A program made the position numbers and the translations under genes. A stretch of DNA of 48,039 bases. Origin: an uncultured Clostridia bacterium (GTDB lineage: Bacteria > Bacillota > Clostridia > Christensenellales > UBA1242). This document shows, one piece after another, positions 1 to 48,039 of the stretch. The notes below the pieces were generated by a model. The model saw only the letters and a program-made list of their open reading frames with translations, had not been told where the DNA came from and made no database searches. Location of the stretch: the NCBI GenBank assembly GCA_944350095.1, contig CALVOB010000033.1:1-48039 (forward strand). The letters run 5' to 3'. Every line of letters starts with the position of its first letter. The stretch's first letter is position 1.

Positions 1-237
1 TTAAAAATTTTAAGCAGGGGTTATGCTTGGCTTGATACAGGTAGTAATAAGAATTTACTTAACGCCTCTAATTTTATAGAAATGGTTCAAGAAAGGCAAG
101 GACAATACATAGCATGTCTAGAAGAAATTGCCTATAGAATGGGTTATATAAACAAAGCAAAATTTGTTGAGCTTGGCAATAGATTTAAAGTCTCCGACTA
201 TGGAAGATACATATTAAAACTTGCGGAGGAAATATGA
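1..237 (+). CDS. rfbA: glucose-1-phosphate thymidylyltransferase, C-terminal fragment (5' end outside window)
   Basis: Frame 1 is open from base 1 to TGA 235-237. Translation ..GYAWLDTGSNKNLLNASNFIEMVQERQGQYIACLEEIAYRMGYI.. matches the conserved RmlA C-terminus. ATGA overlap with rfbD. Confidence 0.85.
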   Translation, partial: LKILSRGYAWLDTGSNKNLLNASNFIEMVQERQGQYIACLEEIAYRMGYINKAKFVELGNRFKVSDYGRYILKLAEEI

Positions 238-1109
238 AAGTATTAGTTGTAGGAGCAAATGGACAACTTGGAAAAGAATTTCAAGAGATTTTGCGAAATG
301 GAACGGCTGATATAGGTAAAATTGACGATTGTTTTATTACAGCAGAAAAAACTTATGTAGATATTGATGAGCTGGATATTACTGATATTCAAGCTGTAAA
401 AAAAATTTTTGATAAAAATTTTGATATAGTTATAAACTGCTCTGCGTACACCAATGTAAAAGGGGCGGAAGAAGATTTTGACACAGCATATAAAGTAAAT
501 GCTTTGGGTGCAAGAAATTTAGCGATTATATGTAGTAAAATTGGTGCAAAGTTAATTCATGTTTCCACAGATTATGTTTTTGACGGAAATAGCAACATTC
601 CTTACACTGAAGCTGATATTGCAAATCCGCAAAATGTATATGGAAAAACAAAGCTTGCAGGTGAAAACTTTGTTAAAGAATTTTGTCCTAAAAGTTTTAT
701 AATACGCACTAATTGGCTTTATGGTAAATATGGTAAAAATTTTGTGTATACAATGTTAAATCTTGGAAAAGTAAAAGATGAAATAAATGTTGTTGAAGAC
801 CAAATTGGGACACCTACAAATGCAAATGATTTAGCATATCACATATTAAGGATAGCCTTAACAGAAGAATATGGAATATATCATGTATCTGGGAATGGCG
901 TGTGTTCTTGGAAAGATTTTGCCGAAGAAATTATGAATTTGTCAGGTTTAAAATGTAGAGTTAATGGAATAAAATCAAGCGATTACCCAGAAAAAGTAAA
1001 GCGACCAAGTTATTCAGTTTTAGACCATGTTATGTTGAGGTTAACAGTGGGTGACCAAATGAGAAATTGGAAAGATGCTATTAAAAGTTTTTTAAAGGGA
1101 GAATTATGA
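234..1109 (+). CDS. rfbD: dTDP-4-dehydrorhamnose reductase
   Basis: 291 aa. N-terminal GANGQLG Rossmann motif, STDYVFDG and YGKTKLAGE (YxxxK) motifs. Lies in the rfb operon. Confidence 0.9.
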   Translation: MKVLVVGANGQLGKEFQEILRNGTADIGKIDDCFITAEKTYVDIDELDITDIQAVKKIFDKNFDIVINCSAYTNVKGAEEDFDTAYKVNALGARNLAIICSKIGAKLIHVSTDYVFDGNSNIPYTEADIANPQNVYGKTKLAGENFVKEFCPKSFIIRTNWLYGKYGKNFVYTMLNLGKVKDEINVVEDQIGTPTNANDLAYHILRIALTEEYGIYHVSGNGVCSWKDFAEEIMNLSGLKCRVNGIKSSDYPEKVKRPSYSVLDHVMLRLTVGDQMRNWKDAIKSFLKGEL

Positions 1110-2170
1110 AAAGATATTTAGTTACAGGTGGTTGCGGATTTATTGGTTCAAATTTTATTAAATATATGTTAGGGAAATATTCAGATATTAACATAGTAAA
1201 CTTAGACCTTTGTACTTATGCTGGAAATTTAGAAAATTTATCTGATATTGAAAATGATAAGCGTTACACTTTTGTAAAAGGTGATATTGGAGATGAAAAG
1301 TTGGTTAAAGACTTGTTCCAAAAATACGATTTTACAAATGTAATAAATTTTGCAGCTGAAAGCCATGTAGATAGAAGCATTAAAAATCCAGAGATTTTTG
1401 TAAAAACAAATGTTTTAGGTACAGTAAATCTTCTTCAAAGGGCAAAAGAGCATTGGCTTATTGGGGAAGATAAGTATAAAGATGGAGTAAAATTTGTTCA
1501 AGTATCCACAGATGAAGTTTATGGCTCACTAGGAGAAGATGGACTTTTTTCAGAAAAAACTCCACTAGACCCTCATAGCCCTTATTCAGCTAGTAAAACA
1601 TCTGCTGACCTTTTTGTTAAAGCATTTTACGACACTTATAAATTCCCTTGCAATATAACAAGATGTTCTAATAATTATGGACCTTATCAATTCCCTGAAA
1701 AACTAATTCCATTAGTATTTAATAACGCTTGCAATTTAAAAACATTACCTATATATGGAACAGGTCTTCAAATAAGGGATTGGCTTTATGTTTTAGACCA
1801 TTGCAAAGCAATAGATTTAGTTTGTGAAAAAGGAAGAATTGGTGAAGTTTATAACATAGGCGGAAATAATGAAAAGACCAATCTTTTTATCGTTAAAAGT
1901 ATCATAAGTTATGTTCATGATAATGTTAATACTGAATGTTCAGAAGCTCTGATTAAACATGTAGAAGATAGAAAAGGGCATGACCTTAGATATGGAATAG
2001 ATGCAAGTAAAATTAAAAATGAGCTAGGCTGGGAACCTGAAACACCATTTGAAAAAGGAATAGTTTTAACATTAGATTGGTATAAAAATAATAAAAAATG
2101 GCTTAAAAATGTAACATCTGGTGCTTATCAAAATTATTATCAAATGATGTATGGAGATAAAAATGAATAA
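1106..2170 (+). CDS. rfbB: dTDP-glucose 4,6-dehydratase
   Basis: 354 aa. GGCGFIGSNF, SHVDRS, STDEVYG and YSASKTSAD motifs. ATGA overlap with rfbD. Confidence 0.95.
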   Translation: MKRYLVTGGCGFIGSNFIKYMLGKYSDINIVNLDLCTYAGNLENLSDIENDKRYTFVKGDIGDEKLVKDLFQKYDFTNVINFAAESHVDRSIKNPEIFVKTNVLGTVNLLQRAKEHWLIGEDKYKDGVKFVQVSTDEVYGSLGEDGLFSEKTPLDPHSPYSASKTSADLFVKAFYDTYKFPCNITRCSNNYGPYQFPEKLIPLVFNNACNLKTLPIYGTGLQIRDWLYVLDHCKAIDLVCEKGRIGEVYNIGGNNEKTNLFIVKSIISYVHDNVNTECSEALIKHVEDRKGHDLRYGIDASKIKNELGWEPETPFEKGIVLTLDWYKNNKKWLKNVTSGAYQNYYQMMYGDKNE

Positions 2171-2711
2171 GTTTAAATTGGTAAAAACGCCAATAGATGG
2201 TTTAGTTGTTATTGAACCTACTGTTTATGGTGATAAACGCGGATATTTCATGGAGACATATAATAAAGCAGAATTTGATGAACTTGGAATAACAAATGTT
2301 TTTGTTCAGGACAACCAATCTAAATCTGTTAAAAATGTTGTTAGGGGATTACATTTTCAAACAAATCATCCACAGGCAAAACTCGTTCGAGTTATATCTG
2401 GCGAAGTTTTTGATGTGGCTGTTGATATTAGAAAGGGAAGCTCTACTTATGGTCAATGGTATGGGGTGGTGCTTTCTAGTGAAAATAAAAGACAGTTTTT
2501 TTTACCAAAAGGTTTTGCTCATGGTTTTGCTGTTATGAGTGATACGGCGGAATTTGTATATAAATGTGATGATGTTTACGACCCAACAGGTGAAGGCGGA
2601 ATTCGTTGGGACGACGAGGATTTAAACATCAATTGGGGAGATTATGTTGATTTAGATAAAGTTATTCTTTCAGAAAAAGATAAAAAGCATAAGAGGTTAA
2701 GAGAATTATGA
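2163..2711 (+). CDS. rfbC: dTDP-4-dehydrorhamnose 3,5-epimerase
   Basis: KRGYFMETY, RGLHFQ and GFAHGF cupin motifs. ATG 2163 follows GGAGA (2153-2157). An alternative ATG at 2151 is given by the ORF track. Confidence 0.9.
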   Translation: MNKFKLVKTPIDGLVVIEPTVYGDKRGYFMETYNKAEFDELGITNVFVQDNQSKSVKNVVRGLHFQTNHPQAKLVRVISGEVFDVAVDIRKGSSTYGQWYGVVLSSENKRQFFLPKGFAHGFAVMSDTAEFVYKCDDVYDPTGEGGIRWDDEDLNINWGDYVDLDKVILSEKDKKHKRLREL

Positions 2712-3616
2712 AAACTGTTTGTGTGTTACTTTCTACATATAATGGTGAAAAATATTTAAAAGAACAAATAGATAGTGTATTAAACCAAAAGGGCGTTAAA
2801 GTAATTCTTTGCGTAAGAGATGATGGAAGCAAAGATAGCACGCTAGAAATATTAAAAGAATATGAAAAAGAGAATAAATTAAATTTAGATTTTGGTGAAA
2901 ATGTGGGATATCAAAAAAGCTTTTATTTGCTCTTAAAAAATGCCCCGTTTGCAGACTATTATGCTTTTTGTGACCAAGATGATGTTTGGGACGATGACAA
3001 ACTTTTATGTGCAGTAAGCATGCTTGAAAAAGAAGATGATACTATTCCGCTATTATACTATTCCGCTTTAAAAGTTGTAAATAAAGATTTAAAATTAAAG
3101 CAGGTAAGCCACAAAGGATACAAAATAGGTAAATATCCTTTTGAAGAGGCTTTTATGCTAAGTTTTACTTATGGGTGCACAACAGTTATCAACAATGTTG
3201 CAAGAGAAAAATTTTTAAAGTATGATTACGAAACAATTTATTCTCATGATAACAATATGAACATGATTTGTTCAGCACTTGGTAAAACTGTATTTGATAG
3301 TACTGCACATATTAATTATAGACAACATGGTAATAATTGTTTTGGTTATCCATCTAGTTTAAAAGCAATTATTAAAACAATAAAATGGTACTTTAAATAC
3401 GAAGCAAAAAATTTACGCTTTAAAGAAATGCAAAAAATAAAAGATTTATTTTATGATGAACTTTCTGAGCATAACAAACATTTTTGTGATTTAATTTTAA
3501 ATTATAGAAATTCTAGAAAAGATAAAAAGGCACTTTTAAATTATAAACCTTACAAAAGTGATAAAAAATTAATTAATTTTTATATTAGACATTTAATTAA
3601 AAGAAATAAATTATAA
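2708..3616 (+). CDS. family 2 glycosyltransferase (probable rhamnosyltransferase)
   Basis: 302 aa. N-terminal VLLSTYNGEKYLKEQIDSVLNQ and DDGSKD, plus a CDQDD (DxD) GT-A signature. Last gene of the rfb operon. Confidence 0.8.
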   Translation: MKTVCVLLSTYNGEKYLKEQIDSVLNQKGVKVILCVRDDGSKDSTLEILKEYEKENKLNLDFGENVGYQKSFYLLLKNAPFADYYAFCDQDDVWDDDKLLCAVSMLEKEDDTIPLLYYSALKVVNKDLKLKQVSHKGYKIGKYPFEEAFMLSFTYGCTTVINNVAREKFLKYDYETIYSHDNNMNMICSALGKTVFDSTAHINYRQHGNNCFGYPSSLKAIIKTIKWYFKYEAKNLRFKEMQKIKDLFYDELSEHNKHFCDLILNYRNSRKDKKALLNYKPYKSDKKLINFYIRHLIKRNKL

Positions 3617-3627
3617 TTATTTATTTT

Positions 3628-3661
3628 AAAAAGCCTTATCAATTATGATAAGGCTTTTTTG
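3628..3661. terminator. bidirectional intrinsic terminator between convergent genes
   Basis: aaaaaGCCTTATC-aattat-GATAAGGCtttttt. Perfect 8-bp GC-containing stem flanked by A and T runs. Confidence 0.7.
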
Positions 3662-3740
3662 CTAATTTATATTATTTTTTACAATTAAATATTTTTTTAA
3701 TTTATAAAACATTTATAAATATTATTAAAAATAAGTTTAT

Positions 3741-4223
3741 TTAATTTAATTTTTTCCCACATTCTATACAGTACTCAGCATCTGGTTCGTTTACTTTTCC
3801 ACAACTACAAGTTTTTCTAACAGCTCTTCCACATTTTGGACAAAATTTGCTGTCTTCTTTTATGTTTTCTCCACATTCACATTTTATATTAATAGATTTA
3901 TCTATAAATTTAGAGCCTTCTCCACCAATTAAAATTGTTAAACCAACTCTTATTAAAACTATTGATACACATGTTACTATTCCTCCTAAAATAAACATTA
4001 CCATAGGAAGGATAAAATTAGTCGTTGAGGGATCCATTGAAGCCATCATAGAGTCACCAATTATGTCAAAAAGTATAAAACTTGTAATTACCATTATAAT
4101 TCCAATTGATGCTCCAATCCCACCGCCTATAAGCAAACCTTTTCTCAGTTTTTTTGCTTTTTTATTGGTGGCAATATCTGAAATATTGGAGTTTAATTCT
4201 TTAATTGTGTCTAAAAGTTTCAT
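3741..4223 (-). CDS. membrane protein with C-terminal double zinc-ribbon
   Basis: 160 aa. Two predicted TM segments, then CECG..CPKCG and CSCG..CIECG motifs. Confidence 0.6.
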   Translation of the reverse strand: MKLLDTIKELNSNISDIATNKKAKKLRKGLLIGGGIGASIGIIMVITSFILFDIIGDSMMASMDPSTTNFILPMVMFILGGIVTCVSIVLIRVGLTILIGGEGSKFIDKSINIKCECGENIKEDSKFCPKCGRAVRKTCSCGKVNEPDAEYCIECGKKLN

Positions 4224-4259
4224 TTTATTTCTCCACTATTATAATAACAAAAAGATTAG

Positions 4260-4835
4260 TTAATTGCAACCATTATTTTTAAGTTCCTTTTTAAAACAAT
4301 TATAACACATTCCTTCATACATTTCATCTGCACCAATTTCAACTTCATTGCCTTCTAAAACAATTTTGCCATTAACAAAGCGTGCGTTTATTGTAGCTTT
4401 TCTTCCACATTTGCATACGCTTTTAATTTCCATAAGGCTATCTGATAGTTCAACTAATCGTTTGCTTCCTTCAAAAAGTTCTGTTTTAAAATTTGTAAGA
4501 AGTCCATAACATAGAACGGGTATAGTCAAACTAATTTCTTTAAGTTCGTTTACTTGTTCTTTTGTTAAAAATTGAGCCTCGTCTATTATGAAAACATCTA
4601 TTTTGCTTTCTTTATTGAATTTATTAAAAAATTCAATTAAATTTTCTTTTGGTGAAAATGTTTCACATTTGGCTGTAAGCCCTATTCTAGATGTTACATT
4701 TGAGCTTCTCGTATCTATACTTGGTTTTGCTAGAAGAACATTAAAGCCTTTTTGTATGTAGTTAAATCTGCACATAAGTGCCTGTGCTGTTTTAGAAGAA
4801 CCCATAGAACCATATTTAAAATATAATTTATTCAT
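4260..4835 (-). CDS. tdk: thymidine kinase
   Basis: 191 aa. LYFKYGSMGSSKT P-loop (E. coli-type Tdk), IDEAQF, and C-terminal CxCG..CxxC zinc site. Confidence 0.9.
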   Translation of the reverse strand: MNKLYFKYGSMGSSKTAQALMCRFNYIQKGFNVLLAKPSIDTRSSNVTSRIGLTAKCETFSPKENLIEFFNKFNKESKIDVFIIDEAQFLTKEQVNELKEISLTIPVLCYGLLTNFKTELFEGSKRLVELSDSLMEIKSVCKCGRKATINARFVNGKIVLEGNEVEIGADEMYEGMCYNCFKKELKNNGCN

Positions 4836-4940
4836 TTAAGCTCCTTTCTATTTTAAAAGATTTCTTATGTTATGATTGAGCGTAATATAATTATATTTTA
4901 ATAATATAGTGGCAATATGTCAAATAATTATAAATTTTTC

Positions 4941-4969
4941 TTGACCTTAAAACTTTTTAAAGCTAATAT
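4941..4969 (+). promoter_or_regulatory. sigma-70-type promoter for sufCB
   Basis: TTGACC (4941-4946), 17-nt spacer, TAATAT (4964-4969). Sits 17 nt upstream of the sufC ATG region with SD AGAGG. Confidence 0.55.
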
Positions 4970-4985
4970 ATTATAGAGGTTATTT

Positions 4986-5705
4986 ATGTTAGAGTTAAAA
5001 AATATTACTTACATTGTTCATGATGAAAAAACCAATGAAGAAAGAGCAGTGCTTAAAAATATAAATGTAAAATTTCCAGAAAATAAACTGACTGTAATAA
5101 CGGGGCAGAATGGAAGTGGGAAATCTACATTAATAAAACTTATAATGGGAATTATATCTCCTACAAGCGGGGAAATAATATATAATGGTAAAAATATTAC
5201 TAATTTAAGCATTAACGAGCGTGCAAATTTAGGCATAACTATTGCACTTCAACAACCTGTGAGATTTAAAGGCTTAACTGTTAAAAATTTACTTGATGTT
5301 GCAAGCGAAAAATCAAATAAAATTTCTGATGCTTGTGAATATCTTTCAAAAGTTGGACTTTGTGCTAAAAATTATTTAAATAGAGAGTTAGATTCTACGC
5401 TCTCTGGTGGTGAACTTAAAAGGATAGAACTTGCAATTAGCTTGGCAAAAGGTGGAGAGTTATATCTCTTTGATGAGCCAGAGGCTGGAATAGACCTTTG
5501 GAGTTTTGATTCTTTGGTTGACCTTTTTAAAACACTGAATGATAAAACTGTAATAATTGTTAGTCATCAAGAAAAGATTATAGAAGAGGCTGATTATTTG
5601 TTGATTATTGAAAATGATGGATATAAAATGGGCAAAAAAGATGAAATTTATTCAATTTTAAAACCTGAGCCTATATGTAAAAAACTTGGAGGTCAAAATG
5701 AATAG
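4986..5705 (+). CDS. sufC: Fe-S cluster assembly ATPase SufC
   Basis: 239 aa. Walker A GQNGSGKST, LSGGELKR signature, LFDEPEAGID Walker B. Followed by a SufB/D-like gene. Confidence 0.85.
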   Translation: MLELKNITYIVHDEKTNEERAVLKNINVKFPENKLTVITGQNGSGKSTLIKLIMGIISPTSGEIIYNGKNITNLSINERANLGITIALQQPVRFKGLTVKNLLDVASEKSNKISDACEYLSKVGLCAKNYLNRELDSTLSGGELKRIELAISLAKGGELYLFDEPEAGIDLWSFDSLVDLFKTLNDKTVIIVSHQEKIIEEADYLLIIENDGYKMGKKDEIYSILKPEPICKKLGGQNE

Positions 5706-6609
5706 TATAGATAAGGAACTTTTAAAAAGTATATCAGACCTTCATTCTGTTCCAGAGGGAAGTTTTAACATAAGAAAAAACGGCGAATGCTTGGAAAGAC
5801 GTTCTACATCTGATATTGAAATAATATCTAAAGAAGATAAGAGTGGAATTGATATAATTGTTCATAAAGGTGTTAAAAATAAAAGTGTGCATATTCCTGT
5901 AATTATTACAGTAGGCGACTTAACTGATGTTGTGTATAACGATTTTTATATTGAAGAAGATGCAGATGTTTTAATAGTTGCTGGTTGCGGAATTCATAAC
6001 CCGACGGGCGAAGAAAGTAGACACGACGGAGTGCATACATTTCATTTGCAAAAAAATTCTAAAGTTAAATATGTAGAAAAACATTTAGGAACAGGACTTG
6101 GCGGTAAAGTTTTAAACCCACTAACTAAAATTTTTATGGAAAAAAATAGTTACTTTGAAATGGAAACTTTGCAACTTGGCGGTGTTACTTATTCTAAGCG
6201 TGATACAGAAGCTGTGCTAGAAGATAATGCAAAAGTAATCATAAAAGAAAAAATACTTACTACTGAAAATAATGAGGCTATAACTAATTTTGATGTTCTT
6301 TTAAAAGGTAAAAATTCTCATGTGCAAGTAACAAGCAGAAGTGTTGCAAAAGGAGAATCAAAACAAGTGTTCCAATCTAATATAATAGGGGAAAATTCTT
6401 CTTTTGGTCATGTGGAGTGTGATGGAATATTGCTTGATAATGCTCAGATAATATCAATTCCAAAAATAGACGCAAAATGTCCAGAAGCAAGTTTAGTGCA
6501 CGAGGCTGCTATTGGCAAAATTGCAGGTGAACAACTTATTAAGTTAATGTCGCTTGGTTTAAGTCATGAAGAGGCAGAAAATTTGATTATAAAAGGCTAT
6601 TTAAGTTAA
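5698..6609 (+). CDS. SufB/SufD-family Fe-S assembly scaffold (short form)
   Basis: C-terminus ..KCPEASLVHEAAIGKIAGEQLIKLMSLGLSHEEAENLIIKGYL is typical of SufB/D. ATG 5698 follows GGAGG. The ORF track gives an alternative TTG at 5686. Confidence 0.75.
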   Translation: MNSIDKELLKSISDLHSVPEGSFNIRKNGECLERRSTSDIEIISKEDKSGIDIIVHKGVKNKSVHIPVIITVGDLTDVVYNDFYIEEDADVLIVAGCGIHNPTGEESRHDGVHTFHLQKNSKVKYVEKHLGTGLGGKVLNPLTKIFMEKNSYFEMETLQLGGVTYSKRDTEAVLEDNAKVIIKEKILTTENNEAITNFDVLLKGKNSHVQVTSRSVAKGESKQVFQSNIIGENSSFGHVECDGILLDNAQIISIPKIDAKCPEASLVHEAAIGKIAGEQLIKLMSLGLSHEEAENLIIKGYLS

Positions 6610-6626
6610 AAAATATTTAAAAAACA

Positions 6627-6655
6627 TTGACAAAATATAGGCTAAATGTTATCAT
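6627..6655 (+). promoter_or_regulatory. sigma-70-type promoter (extended -10)
   Basis: TTGACA (6627-6632), 17-nt spacer, TGt-TATCAT (6647-6655). Confidence 0.5.
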
Positions 6656-6688
6656 AAGAAAGCTTAATTTAAGAAAGGGGAATAAATT

Positions 6689-6907
6689 ATGGCAGATTTT
6701 TATAGAGATGTTGTAGCTTTTTTTCATGATATGGATTTAACTGCACATATATGTCTTGTAATTGTTCTTTTCTTATTGTCGCTAAGTTGTTTTAGAATTG
6801 TTGTAAAAATGCATTACAACGCGAAAAAATTTAGCATTAAAATTGTTCCTATAATTTTTATGATAATATTTTTATTTTTAGCGATATTTATAGCATGCTG
6901 TTTTTAA
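6689..6907 (+). CDS. small hypothetical membrane protein
   Basis: 72 aa with two hydrophobic segments. SD AAAGGGG upstream. No recognisable motif. Confidence 0.45.
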   Translation: MADFYRDVVAFFHDMDLTAHICLVIVLFLLSLSCFRIVVKMHYNAKKFSIKIVPIIFMIIFLFLAIFIACCF

Positions 6908-6919
6908 AAGGAGATTATT

Positions 6920-7246
6920 ATGTTTAAATCATTACTACTTTTTGCTGAGGGAGATTTACTTCCTGATTGGGTTATTACTACACTTTCAATTGTTAGACCA
7001 TGTTTAATAGGCATTATTACTTTATGTGCAATAGGTCTTATTGTAACAACTTTAATGCAGTCTAATTCTAACGATAACACCTCACAAGCTCTTTCAGGTG
7101 GAATTCACGAAAGTTATTATTCACAAAATAAAGGTGAGACAAGAGATGGAAAGTTAAAGAAAGCCACAATTATTTTTGCTTCAATTATTGCCGTTTGTGC
7201 TATTCTATACTTTGTTACACTTATAATAAACAATCCAACAGTATAA
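6920..7246 (+). CDS. secG: preprotein translocase subunit SecG (long form)
   Basis: TM-LMQS..ALSGGI..-TM pattern resembles B. subtilis SecG (LLQSSKSAGLSGAISGG). Conserved position upstream of rnr-smpB-ssrA. Confidence 0.6.
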   Translation: MFKSLLLFAEGDLLPDWVITTLSIVRPCLIGIITLCAIGLIVTTLMQSNSNDNTSQALSGGIHESYYSQNKGETRDGKLKKATIIFASIIAVCAILYFVTLIINNPTV

Positions 7247-7248
7247 TT

Positions 7249-7273
7249 AAACGGCTAAAATTAGCCGTTTTTT
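7249..7273 (+). terminator. intrinsic terminator after secG
   Basis: AAACGGCTA-aaat-TAGCCGTTT followed by a T run. Confidence 0.75.
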
Positions 7274-7433
7274 AGTTATATGAATATAGTAAAAGTACAA
7301 AAATCCATTTTTGTATTTGCAGAATTTCCATCTGCAACAAAAGCTTTGTCTTTTACAAAAAGTTTTGTTAACAAATTATATTTTGAAAGCTCAAGTTGTA
7401 ATTTTGTTTTTTACATTTTAAAAGGAAAAATTT

Positions 7434-9569
7434 ATGACATTAAAAAATCAAGTTTTAGAAATTTTAAATGATAAATCACTTAAATATAAAAATTTGTATA
7501 GTCTTTATACTCAAATTGGAAGAAAACTTTCTATTGATAGAGAAATTGTGGAAGAAATTGTAAATAAATTAATTAAGTCAGGCGAAGTGGTTGAAGGCAA
7601 AAACGGAAAACTTGCAACCCTTCAAACTTTGAAATTAAAAAAGGGTGAAGTTGCAAATAAAAGCAGAGATTATTTATTTGTTAAAGTTCAAGGTCAGGCA
7701 AGAGATTTTTTTATTCCGTCCGATAAAACTAAAGGGGCAATTTCTGGTGACATAGTTTTAGTGCGTCCTAATGGTGGTAATAATGAAGCAGAAGTTGTAA
7801 AGATAGTTGAAAAAGTTAACAGGCAAGTAGTAGGAATTGTAAAAAAAGATGAAATTGGAACTTTTGTTGAAGCAGATAGATTTACAAAACCAATTTACAT
7901 TCAACCAAAGGACTTAAAAGGTGCAGAAGTAAACGACCTTGTTGTTACTGAAATTACTTATCAGCCATCTTCAAAAGAGGGGTTGCAAGGTAAAGTAAAT
8001 GAAATATTAGGAAAGTCTGACGATAAAGCTATTTTAGAACAAGCTATAATTAAGGATTTTAATCTTCCTACTGAATATTCCAAAGAGGCATTAAACCAAT
8101 GTGAGTATATTGGCGATAAAATAAGTGAAGAAGATAAAAAGGGAAGACTAGACTTAACAAAGGAAACAATTTTTACAATCGACGGGGCAGATGCTCGTGA
8201 TTTAGATGACGCTGTGTCTATAAAAAAATTAGATGATGGTACTTTTGAACTTGGAGTTCATATAGCAGATGTTGGCAACTATGTAACATTAGGTTCTCCG
8301 TTGGATCAAGATGCATTTGAACGCGGAACAAGTGTATATTTTCCTGATAATGTAATTCCAATGCTTCCTAAAAAACTATCAAACGGGATTTGCTCTTTAA
8401 ACCCTAATGTTGAAAGGCTTGCATTGTCTGTTATTATGAAAATAGATTATGAAGGTAAAGTTGTAAGCCACGAAATTAAAGAGAGTGTAATAAAGAGTGT
8501 TCAAAGATTTACCTATGATGAAATTTTTGCAATAATGAATGGCGATAAAGAAATGTGTGAAAAATATGCACATTTAAAAGATGATGTTTTAACAATGCAA
8601 AATTTATCTAATATAATAAAAAAAGACAGAGAAAAAAGAGGCTCTCTTAACTTTGATATTCCAGAGGCAACATTTAAACTTAATGAACAAGGCGAAGTGC
8701 TTGATGTAATGCCAAGAGTGCAAAATGAAGCACATAACTTAATTGAAAGATTTATGGTTATATGTAATGAAACAGTAGCTAAGCATTTTGATGATTTAGG
8801 AGTTCCATTTATATATCGTGTTCATGAAAAGCCTACACCTGAAAGTGTTCAAAATGTTCTTGCATTTATACAGGGATTAGGTGTTAATAGCGTGGTTCCA
8901 CCTAAAAAAATAGACCCAACTTTTTATCAAAGATTATTGTCTTTATTTAAAGGAACGCCAGAGGAAAGCGTTTTAAATAAAGTGTTTTTAATGAGTATGA
9001 AAAAGGCTCGTTATCAAGAGGACGATTTAGGACATTTTGGTCTTGCATCTTTAAATTATTGTCATTTTACTTCCCCTATTAGAAGATATCCAGACCTTTG
9101 CATTCATAGAATAATAAAAGAATGTTTGCATAAAGGTTTTGATAAATCCAAGTTATATGAACTTGAAGATTATGTTACGGAAGCAAGCTTTCAGTCAAGT
9201 AAAACAGAAAGGCGAGCAGATGATGCTGAAAGGGCAGTAGATGACTTGAAAAAAGCTGAATTTATGTCTAAACAAATTGGAAAGGATTTTGAAGGTGTAA
9301 TTTCGGGGGTAACAAACTTTGGAATTTTCGTTCAACTTCCAAATACTGTTGAAGGGCTTATTAAGCTTGAAAATTTGCCAAAAGATGACTATGTGTTTTT
9401 AGATAAAAAAATGATGCTATGTGGAACAAAAAGAAATTATTGTTTAGGCGACACAATTAAAGTAAAAGTTGCTGCAAGTAATGTTTTTACAAGAAAAATA
9501 GATTTTGAACCTGTTATAGAAAAAACTCTAAAAAAAACTCCAAAAAAAACAGAAAATTTATGTAAGTAA
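7434..9569 (+). CDS. rnr: ribonuclease R
   Basis: 711 aa. RNB domain motifs (IDGADARDLDDAVS, HFGL..YCHFTSPIRRYPDL) and C-terminal S1 domain (GVISGVTNFGIFVQL). Confidence 0.92.
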   Translation: MTLKNQVLEILNDKSLKYKNLYSLYTQIGRKLSIDREIVEEIVNKLIKSGEVVEGKNGKLATLQTLKLKKGEVANKSRDYLFVKVQGQARDFFIPSDKTKGAISGDIVLVRPNGGNNEAEVVKIVEKVNRQVVGIVKKDEIGTFVEADRFTKPIYIQPKDLKGAEVNDLVVTEITYQPSSKEGLQGKVNEILGKSDDKAILEQAIIKDFNLPTEYSKEALNQCEYIGDKISEEDKKGRLDLTKETIFTIDGADARDLDDAVSIKKLDDGTFELGVHIADVGNYVTLGSPLDQDAFERGTSVYFPDNVIPMLPKKLSNGICSLNPNVERLALSVIMKIDYEGKVVSHEIKESVIKSVQRFTYDEIFAIMNGDKEMCEKYAHLKDDVLTMQNLSNIIKKDREKRGSLNFDIPEATFKLNEQGEVLDVMPRVQNEAHNLIERFMVICNETVAKHFDDLGVPFIYRVHEKPTPESVQNVLAFIQGLGVNSVVPPKKIDPTFYQRLLSLFKGTPEESVLNKVFLMSMKKARYQEDDLGHFGLASLNYCHFTSPIRRYPDLCIHRIIKECLHKGFDKSKLYELEDYVTEASFQSSKTERRADDAERAVDDLKKAEFMSKQIGKDFEGVISGVTNFGIFVQLPNTVEGLIKLENLPKDDYVFLDKKMMLCGTKRNYCLGDTIKVKVAASNVFTRKIDFEPVIEKTLKKTPKKTENLCK

Positions 9570-9596
9570 TTGAAAAACATAAAAAATAATATTTTT

Positions 9597-9629
9597 AAAA
9601 ATCCGAATATAATTTTATCGGATTTTTTT
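9597..9629 (+). terminator. intrinsic terminator after rnr
   Basis: aaaaATCCGA-atataatttta-TCGGATttttttt. Confidence 0.65.
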
Positions 9630-9794
9630 AATTTTGGATTTTTTAATTAATAATTAAACAATTTTTTATATTTTTGCAGTTTATTTTAAATTTAATTTAA
9701 ACTAATTTTAAATATCAATATTTAATTAAATGGATATTAAATTAAAATGATTTTAATTTTACATTAAATAATCGGAATTTTATTTCAAAATGTT

Positions 9795-9822
9795 TTGTTT
9801 TTTTACATATTTCGGTTATAAT
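9795..9822 (+). promoter_or_regulatory. candidate promoter for the VirB4-like gene
   Basis: TTGTTT, 16-nt spacer, TATAAT (9817-9822). SD AAGGGTG precedes ATG 9841. Confidence 0.4.
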
Positions 9823-9840
9823 ACATTAAAAGGGTGAATT

Positions 9841-11337
9841 ATGAGAGTTATTCCTAGAAGAACCAAAGTTAAAATGGAGTTTTTTAAAAATGTTACCTTA
9901 GGTGACATTATTCTTGCTTTTATAGGCGTGGCGGTAGGCTTAGGCTTATTTTTAAGTGGGCTTCCAAATAATCTTGGAATTTGGCTCGGAATAGCTTGGG
10001 TAGCTATAATTGTAAGTTTGTATTTTAAAGTTGCAGATGATGTTAGATTATATCAAACACTTGGTTATGCTATAAGATTTTTAGCTCAAAAAAAGAAATA
10101 TGCAAAAGAAAAAATTAAAAAATTCTATCCTGTTTCTGAAATAATACCTTTTGTTGATATCTATCAAGATAGATTTATTGATTTCAAAGAATACTATGGC
10201 ATGGTTGTAGAAGTTTATCCGTTGGAATTTGGGTTACTTAATGAATATAAACAAGAAATGGTAATAGAAACTTTTGCTAATGCTTTAAGAAGATTATCTG
10301 ATGAGCAAACTGCTTCCATTGTTAAATTAAATAAAGCTATGATTTTAGACTCTTATATTTATAATGAAGATAAAAAGTATGATAATCTTTTAGAGCTTCA
10401 ATATGAGGGGGAAATTAAACCAGAGGAAGTTGAAGTTCGTGCTGGTGTGTTTGAAGAAAGAGTTTCTAGAATGGAAACTATGAACCGTGATGAAAAAATT
10501 TTTAAAGACCATTTTTATGTTGTTGTTTATGATAAAGATAAAGAGCTTTTAGAAAATACAATAAATGGTATAATGAGCACACTTCAAAATTCACCTACAC
10601 CAATGCACACAGAAAGAATAGTTGGTAACGATTTAGCAGTTTTTCTTCGTGCTACATTTGGAAAAGAGTTTGACGAGCGTGAACTTGAAAGCTTGCCGTT
10701 TTCAAAACATGTTGATTGGGCTACACCTAATAAAATAAGATTTCAGGCTAGCAGAGTTATTATAGACGACAAACCTTATAGACAATTTGTTATAAGCGAT
10801 TATCCACTTCAAGTTCCAAATGCTTGGGGATATCCATTTTATAGGCTTGATAGAACAAGAGTTATAACAAAAATTAAACCTGTTCAAAAATTTAAAGCAG
10901 AGCGTGCATTAGATAAAGCCATAATGGAAATGGAAACAAAAGTTGCAAAAGTGGCTAGAAGTAGTAGACAAATTGAAAATCAAACACACCTTCAAACTTT
11001 AAGGGAGTTACTTGCAGGTTTAAAAAACAATAACCAACAACTTTATGATGTAAATATTTTTATTACATGTGAAGAACCTGCAAGAAAAGAGGTTAGAGCT
11101 ATCTTAAAGCAACAAGGATTTAAATATTCCGAAATGTTTGGTCGTCAAGTTGATGCATTTATTAGCTCAAATATTTCTATGAGAGATAATGTGGAAAATA
11201 CCAAACGCGGAATACCAACAACAACTTTGGCTGCTATTTTCCCATTTGTATCAAGTGCACTTCAAGACCCTAATGGTTTCTATATTGGATATAACGAATT
11301 CCCTGTGTTTGTAGATTTCTTTAAAAGAGATAGGTAA
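9841..11337 (+). CDS. VirB3-like TM segment plus VirB4/TrsE-family N-terminal domain (upstream part of a split conjugation-type ATPase)
   Basis: 498 aa. Two N-terminal TM helices (PrgI/VirB3-like), then a soluble domain. Ends at TAA 11335-11337, in frame with the next ORF and just before its P-loop. Confidence 0.65.
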   Translation: MRVIPRRTKVKMEFFKNVTLGDIILAFIGVAVGLGLFLSGLPNNLGIWLGIAWVAIIVSLYFKVADDVRLYQTLGYAIRFLAQKKKYAKEKIKKFYPVSEIIPFVDIYQDRFIDFKEYYGMVVEVYPLEFGLLNEYKQEMVIETFANALRRLSDEQTASIVKLNKAMILDSYIYNEDKKYDNLLELQYEGEIKPEEVEVRAGVFEERVSRMETMNRDEKIFKDHFYVVVYDKDKELLENTINGIMSTLQNSPTPMHTERIVGNDLAVFLRATFGKEFDERELESLPFSKHVDWATPNKIRFQASRVIIDDKPYRQFVISDYPLQVPNAWGYPFYRLDRTRVITKIKPVQKFKAERALDKAIMEMETKVAKVARSSRQIENQTHLQTLRELLAGLKNNNQQLYDVNIFITCEEPARKEVRAILKQQGFKYSEMFGRQVDAFISSNISMRDNVENTKRGIPTTTLAAIFPFVSSALQDPNGFYIGYNEFPVFVDFFKRDR

Positions 11338-11352
11338 AGAGTTAATAGTAAT

Positions 11353-12468
11353 ATGATGATTATAGGAAAATCTGGTTCTGGTAAATCCTATGCTACTAAA
11401 ACACTACTTGCTAACTTTGCCGCGGATAATACAAAGGTGTTTATTCTTGACCCAGAAGATGAATATACTCAGCTATCTAAAAACCTTAGAGGTAAATGGA
11501 TTGATGTAGGTTCTTCTGCAATGGGAATTATAAATCCTTTCCATATTATCACTTCTCTTGAAGCCGATGAGGGTGGAGATGATGATTCTTATTCTATCCA
11601 CTTACAGTTTTTGGAACAATTCTTTAAAGTTATTATGGAAGGAATGAATAGTGAATCATTTGAAATTTTAAACTCTGCGGTTGTAGAAGTTTATAAGCAA
11701 AAGGGAATTGGCCCTGGGGTAGAACTTTCTAAGCTTAAACCTGAAGATTTCCCTATATTTGATGATTTATATAAGTATATATTAAACAAAATTGACACAG
11801 CAAAAACTGAGTACGAAAGAAAGAACTACATGACAGTTGAAACTTATGTTAAAAAGTTTGCTAGCGGAGGAAGAAACTCTAATCTTTGGAATGGTCCAAC
11901 TAGTATGGAAACAAAAGAAAATTTTGTTACATTCAATTTCCGTTCTCTTCTTGCAAACAGAAACCAAGTTATAGCAAACGCTCAAATGCTTCTTGTATTC
12001 AAATATCTTGATAACGAAATTATAAAAAACAAGGATTTTAATGAAAGGTTTAATATAAAGCGTAAAATAGTTATAGCTGTTGATGAAGCGCACGTTTTCA
12101 TTAATCCAAACTATCCAATAGCGCTAGATTTCATGGCGCAAATGGCAAAGCGTATTCGTAAGTATAATGGAATGCAAATTGTTATTACGCAAAATATTAA
12201 GGACTTCGTTGGTTCACAAGAAATTCAGCGTCAGTCTACCGCGGTTATTAACGCCAGCCAATATTCATTTATTTTCTCGCTTTCACCAAACGATATGAAC
12301 GACTTAGTAGAGCTTTATAGAAAGTCTGGTGAAATTAATGAGGAAGAGCAAAATAGCATTGTTACCGCAGGTGTAGGTCAGGCTTTCTTGATTACAGGAC
12401 CTATGAGTAGAACAATGGTGCAGATTGTTGCTTATGACTATGTAAAAAGAATTTTTAGTCAAGATTAA
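11353..12468 (+). CDS. VirB4/AAA_10-type ATPase domain (downstream part of split gene)
   Basis: 371 aa. Walker A IIGKSGSGKSY, ILDPEDEY, Walker B IAVDEAHVF. Same frame as 9841 (11353-9841 = 1512 = 3x504). Confidence 0.75.
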   Translation: MMIIGKSGSGKSYATKTLLANFAADNTKVFILDPEDEYTQLSKNLRGKWIDVGSSAMGIINPFHIITSLEADEGGDDDSYSIHLQFLEQFFKVIMEGMNSESFEILNSAVVEVYKQKGIGPGVELSKLKPEDFPIFDDLYKYILNKIDTAKTEYERKNYMTVETYVKKFASGGRNSNLWNGPTSMETKENFVTFNFRSLLANRNQVIANAQMLLVFKYLDNEIIKNKDFNERFNIKRKIVIAVDEAHVFINPNYPIALDFMAQMAKRIRKYNGMQIVITQNIKDFVGSQEIQRQSTAVINASQYSFIFSLSPNDMNDLVELYRKSGEINEEEQNSIVTAGVGQAFLITGPMSRTMVQIVAYDYVKRIFSQD

Positions 12469-12487
12469 AAAAATGTTTAAAACCCTC

Positions 12488-12516
12488 TTGAAATTGTGGT
12501 ATTATAGTGATATAAT
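12488..12516 (+). promoter_or_regulatory. consensus sigma-70 promoter in front of the 594-aa gene
   Basis: TTGAAA (12488-12493), 17-nt spacer, TATAAT (12511-12516). Confidence 0.5.
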
Positions 12517-12541
12517 ACTTACAAGTAGTAGGAGGGTTTTT

Positions 12542-14326
12542 ATGTTGTATAAAGACTTAATGACAAAAGATACTTATACTGATTTACAAGATTATCTTGA
12601 ACTAGGAGAAGATGCAATCACTTTGATGGGCTATGATAGATCTAGAAGCGTAGATGGAACAAAACTTATAAAAAGGTTTCAAACTACTGCTGACCCAGAG
12701 CTTATGGGAATGGTTAATTCTTTTTCTGGTGATGATGTCATGATTGGTGTGCCAAAGTATGCAGATCGTGGATACTCTTCTTTTGTTGTAAGAGATAAAT
12801 CTTTATCAATCAGGTATCCTTTAACAGGAACTGTTGGAGCTGTTAAGAAATATTTTACACAAAGTGAAAAAACATGCCCTAATTTTAAAAGTGTAATTAA
12901 TGAAATTGAAAGGGCTTTTAAAGTTAAAGTAAAAGATGATGAAAGAATTTCTAAGCCTATATCTTACTTTGGTGGTACAATAAGGCTTGCGGGAAGATTT
13001 GGTGGAGAAAAAGTTAGCGAAGCTGATAAATTAGTGCAAGTATTTAATTTGTTAGCTAAAAATGCAATAAAGGATAAATTCAAAAATACAACAAATCCTG
13101 ATAGAGTTAAATTTGCAACCGAACTTTTAACTACAATGTTTATTGCTGAAAGTTATGATTTAGGTGTTAACTTCAATAGAAAAATCGACAATGCTTTAAG
13201 GCTTCAACTATCTAACACCATAGCTGCTCTTGGAAATGCAAACAAGGAAACAATAAATTTAATTTCTTCACAAGCAGAAAAGGCTGTTGCAAAATTTTTG
13301 AAAAAGAGTGGAAAATCTCCAAGTGATATAGTTAAAACATTAACTAAGTTAGGTTATACTTATACAAAAAATCCAACAAATCTTTATGAAGTGCTTTTTG
13401 GAGAAAGAAAAAACTATATGTTTACACAGGAAGTTTCACAAAAAGATGCAGATGAAATTTTAGGAAAAGTTACTTATTACGACGAAACTCAAGAGGAAAA
13501 TAATTTTGCTAAAGATATGAAAAGAGAACAGGAAAAATACGATACTAAAAAACAAATTCCAGGAACTGAAACTATGATAAGGCTTGAAGGAGAAGAAAAA
13601 CCTTCAGAAAAATCTATTTTTGATTTTGCAGATGATATGGTAGATGAACTTGGAGAAGGGTTAAAAATAGACAAAAAAGTGCCAGATGTAATTCATTTAC
13701 CAGGTAAAGTGGAAGAAAAGCCAGATGTTATAATTCTTCCAGGGAAAGTTGAACCTAAATTGCCAGAAATAACATTAGAACAATTTGTAGCAAAACTTTT
13801 AGAAGAAAATGAAAATAAGGCTTATATTAAGGCTATTGAAGGTAAAATAGATCATAAAAAATCATTGTTTGGCGGGAAAACACAAGTTAAAGATGGAGTT
13901 TCAGAAAGAACTTTAAAAACTATTTTTGATAAAGCGGTTGTTAAAGAGCTTGAAAGTGCATGCAAGGAAATTGTAAGCCAATTTAGAAAAGAAAAAGGTC
14001 AAATTAAAGATGTGCTTTCAGATATATATAATCAACTTACTCACGCAAAACAATTCTTTGGAAAAAGTAGTGACAGAAAGGATATAAAAGCTGTAAGTGG
14101 AAAAATAGTTGAAGCTAAAAAAGTAAAACTTGGGCTTGTAAAACCTTTGGAAGAAAGAAGAAAAGAGTTTATTGAAGAAACAATGGCTTATCAAGATGCT
14201 TTAAGGGGATATGCTCCAACTGAAGATATTAAAGCTAAAATTAAATCTTTATCTGATGCTAAAAAGATTAAAGAAATGGTTAATCGTTATGTTCAATCTC
14301 AAAAAGATGCGGGAATTGAAAAGTAA
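12542..14326 (+). CDS. hypothetical soluble protein (594 aa), partner of the VirB4-like ATPase
   Basis: ATG 12542 lies 5 nt after SD AGGAGGG (12530-12536). The track's 12473 start lacks an SD and overlaps the promoter. No TM segment and no motif I recognise. Internal 13-aa tandem repeat PDVI(H/I)LPGKVE(E/P)K. Confidence 0.7.
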   Translation: MLYKDLMTKDTYTDLQDYLELGEDAITLMGYDRSRSVDGTKLIKRFQTTADPELMGMVNSFSGDDVMIGVPKYADRGYSSFVVRDKSLSIRYPLTGTVGAVKKYFTQSEKTCPNFKSVINEIERAFKVKVKDDERISKPISYFGGTIRLAGRFGGEKVSEADKLVQVFNLLAKNAIKDKFKNTTNPDRVKFATELLTTMFIAESYDLGVNFNRKIDNALRLQLSNTIAALGNANKETINLISSQAEKAVAKFLKKSGKSPSDIVKTLTKLGYTYTKNPTNLYEVLFGERKNYMFTQEVSQKDADEILGKVTYYDETQEENNFAKDMKREQEKYDTKKQIPGTETMIRLEGEEKPSEKSIFDFADDMVDELGEGLKIDKKVPDVIHLPGKVEEKPDVIILPGKVEPKLPEITLEQFVAKLLEENENKAYIKAIEGKIDHKKSLFGGKTQVKDGVSERTLKTIFDKAVVKELESACKEIVSQFRKEKGQIKDVLSDIYNQLTHAKQFFGKSSDRKDIKAVSGKIVEAKKVKLGLVKPLEERRKEFIEETMAYQDALRGYAPTEDIKAKIKSLSDAKKIKEMVNRYVQSQKDAGIEK

Positions 14327-14330
14327 ACTA

Positions 14331-14362
14331 AAATTCAACAGGAAAACCTGTTGAATTTTTTT
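14331..14362 (+). terminator. intrinsic terminator
   Basis: AAATTCAACAGG-aaaa-CCTGTTGAATTT followed by a T run. Perfect 12-bp stem. Confidence 0.8.
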
Positions 14363-14378
14363 AAAATTATGCTATAAT
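14351..14378 (+). promoter_or_regulatory. promoter for smpB-ssrA (probably leaderless smpB mRNA)
   Basis: TTGAAT (14351-14356), 16-nt spacer, TATAAT (14373-14378). The ATG lies 6 nt downstream and there is no SD. Confidence 0.5.
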
Positions 14379-14384
14379 ATATAT

Positions 14385-14831
14385 ATGATGAAGACTATTG
14401 CAGTTAATAAGAAAGCTCTTCATAATTATTTTATTTCAGATAATTTCGAGGCTGGAATAGTGTTAGAGGGAAGTGAAGTAAAATCAGTCAGAGAAGGCGG
14501 AATAAGCATAAATGAAGCTTTTATCCAAATTAAAGATGGTGAAGCTTTTTTAAAGAATGCTTATATTAAGCAATACGATAAAACTTCATCTTTTGCTCCA
14601 AATGAAAAGCGTACCAGAAAGCTTTTATTAAACAAGTCAGAAATATTAAAACTTTTTAAAAAATCAGAAGTTGCTGGTTGCACTCTTGTTCCTTTAAAAA
14701 TTTATATAAAAAATGGGCTGGTAAAACTTGAAGGCGGAGTTGGTAAAGGCAAAAAACTTTACGACAAGCGTGAGGACTTAAAAAATAAGTCTGCGGAAAT
14801 GGAAATTAGGCGTATTTCTAAAAAATTTTAA
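14385..14831 (+). CDS. smpB: SsrA-binding protein SmpB
   Basis: 148 aa. ..IAVNKKALHNYFI..FEAGIVLEGSEVKS..YDKRE.. matches the SmpB signature. Immediately upstream of tmRNA. Confidence 0.92.
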   Translation: MMKTIAVNKKALHNYFISDNFEAGIVLEGSEVKSVREGGISINEAFIQIKDGEAFLKNAYIKQYDKTSSFAPNEKRTRKLLLNKSEILKLFKKSEVAGCTLVPLKIYIKNGLVKLEGGVGKGKKLYDKREDLKNKSAEMEIRRISKKF

Positions 14832-14834
14832 CAT

Positions 14835-15190
14835 GGGGGCGAACAGGTTTCGACGGGGAAGTAGTAAAATTTGCATAAAGCGTGTGGCAGTGTGGATTCT
14901 GCCTTAAAAGCCACAAAAAAATAAACGCAGATTATAGCGAAAATTTAGTTGCTGCCTAAGCGCACAACACGCTTTCCTAAATGCGCACGAGTTTAGGGCA
15001 AAGCGTTCAAATTTCGTGAGCCTTTAAAACAAATTTAGTGCTGTTTTGTTTTAAAAAATTTTAAAGCGCTGGCAAAAGCATACTTGTTTATGATTATGTT
15101 TTTGTAAGATAAAAGAGCATAAACTACACATCGTAGAAAAGCAAATTTTGCCTTTTTCGGACGCGGGTTCAATTCCCGCCGCTTCCACCA
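14835..15190 (+). ncRNA. ssrA: transfer-messenger RNA (tmRNA)
   Basis: 5' GGGGGCG pairs with 3' CGCTTCC-ACCA (G3:U pair, alanine identity). T-arm GGACGCGGGTTCAATTCCCGCC. Tag ORF GCA GAT TAT AGC GAA AAT TTA GTT GCT GCC TAA (14927-14959) encodes (A)ADYSENLVAA. Confidence 0.9.
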
Positions 15191-15207
15191 ATTTTAATGG
15201 AGAAATT

Positions 15208-15675
15208 ATGCGAAAGATAAGAACAACACTTCTCTATATTATTAAAGATAACAAAATTTTACTTGCAGAGAAAAAACGCGGTTTTGGAGTTGGAAAATTA
15301 AATGGGGTTGGTGGCAAGATAGAAAATGACGAAAGTATAGAACAAGCTATGCTTCGTGAAACTATGGAGGAGATTGGTGTTACACCAATAGACTTTGAAC
15401 AACGCGCAACTATTCATTTTGACTTTTTTTATAAGGGTGAAAAAGAAAAGGAAGACACCTATGTTTTTGTTGCCTCTAATTATATTGGAGAGTTGATAGA
15501 AACAGAAGAAATGAAACCAAAATGGTTTGAGTTAAAAAATCTTCCATTTGAAAAAATGTTTTCAGATGACAGGCTGTGGCTTAATTCTTTAATAGAAGGA
15601 AAAAAATTTGAAGCAAACATAATATTAGATGAAAACTTTAATACAACAGATTTTAATATAAAATATATAAAATAA
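15208..15675 (+). CDS. Nudix hydrolase (MutT/8-oxo-dGTPase-like)
   Basis: Nudix box GGKIENDESIEQAMLRETMEEIGV. ATG 15208 follows GGAGA. The track's 15148 start lies inside the tmRNA 3' end. Confidence 0.85.
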   Translation: MRKIRTTLLYIIKDNKILLAEKKRGFGVGKLNGVGGKIENDESIEQAMLRETMEEIGVTPIDFEQRATIHFDFFYKGEKEKEDTYVFVASNYIGELIETEEMKPKWFELKNLPFEKMFSDDRLWLNSLIEGKKFEANIILDENFNTTDFNIKYIK

Positions 15676-15676
15676 A

Positions 15677-15707
15677 TATGTGCTAGCTTTTTGCTGGCAT
15701 TTTTTGT
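15677..15707 (+). terminator. probable intrinsic terminator after Nudix gene
   Basis: TGCTAGC-ttttt-GCTGGCA (one G-U pair) followed by TTTTTT. Confidence 0.5.
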
Positions 15708-15782
15708 TAAAACATTTTTTAGTAAGTATATGGATATAAATTTTATTAACTTATGTTAAATTTTAATTTCATTAATTTTTAT

Positions 15783-15811
15783 TTGTAAATTTGATATATA
15801 TTTAGTATAAT
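15783..15811 (+). promoter_or_regulatory. sigma-70-type promoter
   Basis: TTGTAA (15783-15788), 17-nt spacer, TATAAT (15806-15811). Confidence 0.5.
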
Positions 15812-15836
15812 AATATTATAAAAGGAGATAAAAATT

Positions 15837-16085
15837 TTGGAAAACAAATATGATACTCAGCTTTTAATTGAAGGTAAAAATTTGAATGAAGATAATATTC
15901 GTGAATATTTTAATACACACTTTAAAGGAGACTGTCTTTTAGTTGTAGGAGATGAGGAGTTAATAAAAATTCATTTTCATACAGACAGCCCTTGGGAAGT
16001 TCTAGAATATTGTTCTACATTAGGCGAAATCTTTGATATTGTGGTTGAAGATATGGATAGGCAATCTAGGGGATTACAAGGTTAA
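15837..16085 (+). CDS. stand-alone fragment homologous to the middle domain of fatty-acid kinase FakA/YloV (DAK2-family)
   Basis: 82 aa, TTG start 8 nt after AAGGAGA. ..GDCLLVVGDEELIKIHFHTDSPWEVLEYCSTLGEIFDIVVEDMDRQ resembles the GDSLvVvgde..vKvHvHT..P..vle....G.l..i.i.NM..Q block of YloV/FakA. The Dak2 and C-terminal domains are absent. Confidence 0.55.
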   Translation: MENKYDTQLLIEGKNLNEDNIREYFNTHFKGDCLLVVGDEELIKIHFHTDSPWEVLEYCSTLGEIFDIVVEDMDRQSRGLQG

Positions 16086-16104
16086 TGTTTTACAACTTAT
16101 CATA

Positions 16105-16139
16105 AAGCAGGCAAATTTTAACATTTTGCTTGCTTTTTT
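16105..16139 (+). terminator. intrinsic terminator
   Basis: AAGCAGGCAAA-ttttaacat-TTTGCTTGCTT (one G-U pair) followed by a T run. Confidence 0.7.
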
Positions 16140-16191
16140 CATAAATTTTCATGTTTTTATATCAAAATTTTAAAAATTTTTAAATAGGGTA

Positions 16192-16220
16192 TTGCAAATC
16201 CAATTAGCATGTGCTAAAAT
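16192..16220 (+). promoter_or_regulatory. sigma-70-type promoter (extended -10)
   Basis: TTGCAA (16192-16197), 17-nt spacer, TGc-TAAAAT (16212-16220). Confidence 0.55.
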
Positions 16221-16249
16221 GTAGGTACATTAAAAAAAGAGGTTAGTTT

Positions 16250-17653
16250 ATGAATAATTTAGTATCTTTATTATCATTTGTAGACTTCGGGAGTGCACTT
16301 GTTAATGTGCTTGCTATTATAGCAATTATCATTGCAGGTGGATTTATCATCTTCTTTTTAGGTGATTTATTACTTTCTATTCTTGATCCTAAAACTGAAG
16401 ATAAGAAAAAAGAAAAAGAAAGTCGCCCTGAAGTTTTAAAGGAAGAAACCAAGGTTGAAGAGCATAAGTTTGTTCCTGTTCAAGAGGTAAAACCTGAACC
16501 TGTTAAAGAAGAAAAAGAGGAAGAGGTTAAAACTGTTGATGAAGACCTTGCTGAAAAAGAGCGTTTAGAGTTGGGCTTCCAAGAAGAACCAAAAGCTGAT
16601 AATTTTGACGAACTTAGAAAGGCTGAAGAAGAATATAAGCAAAATAATTTAAAAGCTATTGAAGAAAGACAGAATATTGTTAAAGAAGAGTCTGCTGACG
16701 ATGATATAGACTTAAATGATTTCTTCTTTGATGATGAAGACTTTAATTTTGGCGTTCAAGAAGATGAAGCTCAAAATGAAGAAAAACCTGAAGAAAAGTC
16801 TGAAGAACAACTTGATGGTCAAGTTTCTATTTTCAACGAAGAGCAAACAAATAATGAAGAAAAAGTAGAAAATGAAGCTACTGAAGAACAATCTGAAAAA
16901 GTTGACGAAGAAGCTTTAGCAGAAATTGAAGAGTTAAGAAAAGAACTTGAACAACAAAGAGCTGAATATGAAGCATTAAAAGAACAAACTGAACAAGAAA
17001 AGAACAAATGGAAGGAAGAAAGAGCTGCTCTTGAAAATCTTTTTGAAGCTACTGAAACTAAGGAAGAATTTGTTCCAATGATGACTTTGAAAGAATATGA
17101 AGCTCGTTTGGAAGTTTTAAAAGAAAGATTAAAGGCAAATGAAAAAGACCTTAAAGCTAACAAGAAAGAATTCTTACCTTTAATGAGAGTTAAGAAAAAC
17201 TTAGATAACGACAAGAAGAAACTTAGAAGAAAAGAAGCACTTGTTGCTAAACAAAAAGTTGTGCTTTATGGCGTTAACAATTATGTAGACATCGACGAAG
17301 AAAAGGCTAAAAAACTTGCTGAAGACTTAGATTTACTTGATGGTTTAAGACTTTCTGTTCAACATTGCGAAGAAGTTATAGCAGCTAATAAGGAAAGATA
17401 TCCAATACTTGAAACTACAAATAGAATTTTAACTACTGTAAATAAAGAGATTAAAGCAGATATTGCAGAAGTTGAAACAGCAATAGCTAAACTTAAAGCA
17501 GAAGAAGATGCTGGTGCAAAAGAAGAAGTTGTAGAAGAAACTCAACCACAAGAAGAGGTTGCTAACGCTGAAGAAAAAGTTGAAGAAGTAGCTTCTAATG
17601 AGCAAAAGCAAGAAGAAACTAATGAAGTTCCTCAAAATAATACAGAAAACTAA
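16250..17653 (+). CDS. membrane-anchored, highly acidic E/K-rich coiled-coil protein
   Basis: 467 aa. One N-terminal TM helix (ALVNVLAIIAIIIAGGFIIFFLG), then about 420 aa of E/K/Q-rich heptad-like sequence. SD AGAGG upstream. Confidence 0.7.
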   Translation: MNNLVSLLSFVDFGSALVNVLAIIAIIIAGGFIIFFLGDLLLSILDPKTEDKKKEKESRPEVLKEETKVEEHKFVPVQEVKPEPVKEEKEEEVKTVDEDLAEKERLELGFQEEPKADNFDELRKAEEEYKQNNLKAIEERQNIVKEESADDDIDLNDFFFDDEDFNFGVQEDEAQNEEKPEEKSEEQLDGQVSIFNEEQTNNEEKVENEATEEQSEKVDEEALAEIEELRKELEQQRAEYEALKEQTEQEKNKWKEERAALENLFEATETKEEFVPMMTLKEYEARLEVLKERLKANEKDLKANKKEFLPLMRVKKNLDNDKKKLRRKEALVAKQKVVLYGVNNYVDIDEEKAKKLAEDLDLLDGLRLSVQHCEEVIAANKERYPILETTNRILTTVNKEIKADIAEVETAIAKLKAEEDAGAKEEVVEETQPQEEVANAEEKVEEVASNEQKQEETNEVPQNNTEN

Positions 17654-17665
17654 TATAATTTATAA

Positions 17666-17707
17666 AAAATATTTCCGTTAATTGTGGCGGAAATATTTTT
17701 TTTGTGA
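17666..17707 (+). terminator. intrinsic terminator
   Basis: AAAATATTTCCG-ttaattgtgg-CGGAAATATTTT followed by a T run. Confidence 0.7.
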
Positions 17708-17719
17708 TAATATAGTACT

Positions 17720-18571
17720 ATGAGATTTTTAAGTTTTGCAGGTTTTAAAAAAAGAAAACTAAAAATAGGGTTAGCTCTTGGGGGAGGAGGTGCAAGAGGC
17801 TTTTCTCACTTGGGTGCCTTAAAAGCGTTTGAAGAATATGGATTAGACTTTGATTATGTTTGTGGTACTAGTGCTGGAAGTTTAGTAGGAGCTTTCTATG
17901 CTGCTGGATATAATTACAAACAAATTTTTGATGTTGCAAAAACTATAAAAACTAAGGATATTAGAACTAGCAAACTTTTTTTTGTACCTTCTAAAACTGA
18001 TGGGATTGAAAAAATTATTACGGACAACTTAGGAGATATAAATATAGAAGACTTGAAAAAACCTTTTTCTGCGGTGGCAGTGGATATAAAATCTACCAAT
18101 GAAGTGTGTATTACAAAAGGAAATCTTGCAAAAGCAGTGGCAGGTAGTTGTTGTGTTCCCGGAATATTTCAACCAGTAGAATTTGGTGATAGGCTTTTAT
18201 GTGATGGCGGACTTCAAAATACAATGCCAGCAGATATCCCTAAACTTATGGGCTGTGATTATGTTGTTGCAGTTGATGTAAATAAATCTAGAACTTATGG
18301 GACTTCTTCTACTAAAATGTTAGATGTTTTAGCTTGTGCTATTAGAATTTTAATGAAAGGAAATGTAGTAAAAGGTTATGTAAATGGTGATGTAATTTTA
18401 AAACCTGAAACTAAGAGATTTAAATCTACTAGTACGGAAGGTTATCTTGACATGATTGAGGAGGGTTACCGCGAGGCGATAGATAAAATGCCAGATGTTC
18501 TTGCGTTATTTCAGGGAAGAGCACCTAAAAAGAAAGTTGAATTACATGAGGAGAATTTTGAGATTATATAA
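17720..18571 (+). CDS. patatin-like phospholipase
   Basis: 283 aa. Oxyanion GGGGARG, nucleophile GTSAGS, and catalytic Asp in a DGG motif (LCDGGLQN). Confidence 0.85.
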   Translation: MRFLSFAGFKKRKLKIGLALGGGGARGFSHLGALKAFEEYGLDFDYVCGTSAGSLVGAFYAAGYNYKQIFDVAKTIKTKDIRTSKLFFVPSKTDGIEKIITDNLGDINIEDLKKPFSAVAVDIKSTNEVCITKGNLAKAVAGSCCVPGIFQPVEFGDRLLCDGGLQNTMPADIPKLMGCDYVVAVDVNKSRTYGTSSTKMLDVLACAIRILMKGNVVKGYVNGDVILKPETKRFKSTSTEGYLDMIEEGYREAIDKMPDVLALFQGRAPKKKVELHEENFEII

Positions 18572-19686
18572 TGGCAAAAGAAAAAAATTATAAAGGTTTA
18601 TTTATTAGATGTTTAATTGCTCTAATTTTTGTTGGGCTACTTCTTTCAACCTATTTTGTTAGAGAGCAGATTGAAAATTATTTAAATTCAGTTTTATATC
18701 CAGAAGTATCTGATGATATTTCCAATTCCAAACTTATTATGCACTTTATAAATGTTGGCAATGCAGATGCAATAGCTATTGAACTTCCAAATGGTGAACA
18801 TATGCTCATTGATAGTGGTGACAACAATAATACATCTCGTGAAGCACTTATTTCCTATTTAGATAATAATTTTTTTGAAAATGGCGAAGAAAAAGTTTTT
18901 GATTACTTTATTCTTACACATTCTGACGCTGACCATGTGGGAGGTGCGGAAATTGTTTTAAATACATACAAAATTGAAAAATGTTTTAGACCATATCAAT
19001 TCACAGAGCAGGAGGCAACTGAAAATAATATAACAAATAAAAATAATATTGTAACTACGCAAGTTTTTCAAAAATTTGTGAATGCTTTGGAGAAAGAAAA
19101 TTGTGAAGTTGAGTTTTTTACCGTAAATTCTGATATCAATTTTTCTGATTTTAATATAAACTTTATAGCTCCAGTTGAAACTACTTTTTCCGATACTAAT
19201 AATTATTCTCCTGTTATGATTTTAACTTATGCAGGAGTTAAAACAATGTTTACAGGTGATGCAGAAAAGGAGGTTGAAGATTCTCTGCTAGACTTGTATA
19301 GCGATTATAGTGGGGAATATGCTACTAGTGTATTGGATATAGACATCTTAAAAGTAGGACATCATGGTAGCGATACTTCTTCTACAGAAGACTTTATTAA
19401 GGCTACAACTCCGAGTTATGCGGTTATATGTACAGACGGAAAGGAATATGGTCACCCAAGTAAAACAGTTTTAAATAGGCTTCAAAACAATGGAACTAAA
19501 AATATTTATAGAACAGACTTGAACGGCAATATTGTTATAGGTGTTAGTGAAGATGGTACAATTTCTGCTGTTTTAGGCACCATTACAAAAGGATTTAAGA
19601 TTGAATGGTATCAATTAGTTATTTTAGTTGGTTCGGTTGGGTTGGTTATTATTTTTACAATTGGAAAAAAGAAGAAAGCTAAATAG
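18571..19686 (+). CDS. ComEC/Rec2-related metallo-beta-lactamase-fold hydrolase (membrane anchored)
   Basis: 371 aa. N- and C-terminal TM helices. LTHSDADHVGG (HxHxDH), GDAE and KVGHHGS motifs typical of the ComEC C-terminal MBL domain. TAATG coupling to the patatin gene. Confidence 0.8.
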   Translation: MAKEKNYKGLFIRCLIALIFVGLLLSTYFVREQIENYLNSVLYPEVSDDISNSKLIMHFINVGNADAIAIELPNGEHMLIDSGDNNNTSREALISYLDNNFFENGEEKVFDYFILTHSDADHVGGAEIVLNTYKIEKCFRPYQFTEQEATENNITNKNNIVTTQVFQKFVNALEKENCEVEFFTVNSDINFSDFNINFIAPVETTFSDTNNYSPVMILTYAGVKTMFTGDAEKEVEDSLLDLYSDYSGEYATSVLDIDILKVGHHGSDTSSTEDFIKATTPSYAVICTDGKEYGHPSKTVLNRLQNNGTKNIYRTDLNGNIVIGVSEDGTISAVLGTITKGFKIEWYQLVILVGSVGLVIIFTIGKKKKAK

Positions 19687-19773
19687 CACGGAAGTAAATT
19701 TTGCAAAGCAAAATTTTAAAAACTGCACTTTGTGCAGTTTTTTGCTTGTGGCAAGCCACAAGCACTTCCGTGC
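19686..19773. repeat. 88-nt perfect nested palindrome (outer stem plus three hairpins; four-way junction), copy 1
   Basis: Outer stem 19686-19695/19764-19773 (10 bp). Hairpins at 19696-19716 (9 bp), 19718-19742 (11 bp, TTT loop) and 19744-19763 (8 bp). All pairs are Watson-Crick. Confidence 0.7.
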
Positions 19774-20149
19774 CTTGAAATAACTGTTAATAAAGTATTT
19801 TATTTTTAAAGTACTTGTCTTAAAAACTTTGTTATGTGTTTTGCTCGCAAGCTTTTTTCCCAAGTGGATGTTACTTAGAAAAACTATTGTTTCTTTTTGA
19901 ACTAGAACTTCCACAATTTTTATAAAACAAGTTTGCTTATGCAAACTCACCTTGATATATCAAGGCATCACAATTTGAATAAACATCAGTTTTGATTGGC
20001 TATATGCTTCGCTTGTATTCCCTCAAAACTCCGATAATATAAAAAAATATACACTTTTTTATAAAGTGTAATTTTTTAAACAAAAAATCTTATATTTTTT
20101 GCTTGGATTAATTGATTATTTTATGCTAATATTAATCTTAGGTAGAAGT

Positions 20150-20599
20150 ATGAAACCTAATTTGGTAATTATAGGGTTTGAAAAAGAGTTTAATAAAAAG
20201 CTTTGCATATATCTTGCAGACAAGTTAGATATGTTTTTTGTTGATGTTAAAGAATTGATTGAGTACGATTTAGTTAATAGTAAGGAAGCACTTTTAAGGT
20301 GTGTAAAGGAATATATAGAAAAGGAAGAGCGAAAAACAGTTAGAAATGTTTCAGAATATGAGAACTCTGTTGTTAATATCCCTTACGACATATTTGTAAC
20401 CAATCGTGATTTTTTTAAAGCTGGAAACATAAATATATTTATTAAGCCTTTTAAGGCAGATGATATTGATGATATAGTTATGCAGGATAGAATAGCTCTT
20501 TTAAAAAATGATTGTCATATTTTTATAGAAAATAGTGAAAATAATATTGAAAAATGTTATAATTTAATAATGTCAAAACTAAAAGGAGACAATAGATGA
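20150..20599 (+). CDS. shikimate-kinase-like protein with a degenerate P-loop
   Basis: MKPNLVIIGFEKEFNKKLCIYLADKLDMFFVDVKELIE aligns by eye to AroK (..IGFMGSGKST.G..LA..L...F.D.D..IE), but GxxGxGKS/T is replaced by GFEKEFNK. ATGA overlap with tkt. The track's 20099 start is a TTG extension. Confidence 0.45.
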   Translation: MKPNLVIIGFEKEFNKKLCIYLADKLDMFFVDVKELIEYDLVNSKEALLRCVKEYIEKEERKTVRNVSEYENSVVNIPYDIFVTNRDFFKAGNINIFIKPFKADDIDDIVMQDRIALLKNDCHIFIENSENNIEKCYNLIMSKLKGDNR

Positions 20600-22542
20600 A
20601 AATTAATCAAAAGTGCATAAATACGGCAAGGGTTTTATCTGCTGAAATGATAAATAGGGCAAACTCTGGGCACACTGGTGTTGCACTTGGAGCTGCACCA
20701 ATACTATATGCACTTTTTAAAGACCATTATAATTTTTATTCAAATAAATATATTAATAGAGATCGTTTTGTATTATCTGCGGGGCATGCTAGTGCATTGT
20801 ACTATGCTTATTTACATATGTTTGGTTTTGATGTAAGCATTGAGGATTTAAAAAATTTTAGAAAGTTGGGTTCTAAAACACCTGGGCACCCTGAATATGG
20901 AGTTACAGATGGCGTTGAAACTAGTACGGGGCCATTAGGTCAGGGAGTTGCTAATGCAGTTGGACTTGCAATAGCACAAAAATCATTGGCAGAGCGATTT
21001 AATGTACAAAAATTTAATATAATAGATAATTTTACATACTGCTTTGTTGGAGATGGTTGCTTAATGGAAGGGGTGGCGCAAGAGGCTTGCAGTCTTGCTG
21101 GAAATTTAAAGTTAAATAAGTTAATTCTTCTTTATGATTGTAATCAAATTACAATAGATGGAAAATTAAATATATCCAACTCGGAAAATACAAAACAAAA
21201 ATTTAAAGCTATGGGCTGGAATGTTATAACAGTTAATAATGGCAATAGCTATTTAAGTATAACAAAAGCAATATTTAGAGCGAAAAAGAGCAAGAAAAAG
21301 CCTACTATTATAATCTTTAAAACACAAATTGGATATGGAAGCGTTCATGCAGGTTCTAATTTAATACATGGTAAGCCTTTAACAAATGAAGAACTTGAAA
21401 TGTTAAAACAAAATTTGGAAGTTGAAGGCAATTTTAAAGTTGATGAAGATGTAAAGGAATATTGCTACCGTGCACATAGAAGAGCAAAAGTGGAATATTT
21501 TAAATGGGAAAAGCAAGTTGTACTTTATAAGAATACTCATCCAGATTTGTGTCAGCAGTTTTTTGATTATTTCAATAGATCTAAATTAAATTTGCCTAAG
21601 CTTTGTAAGGGTAAGTTTACAGAAAATATGCCTATGCGAGAGGCTAATCATATTGTATTAAATCAGGTTGCAAAAAATTTGACATCATTTATGGGTGGAA
21701 CAGCTGATGTTGCTCCTTCTACGCTAGCATATATTGATGATGGAGGAGATTTCTCTGAAATAAATTATAGGGGAAGGAACATTCATTATGGCGTTCGTGA
21801 ACATGCTATGGGAGCAATTACAAATGGGATTGCATTATATGCAGGTGCTAGCACATTTTGTTCTACATTTCTTTCTTTTTCAAACTACGAAATTCCAGCT
21901 TTGCGTATGGCAGGGCTTATGAATTTGCCTGTTATGCACATATTTACACATGATAGCATTATTGTTGGCGAAGATGGACCAACACATCAACCTGTTGAAC
22001 AATTAACTCAAATTCGTGCTATTCCAAATCTTACTGTTTATAGACCTGCTGATACTAATGAACTTATGGCAGTGTATAGTATGGCTTATGAAAACAAAAA
22101 ACCATGTGCAATAGTTATAGCTAAACAGGCTTTGCCAGAAATAAATAGCAGTTTTGAGGGTGCTACTTGTGGGGCTTATGTTTTAGTTGAAGATGATAAG
22201 CCTGATGTAATTTTATTTACTAGCGGAAGTGAAGTGGGATTAGCTTTAAAAGCAAAAGAGCTTTTAAATAAGGATAATATATCTTGCGTAATTGTTAGCG
22301 TTCCAAGCATTGAAGTGTTTGAAAGACAAACTGATAAATATAAAAAATCTATTTTAAAGCATGAAATAAATAATAGATTTTGTGTAGAAGCTTCCAATGA
22401 TTATAAATGGTTAAATGTTTTTGGTGGAAAATTTTTTGGTATAACTAAATTTGGAGCTAGTGGAAAAGGTAAAGATGTTATTAAATACATGAATTTTGAG
22501 CCAAAAGATTTAGTAAAGTTTATAAAATCTAATATAAATTAA
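20596..22542 (+). CDS. tkt: transketolase
   Basis: 648 aa. GHTGVALG, GHPE, the TPP-binding GDGCLMEGV..E motif, and HDSIIVGEDGPTHQPVE. Confidence 0.95.
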   Translation: MKINQKCINTARVLSAEMINRANSGHTGVALGAAPILYALFKDHYNFYSNKYINRDRFVLSAGHASALYYAYLHMFGFDVSIEDLKNFRKLGSKTPGHPEYGVTDGVETSTGPLGQGVANAVGLAIAQKSLAERFNVQKFNIIDNFTYCFVGDGCLMEGVAQEACSLAGNLKLNKLILLYDCNQITIDGKLNISNSENTKQKFKAMGWNVITVNNGNSYLSITKAIFRAKKSKKKPTIIIFKTQIGYGSVHAGSNLIHGKPLTNEELEMLKQNLEVEGNFKVDEDVKEYCYRAHRRAKVEYFKWEKQVVLYKNTHPDLCQQFFDYFNRSKLNLPKLCKGKFTENMPMREANHIVLNQVAKNLTSFMGGTADVAPSTLAYIDDGGDFSEINYRGRNIHYGVREHAMGAITNGIALYAGASTFCSTFLSFSNYEIPALRMAGLMNLPVMHIFTHDSIIVGEDGPTHQPVEQLTQIRAIPNLTVYRPADTNELMAVYSMAYENKKPCAIVIAKQALPEINSSFEGATCGAYVLVEDDKPDVILFTSGSEVGLALKAKELLNKDNISCVIVSVPSIEVFERQTDKYKKSILKHEINNRFCVEASNDYKWLNVFGGKFFGITKFGASGKGKDVIKYMNFEPKDLVKFIKSNIN

Positions 22543-22612
22543 AAAATTTGAATATTTTATAACAAAGTACATAAAATAAACTTGCGAATAGCTATAAGGC
22601 TTCCTCGCACAA

Positions 22613-22639
22613 GCGCCTATAAAACGAGGCGCTTTTTTT
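22613..22639 (+). terminator. intrinsic terminator after tkt
   Basis: GCGCCT-ataaaacg-AGGCGC followed by TTTTTTT. Confidence 0.75.
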
Positions 22640-22650
22640 GTTATAAATGT

Positions 22651-22679
22651 TTGACTATAAAAAACTTTATCATTATAAT
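22651..22679 (+). promoter_or_regulatory. consensus sigma-70 promoter for nifJ
   Basis: TTGACT (22651-22656), 17-nt spacer, TATAAT (22674-22679). Confidence 0.6.
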
Positions 22680-22688
22680 TTTATTTAG

Positions 22689-26135
<3,447 letters not shown>

Positions 26136-26232
26136 AGGTTTTAAAAGGTTATTAAAAGAGCGTTGTCAAATTTTTAAGGCTTTTATAAATAAAATATTTA
26201 AAAATAGACTTTTAATAGATTATATAAAAAAA

Positions 26233-26319
26233 ATGCCCATGCGCGCGGAGAAATTTATTTCTCCGCAAGCGGGCTTTTTTAAAGCCCGCTTGGCACTTTT
26301 AGTGCCAGCGCATGGGCAT
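26233..26319. repeat. 87-nt perfect nested palindrome (outer stem plus three hairpins; four-way junction), copy 2
   Basis: Outer stem 26233-26244/26308-26319 (12 bp). Hairpins at 26245-26266 (9 bp), 26267-26291 (11 bp, TTT loop) and 26292-26306 (6 bp, TTT loop). All pairs are Watson-Crick. Confidence 0.7.
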
Positions 26320-26458
26320 GCAAAAACAGCAGAGATTTATAATGTTCTGCTGTTTTGCTAGGTAAAGAAATAACTTTCTTTACACTATTAATTTATGTAG
26401 TTTTAAAAATATTATTCAAAAATTATAAAAATTTTTACATTTATGTTATAATAAATTT

Positions 26459-27190
26459 ATGAGAGTGTTAATTACAATAGAATATAATGGTAAATATTTT
26501 AATGGCTGGCAAAGGCAAAAAAAAGGGATAGGAGTACAAGAAGTATTAGAAAATGCTTTAAGAAATCTTTTAAAAGAAGAAATTACATTAGTTGCAAGTG
26601 GAAGGACAGACGCTGGCGTACATGCAATATGCCAATATGCACATTTTGACACACATACAAATTTTGCATTAGATAAGCTTCCTTTTGCAATAAATGTAAA
26701 TCTTCCTAATGGGGTAAGAGTGCTTTCAGCAAAGCAAGTAGATAATTCTTTTAATGCAAGAACAAGTGCACATAAAAAAACATATTTATATAAACTTTAC
26801 ACAAGAAAAATTTTAAGCCCATTGCGAGAAGAATATTTTGCAAATGTTCCTTATGAATTAGATTACAATAAAATGATAGAAGCCTCTAAGCTTTTTTTAG
26901 GCAAGCACAATTTTAAAGGCTTTTGTTCTGAGGGTTCAAGTGTAATTAATTTTGAAAGAGAAATTTTTTCTTTTACAATAGATAAATTTGAAGATGAATA
27001 TTATTTCAAAATTACAGGTAACGGTTTTTTGTATAACATGGTTAGAAGAATAGTGGCTAGCGTTGTGGAAGTTGGCAAAAATAAATTAGAATTAAAAGAT
27101 ATTGCTTTTGCTCTTAAAAACTTTGAACAAAAGCATATTACAAAGGTTATGCCAGCCTGTGGGTTGTATCTTTATAATGTTGAATATTAA
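26459..27190 (+). CDS. truA: tRNA pseudouridine(38-40) synthase
   Basis: 243 aa. YNGKYFNGWQRQ and catalytic-Asp motif ASGRTDAGVHA, plus GFLYNMVRRIV. Confidence 0.9.
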   Translation: MRVLITIEYNGKYFNGWQRQKKGIGVQEVLENALRNLLKEEITLVASGRTDAGVHAICQYAHFDTHTNFALDKLPFAINVNLPNGVRVLSAKQVDNSFNARTSAHKKTYLYKLYTRKILSPLREEYFANVPYELDYNKMIEASKLFLGKHNFKGFCSEGSSVINFEREIFSFTIDKFEDEYYFKITGNGFLYNMVRRIVASVVEVGKNKLELKDIAFALKNFEQKHITKVMPACGLYLYNVEY

Positions 27191-27253
27191 TAAAAAAGAA
27201 TAAATTGTAATATAAACATTACTATATAAAATTTTTGCATAAATATTTATAAA

Positions 27254-27289
27254 ATTGCATAAAAACGCTTGGTTTATGCAATTTTTTTT
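27254..27289 (+). terminator. intrinsic terminator after truA
   Basis: ATTGCATAAA-aacgcttgg-TTTATGCAAT followed by TTTTTTT. Confidence 0.7.
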
Positions 27290-27323
27290 GTTATTATTAA
27301 TTTATACAAAGGAGAATTACAAG

Positions 27324-28013
27324 ATGTACCCATTAGAAGAAAATATCGATGGCGATTATGTAGAATTAGTTCATTTTTTAAATTCATTAAATAGAAGATT
27401 TATAATTGTAAGTGGAAAAGATGGTAAAGCTTTTGAAGATTATATTCAAAATGGCTTTTCTGATACATTAAAAATAATAAAATCATCAAAAACTCAAAAG
27501 GAATTAGATAGCAATTTAAATTTGTTATTTGACCATTTTGAGCCAAAACTTGCTGATATTTTAGCTGGAAAAGGTGAAATGCAGACAAAGGTAGAAAATG
27601 CTTTTAGAGAAATGGGAAAAATTAAGGCAGAAGAAAAAGCAAAATCTGAATGGCAAATTAAAGGTATTAGCCAAAGAAAGATTGATGAGGTTAGTGAAGA
27701 ACTTTTAAGTGAAAAGAAACAGTTAAAAAATGCTGTAAACAATTTACATAATGCAAAAGAAATTACAACAGATAAAGAAAAATTAGCTTTAATGTTAAAG
27801 TCTAGTGGAATGTCTGAACAAGAATTTAAAAGCAGATTACTTAAAGCATATGAAGGTTATGCAAAGGAACTTAGAAACCATAGAGAAAAATATCATAGTT
27901 TAGTTCTTGATTATAATGAAATGCTATTTGAAAATGTAGCAATAGCAGAGGTAAACGAAAAAAGATATTCTGTAAAACATACAGTAAACACAGCTAATAT
28001 GGAAACTGCTTAA
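27324..28013 (+). CDS. hypothetical coiled-coil protein
   Basis: ATG 27324 follows AAGGAGA (27310-27316). The track's TTG 27255 start lies inside the truA terminator. No recognisable motif. Confidence 0.55.
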   Translation: MYPLEENIDGDYVELVHFLNSLNRRFIIVSGKDGKAFEDYIQNGFSDTLKIIKSSKTQKELDSNLNLLFDHFEPKLADILAGKGEMQTKVENAFREMGKIKAEEKAKSEWQIKGISQRKIDEVSEELLSEKKQLKNAVNNLHNAKEITTDKEKLALMLKSSGMSEQEFKSRLLKAYEGYAKELRNHREKYHSLVLDYNEMLFENVAIAEVNEKRYSVKHTVNTANMETA

Positions 28014-28039
28014 AAGTTTAAAAAAATTGTTAAATAGTG

Positions 28040-28122
28040 TTGACAATAAACAAAAAATAGTATAAACTTAATGCGTCTTAACTTTAAGGCGCTTTTTATT
28101 TGTGGATTAGCCCCCTACAAAT
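28040..28122 (+). promoter_or_regulatory. rplM promoter plus structured leader (candidate L13 ribosomal-protein leader/attenuator)
   Basis: TTGACA (28040-28045) with TATAAA/TAAACT as the -10. Leader hairpin GCGTCTTA-actt-TAAGGCGC (28073-28092) is followed by TTTTT. A second hairpin, ATTTGTGG..CTACAAAT (28098-28122), lies just before the SD. Confidence 0.35.
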
Positions 28123-28158
28123 ATCTTTAAAGAAGGACAAATATTTTTGGAGGATAAT

Positions 28159-28602
28159 ATGAAAACATTGATGGCAAAGCCAGCAGAAGTTGAAAGAAAA
28201 TGGTATATAGTAGATGCAACAGATATGCCACTTGGAAGACTTGCTAGTCAAGTAGCAGATATTCTTCATGGCAAGAATAAAGTTGATTACACACCAAATG
28301 TTGATGCTGGTGACCATGTTATAGTAATAAATTCAGACAATGTAGTTTTAACAGGAAAGAAACTTTCACAAAAGAAACTTCGTTGGCACACAGGCTATGT
28401 AGGTGGCCTAAAAGAAGTTGACTATAAAACACTTATGGCAACAAACTCAGAAAAAGCTGTTATGCAAGCAGTTAAAGGAATGCTTCCTAAAAATTCTCTT
28501 GGCAGAAAGATGCTAACTCGCCTTAGAGTATTTAAAGGTGCAGAACACGACCATATTGCACAACAACCAATTTTAGTTGAGTTAAAAGGAGCTAGAAAAT
28601 AA
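28159..28602 (+). CDS. rplM: 50S ribosomal protein L13
   Basis: [37 protein letters not shown] 28159 follows GGAGG. Confidence 0.95.
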
Positions 28603-29021
28603 TGGCAGAGAGAAAAGCTACTTTAAAACAAAAAGTTCAATTTTTAGGAACAGGAAGAAGAAAAAAAGCAATTGCAAGAGTTAGATTAATTCCTAACGGA
28701 AAAGGTGCAATTGTAATCAATAAAGAAGATATCAATAATTATTTTAAAAGCGATGTTTTAAAACTCATCGTTCGTCAACCATTAGAATTAACAAGCACAA
28801 CAGAAAAGTACGATATTTTTGTAAATGTTATTGGTGGTGGACTTACAGGTCAAGCAGGTGCAATAAGTCTTGGTATTTCAAGAGCACTTATTAAGGCTGA
28901 AGAAAACCTAAGACCAGAACTCAAAAAGGCAGGCTTCTTAACACGCGATTCAAGAAGCAAGGAAAGAAAGAAATACGGCTTAAAGAAAGCTCGTAAAGCT
29001 CCACAATTTAGTAAGCGTTAA
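28602..29021 (+). CDS. rpsI: 30S ribosomal protein S9
   Basis: 139 aa. [12 protein letters not shown].. and the C-terminus [27 protein letters not shown]. Confidence 0.95.
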
Positions 29022-29033
29022 ATTTGTTGTTTT

Positions 29034-29064
29034 AAAAATGCGAGGTATACACCTTGCATTTTTA
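29034..29064 (+). terminator. intrinsic terminator after rpsI
   Basis: AAAAATGCGAGG-tataca-CCTTGCATTTTT (one G-U pair). Confidence 0.75.
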
Positions 29065-29239
29065 TTTAAGTTTTATATTGAGATGAAATTTATCCAAGCT
29101 AGTTATTTATGATTTATTTTACTAAATAAAAGCTTGTCGATTATATTTTATAACATACTTTTAGATATGCTATTAAAATTTTTAACTTATTTAGTTTTAT
29201 TTTTTTTTAAAATGTGATATTCTAAACGAGGAGTTTTTT

Positions 29240-30160
29240 ATGTACGATATTATTATTGTTGGCGGTGGTCCCGCTGGACTTACAGCTTCTATTTATGCTT
29301 TAAGAGCAAAAAAAAGCGTTCTATTAATTGAAAGATATATGCCGGGCGGACAGGTGGTACAAACAGGAAAAATTGAAAATTATCCTGGCTTTAAAAGTAT
29401 AGATGGTATGGAACTTTCTAACCTTATGTTTGAACAGGCATCAGATTTAGGGCTAGAAACTATTTATTCCGATGTTATTGAATATGATATAAATAGCAAA
29501 ATTAAAAAAATTAAAACATACGATGGAACTTTTGAAAGTAAAACACTCGTGTTGGCTATGGGGGCGGTTGCAAGACAGCTTGATGTAGAAAATGAAAAAA
29601 AATATATTGGTAAAGGTATAAGTTATTGTGCAACATGTGACGGAAATTTTTATAAAGACAAAGTTGTTGCAGTAGTAGGAGGAGGAAACACAAGTTTTGA
29701 AGACTGTTTGTACTTAGCTGATATTGTAAGTAAAATATATCTTATTCATAGGCGTGATGAATTTAGGGGAGATGTGCATACACTTCAAAAGTTAAAAGAA
29801 TATGAAAAAAATGGTAAAATAGAATTTGTTTTAAATTCTGTTGTTAAAAGTTTAAATGGTGATGATAAACTAAGAAGCGTAGTAGTTGAAAATAAGTTAG
29901 ATAAAAAAGAAAGAGAAATTGTAATTGACGGACTGTTTGTTGCAATAGGAAGACGCCCAGATACAAATTTAATTCAGGATAAAATAAATTTAGATGAAAA
30001 TGGCTATATTTTGACAGATGAAAATATGCGTACAAATGTAGAAGGTGTTTATGCAATAGGAGATGTAAGACAAAAAAGACTTAGACAAATTGTAACTGCT
30101 TGCAGTGATGGGGCAATAGCTTCTGTGGATATTATAGATTATATTTCTAAAAATTTTTGA
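29240..30160 (+). CDS. trxB: thioredoxin-disulfide reductase
   Basis: 306 aa. GGGPAG FAD motif, redox-active CATCDG, GGGNTSFE NADPH motif, GDV. Confidence 0.9.
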   Translation: MYDIIIVGGGPAGLTASIYALRAKKSVLLIERYMPGGQVVQTGKIENYPGFKSIDGMELSNLMFEQASDLGLETIYSDVIEYDINSKIKKIKTYDGTFESKTLVLAMGAVARQLDVENEKKYIGKGISYCATCDGNFYKDKVVAVVGGGNTSFEDCLYLADIVSKIYLIHRRDEFRGDVHTLQKLKEYEKNGKIEFVLNSVVKSLNGDDKLRSVVVENKLDKKEREIVIDGLFVAIGRRPDTNLIQDKINLDENGYILTDENMRTNVEGVYAIGDVRQKRLRQIVTACSDGAIASVDIIDYISKNF

Positions 30161-30166
30161 GGTAGT

Positions 30167-30726
30167 ATGAAAATTGAATATGAAGCACGATTATTAGATG
30201 TGAATGTAAAAGATTTTATTCAAAAATTAAATAAGTTAGGTGCGAAATTTATTGGCGATAATATTCAAATTCGTAATTGTTATGATTTTAACCCTGTAAA
30301 AGAAAATTCATGGATAAGACTTAGAACTAATGTCGAAGAAACAACTTTAACAATAAAAGAAATTTGTGGACAAAAATTGATGGAACTAAGGAAAGTGAAA
30401 TAATAGTATCAGATTTTAAAACCACGGATGAGATTTTAAATAAACTGGGCTTTAAGGCTCGAAGCGTGCAAGAAAATAGAAGAATAAAATATAGTTTAAA
30501 TAATGTTGAAATAGATATAGACTTTTGGCCACTTATACCACCTTTTGTAGAAATTGAAGCGAGTTCTAAAAAAGAAATAGAAAATACATGTAAATTATTA
30601 AAAATTGATATAAAAAATCTTGTAAATATTGATATTACAAAAATATATGAAAAATATGGAATAAAAAATGTTGAAAAAATTGCTAAATTAACTTTGGAAA
30701 ATTCTAAAAAAAATAATAAAAATTAG
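30167..30726 (+). pseudogene. CYTH-domain protein (class IV adenylyl cyclase/triphosphatase-like), frameshifted
   Basis: ORFs 30167..30403 and 30364..30726 together give an N-terminal EYEARLL (ExExK-like) start, ..WIRLR..LTIKE.. and ..VEIDIDFWP..PFVEIE. Adding one A to the A5 run at 30372-30376 restores a single reading frame of about 186 aa. Confidence 0.75.
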
Positions 30727-30735
30727 GAGAAAACA

Positions 30736-30894
30736 ATGTATAAAACGGAAATTATTAAAAAAACCGCAAGCATAGAAAAAAGAGCAAAATTAATTGAAGA
30801 AAAATGTAATTCAATGGAAAGTGAGGGCTATAATTTAATTTCAGTATGTTCCACACCCAATTTTGGAGCGATATTAGTTTTTAAAAAAGGATAA
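30736..30894 (+). CDS. small hypothetical protein (52 aa, DUF4177-like pattern)
   Basis: Not in the ORF track. ATG 30736 lies 5 nt after AGGAGA. MYKTEIIKK..MESEGYNLISVC..GAILVFKKG resembles the small GW-type DUF4177 fold. Confidence 0.4.
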   Translation: MYKTEIIKKTASIEKRAKLIEEKCNSMESEGYNLISVCSTPNFGAILVFKKG

Positions 30895-30897
30895 AAA

Positions 30898-31377
30898 ATG
30901 AATATTATTTACATACATCATGCTCATAGAAAGCGTGAATTTCCTAGGTCGCAAGATGAAGATATTACAGAGTTAGGTGAAAGGGATGCCAATTTAACTG
31001 CAGAACTTTTAAAAGCTTCAAATTTAAAGATAGATAAAATTTATACATCTGAATTTTATAGATGTACAAAAACTGCAAATATTATCAACAAATATTTAAA
31101 TGCAAAAATTATTATAGAGCCAAGGTTCAATGAACATGGAAGCAGGGAAGGTGAAAGCTGGCTAGATACTCAGCTTAGAATTCGCGAGGCTTTAATGGAT
31201 ATAATAAAAAGTCATAATAACGAGGATAATATTGTTTGTGTTACTAGTGGAATAAATGTTGTAGCTTTTATAGGTTTGTATTATGGAATTGAGCCAGCTA
31301 ACAATTTGCCAATTATTGGCGTTCCTAGTTGTTCACCATTATCATTTCAATTTGATAAAGATAAGTATGCGCCTTGA
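30898..31377 (+). CDS. histidine-phosphatase-superfamily protein (divergent)
   Basis: 159 aa. N-terminal IYIHHAHR (RHG-like) and ..LGERDA..IYTSEFYRCTKTA pattern. The downstream catalytic His region is divergent. Confidence 0.5.
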   Translation: MNIIYIHHAHRKREFPRSQDEDITELGERDANLTAELLKASNLKIDKIYTSEFYRCTKTANIINKYLNAKIIIEPRFNEHGSREGESWLDTQLRIREALMDIIKSHNNEDNIVCVTSGINVVAFIGLYYGIEPANNLPIIGVPSCSPLSFQFDKDKYAP

Positions 31378-31423
31378 CATTAAAAGATAATTATATTAAA
31401 ATACTAAAAATAGGAGAAAAATT

Positions 31424-32980
31424 ATGTGGGCAAATGAAATTGCTGAAAGAATAGTTAGAGAAAGACCAAATGAAAAAGTTTATACAATAGCTTCGGGGGT
31501 AAGTCCGTCTGGATTTGTGCATATAGGAAATTTTCGCGAAATTGTAACCCCATTTTTTGTTGCTAAGGCATTAAAGAATATGGGTAAAAATGTTCGTTTT
31601 ATATTGTCTTTAGATGAATTTGATAGATTTAGAAAAGTTCCTGGAAACATTCCAAGCGAGTATTCAAAATATATTGGTATGCCCTATGTGGATATGCCAA
31701 GTCCTTTTTCACAAAACGAGAGCTATGCTGAATATTTTGAAAAGCGTTTTTTAGGAGAACTTAAAGCTGTTGGTATAGAGCCAGAGTGCATATATCAAGC
31801 TAAAGAATATAGAAGTGGAAGATATGCAGAAAAAATAAAGCTTGCTATGGATAAGCGTTTTGAAATATTCGATATTATAGATAGTTTTAGAACTCAAGAT
31901 GCAGAAGAAGGAGAGAAAGAAAAATATTATCCTATTAGCATTTATTGCGATAGTTGTGGCAAAGAAACAAAGGAAATTGTTTCTTATGATAGTAATTCTG
32001 GGGAAATAGAATATAAATGTGCATGTGGGCATATTGGAAAAACAAATATATTTACAGCTAAAAATATTAAACTTCAATGGAAAGTGGATTGGCCAATGCG
32101 ATGGCAGGCAGAAAATGTAATTTTCGAGTCTGGTGGAATGGACCATTCTACAACAAATGGAAGTCATGATGTTGCGGAAAGAATATCAAAGGAAATTTTT
32201 GGATTTATTCCTCCTATTTATGAACCATATAATTTTATAGGTATTAAGGGCGGGGGAGCTAAAATGAGTTCTTCCACAGGTAATGTTCTTACATTAACAG
32301 ATTTATTAAAGGTCTATGATAAACATCAAATTTTATGGTTTTATGCAAAATATAAACCTATGCAAAACTTTAATCTTGCACTTGATAATGATGTTATAAG
32401 ATATTATAGCGAGTTTGACAGATTTGTTAAAATGATGTTTGAAAATAGAATAGATGAGGGAAATAAGGAAATATTATCTTATACTGATGTAGATGAAACA
32501 TATTTAAATTATCCAAACTTTAGCTATTTAGCAACTTTTCTTCCAATAGTAAACTTTAATTTAGATTTTTTAGCTACTCTTATGAAAAAAGAAAACGCGG
32601 ACCCCACATCTTCTTATTACAAAGAGCGTTTGACAAGAGCAATTTATTGGGTAGAAAATTATGGAAAAGAATATCAAGTTAATTTGCTTGAAAATAAAAA
32701 TATAGAATATTTTAATTCTTTAACAGAGGAAGAAAAATCTTGGATAAATAAAACTATTGAACTTTTAGATAAGGAATATAAAACTAGTGATGAGCTTCAA
32801 ACAGAGTTATATGCTGTTATAAAATATTTAAATTTAGACCCACAAGAATTAAAGAAAGTTCAAAAGCATTATTTTGAAATTTTATATAATTTGCTTCTTG
32901 GTAAAAATCAAGGCCCTAAACTTGGAATATTTTTACTAGCTGTACCAAAAGAAAAATTATTAAACCTATTAAAATTTTAG
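31424..32980 (+). CDS. lysS: lysine--tRNA ligase, class I
   Basis: 518 aa. SGVSPSGFVHIGNFREI (HIGH-type) and GGAKMSSSTGN (KMSKS-type) class I motifs, plus a CxxC..CxC zinc knuckle. Archaeal/spirochaete-type LysRS architecture. Confidence 0.85.
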   Translation: MWANEIAERIVRERPNEKVYTIASGVSPSGFVHIGNFREIVTPFFVAKALKNMGKNVRFILSLDEFDRFRKVPGNIPSEYSKYIGMPYVDMPSPFSQNESYAEYFEKRFLGELKAVGIEPECIYQAKEYRSGRYAEKIKLAMDKRFEIFDIIDSFRTQDAEEGEKEKYYPISIYCDSCGKETKEIVSYDSNSGEIEYKCACGHIGKTNIFTAKNIKLQWKVDWPMRWQAENVIFESGGMDHSTTNGSHDVAERISKEIFGFIPPIYEPYNFIGIKGGGAKMSSSTGNVLTLTDLLKVYDKHQILWFYAKYKPMQNFNLALDNDVIRYYSEFDRFVKMMFENRIDEGNKEILSYTDVDETYLNYPNFSYLATFLPIVNFNLDFLATLMKKENADPTSSYYKERLTRAIYWVENYGKEYQVNLLENKNIEYFNSLTEEEKSWINKTIELLDKEYKTSDELQTELYAVIKYLNLDPQELKKVQKHYFEILYNLLLGKNQGPKLGIFLLAVPKEKLLNLLKF

Positions 32981-32988
32981 GAGCTAAA

Positions 32989-33498
32989 ATGTTTGAGATA
33001 ATCTTTAAATTTAATTTCCCTACTGATTGGATAAAAATTGAAAAAGAGCGTTATCCTGATTACAAAATTTTTTCTACTGATTTTGCACCCTGTTTGTTTG
33101 CATTTAAAGTTTTAAATAATGGAAATACCTATGTTATTACCATAAATAATTATGGTGAAAACGGTGATAACATGATTTCAGAATTAAAGCGCAATTTAAA
33201 GAATATTGAAGAAAGAAATGCATTAATAGACAAAAAAGAAACTGCCTTTATTATTCCAATATTTTATGATTATATGGACATTTTAGGTAAAAAGGCGTTT
33301 GTTAATTTGTTGAAAGTTAGAAATGATTTAAATGAATTTGTTTATACTTTTCAAATATTAATGGAAATAAATAATAGCATGTTTTGTTTTGCTTCTCCCG
33401 TGTTTGATGTTATAGAAACAAATGCTTTAAATTCGGTGTTAAATAGTTTTGTAATTAAACAATTAATTGATGTTGTGATAAAATCTGCTATAAATTAA
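32989..33498 (+). CDS. hypothetical protein
   Basis: 169 aa. SD AGGAG upstream. No recognisable motif. Confidence 0.5.
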   Translation: MFEIIFKFNFPTDWIKIEKERYPDYKIFSTDFAPCLFAFKVLNNGNTYVITINNYGENGDNMISELKRNLKNIEERNALIDKKETAFIIPIFYDYMDILGKKAFVNLLKVRNDLNEFVYTFQILMEINNSMFCFASPVFDVIETNALNSVLNSFVIKQLIDVVIKSAIN

Positions 33499-33528
33499 AA
33501 AAATAAGCATTTTCTGCTTATTTTTTTT
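33497..33528. terminator. bidirectional intrinsic terminator
   Basis: AAAAAAATAAGCA-ttttc-TGCTTATTTTTTT between convergent genes. Confidence 0.7.
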
Positions 33529-33557
33529 GTAATTTTATCTATATTAATTTTTAATTA

Positions 33558-33920
33558 TTATTTATTTAAATCATTATTTTTTCTTGCTAAAACATTTTTA
33601 TATTTTGGAAATTTATCAGATAAAAATTTTTGCCATTCATTATCATACGATTTATGAAGGTCGTTACAACTAAAATCACTAAAAACTAATGTGCTACCTA
33701 CACCATATTTACTAGCTGTGTTTAATAATTTTAAGATAGGAACATATTTTGATAATTCATTTTTTACACTATTTAGTAGTTCGTCTTGATATTTAACTAA
33801 AACTAAATAGGATTTTTTACCTTTTAAAACTTGAATATCTTCAATTTCATTGTTTACCATAAAGCCTAAGCTTTCACAAAATGTTGTAAAATCGCTTCTG
33901 TTTAATTTTTCTATGAACAT
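33558..33920 (-). CDS. hypothetical protein
   Basis: 120 aa. SD AGGAG upstream on the - strand. Cotranscribed with 33929..34576. Confidence 0.5.
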   Translation of the reverse strand: MFIEKLNRSDFTTFCESLGFMVNNEIEDIQVLKGKKSYLVLVKYQDELLNSVKNELSKYVPILKLLNTASKYGVGSTLVFSDFSCNDLHKSYDNEWQKFLSDKFPKYKNVLARKNNDLNK

Positions 33921-33928
33921 ATTTACTC

Positions 33929-34576
33929 CTATAATTCACAAATAGTTTCTGGTAAATTTGGTTTGTAAGGTTGTATCGCTGTGTTGGTAGATTGTTTAAT
34001 TTTATTTACTCTTTCTATTAATGTTTGCCAATTAGTTTCATTTGTATTTTTATTAGAATTTGTAAATGCTTCTTTTTCATTACATTCAATAAAATAAGCA
34101 TTTTTATTCATTTTTTCTTTTAAAGTATTAATTTTTGATTTTGCATTTTGCAATCTTTTATAGGCAAGTTTTTTTACTAAAAACTTTGGGGCTTTGAAAA
34201 TTGCATTAATTGCTTCGTATGCATATAAACCAATTTCTAATACTATTGCACCAACCGCACCTACTGCCATTAAAGGTGCACACAAAATAGCTTTTGCTAT
34301 TTTTTTAATTTTTACTGTTTTTGTATCTGACTTTTTTATATAATCATAAAAGGCATTATTCAACATTGAATAATAAAAAATATTTACAGGGAAAAGCATG
34401 CTAAAATTTGTTCCATCGTTAAAGTGTATTCCGTCATAAATTGGGTTATAAGCATTTGAATTTTTTATAAATTTTGCAAGTTTTAATGCTTTTTCATTAT
34501 CTCGTATAATTTCATTTTTATCGTTCAAAATTTTAGTTTCAAGAGAAATTTCTTTTTTAAATTTAAATTTTTTCAT
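33929..34576 (-). CDS. hypothetical membrane protein
   Basis: 215 aa with one central hydrophobic hairpin (AILCAPLMAVGAVGAIVLEIGLYAY). Confidence 0.5.
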   Translation of the reverse strand: MKKFKFKKEISLETKILNDKNEIIRDNEKALKLAKFIKNSNAYNPIYDGIHFNDGTNFSMLFPVNIFYYSMLNNAFYDYIKKSDTKTVKIKKIAKAILCAPLMAVGAVGAIVLEIGLYAYEAINAIFKAPKFLVKKLAYKRLQNAKSKINTLKEKMNKNAYFIECNEKEAFTNSNKNTNETNWQTLIERVNKIKQSTNTAIQPYKPNLPETICEL

Positions 34577-34600
34577 AATTTACCTCAAATTTGTATATAA

Positions 34601-34629
34601 ATATTAGCACTTTTTGCGTCAATTGTCAA
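34601..34629 (-). promoter_or_regulatory. sigma-70-type promoter for the minus-strand two-gene operon
   Basis: On the - strand: TTGACA (34629-34624), 17-nt spacer, TAATAT (34606-34601). Confidence 0.55.
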
Positions 34630-34660
34630 TACCCCTCTTTGTTAAGGACTTTAATTTTGC

Positions 34661-34689
34661 TTGAAAACTTTTTACTTCATTGTTATAAT
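34661..34689 (+). promoter_or_regulatory. consensus sigma-70 promoter (divergent)
   Basis: TTGAAA (34661-34666), 17-nt spacer, TATAAT (34684-34689). Confidence 0.55.
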
Positions 34690-34709
34690 AAAACAATAAG
34701 AGAGGTAAT

Positions 34710-35369
34710 TTGAAATTTAAAGAGCTTATATATAACTTTATTCATGATAAAAAATTTAGAACTTCCAAGATAACAAATGTTACAATGTATTATAATTATA
34801 TATGGGCATGTATAAAAATTGTTTTTGGGATATTTTTTAATACATTATATTTTTGTCTTAGTGGAATTTATACTATATTGATTGCTTTTACAAAGCGTGT
34901 TTTTCATAATAATTTTAAAAACAACAATGAAAGGGAATGCTTAAAAAAATTTTTAAAAATGGCAATTCTTATTTTAGTTGCTAGTATTATTTTTATAATG
35001 TATATGTCTAGATTATTCTTTATTGATTATTCTTATAATTACAATACAATAATTGGTATAGTCATAGCTGCTTTTTCCTTTACTGAACTTGGAATTTCTA
35101 TTGGAGGAATTGTAAGTGCGACAAAGAAAAATGATTATCTTATGATAGGTATTAAATGTTGCAATTTAAGTTCTGCTTTTATTGCTATTGTGCTTACTCA
35201 AATAGCACTTTTATCGCTTCCAGAAACTATAAATGCTAATCTATATAATGCAATTTCTGGTATTGTGTTCGGTTCTTTATCTATGCTAATTGGGATTTTT
35301 ATGATTATTTTTTATAAAAAGAAAGTAAAAAATCTACCTAAAAATGAAGAAATTCAACCAAACTTATAA
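34710..35369 (+). CDS. hypothetical polytopic membrane protein
   Basis: 219 aa, TTG start after AGAGG, 5-6 predicted TM helices. Confidence 0.5.
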   Translation: MKFKELIYNFIHDKKFRTSKITNVTMYYNYIWACIKIVFGIFFNTLYFCLSGIYTILIAFTKRVFHNNFKNNNERECLKKFLKMAILILVASIIFIMYMSRLFFIDYSYNYNTIIGIVIAAFSFTELGISIGGIVSATKKNDYLMIGIKCCNLSSAFIAIVLTQIALLSLPETINANLYNAISGIVFGSLSMLIGIFMIIFYKKKVKNLPKNEEIQPNL

Positions 35370-35398
35370 AAATTCTAATTTAAATCGTGGTATTTTTA

Positions 35399-35427
35399 AT
35401 GACTTTTATGTAATTTTATGTTACAAT
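35399..35427 (+). promoter_or_regulatory. candidate promoter (extended -10) for the ABC operon
   Basis: ATGACT/TGACTT as the -35, then TGt-TACAAT (35419-35427). Confidence 0.4.
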
Positions 35428-35457
35428 TTGGGGAAACTAAAAAAAGAGGGTTGTTAA

Positions 35458-37674
35458 TTGGAATACTTAACGCTTATATTGTTATCCGGAATTGTTTTTT
35501 TGCTTTTATTTTTGTTTAACAGAAAATTTCCTGAAAAACAAAATTTAATATATAGAATATTTATTATATGTCTTATAGCAATGTTTGCAGTAAGAATTAT
35601 TTTTGCTGATGCTTTTGATAATATTATTGCACTTAATACTAATTTGTTTACAAAACCAATGACGGCATTTTTGGCAATTCTTAGGTGGTTTAGTTTTACT
35701 GCAATTATGATAACATGTTTATCTGCTTTTACAAAGGCTAAATCTTATAGATATATTGTGTGTTTTATATCTGCTTTTTTGTGGCTTTTAAATTTAATAT
35801 TTTTCAAACAAAATGTTATAGCATTTGTTGGAACAGAAGAAGTTTCATTCTTCCATTATAGGTCCATACTATTTATGATAGAAATGGGTTTATTTGGTGG
35901 AATAGCCATATATGAACTATTTGTTTTATTAAAAAATAAAGAATATCCAACTAAAAAACAAATTGGAATAATGTTTTTAGTTTATGGGGCAGTAACAATA
36001 AGTTGTTTTCCGCTTTCAACTTTCCAAGTGCTATTTGGCATTTTTGGAACTGCACTTGAAGATTTTAATTTAACTCATAGACTTTTTCTTTATGCAACAA
36101 TATTAACATTAATATTATTATTTGTTATATTTAGAAAAAAAGATGATGATGCAAAAAGAACAATGCTTTTAACTGTAAGTACAAGTTCTTTGTTGTTGTT
36201 TTGTTATGCGTGGAATGTGTTTACCTTTACTTTTGCAGATTTGCCATTACACCTTTGCAATACTGCTATCTTTTTAATTTTTATAGCTTTTACATTCAAA
36301 GTTAAAAGTGTTTATTATTTTACTTATTTTGTAAATGTTATTGGCTCTTTCTTTGCTATGTTTATGCCAAATACAACCTCAACGCTTTTATCATATTCTG
36401 GTATACATTTTTGGTTTTGCCACGCTTATGTTTTAATTTTGCCAGTACTAGCTATGATGCTTGGACTTTACGAAAGACCAAACTTTAAATTTATGCGCAA
36501 CTCAATTTTCATCTTTACAGGTTATTTTGTAGCGATGATGATAGCAAATGCATGGATAAATACATTTCAATCGGTAGATTATTTCTTCTTGTATGGAGAT
36601 GTAATATCAAGTCATCTTGGTTTCTTAGAAAATATTAGAGTAAATTTTCAATGGCTGATAAATATCTCTGGAACTATTTATAGAGTTTATTGGCTGTATG
36701 ATATATTAGTATATATTGGCTATATTGCTTTAATGTTCTTAATCTGGGGAATTTATAAACTTTACTATAATGTGGAAGACCATTACAAAGAACTATTTAA
36801 ACTTAGAAAAATTGACAAACTTCAAATTGCAAAACTAAAAAAAGAAATAGGTGATATAACCAAACCTATAAATCCTGAGGGGGTAGATATGATTAAAATA
36901 ACTAATTTTTCTAAAACTTATGGCTTAAACAAACATAAAGCAGTAGATAATTTCAATCTTGAAATACATGACGGAGAAGTGTTTGGCTTTTTAGGGCACA
37001 ATGGTGCAGGAAAATCTACACTTATAAAGTGTATGGTTGGAATTCAAAGTATAACGGAAGGCAAAATTGAAATCTGCGGATATGATATTGAAAAACAACC
37101 ACTTCAAGCTAAATTGCAAATGGGGTATGTGTCGGATAATCATGCTGTATATGAAAATTTAACTGGTAGAGAATATATAAATTATGTTGCCGATCTTTAT
37201 ATGGTTAGCAAGGAAGACAGAGATGAAAGATTAGATAAATATACAAAAATGTTTCAACTTGAAAATGCTATAGATAATCAAATTAAAAGTTATAGCCATG
37301 GTATGAAACAAAAACTTGTTGTTATTGCCGCATTAATCCATAATCCAAAAGTTTGGATATTAGATGAGCCTTTAACAGGTTTAGACCCAAGCAGTGCATA
37401 TCAAATAAAAGAATGTATGCGCGAGCATGCAAGTAAGGGAAATATTGTGTTCTTTTCAAGTCACGTTATTGAAGTTGTAGAAAAAATTTGTGATAGAATT
37501 GCCATAATTCAGCATGGTGTGCTTCAAGGTGTGTTTGATGTTAAAAAGCTTGTAGATAATAATGTAAATCTTGAAGATTTGTATTTAAGCTTTGTTGAAA
37601 ATCAAAAGGATAAAGATGTAAAAGAATTAAAAAAAGTTCAAAAACTTGCATTTAAGTTGCAAAATAAAAAATAG
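35458..37674 (+). CDS. fusion protein: YwaF/TMEM164-like polytopic membrane domain plus ABC transporter ATP-binding domain
   Basis: 738 aa. The N-terminal 450 aa or so has more than 10 TM helices and an LPLHLCN motif (TIGR02206/YwaF-like). The C-terminal part has Walker [10 protein letters not shown], signature YSHGMKQK and Walker [14 protein letters not shown] start after AGAGGG. Confidence 0.8.
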
Positions 37675-37683
37675 AGGGCGGTA

Positions 37684-39288
37684 ATGATTGAAAGAATAAA
37701 AACATTAACTGCAATGCAGTTAAAGAATAGAAAAAATAGGAAGGCTAAAACTAAAACAAGCACTTCTATATCTATTATTATACAAGTTGCTGTTTGTATT
37801 TTAATTACAGTTGCACTTTATTTGATTTTAAATTATTTAAATGAATTAGGAATTTTGCCAATTGATACAAACTTTTTCTTATTCTTGTTGTTTATTACTC
37901 AAGCAATAAGCATTATAGCCTGTGTGTTTGGTTTAGCAAATATTCTTTATATGGAAAAAGATAACACCGTAATATTTAGCTTGCCAGCAAGACCTGCGGA
38001 AATATTTATAAGTAAACTTTCAGTTTTTTATATTACAGAATTTAAAAAGAATTTATTTTTCTTAGTCCCATTCTTTATAGCATTTGGTTTGGCATTAAAA
38101 TTAGGTGTAGTTTTCTATATATTTATTATATTTATGACTTTTTTACTTCCATTCATACCTGTTTTTATTGGAGCAATAGTTTCTCTTCCATTAATGTATT
38201 TTAAAAAGTTATTAAAAAAAATTCCTATATTAAAAATAATTTTAACACTAATTATTGCTTCCTTAGTTATATGGCTACTTGTATATATTACAAGTATAAT
38301 TCCAAGACCTCTTAAAATTGTAGCAATATATGATAAATTTTTTGCATTTTTAAAGGACTTTATAATTTCAGTAAATGTTTATTCTACAATTTATGAAATA
38401 ATAGCTAATGTAATGTTAAGCATTAATTTTTGGATAAATCTTTTATTATTTGTTGCTATACTTGTAGGATTAGCAGGACTTACTATTGGAATTGCATTCT
38501 TATATTTTAAAATAGCAAGTCAAAACTTTGAAAACTCATTTAAACCTAAGAAAAGTCAAAATAATACACCAAGTAAAAACACATTTTTTACTTTTATTAA
38601 AAAAGAAATTATTTTAAATTTAAGAAATACAGAAGTTTTTATTTCTCACTTGTTATATATAATAAGTTTACCTGTTCTACTTTATGTAATAAATGAAGTT
38701 ATTTCTGCCATCGATACAAATTTAAATGGTATTGCAATTGCCTTTGCTGTTAATTTGTTAATAGGGCTTATGTTCTTAACTGCAACTAATACCATGTGTG
38801 CCTCCGCTATAACTAGTGAAGGTTCGGAATTTGGATTAATAAAAACTGCACCAAGTGATACAAGCAAAATTTGCTATGCTAAATTTTCTGTAAATTTTAT
38901 GTTGTCACTTGTGGGTATTATTTCAAGTGTAATAATACTTGCATTTACTTCCAAATTTGATGGTCTTAGTATATTTATTCTTTTTATAACATTCTTATTT
39001 GCAAACACAGCACACATGTTTTGGTCCTTGCAAATAGATGTGCTTCACCCTTATTTAACTGAATATGCAAGCTCAGGGAACATTAGAGATAACAAAAATA
39101 TTGGAACTTGTTTATTAATAGGGCTTGCTATTGCAGTTGTAGTTGCAGTAATAGGATATTTTTGTTTTCAAGGTATGAATATAATAAATATGCTAAAACT
39201 ACCTTTAATCGCTGGACTTTTCTTTGTTCTTCGTTTATACTTATTTCAGATCAATTTAAAAACATATTTCGACAAAATTCAAATGTAA
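37684..39288 (+). CDS. ABC exporter permease-like polytopic membrane protein
   Basis: 534 aa with about 12 predicted TM helices. Immediately downstream of the ABC ATPase fusion. Confidence 0.65.
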   Translation: MIERIKTLTAMQLKNRKNRKAKTKTSTSISIIIQVAVCILITVALYLILNYLNELGILPIDTNFFLFLLFITQAISIIACVFGLANILYMEKDNTVIFSLPARPAEIFISKLSVFYITEFKKNLFFLVPFFIAFGLALKLGVVFYIFIIFMTFLLPFIPVFIGAIVSLPLMYFKKLLKKIPILKIILTLIIASLVIWLLVYITSIIPRPLKIVAIYDKFFAFLKDFIISVNVYSTIYEIIANVMLSINFWINLLLFVAILVGLAGLTIGIAFLYFKIASQNFENSFKPKKSQNNTPSKNTFFTFIKKEIILNLRNTEVFISHLLYIISLPVLLYVINEVISAIDTNLNGIAIAFAVNLLIGLMFLTATNTMCASAITSEGSEFGLIKTAPSDTSKICYAKFSVNFMLSLVGIISSVIILAFTSKFDGLSIFILFITFLFANTAHMFWSLQIDVLHPYLTEYASSGNIRDNKNIGTCLLIGLAIAVVVAVIGYFCFQGMNIINMLKLPLIAGLFFVLRLYLFQINLKTYFDKIQM

Positions 39289-39299
39289 GGAGATTAAAA

Positions 39300-42200
39300 A
39301 TGGCAAAAAAATACATACCAATTATAGCAGGCATTGTGGCAGTTGTTGCAATCATAGTTATTGCAATTATAGGCTCAAATCCAGATATAAGGAATAAAGA
39401 TGTTTATGTTGCTTCTATTAATGTGACTAATCTAGCAAATGGAACTATAAGTGATAATATTGGGGATTATAAATATTATTATATGACAGATGACAATACT
39501 GAAATAGTAGAAAATAAATATACCTTTAAATTAGAGTACACAGTAAGTCCTGCCAATGCAACGCAAAAAACAGTTAATTTTACATCATCAGACACTACCG
39601 TTGCAACGGTCAATGAAGATGGACTTGTTACTTTTGAAAGAAATGAATCTGTTTTTATAACTTTAACAGCAAAAGATGAACGCGCTGTTTCTACAAGGGT
39701 TCAACTTGTTTGGCCAGCTAATGTAGATACAGGTATGTCTGTTAATTTAAATAATGACAACAACTTAGTTTTTGAAAATATAAGCGGAACACAATATTAT
39801 AGTATTGAAGATAATGTATTGTATTTATATAACAATATGAATTATGCAATTGATACTGATGCCGTTTTAGTTGTTTCTGAAACATCTATTGCAAACTTTG
39901 AAGACGGAGCATTAACCACATCTGGCTTAGGTGAGTTTACTTTGACATTTAATTTTGGTGAGGGCGACAAAGCTATCACAAAAGCTCAAACAGTACAAGT
40001 TGTAGAATATATTAATAACTTTCAAATGGGAACAGCTTATGCTTCTTACTTAAATACAGTTGCAAATTTAAACAATGAAGATTTAGCTATCAATTATTTA
40101 AATACAAATGCTATACCTTACGAAGTAGGGGTAGATAATGCTTTTTATTTTGATATAGTTATTCAAAATAACAATCTTGAAACTGTTAATTTGCAAGATG
40201 CAAATCTTGTATATAGTGTATATGAAGTTGTTAATGGGCAAAATAGTTTAATTGAAGACAATTCATCTGTTTTTACAATAAATCAAGATGGAACGCTTCA
40301 ATTTAAATCTACAAGCGTTGGAAAAACATATCAAGTTTCCGTTCTTCCAAAATTCAACTTTTTAAACAGACAAGCTGTAACATTTAATTTTAAAGTTGTT
40401 GAAGGAGTGAATGTATTTACACATTCAGATTTAAAAACATATTTTAAAGATTTAGATATTAATTATATTATATTACATAGCAATATTAGAGTTGAAGTTG
40501 AAGCAAATCAATTAGATCCTTATGGCAGATTAATAAATTATGCTGAACTTACAAGCAATGGTGGAGTTACAGGAGATATATACACAAGATTATACACTGA
40601 ACAAGATTTACAAACATATCAAGATAGTTTAAATGTTACATTGTCAGGAAACTATTTTAAGGTAGATGCAAGCGAACTTCCTTTCTTAACTATCACCTCA
40701 GGGTATTCTTCACATGATACTTTAAAGTGGACACAAGATAGTGGATATCCATGTGCAAGTGTTCAAACAGCCATATTTAAAGTTCAAGAAGTTACTAACG
40801 ATGCTTATAATACTGGTATAGAAAAAACAAATATTGTTAATTTTAATATCAACAACATTACATTAGAAGGTAATACTTCAACAGGAATTTTATATGAAAA
40901 TTTCCCAACAGCCCCAGATACAGGTCTTCCAATTATTCCAGATGACGAGGCTCAGGTAATAGCTGATCAAGGTTCATCTTCTGCAGGATTTATGGGAAGA
41001 GGTGCTGTTATGGTTAACACAAACAATGTTGTTGTGTTAAAGGCACATACAGGTGTTTATGTAACAGGTTCTTGTGGTGGTGTAAATGCTAATTACACCT
41101 TAATAAATGATTCTTGGGGAATAGGTCTCTTTGGTTGGAGGACTTCTTATGTAACACTTGAAAATTTCAAAGTAGTTCGTGCAGGTGGTGCAGCTCTTTG
41201 CTTTACAGATGCTACCATTACAGATGCTTATAGTGAAGATTGGATGGATCTTAATTTAACATTAGGTGAAAATGTTGTTATAGATAATTATGTTGCAGGA
41301 ACAGAGGGATACTTTATTGTAAATGGGCTTTCTGCTGTTGTTCCAAAATTAAAAGGACAACTTAATCCACAAATTCAAACATTAGGCAAAACGGTTCTTA
41401 AAGATGAGATAATAGATGGTCAACCTTATTCAGTTTTCAATTTTGCAATTCAATTCGGAAGAGAATCTAATAATTACGCATTAACAAATTATACAATAAA
41501 TAACATTGGGCAAGAAGATGGTTGGAGAGTTTATGTTCCAGGTATGTGGCTTGAAAGACAAGGAGAATATCTTGTTAATGTAAATAATCCAAATGAAAGT
41601 TACTTAGTTGGAAATAATAAGTCTTATACAATCGCTAAAAAAGAAACTGACAGTCAGTTAACCATCAATTTCTTTACAGGATATAATAATGATAATGAAC
41701 CTGAATACACAACAATAGAAAGAAAGAGTGGCTATTACAATAACGCTGTTGTAAATGCATTTGATGGTGTTGGACTTGCAGGCGTAAGCAAGATTTCAAA
41801 TTTAGATGATGCACTTTTAGTAGCGGGCGTAGTTGGCGGTTACATTACTGATGCTAACTTTGTTCAAGATATAACAGGAGAAGGAACGGCAACAGGTTCA
41901 GTAGCACAATTATTAAATGGGGAAGTTACTCTTATTGAAACAGCTTCTTCCTATGGTTTAAATTTAGGTATAACTTCTACAAAAGATAAAATAATATCTA
42001 AAATTACTGCCCTTGGTACAAATTTAACCACAGGTTTACAAGCATTTGCTGGTTTATCTGATGTTCAAAAAATAGTTTATCTTTGCGATTATGATATGCT
42101 TTCAAATATAAAAACTAATATAGAAACATTCAAAGCTTTACTTGAAAACCCAATGCTTGATATGCTTCCAAATGCAGAAACTGTAAAAACACAAATTCAA

Positions 42201-42416
42201 ACTTTAATAGGCGGATTTGAACAAGTGCCAGCGGGTGCTTCATCAAATGCTACATTAGTTCAAGCAACAGTTGCTATTACATGCAATAACGATTTAATTG
42301 ACATTAAAGATGAAGAAGGCTCTATGAACTTAATAGAAGTTAAAATTAACAGCGAACTTTTAGGAGATTTTTCAGGTATTTTAATATTTGCAGGATTATT
42401 TCCTTATTCAGCTTAA
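39300..42416 (+). CDS. large membrane-anchored surface protein with Big_2 Ig-like domain and probable beta-helix region
   Basis: ATG 39300 follows AAGGAGA. The track's 39108 start overlaps the permease. Signal-anchor IIAGIVAVVAIIVIAIIG. Big_2-like block VSPANATQKTVNFTSSDTTVATVNEDGLVTF. Repetitive N/T/G-rich strands follow. Confidence 0.75.
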   Translation: MAKKYIPIIAGIVAVVAIIVIAIIGSNPDIRNKDVYVASINVTNLANGTISDNIGDYKYYYMTDDNTEIVENKYTFKLEYTVSPANATQKTVNFTSSDTTVATVNEDGLVTFERNESVFITLTAKDERAVSTRVQLVWPANVDTGMSVNLNNDNNLVFENISGTQYYSIEDNVLYLYNNMNYAIDTDAVLVVSETSIANFEDGALTTSGLGEFTLTFNFGEGDKAITKAQTVQVVEYINNFQMGTAYASYLNTVANLNNEDLAINYLNTNAIPYEVGVDNAFYFDIVIQNNNLETVNLQDANLVYSVYEVVNGQNSLIEDNSSVFTINQDGTLQFKSTSVGKTYQVSVLPKFNFLNRQAVTFNFKVVEGVNVFTHSDLKTYFKDLDINYIILHSNIRVEVEANQLDPYGRLINYAELTSNGGVTGDIYTRLYTEQDLQTYQDSLNVTLSGNYFKVDASELPFLTITSGYSSHDTLKWTQDSGYPCASVQTAIFKVQEVTNDAYNTGIEKTNIVNFNINNITLEGNTSTGILYENFPTAPDTGLPIIPDDEAQVIADQGSSSAGFMGRGAVMVNTNNVVVLKAHTGVYVTGSCGGVNANYTLINDSWGIGLFGWRTSYVTLENFKVVRAGGAALCFTDATITDAYSEDWMDLNLTLGENVVIDNYVAGTEGYFIVNGLSAVVPKLKGQLNPQIQTLGKTVLKDEIIDGQPYSVFNFAIQFGRESNNYALTNYTINNIGQEDGWRVYVPGMWLERQGEYLVNVNNPNESYLVGNNKSYTIAKKETDSQLTINFFTGYNNDNEPEYTTIERKSGYYNNAVVNAFDGVGLAGVSKISNLDDALLVAGVVGGYITDANFVQDITGEGTATGSVAQLLNGEVTLIETASSYGLNLGITSTKDKIISKITALGTNLTTGLQAFAGLSDVQKIVYLCDYDMLSNIKTNIETFKALLENPMLDMLPNAETVKTQIQTLIGGFEQVPAGASSNATLVQATVAITCNNDLIDIKDEEGSMNLIEVKINSELLGDFSGILIFAGLFPYSA

Positions 42417-42426
42417 TTAAAAAAAT

Positions 42427-42454
42427 AAAAAATCACGGTATCCGTGATTTTTTA
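42427..42454 (+). terminator. intrinsic terminator
   Basis: AAAAATCACGG-tat-CCGTGATTTTT. Confidence 0.8.
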
Positions 42455-42529
42455 TTGCCATGGATTTTATTATTTAATATAATGATATAGGATATTAAAT
42501 ATAAAAAAATTTAATTTATGTGAGTGATT

Positions 42530-43240
42530 ATGAATTTAATTAAAGAAGATTGGAATAAAACAGATGGTAAGGAATTTCAAAATTATTTATTAAATTTTGC
42601 TAGGCCAGAAAAAGTAGAGTGGACAAGAAAAATACTTAATACAAACATGCCACTTTTAGCTATTTTATCTCCTGAACTTAAAAGAATAACAAAAGAAATT
42701 TTAAAAGGTAATTTTTTATCGTTTTTAGATTTATGGTTATGGGATTATTATGACAACACTGCAATAAATGGAATTTTAATTTCAAAAATAAAAGATTTTG
42801 AAATTTATAAAAAATATTTAACCAAATTTGCAAATAAAGTTGATAATTGGGCGTCTTGTGATATATTAACTTTTAATATCAACAAAGAAAATGAAGAAAA
42901 ATTTTTTAATTTGGCACTAAATTTTATTAGAAACAAAAAAACATTTGTTAGAAGAATAGGTTTTGATATTTTTTTTAAATTCATTGGCAGCGACATATAT
43001 TTAAATAAAATATTTGAAATTCTAAATGATTTTGAAAGTGAAAAAGAATATTATGTTAATATGTGCATTGCTTGGTTTATAGCAGAATGCTTTACAAAAA
43101 AGAGAGACAAGACATTAAACTTTTTACAATCCAATAAACTAAATGCATTTACAATTAATAAAGCGATACAAAAGTGTAGAGATAGTTTTAGAGTAAGTGA
43201 AACTGATAAAGAAATGTTATTAAGGTTTAAAAGGAACTAG
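42530..43240 (+). CDS. DNA alkylation repair protein (AlkD-like HEAT-repeat family)
   Basis: About 236 aa. ..VDNWASCD.. and the overall pattern are typical of the DNA_alkylation family. ATG 42530; the track gives GTG 42524. Confidence 0.7.
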   Translation: MNLIKEDWNKTDGKEFQNYLLNFARPEKVEWTRKILNTNMPLLAILSPELKRITKEILKGNFLSFLDLWLWDYYDNTAINGILISKIKDFEIYKKYLTKFANKVDNWASCDILTFNINKENEEKFFNLALNFIRNKKTFVRRIGFDIFFKFIGSDIYLNKIFEILNDFESEKEYYVNMCIAWFIAECFTKKRDKTLNFLQSNKLNAFTINKAIQKCRDSFRVSETDKEMLLRFKRN

Positions 43241-43281
43241 TTTTGCTTGAAGTTTTTTTTTAATTGTGCTAATCTTAAAAA

Positions 43282-44196
43282 GTGGAAATGATAGAGTTAA
43301 TTGAAACAAGTAAATCTTATAAAAATTTTTGTAGACTTATTGATTTTAATAAGCTTTCTCATGCATATCTTATTTCAAGCCCAGATGAAGATTATAATAG
43401 AGAATTTTGTAAACTAATCGCAATGAGATTGAATTGTAAAGAGGTTTGCAAACATTGTGAAAATTGTGTTAAAATTTTAAATGATACACACCCAGATGTT
43501 TTATCTTTTCCTAAAAATAAAAATTTTGTGGTAGAAGATGCTAAACTGATTATAGAAGAATTAAATGTTATACCTATGCTATCAAGTTTAAAAATCTTTA
43601 TAATAAACAATTTTAATAAAGCCACAACTCAGGCTCAAAATAAACTTTTAAAAAGCATTGAAGAGCCTCCTAAAAATGTTATTTTTTTAATTAATGCTAC
43701 TACACTTGAAAGTGTTTTATCAACTATTCAATCTAGAACTCAAAAAATTGAGCTTTTGCCATTTGATGAAAATGTTTTAAAAAAATATTTAAATAGTAAT
43801 GGCGAAAATATAAATGAAAATGCTTTATTAGAAGGTGAGGGATGGCCAGGTAAAACTATTAAATATAATGAAAATCAAAACTTTTTAAAAAATTGCAATT
43901 TTATTAATGATATGCTTGAAAATATGAAATCTAGTAAGGAAATAATTAATTATAGTGCAATTTTTTCTCAAAAAGATGGATTTGAAGAAAGATTAAATTT
44001 ACTTGAAAATGCTTTTGATAAAATATTAAACAATATAATTAGTGGAGTGGACAGTACTTATACAAAAGAAGGAATAGCCATGATTTTTGAAAAAATAAAT
44101 AATGCTAAAAAGCAATTTCAATCGAATTGTAATTTAAATTTAATTGCTGATACATTATTGCTAGGAATTTTGGAGGTTAAATATATATGCAAGTAA
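43282..44196 (+). CDS. holB: DNA polymerase III subunit delta'
   Basis: 304 aa. ..LSHAYLISS.., zinc module CxxCxxC (CKHCENCVKI), HPDV, and sensor SRTQKIEL. Conserved position upstream of yaaT. The start could be ATG 43288. Confidence 0.8.
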   Translation: MEMIELIETSKSYKNFCRLIDFNKLSHAYLISSPDEDYNREFCKLIAMRLNCKEVCKHCENCVKILNDTHPDVLSFPKNKNFVVEDAKLIIEELNVIPMLSSLKIFIINNFNKATTQAQNKLLKSIEEPPKNVIFLINATTLESVLSTIQSRTQKIELLPFDENVLKKYLNSNGENINENALLEGEGWPGKTIKYNENQNFLKNCNFINDMLENMKSSKEIINYSAIFSQKDGFEERLNLLENAFDKILNNIISGVDSTYTKEGIAMIFEKINNAKKQFQSNCNLNLIADTLLLGILEVKYICK

Positions 44197-45017
44197 AAGA
44201 AGTAGGAATAAACTTTGAAGGACAACCTAAAATATATAGTTTTGATTCAGCAGGTTTTAATTTAAAGCTTGGTGATTATGTAGTGGTGGAAACTGCCCGT
44301 GGATTAGAACTTGGAAAGGTTTCAACAGAAGAAAAATTAGTTGAAATTAAAGAGGAAAACGAACCTTTTAAAAAAGTTATCCGCATTGCCACAGAAGAAG
44401 ATAAAAAGAATAAAGAAGATAATATTGTTGAAGCTAGAAAAGATAAATCTCGTATTATAGAAATTATAAAAAACTTTAACCTTGATATGAAAATTGTAAG
44501 CGTTGAGCTTACATTGGATAGAAGCAAAATGTTAATAAGTTTTACTTCGGATAATCGTGTGGATTTTAGAGAACTTGTAAAAACGCTTGCCAGCGAATTT
44601 AAAACAAGAATTGAGCTTCGTCAAATTGGACCAAGAGATGAGGTGAAAATTTTAGGTGGCTTAGGCCCTTGTGGAAGACCTTGTTGTTGCACTAAAAATA
44701 CAGGAGATTTTGAACATGTTTCCATAAAAATGGCTAAAAATCAAGGTCTTTCATTAAATCCTAGCAATATTAGCGGTCTTTGTGGAAGATTAATGTGCTG
44801 TTTAAGCTATGAAAATAAACACTATGAAGAAGCCTTAAAGCTTATGCCTAAGGTAGGAAGCATTGTAAAAACTCCAGATGGCGAGGGAACAGTGCTTAAT
44901 AACAACTTGTTAAAAAGAACAGTTGAAGTAAAATTTGAAGATGACAAAAAAGAATATGGGGTAAGTGAGTTAAAATTTGATAAAATAGTAACGGCACATT
45001 CAGATTTAGAAGATTAA
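44187..45017 (+). CDS. ricT: PSP1-domain protein (YaaT/RicT)
   Basis: 276 aa. PSP1 domain with Cys-rich GPCGRPCCC..GLCGRLMCCL. holB-yaaT synteny. Confidence 0.85.
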   Translation: MQVKEVGINFEGQPKIYSFDSAGFNLKLGDYVVVETARGLELGKVSTEEKLVEIKEENEPFKKVIRIATEEDKKNKEDNIVEARKDKSRIIEIIKNFNLDMKIVSVELTLDRSKMLISFTSDNRVDFRELVKTLASEFKTRIELRQIGPRDEVKILGGLGPCGRPCCCTKNTGDFEHVSIKMAKNQGLSLNPSNISGLCGRLMCCLSYENKHYEEALKLMPKVGSIVKTPDGEGTVLNNNLLKRTVEVKFEDDKKEYGVSELKFDKIVTAHSDLED

Positions 45018-45706
45018 TGGAAAAAATAGAAGAATTAGATTATGGTTTAAAAATATATCAAAACAGCGAACTTTATACTTTTACAAGTGACGCTGTTTTG
45101 CTTGCTAAGTTTGCAAAAATAAAAAATGGTGAAACTGTTATAGATTTAGGAACAGGTAGCGGAATAATTGCATTGTACTTAGCAAAAAAAGCTGATGTTA
45201 AAAAAATATATGGAATAGAAATTCAAACTGAACTAGCAAAAATGGCACAAAAAAGTGTAAATCTAAATAATTTGCAAGAAAAAATTGCGATTATAAATAA
45301 AAATATGTTGGATATTGATTTAAAAGCTAATGTTGTGGTAACAAATCCTCCATATAAAAAATTGACAAGCTATAGTAATCAAAATTTATCAAAAGCGATT
45401 GCAAGACACGAATTAAAAATTAACTTAGATGGGATTATTTGCACTGCAAATAAACTATTAAATACAGGTGGAAGATTTTATATTTGTTATGATTCAAATA
45501 GAACGGCTGAATTAATTTATAAACTTAAAAATTACAAATTAGAACCTAAAACAATTTTCTTTTCTTATCCTAATATCAATAAAGATGCAAGTATTGTTTT
45601 TATTGAAGCTATAAAAGGTGGTAGGGAAGGAATAAAAGTTTTGCCACCATTAATTACAAACGATAATAGTGGCAAGTATATAGAAAATTTAATTGTAAGG
45701 AGATAA
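45017..45706 (+). CDS. tRNA (adenine-N6)-methyltransferase-like SAM-dependent methyltransferase (YabB/TrmN6 family)
   Basis: 229 aa. SAM motif VIDLGTGSGIIAL and catalytic TNPPY. TAATG coupling to the upstream gene. Confidence 0.8.
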   Translation: MEKIEELDYGLKIYQNSELYTFTSDAVLLAKFAKIKNGETVIDLGTGSGIIALYLAKKADVKKIYGIEIQTELAKMAQKSVNLNNLQEKIAIINKNMLDIDLKANVVVTNPPYKKLTSYSNQNLSKAIARHELKINLDGIICTANKLLNTGGRFYICYDSNRTAELIYKLKNYKLEPKTIFFSYPNINKDASIVFIEAIKGGREGIKVLPPLITNDNSGKYIENLIVRR

Positions 45707-45708
45707 AA

Positions 45709-46506
45709 ATGCTATATTTTGTTGCAACTCCAATAGGGAATTTAAGTGATATTTCTTTAAGAGCCATTGAAGTTTTAAAGCAAGTTGATGTTATTGCATG
45801 TGAAGACACAAGGGTATCTATTAAACTATTAAATCATTACGAAATTAAAAAGCCATTAATTACTTATCATAAATTTAATGAGACAAACAGTGCTAAAGGC
45901 ATAATTAATTTATTAAATGAGGGTAAAAGTGTTGCTGTTATTTCAGATAGTGGAATGCCTTGCATTTCTGACCCTGGCGAAACATTAGCTAAACTTTTAG
46001 TGGAAGAAAATATAGAATTTACAGTAGTCCCAGGAGCGAATGCAGGGCTGTGTGCACTTATTTTAAGTGGATTTAATTCAAAAACCTTTGCTTTTGTAGG
46101 ATTTTTATCAGACAATAAAAAAGAAAAAATAAAGCAAGTACAAAATGTTAAAAATTTTAATGGTAGTCTAATATTTTATATTTCTCCACATAATTTATTT
46201 AAAGATTTAGCTTTTTTATACGAGTTTTTAGGGGATAAAAAAGTTTGTCTTGTAAATGAAATAACAAAAAAATTTGAAAAAAAATTTATTTTTAATTTAA
46301 GTTTGCCACCTGAAATAGAAGCAAAAGGTGAATATGTTCTTATTGTTGAAAATAATGTTATAGAAAAAGAGAATAGTTTAAATACACTATCCATAGATGA
46401 GCATATTAACTATTACATCGGGCAAGGGTTAACAAAAAATCAGGCTATAAAAAAAGTTGGAAAGGATAGAAATATTAAAAATCCTTATAAAAACATTAAA
46501 AATTAA
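45709..46506 (+). CDS. rsmI: 16S rRNA (cytidine1402-2'-O)-methyltransferase
   Basis: 265 aa. LYFVATPIGNLSDISLRAIEVLK..IACEDTR..SDSGMPCISDPG. Confidence 0.9.
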   Translation: MLYFVATPIGNLSDISLRAIEVLKQVDVIACEDTRVSIKLLNHYEIKKPLITYHKFNETNSAKGIINLLNEGKSVAVISDSGMPCISDPGETLAKLLVEENIEFTVVPGANAGLCALILSGFNSKTFAFVGFLSDNKKEKIKQVQNVKNFNGSLIFYISPHNLFKDLAFLYEFLGDKKVCLVNEITKKFEKKFIFNLSLPPEIEAKGEYVLIVENNVIEKENSLNTLSIDEHINYYIGQGLTKNQAIKKVGKDRNIKNPYKNIKN

Positions 46507-46616
46507 TAAAAAATTATTAAAAAATTAATTTGTTTTTATAATTATTTTAATTTTTAATAAATAATTTGAAAATAAATATTGTAATTAAAATTAATCGTTT
46601 TAAATTTAAATTAAAT

Positions 46617-46653
46617 AAAAATGAATTGCAAGTAACAGCAACTCATTTTTTTT
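46617..46653. terminator. probable bidirectional terminator between rsmI and spmB
   Basis: AAAAATGAATTGC-aagtaaca-GCAACTCATTTTTTTT (one mismatch). Confidence 0.5.
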
Positions 46654-46682
46654 AAATTTAAATACATTAATATCATGCAATA

Positions 46683-47174
46683 TTATAATATTCTGCAAAC
46701 AAGGCATGCTATAACTGTTCCGAAAATATTGCAAACTAAAGCCAATGGTATTGCATAAGAAAGTTTTTTTACAGAGGTTTGTGAGAAGTAAACTGTTGCA
46801 ACATAAAAAAGCGTTTCACTTGTCCCCATTATAACAGATGCACATCTTCCCACATAAGTATCTACTCCGTAAGTTGTATAGATATCTTTTAAGATTGCAT
46901 AACTTCCGCTTCCTGTAAATGGTCGCAAAAGCACAAGTTCACTTACTTCTGTTGGAATTCCTAATGCATTAAAAATAGGGGCTAATATATCTATAAGCAT
47001 GTCCGTTATTCCGCTTGCTCTCATTAGTGCAACCATTACCATTATTGCCACAATAAAAGGAAAGATGTCTAGCACTAAATTTACAGAGCCTTTTGCACCT
47101 TTTACAAAAACATTATATGTTTCAATTTTTTTAAATCTAGCATAAAGCATTAGTGCGGCGATTAAAACAGGCAT
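46683..47174 (-). CDS. spmB: nucleoside-recognition-domain membrane protein (SpmB-like)
   Basis: 163 aa, polytopic. Paired and overlapping with the SpmA-like gene. Confidence 0.7.
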   Translation of the reverse strand: MPVLIAALMLYARFKKIETYNVFVKGAKGSVNLVLDIFPFIVAIMVMVALMRASGITDMLIDILAPIFNALGIPTEVSELVLLRPFTGSGSYAILKDIYTTYGVDTYVGRCASVIMGTSETLFYVATVYFSQTSVKKLSYAIPLALVCNIFGTVIACLVCRIL

Positions 47175-47764
47175 TATATAGTTGGAAATAACGATTTTTT
47201 CTTTCTCCTTTTAAACACTCTTTGAATTAAAAGAGTAAGTGAAATTCCGAATACTGCTGTAATAAATGTTGCTACAAGGGTTGGTATCATAATGTCGGTG
47301 GGTGAAACACTTCCAGCTGCAGTTCTTAAACCTATTGTTGTTGTTGGCAAAAGTTGTATTGAAGTTGCATTAACAACCAATAACATTATCATTGCGGGCG
47401 TTGCTTTTCCGCTTTTATCGTCCATTAATTTCATTGCTTTAATTCCGCAAGGAGTGGCAGCGTTTCCTACGCCTAGAATATTAGAGGACATATTCATTGC
47501 AATCATTTTAATAATTTCGGGGTCGTTTGTTTTAAAAAGAAATCTTATTAGCGGACTTAAAAGTTTTGCAAGTTTTTCACTTAATCCTGTTTTATCAACA
47601 ATTTCTAAAATGCCAAGCCAAATGGCATAAACTGCTACTAGTTCGACGCATAAATTAATAACTCCCATAGCACTTTCTGTCATTTCTGTAACAAGCGCAG
47701 AGGGATTGGTAAAAATAAGTAAAATTATTGAAGCGAGCATTAGTAATGCCCAAATTTTGTTCAT
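47174..47764 (-). CDS. spmA: nucleoside-recognition-domain membrane protein (SpmA-like)
   Basis: 196 aa, polytopic. The ..NMSSNILGVGNAATPCGIKAM.. motif is typical of the Gate/SpmA family. Confidence 0.7.
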   Translation of the reverse strand: MNKIWALLMLASIILLIFTNPSALVTEMTESAMGVINLCVELVAVYAIWLGILEIVDKTGLSEKLAKLLSPLIRFLFKTNDPEIIKMIAMNMSSNILGVGNAATPCGIKAMKLMDDKSGKATPAMIMLLVVNATSIQLLPTTTIGLRTAAGSVSPTDIMIPTLVATFITAVFGISLTLLIQRVFKRRKKKSLFPTI

Positions 47765-47863
47765 AGTAAAATTTATATGTTTAAAAATTTTAATTAATAC
47801 TTATCTTTATTTGAAATTTTTTAAAAATGTGTTATTATAACTTATATTAATTAAGAGGGAATT

Positions 47864-48039
47864 ATGTTTGTTGACACACATGCACATTTAAATGATGATA
47901 AACTTATAAATGATGTTCAAGAAGTTATTAATAGGGCAAAAGATTTTGGCGTGGAAAGAATTATAAATGCTGGTTATGACCTTGCATCTTCTCAAAAAGG
48001 TATAGAACTAGCGGATAAATATAAGGAAGTTTATGCATG
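47864..48039 (+). CDS. tatD: TatD-family metal-dependent DNase/hydrolase, N-terminal fragment (3' end outside window)
   Basis: MFVDTHAHLNDDKL.. (the HxH metal motif). SD AGAGGGA upstream. Runs off the window end. Confidence 0.8.
   Translation, partial: MFVDTHAHLNDDKLINDVQEVINRAKDFGVERIINAGYDLASSQKGIELADKYKEVYA

Follow-up and report, generated by a model that had tools for sequence, protein, structure and literature searches.

Between rnr and the smpB/tmRNA side of the window, the window being the whole 48,039-nucleotide stretch of DNA analyzed here, lies a gap of 4,815 bp, in agreement with the roughly 4.8 kb given in the initial annotation. The gap harbors a gene for a VirB4-family ATPase followed by a gene for a 594-aa protein, referred to here as the partner. 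The features of the locus are as follows.

7434-9569: rnr
9570-9840, no strand assigned: intergenic spacer of 271 bp, 12.9% GC (GC count and sequence)
9841-12468, + strand: VirB4-family ATPase gene of 875 codons, with one in-frame stop in the window (NF045975, 4AG5, Foldseek)
9841-11337, + strand: ORF-A, 498 aa, a transmembrane hairpin and then the VirB4 N-terminal domain (the conju_CD1110 model aligns with aa 100-486)
11335-11337, + strand: TAA in place of a conserved GAA (Glu499) in the motif RDRERVNSN, a single G-to-T change
11353-12468, + strand: ORF-B, 371 aa, the C-terminal P-loop domain of VirB4 (profile and PDB matches)
12488-12516, + strand: sigma-70-like site TTGAAA-17-TATAAT with an upstream TG, 11/12 (promoter scan)
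12542-14326, + strand: partner, 594 aa, soluble (start at 12542 confirmed by homologues)
14330-14359, no strand assigned: terminator-like 13-bp hairpin, GC-poor, with T/A runs on either side, between the partner gene and smpB
14385-14831: smpB
14835-15190: tmRNA

The spacer upstream of the ATPase gene is AT-rich, as had been recognized, and contains a terminator-like hairpin of rnr (arms at 9581-9606 and 9618-9643) and an RBS-like AAGGGTG in front of the ATG at 9841; indels within the spacer are strain-specific. The promoter originally placed here is not borne out by a promoter scan, which returns no site of 9/12 or better upstream of 9841; by eye there is only a perfect -10-like TATAAT at 9817-9822, with a poor -35 region. 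The top promoter-like score in the region belongs to the site at 12488-12516, between the two genes and just 5' of the partner. The anticipated terminator is represented by the hairpin at 14330-14359. The GC content of the locus (0.31-0.32) is the same as that of its flanks. Throughout the 48-kb window no relaxase, coupling protein, VirB6, hydrolase, integrase, or flanking or boundary repeat is found, nor any co-located gene for a VirB6-like, pilin/VirB2-3-like, VirB8-like/hydrolase, or T4CP component of a type IV secretion system (T4SS). The locus itself likewise displays no relaxase, integrase/DDE transposase, boundary repeats, atypical composition, or patchy distribution. The earlier view that it is not a recognizable ICE or T4SS holds.

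The ATPase is a member of the VirB4/TraC/CagE family, as evidenced by both its P-loop domain and its N-domain. Two hydrophobic helices are found at its N-terminus, as had been predicted (approximately aa 20-42, nt 9898-9966, and aa 44-66, nt 9970-10038). Their suggested VirB3/PrgI-like character extends to two-helix topology only, since neither Pfam VirB3 nor PrgI matches the N-terminus at E <= 0.01. In the N-domain, positions 3-400 of the NF045971 model align with aa 100-486 (E 3e-14), although Pfam PF03135 gives no match at E <= 0.01. The C-terminal domain is matched by Pfam P-loop_TraG, DUF87, and AAA_10, and by the Thermoanaerobacter VirB4 structure (PDB 4AG5, E 2e-52). All three motifs listed in the initial annotation are located in the protein: GKSGSGKS as Walker A (nt 11365-11388), VDEAH as Walker B (nt 12079-12093), and ILDPEDEY. 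Both Walker motifs are invariant in the aligned homologues, in which the transmembrane hairpin and N-domain are also highly conserved. For P0001, a 95%-identical protein, the AF2 model aligns with full-length TrwK/VirB4 (8RTD, 7O43) over 770-890 columns with a Foldseek E of around 5e-20. The original assignment of a VirB4-type N-domain joined to an AAA_10-type P-loop domain is upheld by NF045971, 4AG5, Pfam AAA_10, and Foldseek. FtsK_SpoIIIE matches at E 0.0065, which falls under that model's cutoff, and the combination of a whole-domain best match with a defence or division context that marks HerA/FtsK-type proteins is not seen in the ATPase.

The closest described family is the Mollicutes ICE ATPase family Mbov_0397/TraE, to which the ATPase is sister. 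Against NF045975, the joined window protein aligns end to end and scores 588.0 bits, just below the curated cutoff of 590; relatives in the clade score 582.2 (P0001), 588.6 (P0117), 569 (L073), and 559.7 (L061). Because the alignment is end to end and yet below the equivalog threshold, the ATPase is assigned to a sister subfamily of NF045975 and not to an equivalog. Annotations such as 'ATP-binding protein' and 'DUF87' conceal a well-defined VirB4 subfamily.

The gene had been treated as encoding one protein. As sequenced, however, it is truncated by the TAA at 11335-11337, just 5' of Walker A, which yields products of 498 and 371 aa. This stop is seen in the window only: the glutamate codon (GAA) is conserved in the aligned relatives, and the gene is intact, as one open reading frame of about 875 codons, at all 88 of the relatives' loci examined. 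Two conspecific contigs, at 99.0% nucleotide identity, also carry an intact 875-aa version, and from a conspecific copy (L093) the window copy differs by 26 synonymous and 2 nonsynonymous changes, the stop being one of the latter. A second in-frame stop is found in the window within PFOR, where GATG has become TTTT following a T7 run. The likelier source of the TAA is an error of sequencing or assembly, the less likely one a nonsense mutation that arose very recently, and the window is flagged for two probable assembly errors, one in each gene.

The partner is soluble and without a recognizable motif, as originally stated, and gives no match to Pfam, NCBIfam, or PADLOC; its fold resembles nothing in the PDB. 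It comprises a conserved N-domain (approximately aa 1-290), a charged variable linker in which the motif PDVI(H/I)LPGKVE occurs twice (nt 13682-13741), and a helical C-terminal domain (approximately aa 450-594). It evolves rapidly (dN/dS 0.17-0.45) and is restricted to the window's clade. No homology is detectable to T4SS proteins, nor to the protein encoded 3' of VirB4 in Mycoplasma or in a sub-clade that carries a T4SS operon (see below). The partner may act as an adaptor or substrate of the ATPase. Speaking against the initial idea of a minimal two-component system are the partner having its own promoter-like site and the identity of the gene directly 3' of the ATPase across 80 species loci: the partner family in 23, a giant lipoprotein in 27, other genes in 24, and no open reading frame in 6.

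VirB4, the hallmark of conjugative and type IV secretion systems, is normally encoded by an accessory gene on mobile elements. Here it behaves like a core housekeeping gene: single-copy, syntenic within lineages, and slow-evolving. The ATPase family is found in at least 214 species genomes; among the best 80, identity is 61-97% and each assembly has a single copy. No related genome examined lacks it, and its position is stable within lineages. Carriers named in records belong to the GTDB family UBA1242 (Christensenellales), with genomes of approximately 0.7-1.1 Mb (PMC8035907, PMC12306168). In most lineages the gene is solitary and neighbors rplQ, ftsZ-iPGM, hflX, or rnr; these contexts are monophyletic on a neighbor-joining tree of the ATPase, and position shifts between sub-clades only. 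The pairwise identity of the ATPase tracks that of HflX (r = 0.95, 29 species) and RpoA (r = 0.965), and in 99.5% of pairs HflX is the less conserved of the two. The ATPase has a rate of evolution close to that of RpoA and lower than those of RNase R, SmpB, and HflX; between the window and one relative (L009), dN is 0.025 for the ATPase, 0.096 for rnr, and 0.12 for smpB. Both halves of the gene show a dN/dS of 0.015-0.04. Judged from these comparisons of sequence, the ATPase is vertically inherited, under strong purifying selection, and a core gene of UBA1242. The arrangement rnr-ATPase-smpB is ancestral for the genus-level clade, despite saturated synonymous sites, and this, together with the flank-like GC content and vertical inheritance across the family, overturns the notion that the ATPase and partner genes were inserted between rnr and smpB.

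T4SS genes are absent within 8 kb on either side of the ATPase at 76 of the 80 species loci (the best 80 of at least 214), and are co-located with it only in the sub-clade L073/L082/L091/L092. In L073, L082, and L091 the operon consists of two pilin-like genes (NF045849), a lipoprotein gene, a VirB6-like gene (NF045848, 113 bits against a cutoff of 90), the ATPase gene, and two further genes, and in L073 it is adjoined by a T4CP gene. The neighbor-joining tree nests this operon-bearing clade inside those with a solitary ATPase, which, if the root is right, points to several independent separations of the ATPase from the operon.

The reading that we favor, and hold to be reasonably probable, is that the ATPase is a domesticated T4SS motor: a chromosomal, vertically inherited core gene of UBA1242, derived from a Mollicutes-ICE-like T4SS and with a putative role in transport. 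The ancestor would have been a minimal Gram-positive T4SS composed of pilin-like proteins, a lipoprotein, a VirB6-like channel, VirB4, and a coupling protein. Through later rearrangements, most lineages, the window's included, would have come to carry the ATPase gene by itself, surrounded by housekeeping genes, with any T4SS subunits that are kept being encoded elsewhere in the genome. The membrane-anchored protein, as a hexamer, is predicted to hydrolyze ATP in order to drive assembly of a T4SS-type channel, the transport of DNA or protein, or both; a plausible use of the machine is exchange between cells in organisms that depend on partners.

The solitary position of the gene in most lineages, its core-informational level of conservation, and its variable downstream neighbor would suit a stand-alone ATPase that has lost its channel and been repurposed for a new essential job, alone or with lineage-specific partners; DNA translocation in division or sporulation, DNA uptake, and membrane protein handling are candidate jobs. 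We regard this as rather unlikely, since the transmembrane hairpin and N-domain are still highly conserved, and the sub-clade with the full operon is conserved to the same degree (81-92%) as the rest. In published R388 T4SS structures, it is the hairpin and N-domain that contact VirB3/VirB6/VirB8-type subunits. We know of no precedent for a stand-alone repurposed VirB4. A pseudogene in a decayed ICE remnant is very improbable, and this reading is largely refuted. The initial annotation had proposed that finding the gene pair within a complete conjugative element of relatives would point to such a remnant, and in one sub-clade the ATPase does lie in a T4SS cluster beside a coupling protein, but the pair does not. 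The in-frame stop, and the fact that the nearest annotated relatives are Mollicutes ICE and plasmid VirB4s, also lend themselves to decay. However, the dN/dS of both halves, the single missense difference set against 26 synonymous ones, and the intact copies in conspecifics and at 88 other loci are incompatible with a decayed remnant; identity to the mobile-element copies is 25-31%, compared with 61-97% within the clade, and the locus lacks repeats, an integrase, or a shift in GC.

The least credible explanation is a two-gene anti-phage defence or conflict system, a role that the initial annotation had entertained, in which a membrane ATPase would act with a fast-evolving effector or sensor. 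The P-loop half has weak PADLOC matches to mad8 and HerA and weak Foldseek matches to HerA defence complexes (E around 2e-4), and the partner has the rapid evolution that such an effector might show. These matches are generic to the P-loop, with that to PADLOC HerA covering about 40 residues around Walker A, and VirB4 matches better by many orders of magnitude. The partner contains no nuclease, protease, or toxin domain and is not adjacent to the ATPase in most lineages, and neither patchy strain-level presence or absence of the ATPase nor a defence-island location is seen. The ATPase is universal in the relatives examined, single-copy, vertical, and very slow to change, a pattern contrary to that of defence genes, and this disfavors the role.

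Among known systems, the ATPase is collinear with the Mollicutes ICE/plasmid VirB4 (TraE/CDS17; NF045975) from end to end, including the N-terminal hairpin (model positions 5-893 of 894), and the upstream neighbors of the latter, an Mbov_0395-like pilin and an Mbov_0396/MMCAP2_0566-like transmembrane protein, match those in the operon sub-clade. Unlike its Mollicutes counterparts, the ATPase lies off ICEs and plasmids, is vertical and slow, usually lacks T4SS neighbors, and belongs to a host that uses the standard genetic code 11. Another parallel is the non-ICE 'TrsE-like' VirB4 of the Mycoplasma hyopneumoniae group, which is of the same family and is likewise found among housekeeping genes, in a module (dprA-0395-0396-0397-0399) located between eno/serS and rpsT. 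M. hyopneumoniae 7448 is reported to have two TrsE-like copies, and M. flocculare and M. hyorhinis a single copy apiece (PMC3610235). In contrast to the locus described here, that module retains pilin-like, VirB6-like, and Mbov_0399 genes beside the ATPase. With R388 TrwK/VirB4 (8RTD, 7O43) the ATPase shares the two-domain fold at 13-14% sequence identity; its hairpin is fused to the ATPase, whereas VirB3 of R388 is a separate protein, and no VirB locus surrounds it, unlike canonical Gram-negative VirB4.

A further likeness, by analogy and not by sequence, is to the Saccharibacteria (Patescibacteria), whose chromosomal T4SS is reported to be essential for epibiotic growth (review PMC12857230). 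Both groups are monoderm, their reduced genomes do not exceed about 1 Mb, and dependence on partner cells is predicted or shown for them; in both the T4SS genes are chromosomal, conserved, and off mobile elements. The Saccharibacteria system is encoded by a complete cluster and has a pilin array, whereas in most UBA1242 lineages only the ATPase is seen. UBA1242 genomes are missing most biosynthetic pathways and standard nutrient transporters, and it has been suggested that these bacteria live off partner cells (PMC12306168, where the ATPase gene is not mentioned). It is tempting to speculate, as a tentative extension of the favored reading, that the ATPase is the motor of a non-mobile, T4SS-derived transfer machine on which these ~1-Mb organisms might depend for macromolecule uptake from, or exchange with, partner cells. 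The fast-evolving downstream proteins, which are the 594-aa partner, a protein of around 650 aa in the operon clade, and a surface lipoprotein of over 2,650 aa in another clade, could then be lineage-specific substrates or contact factors. If so, contact-dependent transfer would provide a molecular handle on nutrient acquisition by abundant uncultured animal-gut bacteria, and UBA1242 would represent the Firmicutes counterpart of the Saccharibacteria T4SS and a second independent co-option of such a system for a dependent lifestyle.

The window, of about 29% GC and read with the standard bacterial code (table 11), carries between rnr and smpB the gene of a VirB4-family ATPase and that of a partner protein. 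The features needed for what follows are these.

Features of the window
6920-7246: secG
7434-9569: rnr
Between rnr and the ATPase gene: spacer of 271 bp, 12.9% GC
9841-11337: ATPase ORF 1, 498 aa
11353-12468: ATPase ORF 2, 371 aa, same frame as ORF 1
12473/12542-14326: partner ORF, 617/594 aa
14330-14359: hairpin between the partner gene and smpB
14385-14831: smpB
14835-15190: tmRNA
3' of the tmRNA: NUDIX gene
22698-26135: pyruvate:ferredoxin oxidoreductase (PFOR), with a TGA at 23208-23210 that leaves ORFs of 170 aa and 953 aa

Both genes proposed in the initial annotation are real, although the ATPase is not the single ORF described there; a TAA at 11335-11337, which had been missed, cuts it in two. 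The two N-terminal hydrophobic helices that were reported are present, at about residues 20-42 and 44-66, as are the motifs GKSGSGKS, ILDPEDEY and VDEAH in the translation and, 3' of the partner gene, the terminator-like hairpin. A promoter of the ATPase's own was also claimed; a consensus scan found none upstream of 9841. The top promoter-like site of the region is found at 12488-12516 (TTGAAA-17-TGnTATAAT, 11/12), and because this strongest site lies directly 5' of the partner gene, the partner may have its own transcription. The tmRNA is the only Rfam element. Relative to 99%-identical conspecific contigs, the AT-rich rnr-ATPase spacer harbors window-specific insertions at 9609-9611, 9722-9728 and 9738-9746, and its length differs between strains.

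Several other genes in the window are also worth recording. A 467-aa protein (16250-17653) without a family match combines a membrane segment at its N-terminus with a long, coiled-coil-like stretch rich in Glu and Lys, and is conserved just 3' of smpB/NUDIX within the window's genus. The lysyl-tRNA synthetase (31424-32980) is of the archaeal-type class I (PF01921) and not the usual bacterial class II. At 37684-42416, two large ORFs in different frames overlap by 180 nt, one of 534 aa without a family match and one of 1,102 aa with one Big_2 domain; they possibly encode proteins of the cell surface; alternatively, the second ORF may have a mis-called start.

The ATPase is a genuine VirB4 of two domains to which a membrane hairpin is fused, an assignment made because family, sequence and structure matches agree. 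The joined protein aligns with positions 5-893 of the 894 in NCBIfam NF045975 (Mbov_0397 family ICE element conjugal transfer ATPase) at 588 bits, two below the curated cutoff, and four other members of the clade score 560-589 bits; weaker matches are made to the CD1110, TraC and VirB4_CagE models. Its single PDB sequence match is 4AG5, the VirB4 of Thermoanaerobacter pseudethanolicus (E 2e-52). The AlphaFold2 model of P0001, a homologue 95% identical to the window protein (pLDDT 72), resembles full-length TrwK/VirB4 of the R388 type IV secretion system (T4SS) over 770-890 columns at E about 5e-20, whereas HerA and TrwB are matched at E >= 2e-4 only. The hmmscan check suggested in the initial annotation did return AAA_10 and DUF87, together with P-loop_TraG, but Pfam sees only the C-terminal P-loop domain. 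In comparison with the ATPase of the Mollicutes ICE, the window's family is a sister subfamily.

Read across the stop, the translation is continuous (...FFKRDR*RVNSNMMIIGKSGSGKS...). The stop occupies a position that is Glu or Asp in 9/9 aligned sequences, within the otherwise invariant motif R-[ED]-RVNSNMMI-x-GKSGSGKS, and the codon is GAA in the DNA of the six closest relatives, from which the window differs by a single G-to-T change. The gene is one intact ORF of 857-933 aa in 88/88 related loci, and of 875 aa in the conspecific contigs L093 and L094, which share 99.0% nucleotide identity with the window. Between the window and L093, the ATPase codons differ at 26 synonymous and 2 nonsynonymous sites (K388R and E499*). 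An alternative genetic code can be dismissed, as table 11 leaves most of the long ORFs uninterrupted and the two stops are different (TAA and TGA) and are sense codons in the conspecifics; programmed readthrough or a natural split can likewise be dismissed, given a GAA and a single ORF in the 88 other loci and both conspecific contigs.

The PFOR lesion is similar in kind. The site reads T7-GATG-GATTT in L093 and T7-TTTT-GATTT in the window, with length preserved, such that the protein reads HFFF*FRTSHE where relatives, whose PFOR is intact at ~1,145 aa, have HFFDGFRTSHE. This stop probably reflects a mistake of sequencing or assembly within the homopolymer. Since both lesions are length-neutral and fall in strongly constrained genes, one of them within a homopolymer, together they point to error rather than to decay. 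At the ATPase site a very recent, real nonsense allele is the less likely alternative.

The ATPase is widespread among relatives of the window. A protein search returned >1,000 homologues, of which the best 120 are 846-912 aa long, 66-95% identical and from metagenome-assembled genomes labelled Clostridia, Christensenellales or Eubacteriales. Among GTDB contigs, taken as one genome per species, at least 214 genomes carry a relative; the best 80 of these are 61-97% identical and every one comes from a separate assembly. Carriers include Ca. Caccopulliclostridium gallistercoris (97% identical), Ca. Caccovivens, and "Christensenella sp." UBA1242 and UBA5489. Gilroy et al. placed Ca. Caccopulliclostridium and Ca. 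Caccovivens in UBA1242, with genomes of 1.0-1.1 Mb (PMC8035907), and Begmatov et al. assign the genus UBA5489 to the same family (PMC12306168); these named members tie the ATPase clade to GTDB family UBA1242. The nearest plasmid- or ICE-type copies, from Spiroplasma and Mycoplasma, are only 25-31% identical. In the literature, no account was found of a VirB4 from Christensenellales or UBA1242 that is solitary or belongs to the core genome.

The gene context varies among sub-clades but is stable inside each. The synteny survey that had been suggested shows rnr-ATPase-partner-smpB to hold in the window and its genus, and other sub-clades to differ, with rpsK-rpsD-rpoA-rplQ-(small ORF)-ATPase-partner-fba, ftsA-ftsZ-iPGM-ATPase-greA, hflX-x-220-aa ORF-ATPase-giant lipoprotein, and further arrangements. 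In a neighbor-joining tree with Mollicutes sequences at the root, loci that share a context group as a clade of their own, or almost so. Pairwise ATPase identity is correlated with the identity of HflX (r = 0.95 over 29 species) and of RpoA (r = 0.965 over 11 species). HflX is the less conserved of the two proteins in 99.5% of pairs, and the ATPase, at a mean identity of 0.849, comes close to RpoA, at 0.871. Its dN/dS within the window's genus is 0.015-0.037, an approximate range as synonymous sites are saturated, and in one pair its dN is 0.025, compared with 0.096 for rnr and 0.12 for smpB. The GC of the ATPase and partner genes (0.32 and 0.31) is that of rnr and smpB, and flanking or boundary repeats occur only at chance level. 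The tree that tracks context, the co-varying identity, the low dN, the flank-like GC and the lack of boundary repeats thus show that the supposed 4.8-kb insertion between rnr and smpB has long been passed on vertically with the chromosome and did not arrive recently. In the deepest clade, a >2,650-aa lipoprotein-like surface protein lies directly 3' of the ATPase in L074 (10633-18667) and 26 other loci (including L061 and L088); it carries a lipobox and a signal peptide, lacks any Pfam match and extends past the locus end, and a conserved ~220-aa family-less ORF is always 5' of the ATPase there.

The partner is far less constant. A homologue adjoins the ATPase on its 3' side in 23/80 species loci, spanning ATPase identities of 64% to 97%, which does not fit the two-component system first envisaged. 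The protein is soluble, as had been stated, with no match in Pfam, NCBIfam or PADLOC and one weak match in PHROGs. A word-indexed search gave 9 matches, its repetition with a 23-sequence profile gave nothing further, and HMMER, run exhaustively against 1.84 billion representatives, recovered only 43 relatives. From the alignment and AlphaFold2 model, the protein comprises a conserved N-terminal region (~aa 1-290; invariant R45, S79, P93, F105, L219, L221, Q222, G271 and P278), a variable acidic and lysine-rich linker, and a helical C-terminal region. Confidence in the model is low to moderate (pLDDT 57), with the core segments 110-290 and 450-594 reaching ~80, and the conserved first 100 residues are disordered in this monomer model; the suggested Foldseek comparison was run with it and gave no PDB match better than E 0.45. 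The partner evolves about 10 times faster than the ATPase (dN 0.25 against 0.025; dN/dS 0.17-0.45), and its mean column identity is 29% as opposed to 81%. A short motif occurs twice in the linker, as PDVIHLPGKVEEK and PDVIILPGKVEPK (13682-13741). Motifs of the PDVI-x-L-[PG] type are found again in the linkers of 14/72 family members and may act as short linear binding sites. The partner may be an adaptor, a substrate or a regulator.

No T4SS, relaxase or integrase gene was found among the sizeable window ORFs scanned, all of which are housekeeping or uncharacterised. The initial annotation was right to describe an orphan VirB4 with an uncharacterised partner and no such gene nearby. In Mollicutes, VirB4 is preceded by the pilin-like Mbov_0395 and the polytopic, VirB6-like Mbov_0396, and proteins of these types, used as probes, revealed an operon sub-clade made up of L073, L082 and the metagenome contigs L091 and L092, whose ATPase is ~63% identical to that of the window. 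Searching metagenomes with the VirB6-like protein yielded only two loci, both in this operon arrangement.

Operon sub-clade (L073 1-13075, L082 1-10386, L091 1-9644)
Two pilin-like genes: NF045849, E 2e-10
Lipoprotein: 560-600 aa
VirB6-like protein: 955-994 aa; NF045848, 113 bits against a cutoff of 90
ATPase: between the VirB6-like and post-ATPase genes
Fast-evolving post-ATPase protein: 620-690 aa (~650)
Conserved protein: 80 aa
L073 3-1991, opposite strand, divergent upstream: coupling protein with T4SS-DNA_transf, TraG-D_C and TrwB_AAD_bind domains

Within this sub-clade, identity is 81-92% for the ATPase, 42-51% for the VirB6-like protein, 28-42% for the lipoprotein and 21-27% for the post-ATPase protein. 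The last is like the window's partner in size, solubility, position and very high rate, and hmmsearch/hhalign comparisons of the partner with it, with the giant downstream protein and with Mbov_0399 were non-significant. Downstream flanks consist of housekeeping genes such as mnmA, and no relaxase or integrase is visible in these short contigs. Among the window and related loci searched, matches to T4SS parts are confined to these four; HMM or phmmer searches of all ORFs in the window and the other 84 loci found no pilin-like, lipoprotein, VirB6-like or coupling protein.

The operon gene set in one sub-clade shows that the ATPase family descends from a Mollicutes-type minimal T4SS, and in most lineages its gene now stands apart from the other T4SS genes. 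We infer that the ATPase would still power translocation by a machine of the T4SS type. Its main rival explanation is a repurposed ATPase that acts with no T4SS channel; the solitary gene of most lineages is compatible with this. A decayed ICE is poorly supported: the in-frame stop and the T4SS gene set of relatives might suggest one, but the locus is without mobile-element features, the ATPase being a single-copy, strongly constrained core gene of a clade with reduced genomes. A defence system is likewise poorly supported. The ATPase is a domesticated, core-genome VirB4 with a putative role in translocation.

A chromosomal setting for such genes is also seen in Mesomycoplasma hyopneumoniae NCTC10127 (L090, NZ_LR214993.1, 11409-21056), where dprA-Mbov_0395-Mbov_0396-Mbov_0397-Mbov_0399 lies between eno/serS and rpsT/aspS, with no ICE genes close by, as a second VirB4 module amid housekeeping genes. 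According to a 2013 comparison, M. hyopneumoniae 7448 has two TrsE-like copies, and M. flocculare and M. hyorhinis have a single copy apiece (PMC3610235). For UBA1242, Begmatov et al. report that the vast majority of GTDB genomes are < 1 Mbp and that amino acid, nucleotide and lipid pathways and standard transporters are absent; they propose an obligate symbiont or parasite with possible intercellular connections, and do not mention the ATPase gene (PMC12306168). The interest of the gene lies in the housekeeping-like conservation of a VirB4 in a lineage that is probably partner-dependent. A recent T4SS review describes a chromosomal T4SS of Saccharibacteria as essential for epibiotic growth (PMC12857230), and by analogy the parallel with the ATPase and lifestyle of UBA1242 is suggestive.

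Follow-up and report, generated by a model that had tools for sequence, protein, structure and literature searches.

REP/BIME elements of proteobacteria are G+C-rich palindromic DNA located in spacers at the 3′ ends of genes and operons, often by terminators, and the roles proposed for them (PMC3733652, PMC2817692) include supercoiling, termination, and mRNA stabilization. REPs are single imperfect hairpins of 20-40 bp with a conserved GTAG/CGTC head, and they form high-copy sequence families tied to the RAYT transposase. Intrinsic terminators, each a single hairpin at a gene end, are recognizable by structure instead of sequence and differ from locus to locus. The attC sites, which take up their structure in single-stranded DNA, are also recognized by their fold, vary in length, and come right after a stop codon; they carry RYYYAAC/GTTRRRY cores and extrahelical bases that mark the strand, and they lie in cassette arrays by an integrase gene. 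In the T-shaped ITR of AAV, an outer palindrome surrounds small inner palindromes, the single-stranded DNA takes up a branched fold, and the interior occurs in flip and flop orientations. Parvovirus ITRs are three-way junctions at the ends of linear single-stranded DNA genomes and contain sites for Rep binding and for nicking. The tRNA cloverleaf is a four-way junction with three hairpins and a closing terminal stem. GC clusters, double-hairpin elements, and repetitive hairpin-forming elements appear in AT-rich mitochondrial genomes as mobile, multi-copy families with one or two hairpins (PMC4478555, PMC2800124).

The two elements followed up here, E1 and E2, occupy spacers between housekeeping genes in the AT-rich DNA of an uncultured Clostridia bacterium from the gut, in a stretch of 48,039 nt (hereafter the window; 29.4% GC). 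Neither they nor their parts are assigned to a strand. E1 (19686-19773), established by direct reading of the sequence and by folding, is a four-way-junction palindrome of 88 nt. The first base of its outer stem is the G of the TAG stop codon (19684-19686) of an MBL-fold hydrolase gene (18571-19686, plus strand; Pfam PF00753 and homologues), and the 5′ arm GCACGGAAGT (19686-19695) pairs perfectly with the 3′ arm ACTTCCGTGC (19764-19773). Enclosed by this stem are hairpin 1 (AAATTTTGC, AAA loop, GCAAAATTT; 9 bp; 19696-19716), hairpin 2 (11 bp, TTT loop, A5/T5 flanks; 19718-19742), and hairpin 3 (GCTTGTGG, CAAG loop, CCACAAGC; 8 bp; 19744-19763), which are separated by single T residues at 19717 and 19743; the total is 38 Watson-Crick pairs, with no mismatch and no G-U. 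The first gene downstream, co-directional with the MBL gene, encodes a shikimate-kinase-like protein of 149 aa (20150-20599, plus strand; start taken from the orthologue alignment) with a weak PF01202 match found on its orthologue, and a transketolase gene is next.

E2 (26233-26319) is a four-way-junction palindrome of 87 nt in the spacer between the pyruvate:ferredoxin oxidoreductase (PFOR) gene (22698-26135, plus strand), interrupted in the window by an in-frame stop, and truA (26459-27190, plus strand). It begins 97 nt past the PFOR stop codon, and at minimum energy its 87 nt fold with 38 pairs, again with no G-U. The 12-bp outer stem is formed by ATGCCCATGCGC (26233-26244) and GCGCATGGGCAT (26308-26319) around hairpin 1 (GCGGAGAAA, TTTA loop, TTTCTCCGC; 26245-26266), hairpin 2 (AAGCGGGCTTT, TTT loop, AAAGCCCGCTT; 26267-26291), and hairpin 3 (GGCACT, TTT loop, AGTGCC; 26292-26306). 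Directly 3′ of E2 is an ordinary, terminator-like hairpin (GCAAAAACAGCAGAG...CTGCTGTTTTGC; 26320-26358, plus strand) whose sequence is kept in L001, L009, and L010, the last of which has no junction, and a second small conserved hairpin (GGTAAAGAAA...TTTCTTTAC; 26361-26383, plus strand) lies ahead of the truA promoter region. The AT-rich promoter-like strings ahead of E2 are uninformative.

Each element forms the same four-way junction on either strand under RNA and DNA energy models alike, which bears out the preliminary description in its coordinates, its three hairpins, its 38 Watson-Crick pairs without G-U, and its statement that both strands fold equally well. The fold z-scores of E1 and E2 range from -7.9 to -11.7 with RNA and from -8.6 to -12.7 with DNA parameters, none of 200 shuffles reached the fold quality of the real elements, and the two are the sole such structures within the 48 kb window. 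The GC-rich stems first reported hold for E2 (53% GC) and only partly for E1, which has 41% GC overall and an AT-rich hairpin 1. The proposal that every pair co-varies between E1 and E2 proved invalid: neither covariance model matches the other element, and their alignment (z = 3.5) reveals no detectable homology. The 11-bp central hairpin with a TTT loop common to both is a coincidence, because it is not kept in orthologues, where the equivalents are 13 bp with GGT, 10 bp with TTT, and 7 bp with GAA. Genuine covariation is found between orthologues, as their alignments indicate, and not between E1 and E2.

E1 and E2, unrelated in sequence, belong to a class of compound palindromes that are chromosomal, non-coding, and restricted to a lineage. 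Members of the class measure 74-124 nt and share one plan, an outer inverted repeat of 10-14 bp round exactly three short perfect palindromic hairpins with loops mostly of 3-4 nt; arms span 6-14 bp and only 0-4 junction bases are unpaired. The class is defined by fold scans because covariance models find their own orthologues and not other families. A scan excluding G-U pairs, run over ~1.33-1.4 Mb of related Clostridia MAG loci with a filter of at least 80% paired bases, returned 10 multibranch matches; all 10 have exactly three inner hairpins, none is three- or five-armed, and all come from loci with no more than 40% GC. When G-U was permitted, a scan of 733 kb in both orientations yielded nothing new, and at 86% or more paired bases its 18 matches were all junction elements already known. 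The sample comprises ~11 distinct elements in ~5-6 independent families, and no further copy occurs in the ~62 kb covered from the window's species, nor in the ~14 kb beyond the window ends and the conspecific contigs. The elements are genuine: assemblies made independently of one another (ENA, Logan, NCBI) contain them. Every one of them lies downstream of a co-oriented stop codon, at a distance of -1 to 247 nt, with none between divergent genes, and they adjoin or lie upstream of a canonical terminator. Weak matches to the E1 covariance model were obtained at non-orthologous spacers of distant MAGs, in the rnr-smpB spacer of L034 (31 bits, E = 8e-4) and downstream of the 16S rRNA in L012 (28 bits, E = 4e-3), and the 9-mer GCACGGAAG of the E1 outer stem is common to E1 and the L034 element. 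Full-text literature searches found no description of such elements; the class is real and apparently an undescribed kind of structured element. If functional, as conservation indicates, it would be a new type among structure-defined genome elements, beside terminators, REP/BIME, and attC.

With REP/BIME elements the class shares its G+C-rich palindromic nature and its place in the spacers behind genes or operons, often by terminators, but each locus has a sequence of its own and the unit is a perfect four-armed structure. No high-copy sequence family was seen in the ~62 kb of the species covered, E1 and E2 being unrelated, and membership in REP/BIME was rejected. The GTAG/CGTC tag at the palindrome foot is absent from E1, E2, and most members, occurring only in the outer stem of L019/L021, and the Pfam lists of the syntenic loci contain no Y1 transposase (RAYT). 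Like intrinsic terminators, the elements are defined by structure, unique to each locus, and placed at gene ends, and the central arm of E1, if its G+C core alone is counted as stem, has the hairpin, A-tract, and T-tract layout of a bidirectional terminator. Unlike terminators, which tolerate G-U and bulges in these genomes, the junction adds an enclosing stem of 10-14 bp and two further hairpins, and E2 stands beside a separate terminator-like hairpin that is kept even where the junction is absent. The idea that the entire four-armed element is a terminator was rejected; the architecture is recurrent, and, as the preliminary description had it, a single plain terminator cannot account for it.

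The parvovirus ITR resembles these elements in its outer and inner palindromes, its branched fold, and an interior found in two orientations, whereas the present junctions are four-way, internal to the chromosome, and without an associated replication protein. Conservation of fold over sequence, variation in length, contact with a stop codon, and folding in single-stranded DNA are shared with attC; an integron attC site was nonetheless rejected, as no element contains a core site, the stems are perfect without extrahelical bases, and the neighbors are housekeeping genes, with no cassette array or integrase. The mitochondrial elements are likewise G+C-rich hairpin islands in spacers of a very AT-rich genome that are present or absent between relatives, but for the elements described here no sequence family or mobility signature was found, and they always have four arms. 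Relative to the tRNA cloverleaf, the arms are two to three times longer, almost no junction bases are unpaired, and conserved bases of D, T, or anticodon loops are lacking. A tRNA, tRNA-like, or tmRNA identity was rejected on the basis that neither ARAGORN nor Rfam, the latter searched at gathering and at E-value thresholds, gave a credible match at E1 or E2; the tmRNA at 14835-15190 is the only ARAGORN call in the window. Membership in any Rfam 15 family was also rejected: the best sub-threshold matches scored 28 bits where the gathering threshold is 141, and 25 where it is 100.

Orthologues of E1 occur in L005/L006, in L099/L100/L098/L105/L107, and, inverted, in L009/L101. Between the window and L099 the element is 78% identical, compared with 51% for the downstream flank and 40% for the fourfold-degenerate sites of the MBL gene, a value that represents saturation; the loops are altered and the stems retained. 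In the alignment of E1 orthologues, the share of cells that pair is 95.5%; sliding the partner columns lowers it to 33-47%. Eight pairs have changed on both sides. Eight of the 10 outer-stem pairs are invariant and the other two have changed on both sides. The stem of hairpin 1 is identical in all E1 orthologues while its loop is AAA, GGA, or TTC, and its equivalent in L009/L101 is the third hairpin. In L099, hairpin 2 retains its A5...T6 flanks with a stem lengthened through compensated changes, and hairpin 3 reads GCTTGGAGC/GCTCCAAGC, every change relative to E1 being compensated. Single defects are present in the copies of L005/L006, L098, L101, and L107. If the element of L004 is an orthologue, E1 is kept down to a relative with 61% MBL identity.

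E2 is identical in the conspecific contigs L088/L089/L091 and has orthologues in L009 (8240-8319) and L001 (17701-17774), with outer-stem arms ACCCCATGCGAG and GCCAAGCGAG, respectively, that have changed on both sides; hairpin 3 in L001 is GGCGCT/AGCGCC, a compensatory change from A-T to G-C. In all, 22 of the 38 pairs have changed on both sides with no G-U, a count from an alignment fitted to the covariance model, as MAFFT misaligned the stems. L010 lacks E2, and L010/L011/L108 are without both E1 and E2 at the corresponding spacers. Relatives carry further copies, the outer stem is kept in orthologous spacers, and neither Rfam nor any tRNA or known repeat accounts for E1 or E2; none of the outcomes that the preliminary description named as refuting it was observed. 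Base pairing is under selection: stems stay the same or change in both arms of a pair, and it is the loops and flanks that diverge. The orthologues combine compensatory two-sided changes with conservation above the neutral level and demonstrate that purifying selection on Watson-Crick complementarity keeps the fold of E1 and E2. The elements also form a family suited to studying the upkeep of perfect stems, for which compensatory evolution and template switching are the alternative routes.

Only 2 of 471 pairs in the junction elements are G-U, both at stem ends, compared with 19 of 346 (5.5%) in a set of 37 ordinary terminators lying between genes of these loci (Fisher p = 5e-6). The L009/L101 elements align to E1 as the reverse complement only, scoring 63 versus 36 against E1 of the window and 62 versus 25 against L099, and the covariance model gives the inverted copy 76 bits on the minus strand versus 59 on the plus strand. 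One hairpin loop is flipped between L019 and L021 (TTC/GAA), and all conspecific contigs have a single orientation. These alignments and counts demonstrate that the selection on the fold is strand-symmetric and that the function tolerates inversion of the element; the original suggestion that a DNA structure is as plausible as an RNA gains strength from the avoidance of G-U and the one inverted orthologue. GAA and T-rich loops are somewhat commoner on the sense strand, which hints at some strand preference. Avoidance of G-U together with tolerance of inversion makes the class an unusually clean natural test of whether bacterial chromosomes come under selection for branched DNA structures as well as for RNA folds.

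The central arm of E1 has a G+C core (CTGCAC/GTGCAG), and the spacer T at 19743 lengthens its T5 to T6, such that it would appear to resemble a bidirectional intrinsic terminator. It fits an intrinsic terminator if the G+C core alone is counted and followed by T6; the consensus terminator scan makes no call there because it treats the A/T pairs as stem. Transcription would probably stop at this arm before the 3′ half of the element is made. The arm and its A5/T6 flanks are conserved in L099, and the sense RNA may never hold the whole fold. A fold needed only in sense mRNA is disfavored by this arm, by G-U avoidance, and by the inverted E1.

The reading we rank first, with a probability of roughly 0.4, is a strand-symmetric DNA junction that would serve transcription-unit ends as a boundary element, a function that we infer. 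The elements sit at the ends of such units, adjoining or containing a putative intrinsic terminator, and either strand folds into an immobile four-way junction; selection would act on the fold of the DNA, or on the two strands alike, rather than on sense mRNA alone. In a single-stranded or negatively supercoiled region, the three small palindromes may nucleate hairpins, and their nucleation would draw the outer arms together into a junction on each strand. Such a junction might then take up ~8 helical turns, bind a junction-specific protein of the HU, RuvA, or RecU type, or both, and so act as a boundary between transcription units, functionally analogous to REP/BIME elements. Perfect pairing would probably be restored quickly by arm-to-arm template switching, a process that can create and maintain perfect stems and fix pairing in one event (PMC8794818). 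A bolder and rather doubtful extension is that this is the first chromosomal DNA element defined purely by the ability of both strands to form a four-way junction, read by structure, through supercoiling or a protein that binds or processes junctions, so as to bound topological domains or transcription units in AT-rich Clostridia. It would then be nature's equivalent of the immobile Holliday junction made synthetically, and would open a new category beside REP elements and terminators. Duplex DNA is not known to extrude cloverleaf structures, and an extruded junction could be hazardous to the cell through junction-resolving enzymes. The DNA junction is further weakened by the small sample, with ~62 kb of the window's own species and copies carrying single defects, and because a role in the RNA 3′-UTR predicts the position at stop codons and terminators equally well.

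That role is the main rival and a tenable, if tentative, alternative: a junction in the mRNA or in read-through RNA would form a compact block to 3′-to-5′ exonucleases, help or insulate termination, or serve as an RNase III-type processing site, stabilizing the upstream message and separating it from the next gene. The uniform placement behind co-oriented stops and near terminators, never between divergent genes, is what an RNA module would predict, but this argument has little power because only 2 of the 44 spacers in the window are divergent. Conserved stems with free loops are the classical signature of a structured RNA, 38 bp divided among arms of at most 14 bp could give stability without a long duplex, and a similar role is credited to REP elements (PMC3733652). 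Against these points, G-U pairs are virtually absent, unlike in terminators of these genomes, the element works whichever way it is oriented, and a terminated E1 RNA would miss hairpin 3 and the 3′ outer arm, half of the fold. Nor is there an RNA-level reason for exactly three hairpins. If the elements do prove to be RNA 3′-end modules, they would still add a natural insulator or stabilizer design that is new and very stable, from an uncultured gut lineage. The elements are short, and the rival hypotheses can be tested with synthetic constructs and metatranscriptomes.

Improbable, by comparison, is a by-product without a function of its own, in which template switching round existing terminators leaves neutral or mildly selfish DNA. 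Template switching makes perfect stems and fixes their pairing in a single event (PMC8794818), and the minimal loops, the loop inversion, and the inversion of a whole element are in keeping with it, as is presence or absence at the same spacer in relatives; gene function is evidently fine without a junction in L010/L011/L108. The stems, however, evolve much slower than the loops, the flanks, or synonymous sites, which are saturated, whereas conversion without selection should let them drift at the neutral rate. The recurrence of the four-armed plan in ~5-6 unrelated families without three- or five-armed versions also argues against a by-product, as does the persistence of E1 to L004, should its element be orthologous.

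Still less probable is a non-autonomous mobile or recombination element (a MITE, REP-like element, invertible switch, or attachment site) whose outer repeat is recognized by an enzyme. The outer stem does resemble terminal inverted repeats, the weak L034 and L012 matches and the common 9-mer could reflect dispersal, and insertion/absence polymorphism between species and an inverted orthologue are both observed. A MITE (e.g., Correia-like) was rejected in that, while the outer stem could pass as TIRs, there are no repeated copies, and none of 11 elements is flanked by a target-site duplication of 2-9 bp. No multi-copy family was found: beyond the unrelatedness of E1 and E2, a metagenome scan for a dispersed E1 family gave five matches, of which only L105 is a junction, and that one is an E1 orthologue; a viral scan for the E1 pattern gave none, and blastn of E1 and E2 against phages and plasmids returned chance matches only. 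The motif GCACGRAAG is not enriched outside the elements, which removed the idea of an uptake sequence or binding motif. The recombination site raised in the preliminary description finds no specific backing: there are no recombinase genes within ~10 kb, no core sites, and no target duplications; transposase annotations are likewise lacking within ~10 kb of the elements, and E1 and E2 have no GTAG/CGTC tags. An inverton was rejected on the same absence of a recombinase and on the single orientation of all conspecific contigs, and inverting three palindromic hairpins alters almost nothing and would make a poor switch. Least credible by far is a stand-alone small RNA gene, whether tRNA-like or another known non-coding RNA, for which the cloverleaf-like outline of an outer stem and three hairpins might speak, but ARAGORN and Rfam give no match, the arms of 6-14 bp have no conserved loop or junction bases while loops vary freely, and there is no room for a promoter of its own because E1 and the L001 copy of E2 adjoin a stop codon, the latter contact having led to the rejection of a stand-alone gene at E2. 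At the position of E1, L001 carries a sequence without an Rfam match, a tandem repeat of 161 nt.

Two elements in the window, E1 (19686-19773, 88 nt), which abuts the end of an MBL-fold hydrolase gene (MBL), and E2 (26233-26319, 87 nt), in the PFOR-truA spacer, each consist of an outer inverted repeat around three perfect hairpins. The outer stem of E1 spans 10 bp and encloses hairpins of 9 bp (AAA loop), 11 bp (TTT loop) and 8 bp (CAAG loop), leaving two single T residues unpaired at the junction; it has 38 Watson-Crick pairs and no G-U, and its first base is the G of the MBL stop codon TAG. E2 has a 12-bp outer stem, hairpins at 26245-26266, 26267-26291 and 26292-26306, one unpaired junction A, and likewise 38 pairs in the minimum-energy fold. 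The architecture given in the preliminary description matches the sequence exactly, and folding of both strands confirms the junction: for E1 and E2 alike, the ViennaRNA minimum-energy and centroid folds are four-way junctions on either strand, with z-scores of -7.9 to -11.7 under RNA parameters and -8.6 to -12.7 under DNA parameters, and 0 of 200 shuffles were as stable as the real folds. GC content is 29.4% for the window, 41% for E1 and 53% for E2. A perfect-hairpin search and a local-fold scan of the 48-kb window found no such structure besides these two, the remaining terminators being single hairpins.

The genes of the window are housekeeping ones: rnr, smpB (with tmRNA after it at 14835-15190), patatin, MBL, a shikimate-kinase-like gene, transketolase, PFOR, truA, rplM/rpsI and others. 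Its nearest sequences come from MAGs of uncultured Clostridia and from metagenome contigs (related loci fetched for comparison bear L numbers), farther relatives are labelled Christensenellales-like, and syntenic contigs carry sporulation genes.

Covariation had been proposed between E1 and E2 themselves, which was wrong in form; the genuine covariation comes from orthologues. E1 has orthologues at the equivalent position in L099, L100, L098, L105 and L107 (MBL identity 75-76%), laid out as GCACGGAAGC / AAATTTTGC-GGA / T / AAAAACTGCGCGG-GGT / T / GCTTGGAGC-TAAAAA / GCTTCCGTGC. Differences from the window are compensated: the last outer pair changes from T-A to C-G, hairpin 2, with A-T replaced by G-C, is 2 bp longer, both arms of hairpin 3 are rebuilt, and none of the three loops is the same. 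Standard pairs fill 95.5% of cells in the six-row E1 alignment (A3); sliding the 3' partners by 1-3 columns as a control lowers this to 33-47%. Eight pairs carry changes in both bases, a pattern seen 0-2 times in those controls. Between the window and L099, E1 is 78% identical, the downstream flank 51% and MBL fourfold-degenerate sites 40%; neutral sites are saturated at this distance. Single defects occur in L098, L101 and L107, and a strain with 98% MBL identity has A for G in the E1 outer stem (L005 2481 and L006 2468, equivalent to window 19691), giving an A-C mismatch on the sense strand that would read as G-U on the antisense strand; imperfect alleles therefore circulate.

A single-sequence covariance model of E2 recovered L009 8237-8322 (52 bits, E = 2e-10) and L001 17697-17778 (35.5 bits, E = 5e-6), both in the PFOR-truA spacer. 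Of its 38 pairs, 13 are invariant, 22 are changed on both sides and none is G-U, in an alignment that was fitted to the model and is thus biased towards structure. Immediately 3' of E2, an ordinary terminator is kept in sequence in all four lineages, including L010 (MBL identity 69%), in which the E2 junction is absent. E1 is missing from L010, L011 and L108. This absence, set beside stem conservation where the elements are present, indicates that E1 and E2 are old and, as judged from sequence comparison, selected, yet can be gained or lost. In the closest other species (L001, L002 and L008; MBL identity 82%), the E1 position (L001 11180-11466) holds a different G+C-rich 161-nt sequence in two tandem copies, strongly structured and without an Rfam match. 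In the lineage without E1, MBL and the shikimate-kinase-like gene are separated by two additional genes, whose products are an anaerobic-ribonucleotide-reductase-like protein of 698 aa and a protein of 225 aa (L010 11361-14134, and equivalently in L011); this spacer is a rearrangement hotspot.

To define a wider class, about 1.4 Mb of related loci were scanned with RNALfold and every multiloop extracted. With G-U forbidden, pairing of 80% or more and an outer stem no shorter than 5 bp, 10 of 10 hits had exactly three inner hairpins; two-branch folds were seen only after the threshold was loosened to chance-like structures. A strict list (78% or more paired, outer stem 6 bp or longer) holds 11 elements, among them E1, E2, L001 17701-17774, L004 11364-11472, L009 1975-2064 and 8240-8319, L012 876-958, L019 14068-14154, L021 14119-14203 and L034 1392-1515. 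The sample is small, at about 11 distinct elements in some 5-6 sequence families, all from partial genomes. Members typically have outer stems of 10-14 bp, arms of 6-17 bp, an overall length of 74-124 nt, loops mostly of 3-4 nt (TTT, AAA, GAA, CAAG) and 0-4 unpaired junction bases. Every member lies in a locus of at most 40% GC, and none was found in loci of at least 42% GC. All are intergenic, -1 to 247 nt past a co-oriented stop codon where the upstream gene is visible; the exception is L012, whose member lies past the 3' end of a gene for 16S rRNA. MBL, PFOR, greA, rnr and this 16S rRNA gene are the upstream neighbours. A canonical terminator hairpin usually adjoins, and the next gene is co-directional for seven members and convergent for two (L019, L021).

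Known categories were considered in turn. Identity as tRNA or tmRNA was rejected for E1 and E2, no Rfam family matches them, and phage and plasmid records show no similarity to them. They are not REP sequences, having no sequence family, lacking the GTAG/CGTC tag and not being single imperfect hairpins; nor MITEs, having neither target duplications nor repeated copies; nor attC sites, being without core sites, extrahelical bases or cassette context; nor invertons, with no invertase nearby, one orientation per species and an interior made of palindromes. A full-text literature search did not find a published description of such elements. The structure is genuine and conserved, lies statistically far outside chance and is unexplained by any family tested; the elements are structure-defined extragenic palindromes at gene ends, of an apparently undescribed form.

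The two strands appear to be constrained alike. Folded with G-U allowed, junction elements contain 2 G-U among 471 pairs, both at stem ends, whereas a set of 37 distinct ordinary terminators, drawn from intergenic regions of these loci, contains 19 in 346 (5.5%), as well as 13 internal unpaired bases (Fisher p = 5e-6). Because the class was first found with G-U forbidden, a possible ascertainment bias, 733 kb of low-GC loci were rescanned on both strands with G-U allowed; this found no G-U-bearing analogues, and all 18 hits with at least 86% pairing were known elements. Ordinary terminators here tolerate wobble pairs, unlike junction elements. At window 26346 the terminator after E2 has T, and with it a G-T wobble; the base is C in three conspecific contigs. 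The E1 orthologue of L009/L101 (MBL identity 74%) aligns with E1 and L099 only as its reverse complement (global scores, reverse complement versus direct, 63 versus 36 and 62 versus 25), the E1 model gives it 76 bits on the minus and 59 bits on the plus strand, and the AAATTTTGC hairpin, first in the window, is third in L009. This lineage therefore has E1 inverted between the same flanking genes, with pairing still perfect. Given the avoidance of G-U and this inversion, the initial caution over DNA versus RNA was well placed. Hairpin 2 of E1, with its G+C core flanked by A5 and T6, has the layout of a bidirectional intrinsic terminator, kept in L099; a simple terminator scan left it uncalled because A-T pairs were counted as stem. 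If it terminates, sense RNA would stop ahead of hairpin 3 and the 3' outer arm, a truncation that we infer from this layout.

Sequence comparison shows a conserved, selected, perfectly Watson-Crick four-armed fold on both strands; its inversion is tolerated and it is placed at transcription-unit ends. Since both strands are selected alike and the E1 sense RNA is perhaps incomplete, the selected fold is most likely DNA. We favor, at a probability of roughly 40%, a DNA-junction element that would act as a boundary between transcription units; that it is categorically new is rather doubtful. The fold would arise on transiently single-stranded DNA or through supercoil-driven extrusion, the three short palindromes nucleating first and drawing the outer arms together. 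The immobile junction so formed could absorb about 8 helical turns, serve as a binding site for a junction-specific protein, or do both. Such a role resembles one proposed for REP/BIME (PMC3733652, PMC2817692). An RNA module of the 3'-UTR, serving as stabilizer, insulator or processing signal, is an only slightly less probable alternative that accounts equally well for element position, but leaves G-U avoidance, inversion and the four-arm rule unaccounted for. A need for exactly four arms is better matched by a reader specific for junctions than by a generic roadblock made of RNA. Perfect stems might be restored by arm-to-arm template switching (PMC8794818), and the hairpin 1 loop reads TTC in one species (L019 14090-14092) and GAA in another (L021 14141-14143) on identical stems, an inversion of the kind made by hairpin-mediated template switching or recombination. 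That the elements are functionless by-products of this process is nonetheless improbable, because stems evolve slower than neutral sites, beyond what conversion alone can produce. A hint of deeper relatedness comes from the E1 model, which gives weak hits to the elements of L034, in the rnr-smpB spacer (31 bits, E = 8e-4), and L012, past the 16S rRNA gene (28 bits, E = 4e-3), and E1 and L034 have the outer 9-mer GCACGGAAG in common, so some families may have changed spacers, being moved or carried over long times. A mobile or recombination element is less probable still, and the syntenic loci have no annotated transposase, integrase or phage gene within ~10 kb of E1 or E2. A stand-alone non-coding RNA is very improbable.

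Several further features were seen alongside the four-armed class. The 11.4-kb contig L009, which bears E1 and E2 orthologues, has a third, less perfect four-way junction (11168-11250) with an 11-bp outer stem and one degenerate arm. A 62-nt miniature lies between genes of a Clostridiales MAG of 51% GC (L069 5491-5552); its 5-bp outer stem encloses three tetraloop-capped hairpins, each of 6-7 bp and perfect, and it is possibly a remote member of the class from beyond the low-GC loci. Just past the rnr stop, L001 1137-1242 (also in L002 and L008) is very AT-rich (8% GC) and folds into three hairpins enclosed by an outer stem (DNA z = -5.2); L034 1392-1515, likewise in the rnr-smpB spacer, is a G+C-rich four-way junction, and in the matching spacer of the window (9570-9840) the fold is no more stable than that of shuffled sequence (z = -1.6). 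In L012 1-1170, the 3' end of the 16S rRNA gene (~614) is succeeded by a terminator, the four-way junction and a BspA-type LRR protein gene, in that order; as no 23S gene follows the 16S, rRNA genes of this MAG appear unlinked. PFOR in the window is interrupted by an in-frame stop, with a run of 11 T at 23197-23210 where the conspecific contig L089 has TTTTTTTGATGGA and an intact 1145-aa PFOR, and a DUF87/TraG-like ATPase is split (9841-11337 and 11353-12468) that is one 875-aa gene in L001; both are probably homopolymer or assembly errors, not pseudogenes. The post-rpsI spacer, of 218 nt in the window (29022-29239) and some conspecific contigs and 96 nt in others (L088 3774-3868), with different terminator hairpins in the two versions, is an indel or replacement polymorphism inside one species.

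Follow-up and report, generated by a model that had tools for sequence, protein, structure and literature searches.

A perfectly paired four-helix junction downstream of nifJ in an uncultured gut Clostridium: a candidate terminator-associated 3'-end structure

Between the nifJ and truA genes of an uncultured low-GC (29%) gut Clostridium lies an 87-nt nested palindrome (positions 26233-26319, hereafter e2), and the question it raises is what such a structure is for, if anything, and what keeps it intact. The window, by which we mean the whole stretch of 48,039 nt that was analysed, is a housekeeping segment of the chromosome: it carries genes for rhamnose biosynthesis, secG, RNase R, smpB, tmRNA, a patatin-like protein, an MBL-fold hydrolase, transketolase, nifJ (PFOR), truA, rplM/rpsI, lysS and holB, and no transposase, integrase, recombinase, reverse-transcriptase or HUH gene was found within its 48 kb. 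A sibling junction (e1) occurs elsewhere in the same window (Table 1). We tentatively propose, with somewhat less than even confidence, that e2 is an RNA structure of the transcript 3' end, terminator-associated and specific to its lineage, whose pairing selection and template switching together keep perfect. The evidence that carries this proposal is the fold itself, its survival in related lineages through almost complete sequence change, and its position next to a terminator.

Table 1. Positions of the junctions, their parts and neighbouring features in the window, and of the e2 site in related lineages.
Feature	Position	Strand	Description
e3, weak AT-rich candidate	7289..7356	+	7-bp outer stem plus three hairpins, 25-26 pairs
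e1, sibling four-way junction	19686..19773	+	starts at last base of the MBL-fold hydrolase stop codon
nifJ (pyruvate:ferredoxin/flavodoxin oxidoreductase)	22698..26135	+	Pfam POR_N, PFOR_II, POR, EKR, Fer4, TPP_enzyme_C
e2 outer stem, 5' arm	26233..26244	+	ATGCCCATGCGC; perfect pairing with 26308-26319
e2 hairpin A	26245..26266	+	9 bp, loop TTTA; arms GCGGAGAAA / TTTCTCCGC
e2 hairpin B	26267..26291	+	11 bp, loop TTT; arms AAGCGGGCTTT / AAAGCCCGCTT
e2 hairpin C	26292..26306	+	6 bp, loop TTT; GGCACT-TTT-AGTGCC
e2 unpaired base	26307		A, the single unpaired base of e2, between hairpin C and the 3' arm
e2 outer stem, 3' arm	26308..26319	+	GCGCATGGGCAT; pairs with ATGCCCATGCGC
nifJ intrinsic terminator	26320..26358	+	hairpin with one bulged A, then TTTTGCT; abuts e2
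Small hairpin	26362..26383	+	GTAAAGAAA-TAAC-TTTCTTTAC; between terminator and truA promoter region
truA, downstream co-directional gene	26459..27190	+	Pfam PseudoU_synth_1
e2 site, L002 (also strain L180)	8240-8319		junction present; 80 nt, 35 bp
e2 site, L161 (identical in L179)	17701-17774		junction present; 74 nt, 32 bp; begins at stop codon
e2 site, L177	675-788		junction present; 114 nt, 49-51 bp; begins 1 nt past stop codon
e2 site, L001			decayed remnant only
e2 site, L173, L174, L176 (truA 67-68% identical)			without junction; terminator and small hairpin only

The palindrome described in the first-pass annotation proved exact, including the coordinates and loops of its hairpins and the unpaired A26307, and RNAfold confirmed the 38 Watson-Crick pairs claimed for it, with no mismatch and no G-U pair. 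A 12-bp stem encloses hairpins of 9, 11 and 6 bp, without bulges or internal loops, and this four-way junction was both the MFE and the centroid structure. As RNA, the plus strand gave -62.6 kcal/mol (z = -11.6), with 0 of 200 dinucleotide shuffles as stable; the minus strand gave the same energy (-62.6 kcal/mol, z = -11.7) and an identical fold, and with DNA parameters e2 reached -43.4 kcal/mol (z = -12.7). When the MFE of sliding 100-nt segments was computed across all 48 kb, e2 (-63.7) and e1 (-47.7) were the only extreme outliers from a background with a mean of -13.7 and a standard deviation of 4.9, the next best value being -30.6. The stems of e2 contain 61% GC, against 20% in the flanks and 29% in the window, in agreement with the earlier remark that local GC rises far above the AT-rich spacer. 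The ORF that spans the element (26125-26361; 78 aa, TTG start) was found and crosses e2 by read-through, so that it is a read-through artefact, as had been supposed. Three alleles within the species carry TTTA, TGTA or TATA as the loop of hairpin A, differing in the second base, and leave the stems unchanged.

The element starts 97 nt past the nifJ stop codon and directly adjoins a canonical terminator. With four perfect helices and 61% GC in its stems, e2 itself has the GC-rich hairpin of an intrinsic terminator; no U-tract (at least 5 T within about 8 nt) was found 3' of any of its helices, the next sequences after helices A, B and C and the outer stem being AAGCGGGC, GGCACTTT, AGCGCATG and GCAAAAAC, in that order, and the terminator scan omitted it. 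The U-tract rule is satisfied by the hairpin at 26320-26358 with its TTTTGCT, as well as by hairpin B of e1 and by the first hairpin of a junction in the distant lineage L082 described below. The nifJ terminator is kept with its bulge in L002, L161, L177, L001 and L173/L174, the last two of which are without a junction. The small hairpin downstream of it shows compensatory changes and was found in all relatives, including those without e2. Perfect Watson-Crick pairing is not peculiar to the junctions: it is shared by ordinary terminators of the window, which are palindromes with A and T tracts. No promoter-like site above background was found directly upstream of e2, and L161 and L177 leave no space for such a site; e2 would therefore be co-transcribed with nifJ.

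The nifJ-truA spacer was recovered from five lineages besides that of the window through genome, metagenome and exact-protein look-ups. By nifJ, the closest genomes were Candidatus Caccopulliclostridium gallistercoris (L001; 84% amino acid identity) and an uncultured Clostridia MAG (L002; 79%). MAFFT alignments of the e2 orthologues were structurally meaningless, and a manual comparison, stem by stem, was used. The comparison of nifJ 3' regions suggested by the first-pass annotation revealed junctions in L002, L161 and L177, with wholesale changes on both sides of the stems. An outer-stem core, CA(T/A)GCG, is common to the window, L002, L161 and L177; the e2 orthologues share a hairpin B core, CAAG.GGGC; L002 has CAAGAGGGC(T) at this hairpin, L161 has CAAGGGC and L177 a stem of 18 bp. 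The loop of hairpin C is TTT in all four lineages. Aside from these short cores the orthologues differ almost everywhere and the pairing is still perfect: in the junction-anchored comparison, at least two pair types occurred at 28 of 30 aligned pair positions, and every cell was Watson-Crick. Stem GC was 45-72% in every lineage, against 17-37% in the flanks and 29-40% in the genomes. Since the stems stay GC-rich with differing sequences, continuing selection for thermodynamic stability is suggested. One strain (L180) carries a single C-to-T change, which leaves a G·U pair, and has lost one terminal pair. These orthologous junctions after nifJ in three lineages, together with the shuffling result, place the palindrome beyond chance, and the distribution of presence and absence across lineages points to a gain of e2 within a genus-level subclade.

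Alternatively, e2 might be a non-autonomous mobile element, MITE-like or REP-like, whose terminal inverted repeats would be the outer stem and which would insert between stop codons and terminators. Compared with L173/L174, e2 does resemble an insertion between the nifJ stop codon and the terminator, its composition is foreign to its flanks, and a true 225-nt MITE-like repeat of the sister genus occupies the same niche: in L001 it lies 4 nt past the nifJ stop codon, is present in three copies in 19 kb, and has the terminal inverted repeats CAGACTGC...GCAGTCTG. However, when nine elements were used in blastn-short searches of the window and of 2.4 Mb of related loci, only orthologous loci were recovered and neither e1 nor e2 had a second copy, no match was obtained in plasmids or phages, and the read-through ORF matched two same-species variants only among 5.8 billion proteins. 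With a sequence that is unique within the window and these loci, e2 was rejected as a dispersed repeat, MITE or REP. Moreover, the orthologues are found at one and the same locus and have diverged at the pace of the genes around them, and the ends of e1 and e2 show no clear target-site duplication. We consider a mobile origin of this type very unlikely.

The sibling element e1 had been described as unrelated to e2 in sequence and matching it in structure, and both points were confirmed. Its outer arms are GCACGGAAGT and ACTTCCGTGC, and its central hairpin, A5-CTGCAC-TTT-GTGCAG-T6, resembles an intrinsic terminator. In place of a sequence alignment, a covariance model was built from the window e2 alone; when 48 kb were scored with filters off, e1 was the best non-self match, at 31.6 bits on the minus strand and 23.4 bits on the plus strand (E ~2e-5 and 2e-3, respectively). 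The model also retrieved the e2 orthologues and, with filters off, the L082 junction (33.5 bits), e1 of L001 (26.9 bits) and the L164 junction (20.8 bits). With default filters it missed e1, L082 and L177, and L177, with its 18-bp central hairpin, was unaligned even unfiltered. The alignment derived from the model mixes plus- and minus-strand rows and was excluded from the pair statistics. What e1 and e2 share is thus the architecture, as the covariance model finds; the exact agreement to which the first-pass annotation drew attention (38 pairs, an 11-bp central hairpin and lengths of 87 and 88 nt) is coincidental, because the orthologues span 74-114 nt, 32-51 pairs and central hairpins of 7-18 bp. 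A third candidate, e3, lies past the secG terminator and scored 11.2 bits (E = 1.7) with the e2 model; it is not significant alone and could be of chance origin. Hairpin A of e1 was also seen to share an identical stretch of 18 nt with one hairpin of the L001 repeat; this identity is possibly due to chance and was discounted because the arms of a palindrome are not independent.

Orthologues of e1 were perfect in L001 (6642-6738) and in L166/L167, and a near-identical copy in L165 has two mismatches close to the contig end. In L002 (1975-2064) the junction is perfect with its hairpin order reversed, and L171 differs from it by a 1-nt deletion; the AAATTTTGC hairpin of e1 comes last, not first, in these two, as expected from an inverted interior. 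A G-to-A change gives an A·C mismatch in L168 and L169. At the e1 site, a plain terminator hairpin takes the place of the junction in L172, the hairpin region of L161 is rearranged and duplicated, and L164 has an imperfect junction of 113 nt; a metagenome scan with the MBL protein gave one close locus only, which was incomplete. About 2.25-2.4 Mb of loci were scanned with two detectors, one that requires perfect pairing and one that uses RNAfold. The detector of perfect Watson-Crick multibranch structures returned 8 in 2.25 Mb (the window and the fetched loci), six in the genus-level clade of the window and a seventh in L082, and locally shuffled sequence returned one weak match. Outside the clade a single three-way example was found (L093), junctions being nearly absent from ~2.1 Mb of other bacteria. 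The L082 junction (15285-15365) begins with the base that follows the CCA end of a tRNA-Thr, and L002 has a third junction (~11165-11253) past rpsI.

Defined by a perfect closing stem of 9-15 bp, exactly three hairpins, at most 4 unpaired junction nucleotides and a location at a gene or tRNA 3' end, the proposed class comprises e1, e2, the L082 and L164 junctions and the third L002 locus. All instances seen are placed at unit 3' ends with co-directional genes on either side, which fits the idea that such elements mark operon ends, and four independent cases are flush with the end: e1, which begins within the stop codon, e2 of L161, e2 of L177, and L082. Coding-strand T-rich tracts come after the central hairpin of e1 in the window and in L001, after the middle one of the reversed copy in L002, and after the first one in L082. 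Only 2 of 388 predicted pairs in ten elements are G-U, the unpaired junction nucleotides vary from 0 to 3, and the orthologue loops include TTTA, TTT, GAA, AAC and ATAC. It is a credible though doubtful idea that these elements form a class defined by structure alone, four-helix junctions that end transcription units or tRNA genes in a clade of AT-rich gut Clostridia. Such a class might be read by a structure-specific factor, as RNA or as extruded DNA and in either orientation, with roles in termination, insulation or 3'-end processing, and, being without sequence information, it could be rebuilt continuously by template switching.

The position of e2 in the 3' untranslated region of a gene with an in-frame UGA had led the first-pass annotation to suggest a weak link to recoding, and this link did not survive the comparison. 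The in-frame TGA lies at 23208-23210, ~3.0 kb upstream of e2, and a bacterial SECIS sits directly after its UGA. In the relatives, the motif HFFDGFRTSHE is invariant at this site, and the window reads HFFF*FRTSHE: the UGA replaces the Gly, through a clustered change of GATG to TTTT inside a T-run. TGA is an ordinary stop in 6 of 42 long ORFs of the window, and the orthologous junctions come after intact nifJ genes of 1144-1146 aa. The UGA is best regarded as a local lesion, since the relatives have Asp-Gly there. Nor is nifJ alone in the window in carrying an in-frame stop, a second gene having an in-frame TAA at 11335-11337. A SECIS-like element in the 3' UTR serving the nifJ UGA would have only this co-occurrence in its favour; e1 follows an unrelated gene and the L082 junction a tRNA. 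The comparative data refute this reading, to which we give next to no credence, and e2 was rejected as a SECIS or recoding element.

Searches for known RNA families bear on another possibility, namely that e2 is a small RNA in its own right or else a leader, riboswitch-like or protein-binding, through which the neighbouring terminator and truA are regulated. GC-rich intergenic regions of AT-rich genomes, of which e2 is an example, serve as a signature for finding structured non-coding RNAs (PMC6429828, PMC11109978), and a terminator directly after the junction is placed like an expression platform after an aptamer. However, an Rfam 15 search of the window at gathering thresholds gave tmRNA only, and the best permissive scores, 24.6 bits for e2 (threshold 100) and 28.1 bits for e1 (threshold 141), were not near the gathering score. 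ARAGORN found the tmRNA at 14835-15190 only and no tRNA-like element at e2; with stems of 6-12 bp and variable loops of 3-4 nt, e2 was rejected as tRNA-like. Loops and junction nucleotides vary or are missing, and with no conserved unpaired nucleotides in either, e2 was also rejected as a riboswitch aptamer. Furthermore, the upstream sequence has no promoter-like site, the L161 and L177 elements being flush with the nifJ stop codon, and the genes downstream of e1 and of the L082 junction are unrelated. A separate regulatory RNA is, on this evidence, a highly improbable explanation.

The loci also record changes that take place in DNA. The flanks of L177 and L001 are nearly identical and the content of their e2 sites is completely different. 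The remnant in L001 consists of hairpin C (loop AAA), hairpin A (loop CTT) and the outer 3' arm, with order and loop sense inverted relative to L177. Judged from their sequences, e2 of L001 and e1 of L002 appear to have undergone two inversions between the outer arms. Template switching between inverted repeats homogenises arms, creates and maintains perfect RNA hairpins, and inverts spacers (PMC8794818, PMC8604942). Single steps are seen among strain variants (an A·C mismatch, a G·U pair, a 1-nt deletion and a lost terminal pair); these mismatch polymorphisms and the composition of the loops do not settle which strand matters. The junction is dispensable, having been lost or having decayed in L001, in L173/L174, in L161 (e1) and in L172.

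These dynamics raise the possibility that e2 is a self-perpetuating neutral palindrome without function, in which terminator hairpins seed nested repeats and template switching perfects them, flips them and lets them drift until they are deleted. This would account for pairing that is perfect on both strands with G-U almost absent, for the inversions in e1 of L002 and e2 of L001, for the frequent gain, loss and decay among close lineages, and for the wholly different e2 loci of L177 and L001 between near-identical flanks, all with a mechanism already known to homogenise arms and invert spacers (PMC8604942, PMC8794818). Even so, we regard a functionless palindrome as unlikely. In genomes of 29% GC it would presumably have AT-rich stems, and 45-72% GC was observed; three hairpins in one stem occur at at least four unrelated loci, four of the cases being flush with a gene end; and the junctions are nearly absent from the other bacteria scanned. 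The retention of the bulge of the adjacent nifJ terminator in all lineages argues against a universal perfecting of arms by arms.

The strand symmetry of the fold suggests, alternatively, a structure that functions at the level of DNA, as folded single-stranded DNA or as an extruded double cruciform read by a structure-specific protein. Candidate readers would be HU-like proteins, gyrase, a junction-binding or junction-resolving enzyme or a recombinase, by analogy with REP/BIME elements at operon ends. The near absence of G-U pairs and the equal energies of the two strands are unusual for a structure selected only as RNA, the fold is kept in either orientation, and the 0-1 unpaired bases at the junction recall immobile Holliday junctions. 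Several loops are GAA or GGA closed by C-G (GCGAAGC in L161 and L002), and the GCGAAGC-type loop motif forms a DNA mini-hairpin of exceptional stability. In many independent metagenome contigs the sequence breaks off at a junction or inside it. The main weakness of the RNA reading concerns e1 and L082, in which a terminator-like hairpin lies inside the junction: RNA terminated efficiently at these loci would stop short of the outer stem's 3' arm, so that the full four-way junction could not close, yet this stem is perfectly conserved, which points to DNA, or to read-through RNA only. On the other hand, stems of 6-12 bp around an interior of 55-65 nt extrude poorly from duplex DNA, no conserved sequence is available to a protein, and no recombinase, transposase or HUH nuclease gene lies in the window. 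Besides, the reversed e1 of L002 has its T-rich tract on the coding strand only, which suggests a constraint at the RNA level. A DNA-level function is, in our judgement, improbable, yet it is a serious rival.

We therefore prefer, with the reserve stated above, the 3'-end RNA module. It is favoured by the location of the elements, always between co-directional genes and often flush with a stop codon or tRNA end; by the hairpin that they adjoin or contain, whose U-tract lies on the coding strand and does so in the reversed copy of L002 too; by their exchange with plain terminators in relatives (L172 for e1, L173/L174 for e2); and by GC-rich stems despite the AT-biased mutation to be expected. 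Because the terminators of the window are also perfect palindromes, the junction hairpins would be of the same kind as the terminators of this genome. According to this proposal, e2 is inherited vertically and transcribed within the nifJ 3' UTR; its three GC-rich hairpins would fold during transcription, and the 12-bp outer stem would then close the four-helix junction, reinforcing or insulating the nifJ 3' end directly against the canonical terminator. It could block 3'-to-5' exoribonucleases such as PNPase and RNase R, the latter encoded in the window, and could back up termination or serve it as a roadblock, so that an abundant mRNA would be protected and less read-through would reach truA. 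Free drift of the sequence would follow if only helix geometry and stability mattered, and flawless pairing would be most readily accounted for by selection for stability combined with quasipalindrome or template-switch mutation that copies one arm from the other and may also invert the segment between inverted repeats. The action of e2 as RNA, its role against exonucleases or in termination, and its upkeep by template switching are what we infer here. The internal terminators, the strand symmetry and the flips nevertheless keep the neutral-palindrome and functional-DNA readings alive.

If these elements are indeed 3'-end modules, they would bring a new architecture, a closed junction of four helices that has no signature in its sequence, to the terminators and mRNA stabilisers known from bacteria, and would be a clean natural case of a structure conserved through complete sequence turnover. 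They also touch on the question of whether it is selection or template-switch mutation that gives rise to perfect hairpins and preserves them, as double-sided changes, single-step mismatches, inversions and decay are all seen at the same loci. On the practical side, the junctions seem to break short-read metagenome assemblies, and they generate spurious ORF calls in poorly known gut bacteria.

A class of closed four-helix junctions was not described in Rfam or in the literature searched, and comparison with known systems helps to place these elements. Rho-independent (intrinsic) terminators, bidirectional and compound ones among them, and 3' stem-loop mRNA stabilisers share with e2 the position at the end of a unit and GC-rich, perfect, short-loop hairpins; the e1 and L082 junctions contain a hairpin with a U-tract, e2 adjoins one, and plain terminators substitute for junctions in some relatives. 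The helices of e2 differ from such terminators in having no U-tract and in that three hairpins lie inside a long closing stem; we know of no terminator class in which three hairpins are locked in this way. Integron attC sites are located directly 3' of ORFs, keep their structure without their sequence, are of similar length and can have branched ends. In contrast, the junctions are without an integrase, their flanking genes are housekeeping genes and a tRNA, and e2 was rejected as an attC site, lacking RYYYAAC/GTTRRRY core sites, extrahelical bases and an unpaired central spacer. The ITR of the parvovirus AAV has an outer stem around small perfect palindromes and exists in flip and flop forms. 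Its likeness to the junctions is one of shape only, inversions being seen in both, whereas e2 is internal to the chromosome, has three inner hairpins instead of two, and comes without a nicking site or Rep gene. Template-switch hairpins have perfect arms, double-sided changes and spacer inversion, all three of which are seen in the junctions; as a mutational mechanism, however, template switching alone leaves the three-hairpin architecture, the GC-richness and the gene-end placement unexplained. REP/BIME elements are extragenic GC-rich palindromes found at operon 3' ends in either orientation, with proposed roles in mRNA stabilisation, termination and the binding of gyrase or HU (PMC3333891, PMC4550694). 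The junctions resemble them as extragenic, GC-rich, bidirectional palindromes at 3' ends, but REPs are high-copy single imperfect hairpins with a conserved sequence and a link to RAYT, whereas the junctions are perfect and nested, have a sequence unique to each locus, and gave no copies in our searches. The most economical classification of e2 and its relatives is as a variant of terminator-associated or REP-like extragenic palindromes.

In most of the ordinary terminators of the window, an A-tract pairs with a T-tract, as in the bidirectional type; all were perfect Watson-Crick palindromes of 8–15 bp, and none contained G-U pairs (see the table). An AT-rich candidate with the same topology as the four-way junctions, in which an outer stem (here of 7 bp) encloses three hairpins, was also detected in the window. 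With 25–26 pairs, a folding energy of -16 kcal/mol and 11.2 bits with the covariance model built from e2 (the perfect four-way junction between nifJ and truA), this candidate was weak, and its four-way fold could be a matter of chance.

Coordinates of the features found in the window and in the comparison loci
Feature	Sequence	Position	Details
Ordinary terminators	window	3628-3659, 7249-7270, 14330-14359, 22611-22634, 42424-42456	
AT-rich four-way candidate	window	7289-7356	68 nt, after the secG terminator
ORFs of the split HerA/TraG-like P-loop ATPase	window	9841-11337 and 11353-12468	
tmRNA gene	window	14835-15190	tag ADYSENLVAA; directly after smpB
MITE-like repeat	L001	618-847	
MITE-like repeat	L001	12866-13115	
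MITE-like repeat	L001	18746-18884	
MITE-like repeat	L165	4468-4697	
Third four-way junction	L002	about 11165-11253	lies some 107 nt downstream of rpsI and its canonical terminator
tRNA-Thr(CGU) and perfect four-way junction	L082	15209-15365	junction of 81 nt, 34 bp

The in-frame TGA of nifJ was found to arise from a clustered change of GATG to TTTT within a T-run (window 23196-23210), at the invariant motif HFFDGFRTSHE. Recoding was rejected for this codon; the TGA reflects an error of sequencing or assembly, or else a lesion that has recently made the gene a pseudogene. A second disrupted gene of the window codes for the HerA/TraG-like P-loop ATPase and is split by an in-frame TAA (11335-11337); in L161 and L164 this ATPase is a single, unsplit protein of 875 aa. 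The NUDIX ORF as listed (window 15148-15675) overlaps the 3' end of the tmRNA gene, and therefore the true start of the NUDIX gene probably lies further downstream.

Analysis of Ca. Caccopulliclostridium gallistercoris (L001) revealed a dispersed MITE-like repeat of about 225 nt, with several internal hairpins and terminal inverted repeats of 8 bp (CAGACTGC...GCAGTCTG), present in three copies within 18.9 kb. Two copies lie 4 nt past a stop codon, with the terminator downstream of the repeat, and one of these two disrupts the e2 junction. The repeat was not found in the window and had no match in Rfam.

Many independent short-read metagenome contigs end or start at or within the palindromic elements (L162, L163, L165, L167, L170, L175, L179 and L180), and in close relatives the contigs that carry truA reach a length of only 1.3–2 kb (P0121-P0124). 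This suggests that coverage drops out or the assembly graph breaks at the structures, or else that they vary in orientation.

Further four-way junctions were detected in relatives. The third junction of L002, an uncultured Clostridia MAG, carries a T-rich tail 3' of its outer stem and TTGACA-N15-TAAAAT 5' of it; the corresponding site of the window holds only a plain terminator (29036-29065). Upstream of this junction lies TGCGGGGGGGGTAAAAT, a recurrence of the motif TGCGGGGGGGGGTAGAAT from the spacer downstream of the MBL-fold hydrolase gene in L161 (11129-11721; also in L162 and L163). There, the place of e1, the sibling junction of the window, is taken by a tandem duplication of GC-rich hairpin modules, whose two copies share 97% identity across 139 nt and are spaced by about 160 nt; the motif lies 3' of them. 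In L082, a more distant relative, the first base of the junction directly follows the encoded CCA end of tRNA-Thr(CGU). The first of the three hairpins in this junction has TTGTTTTTTTT on its 3' side and thus resembles an intrinsic terminator.
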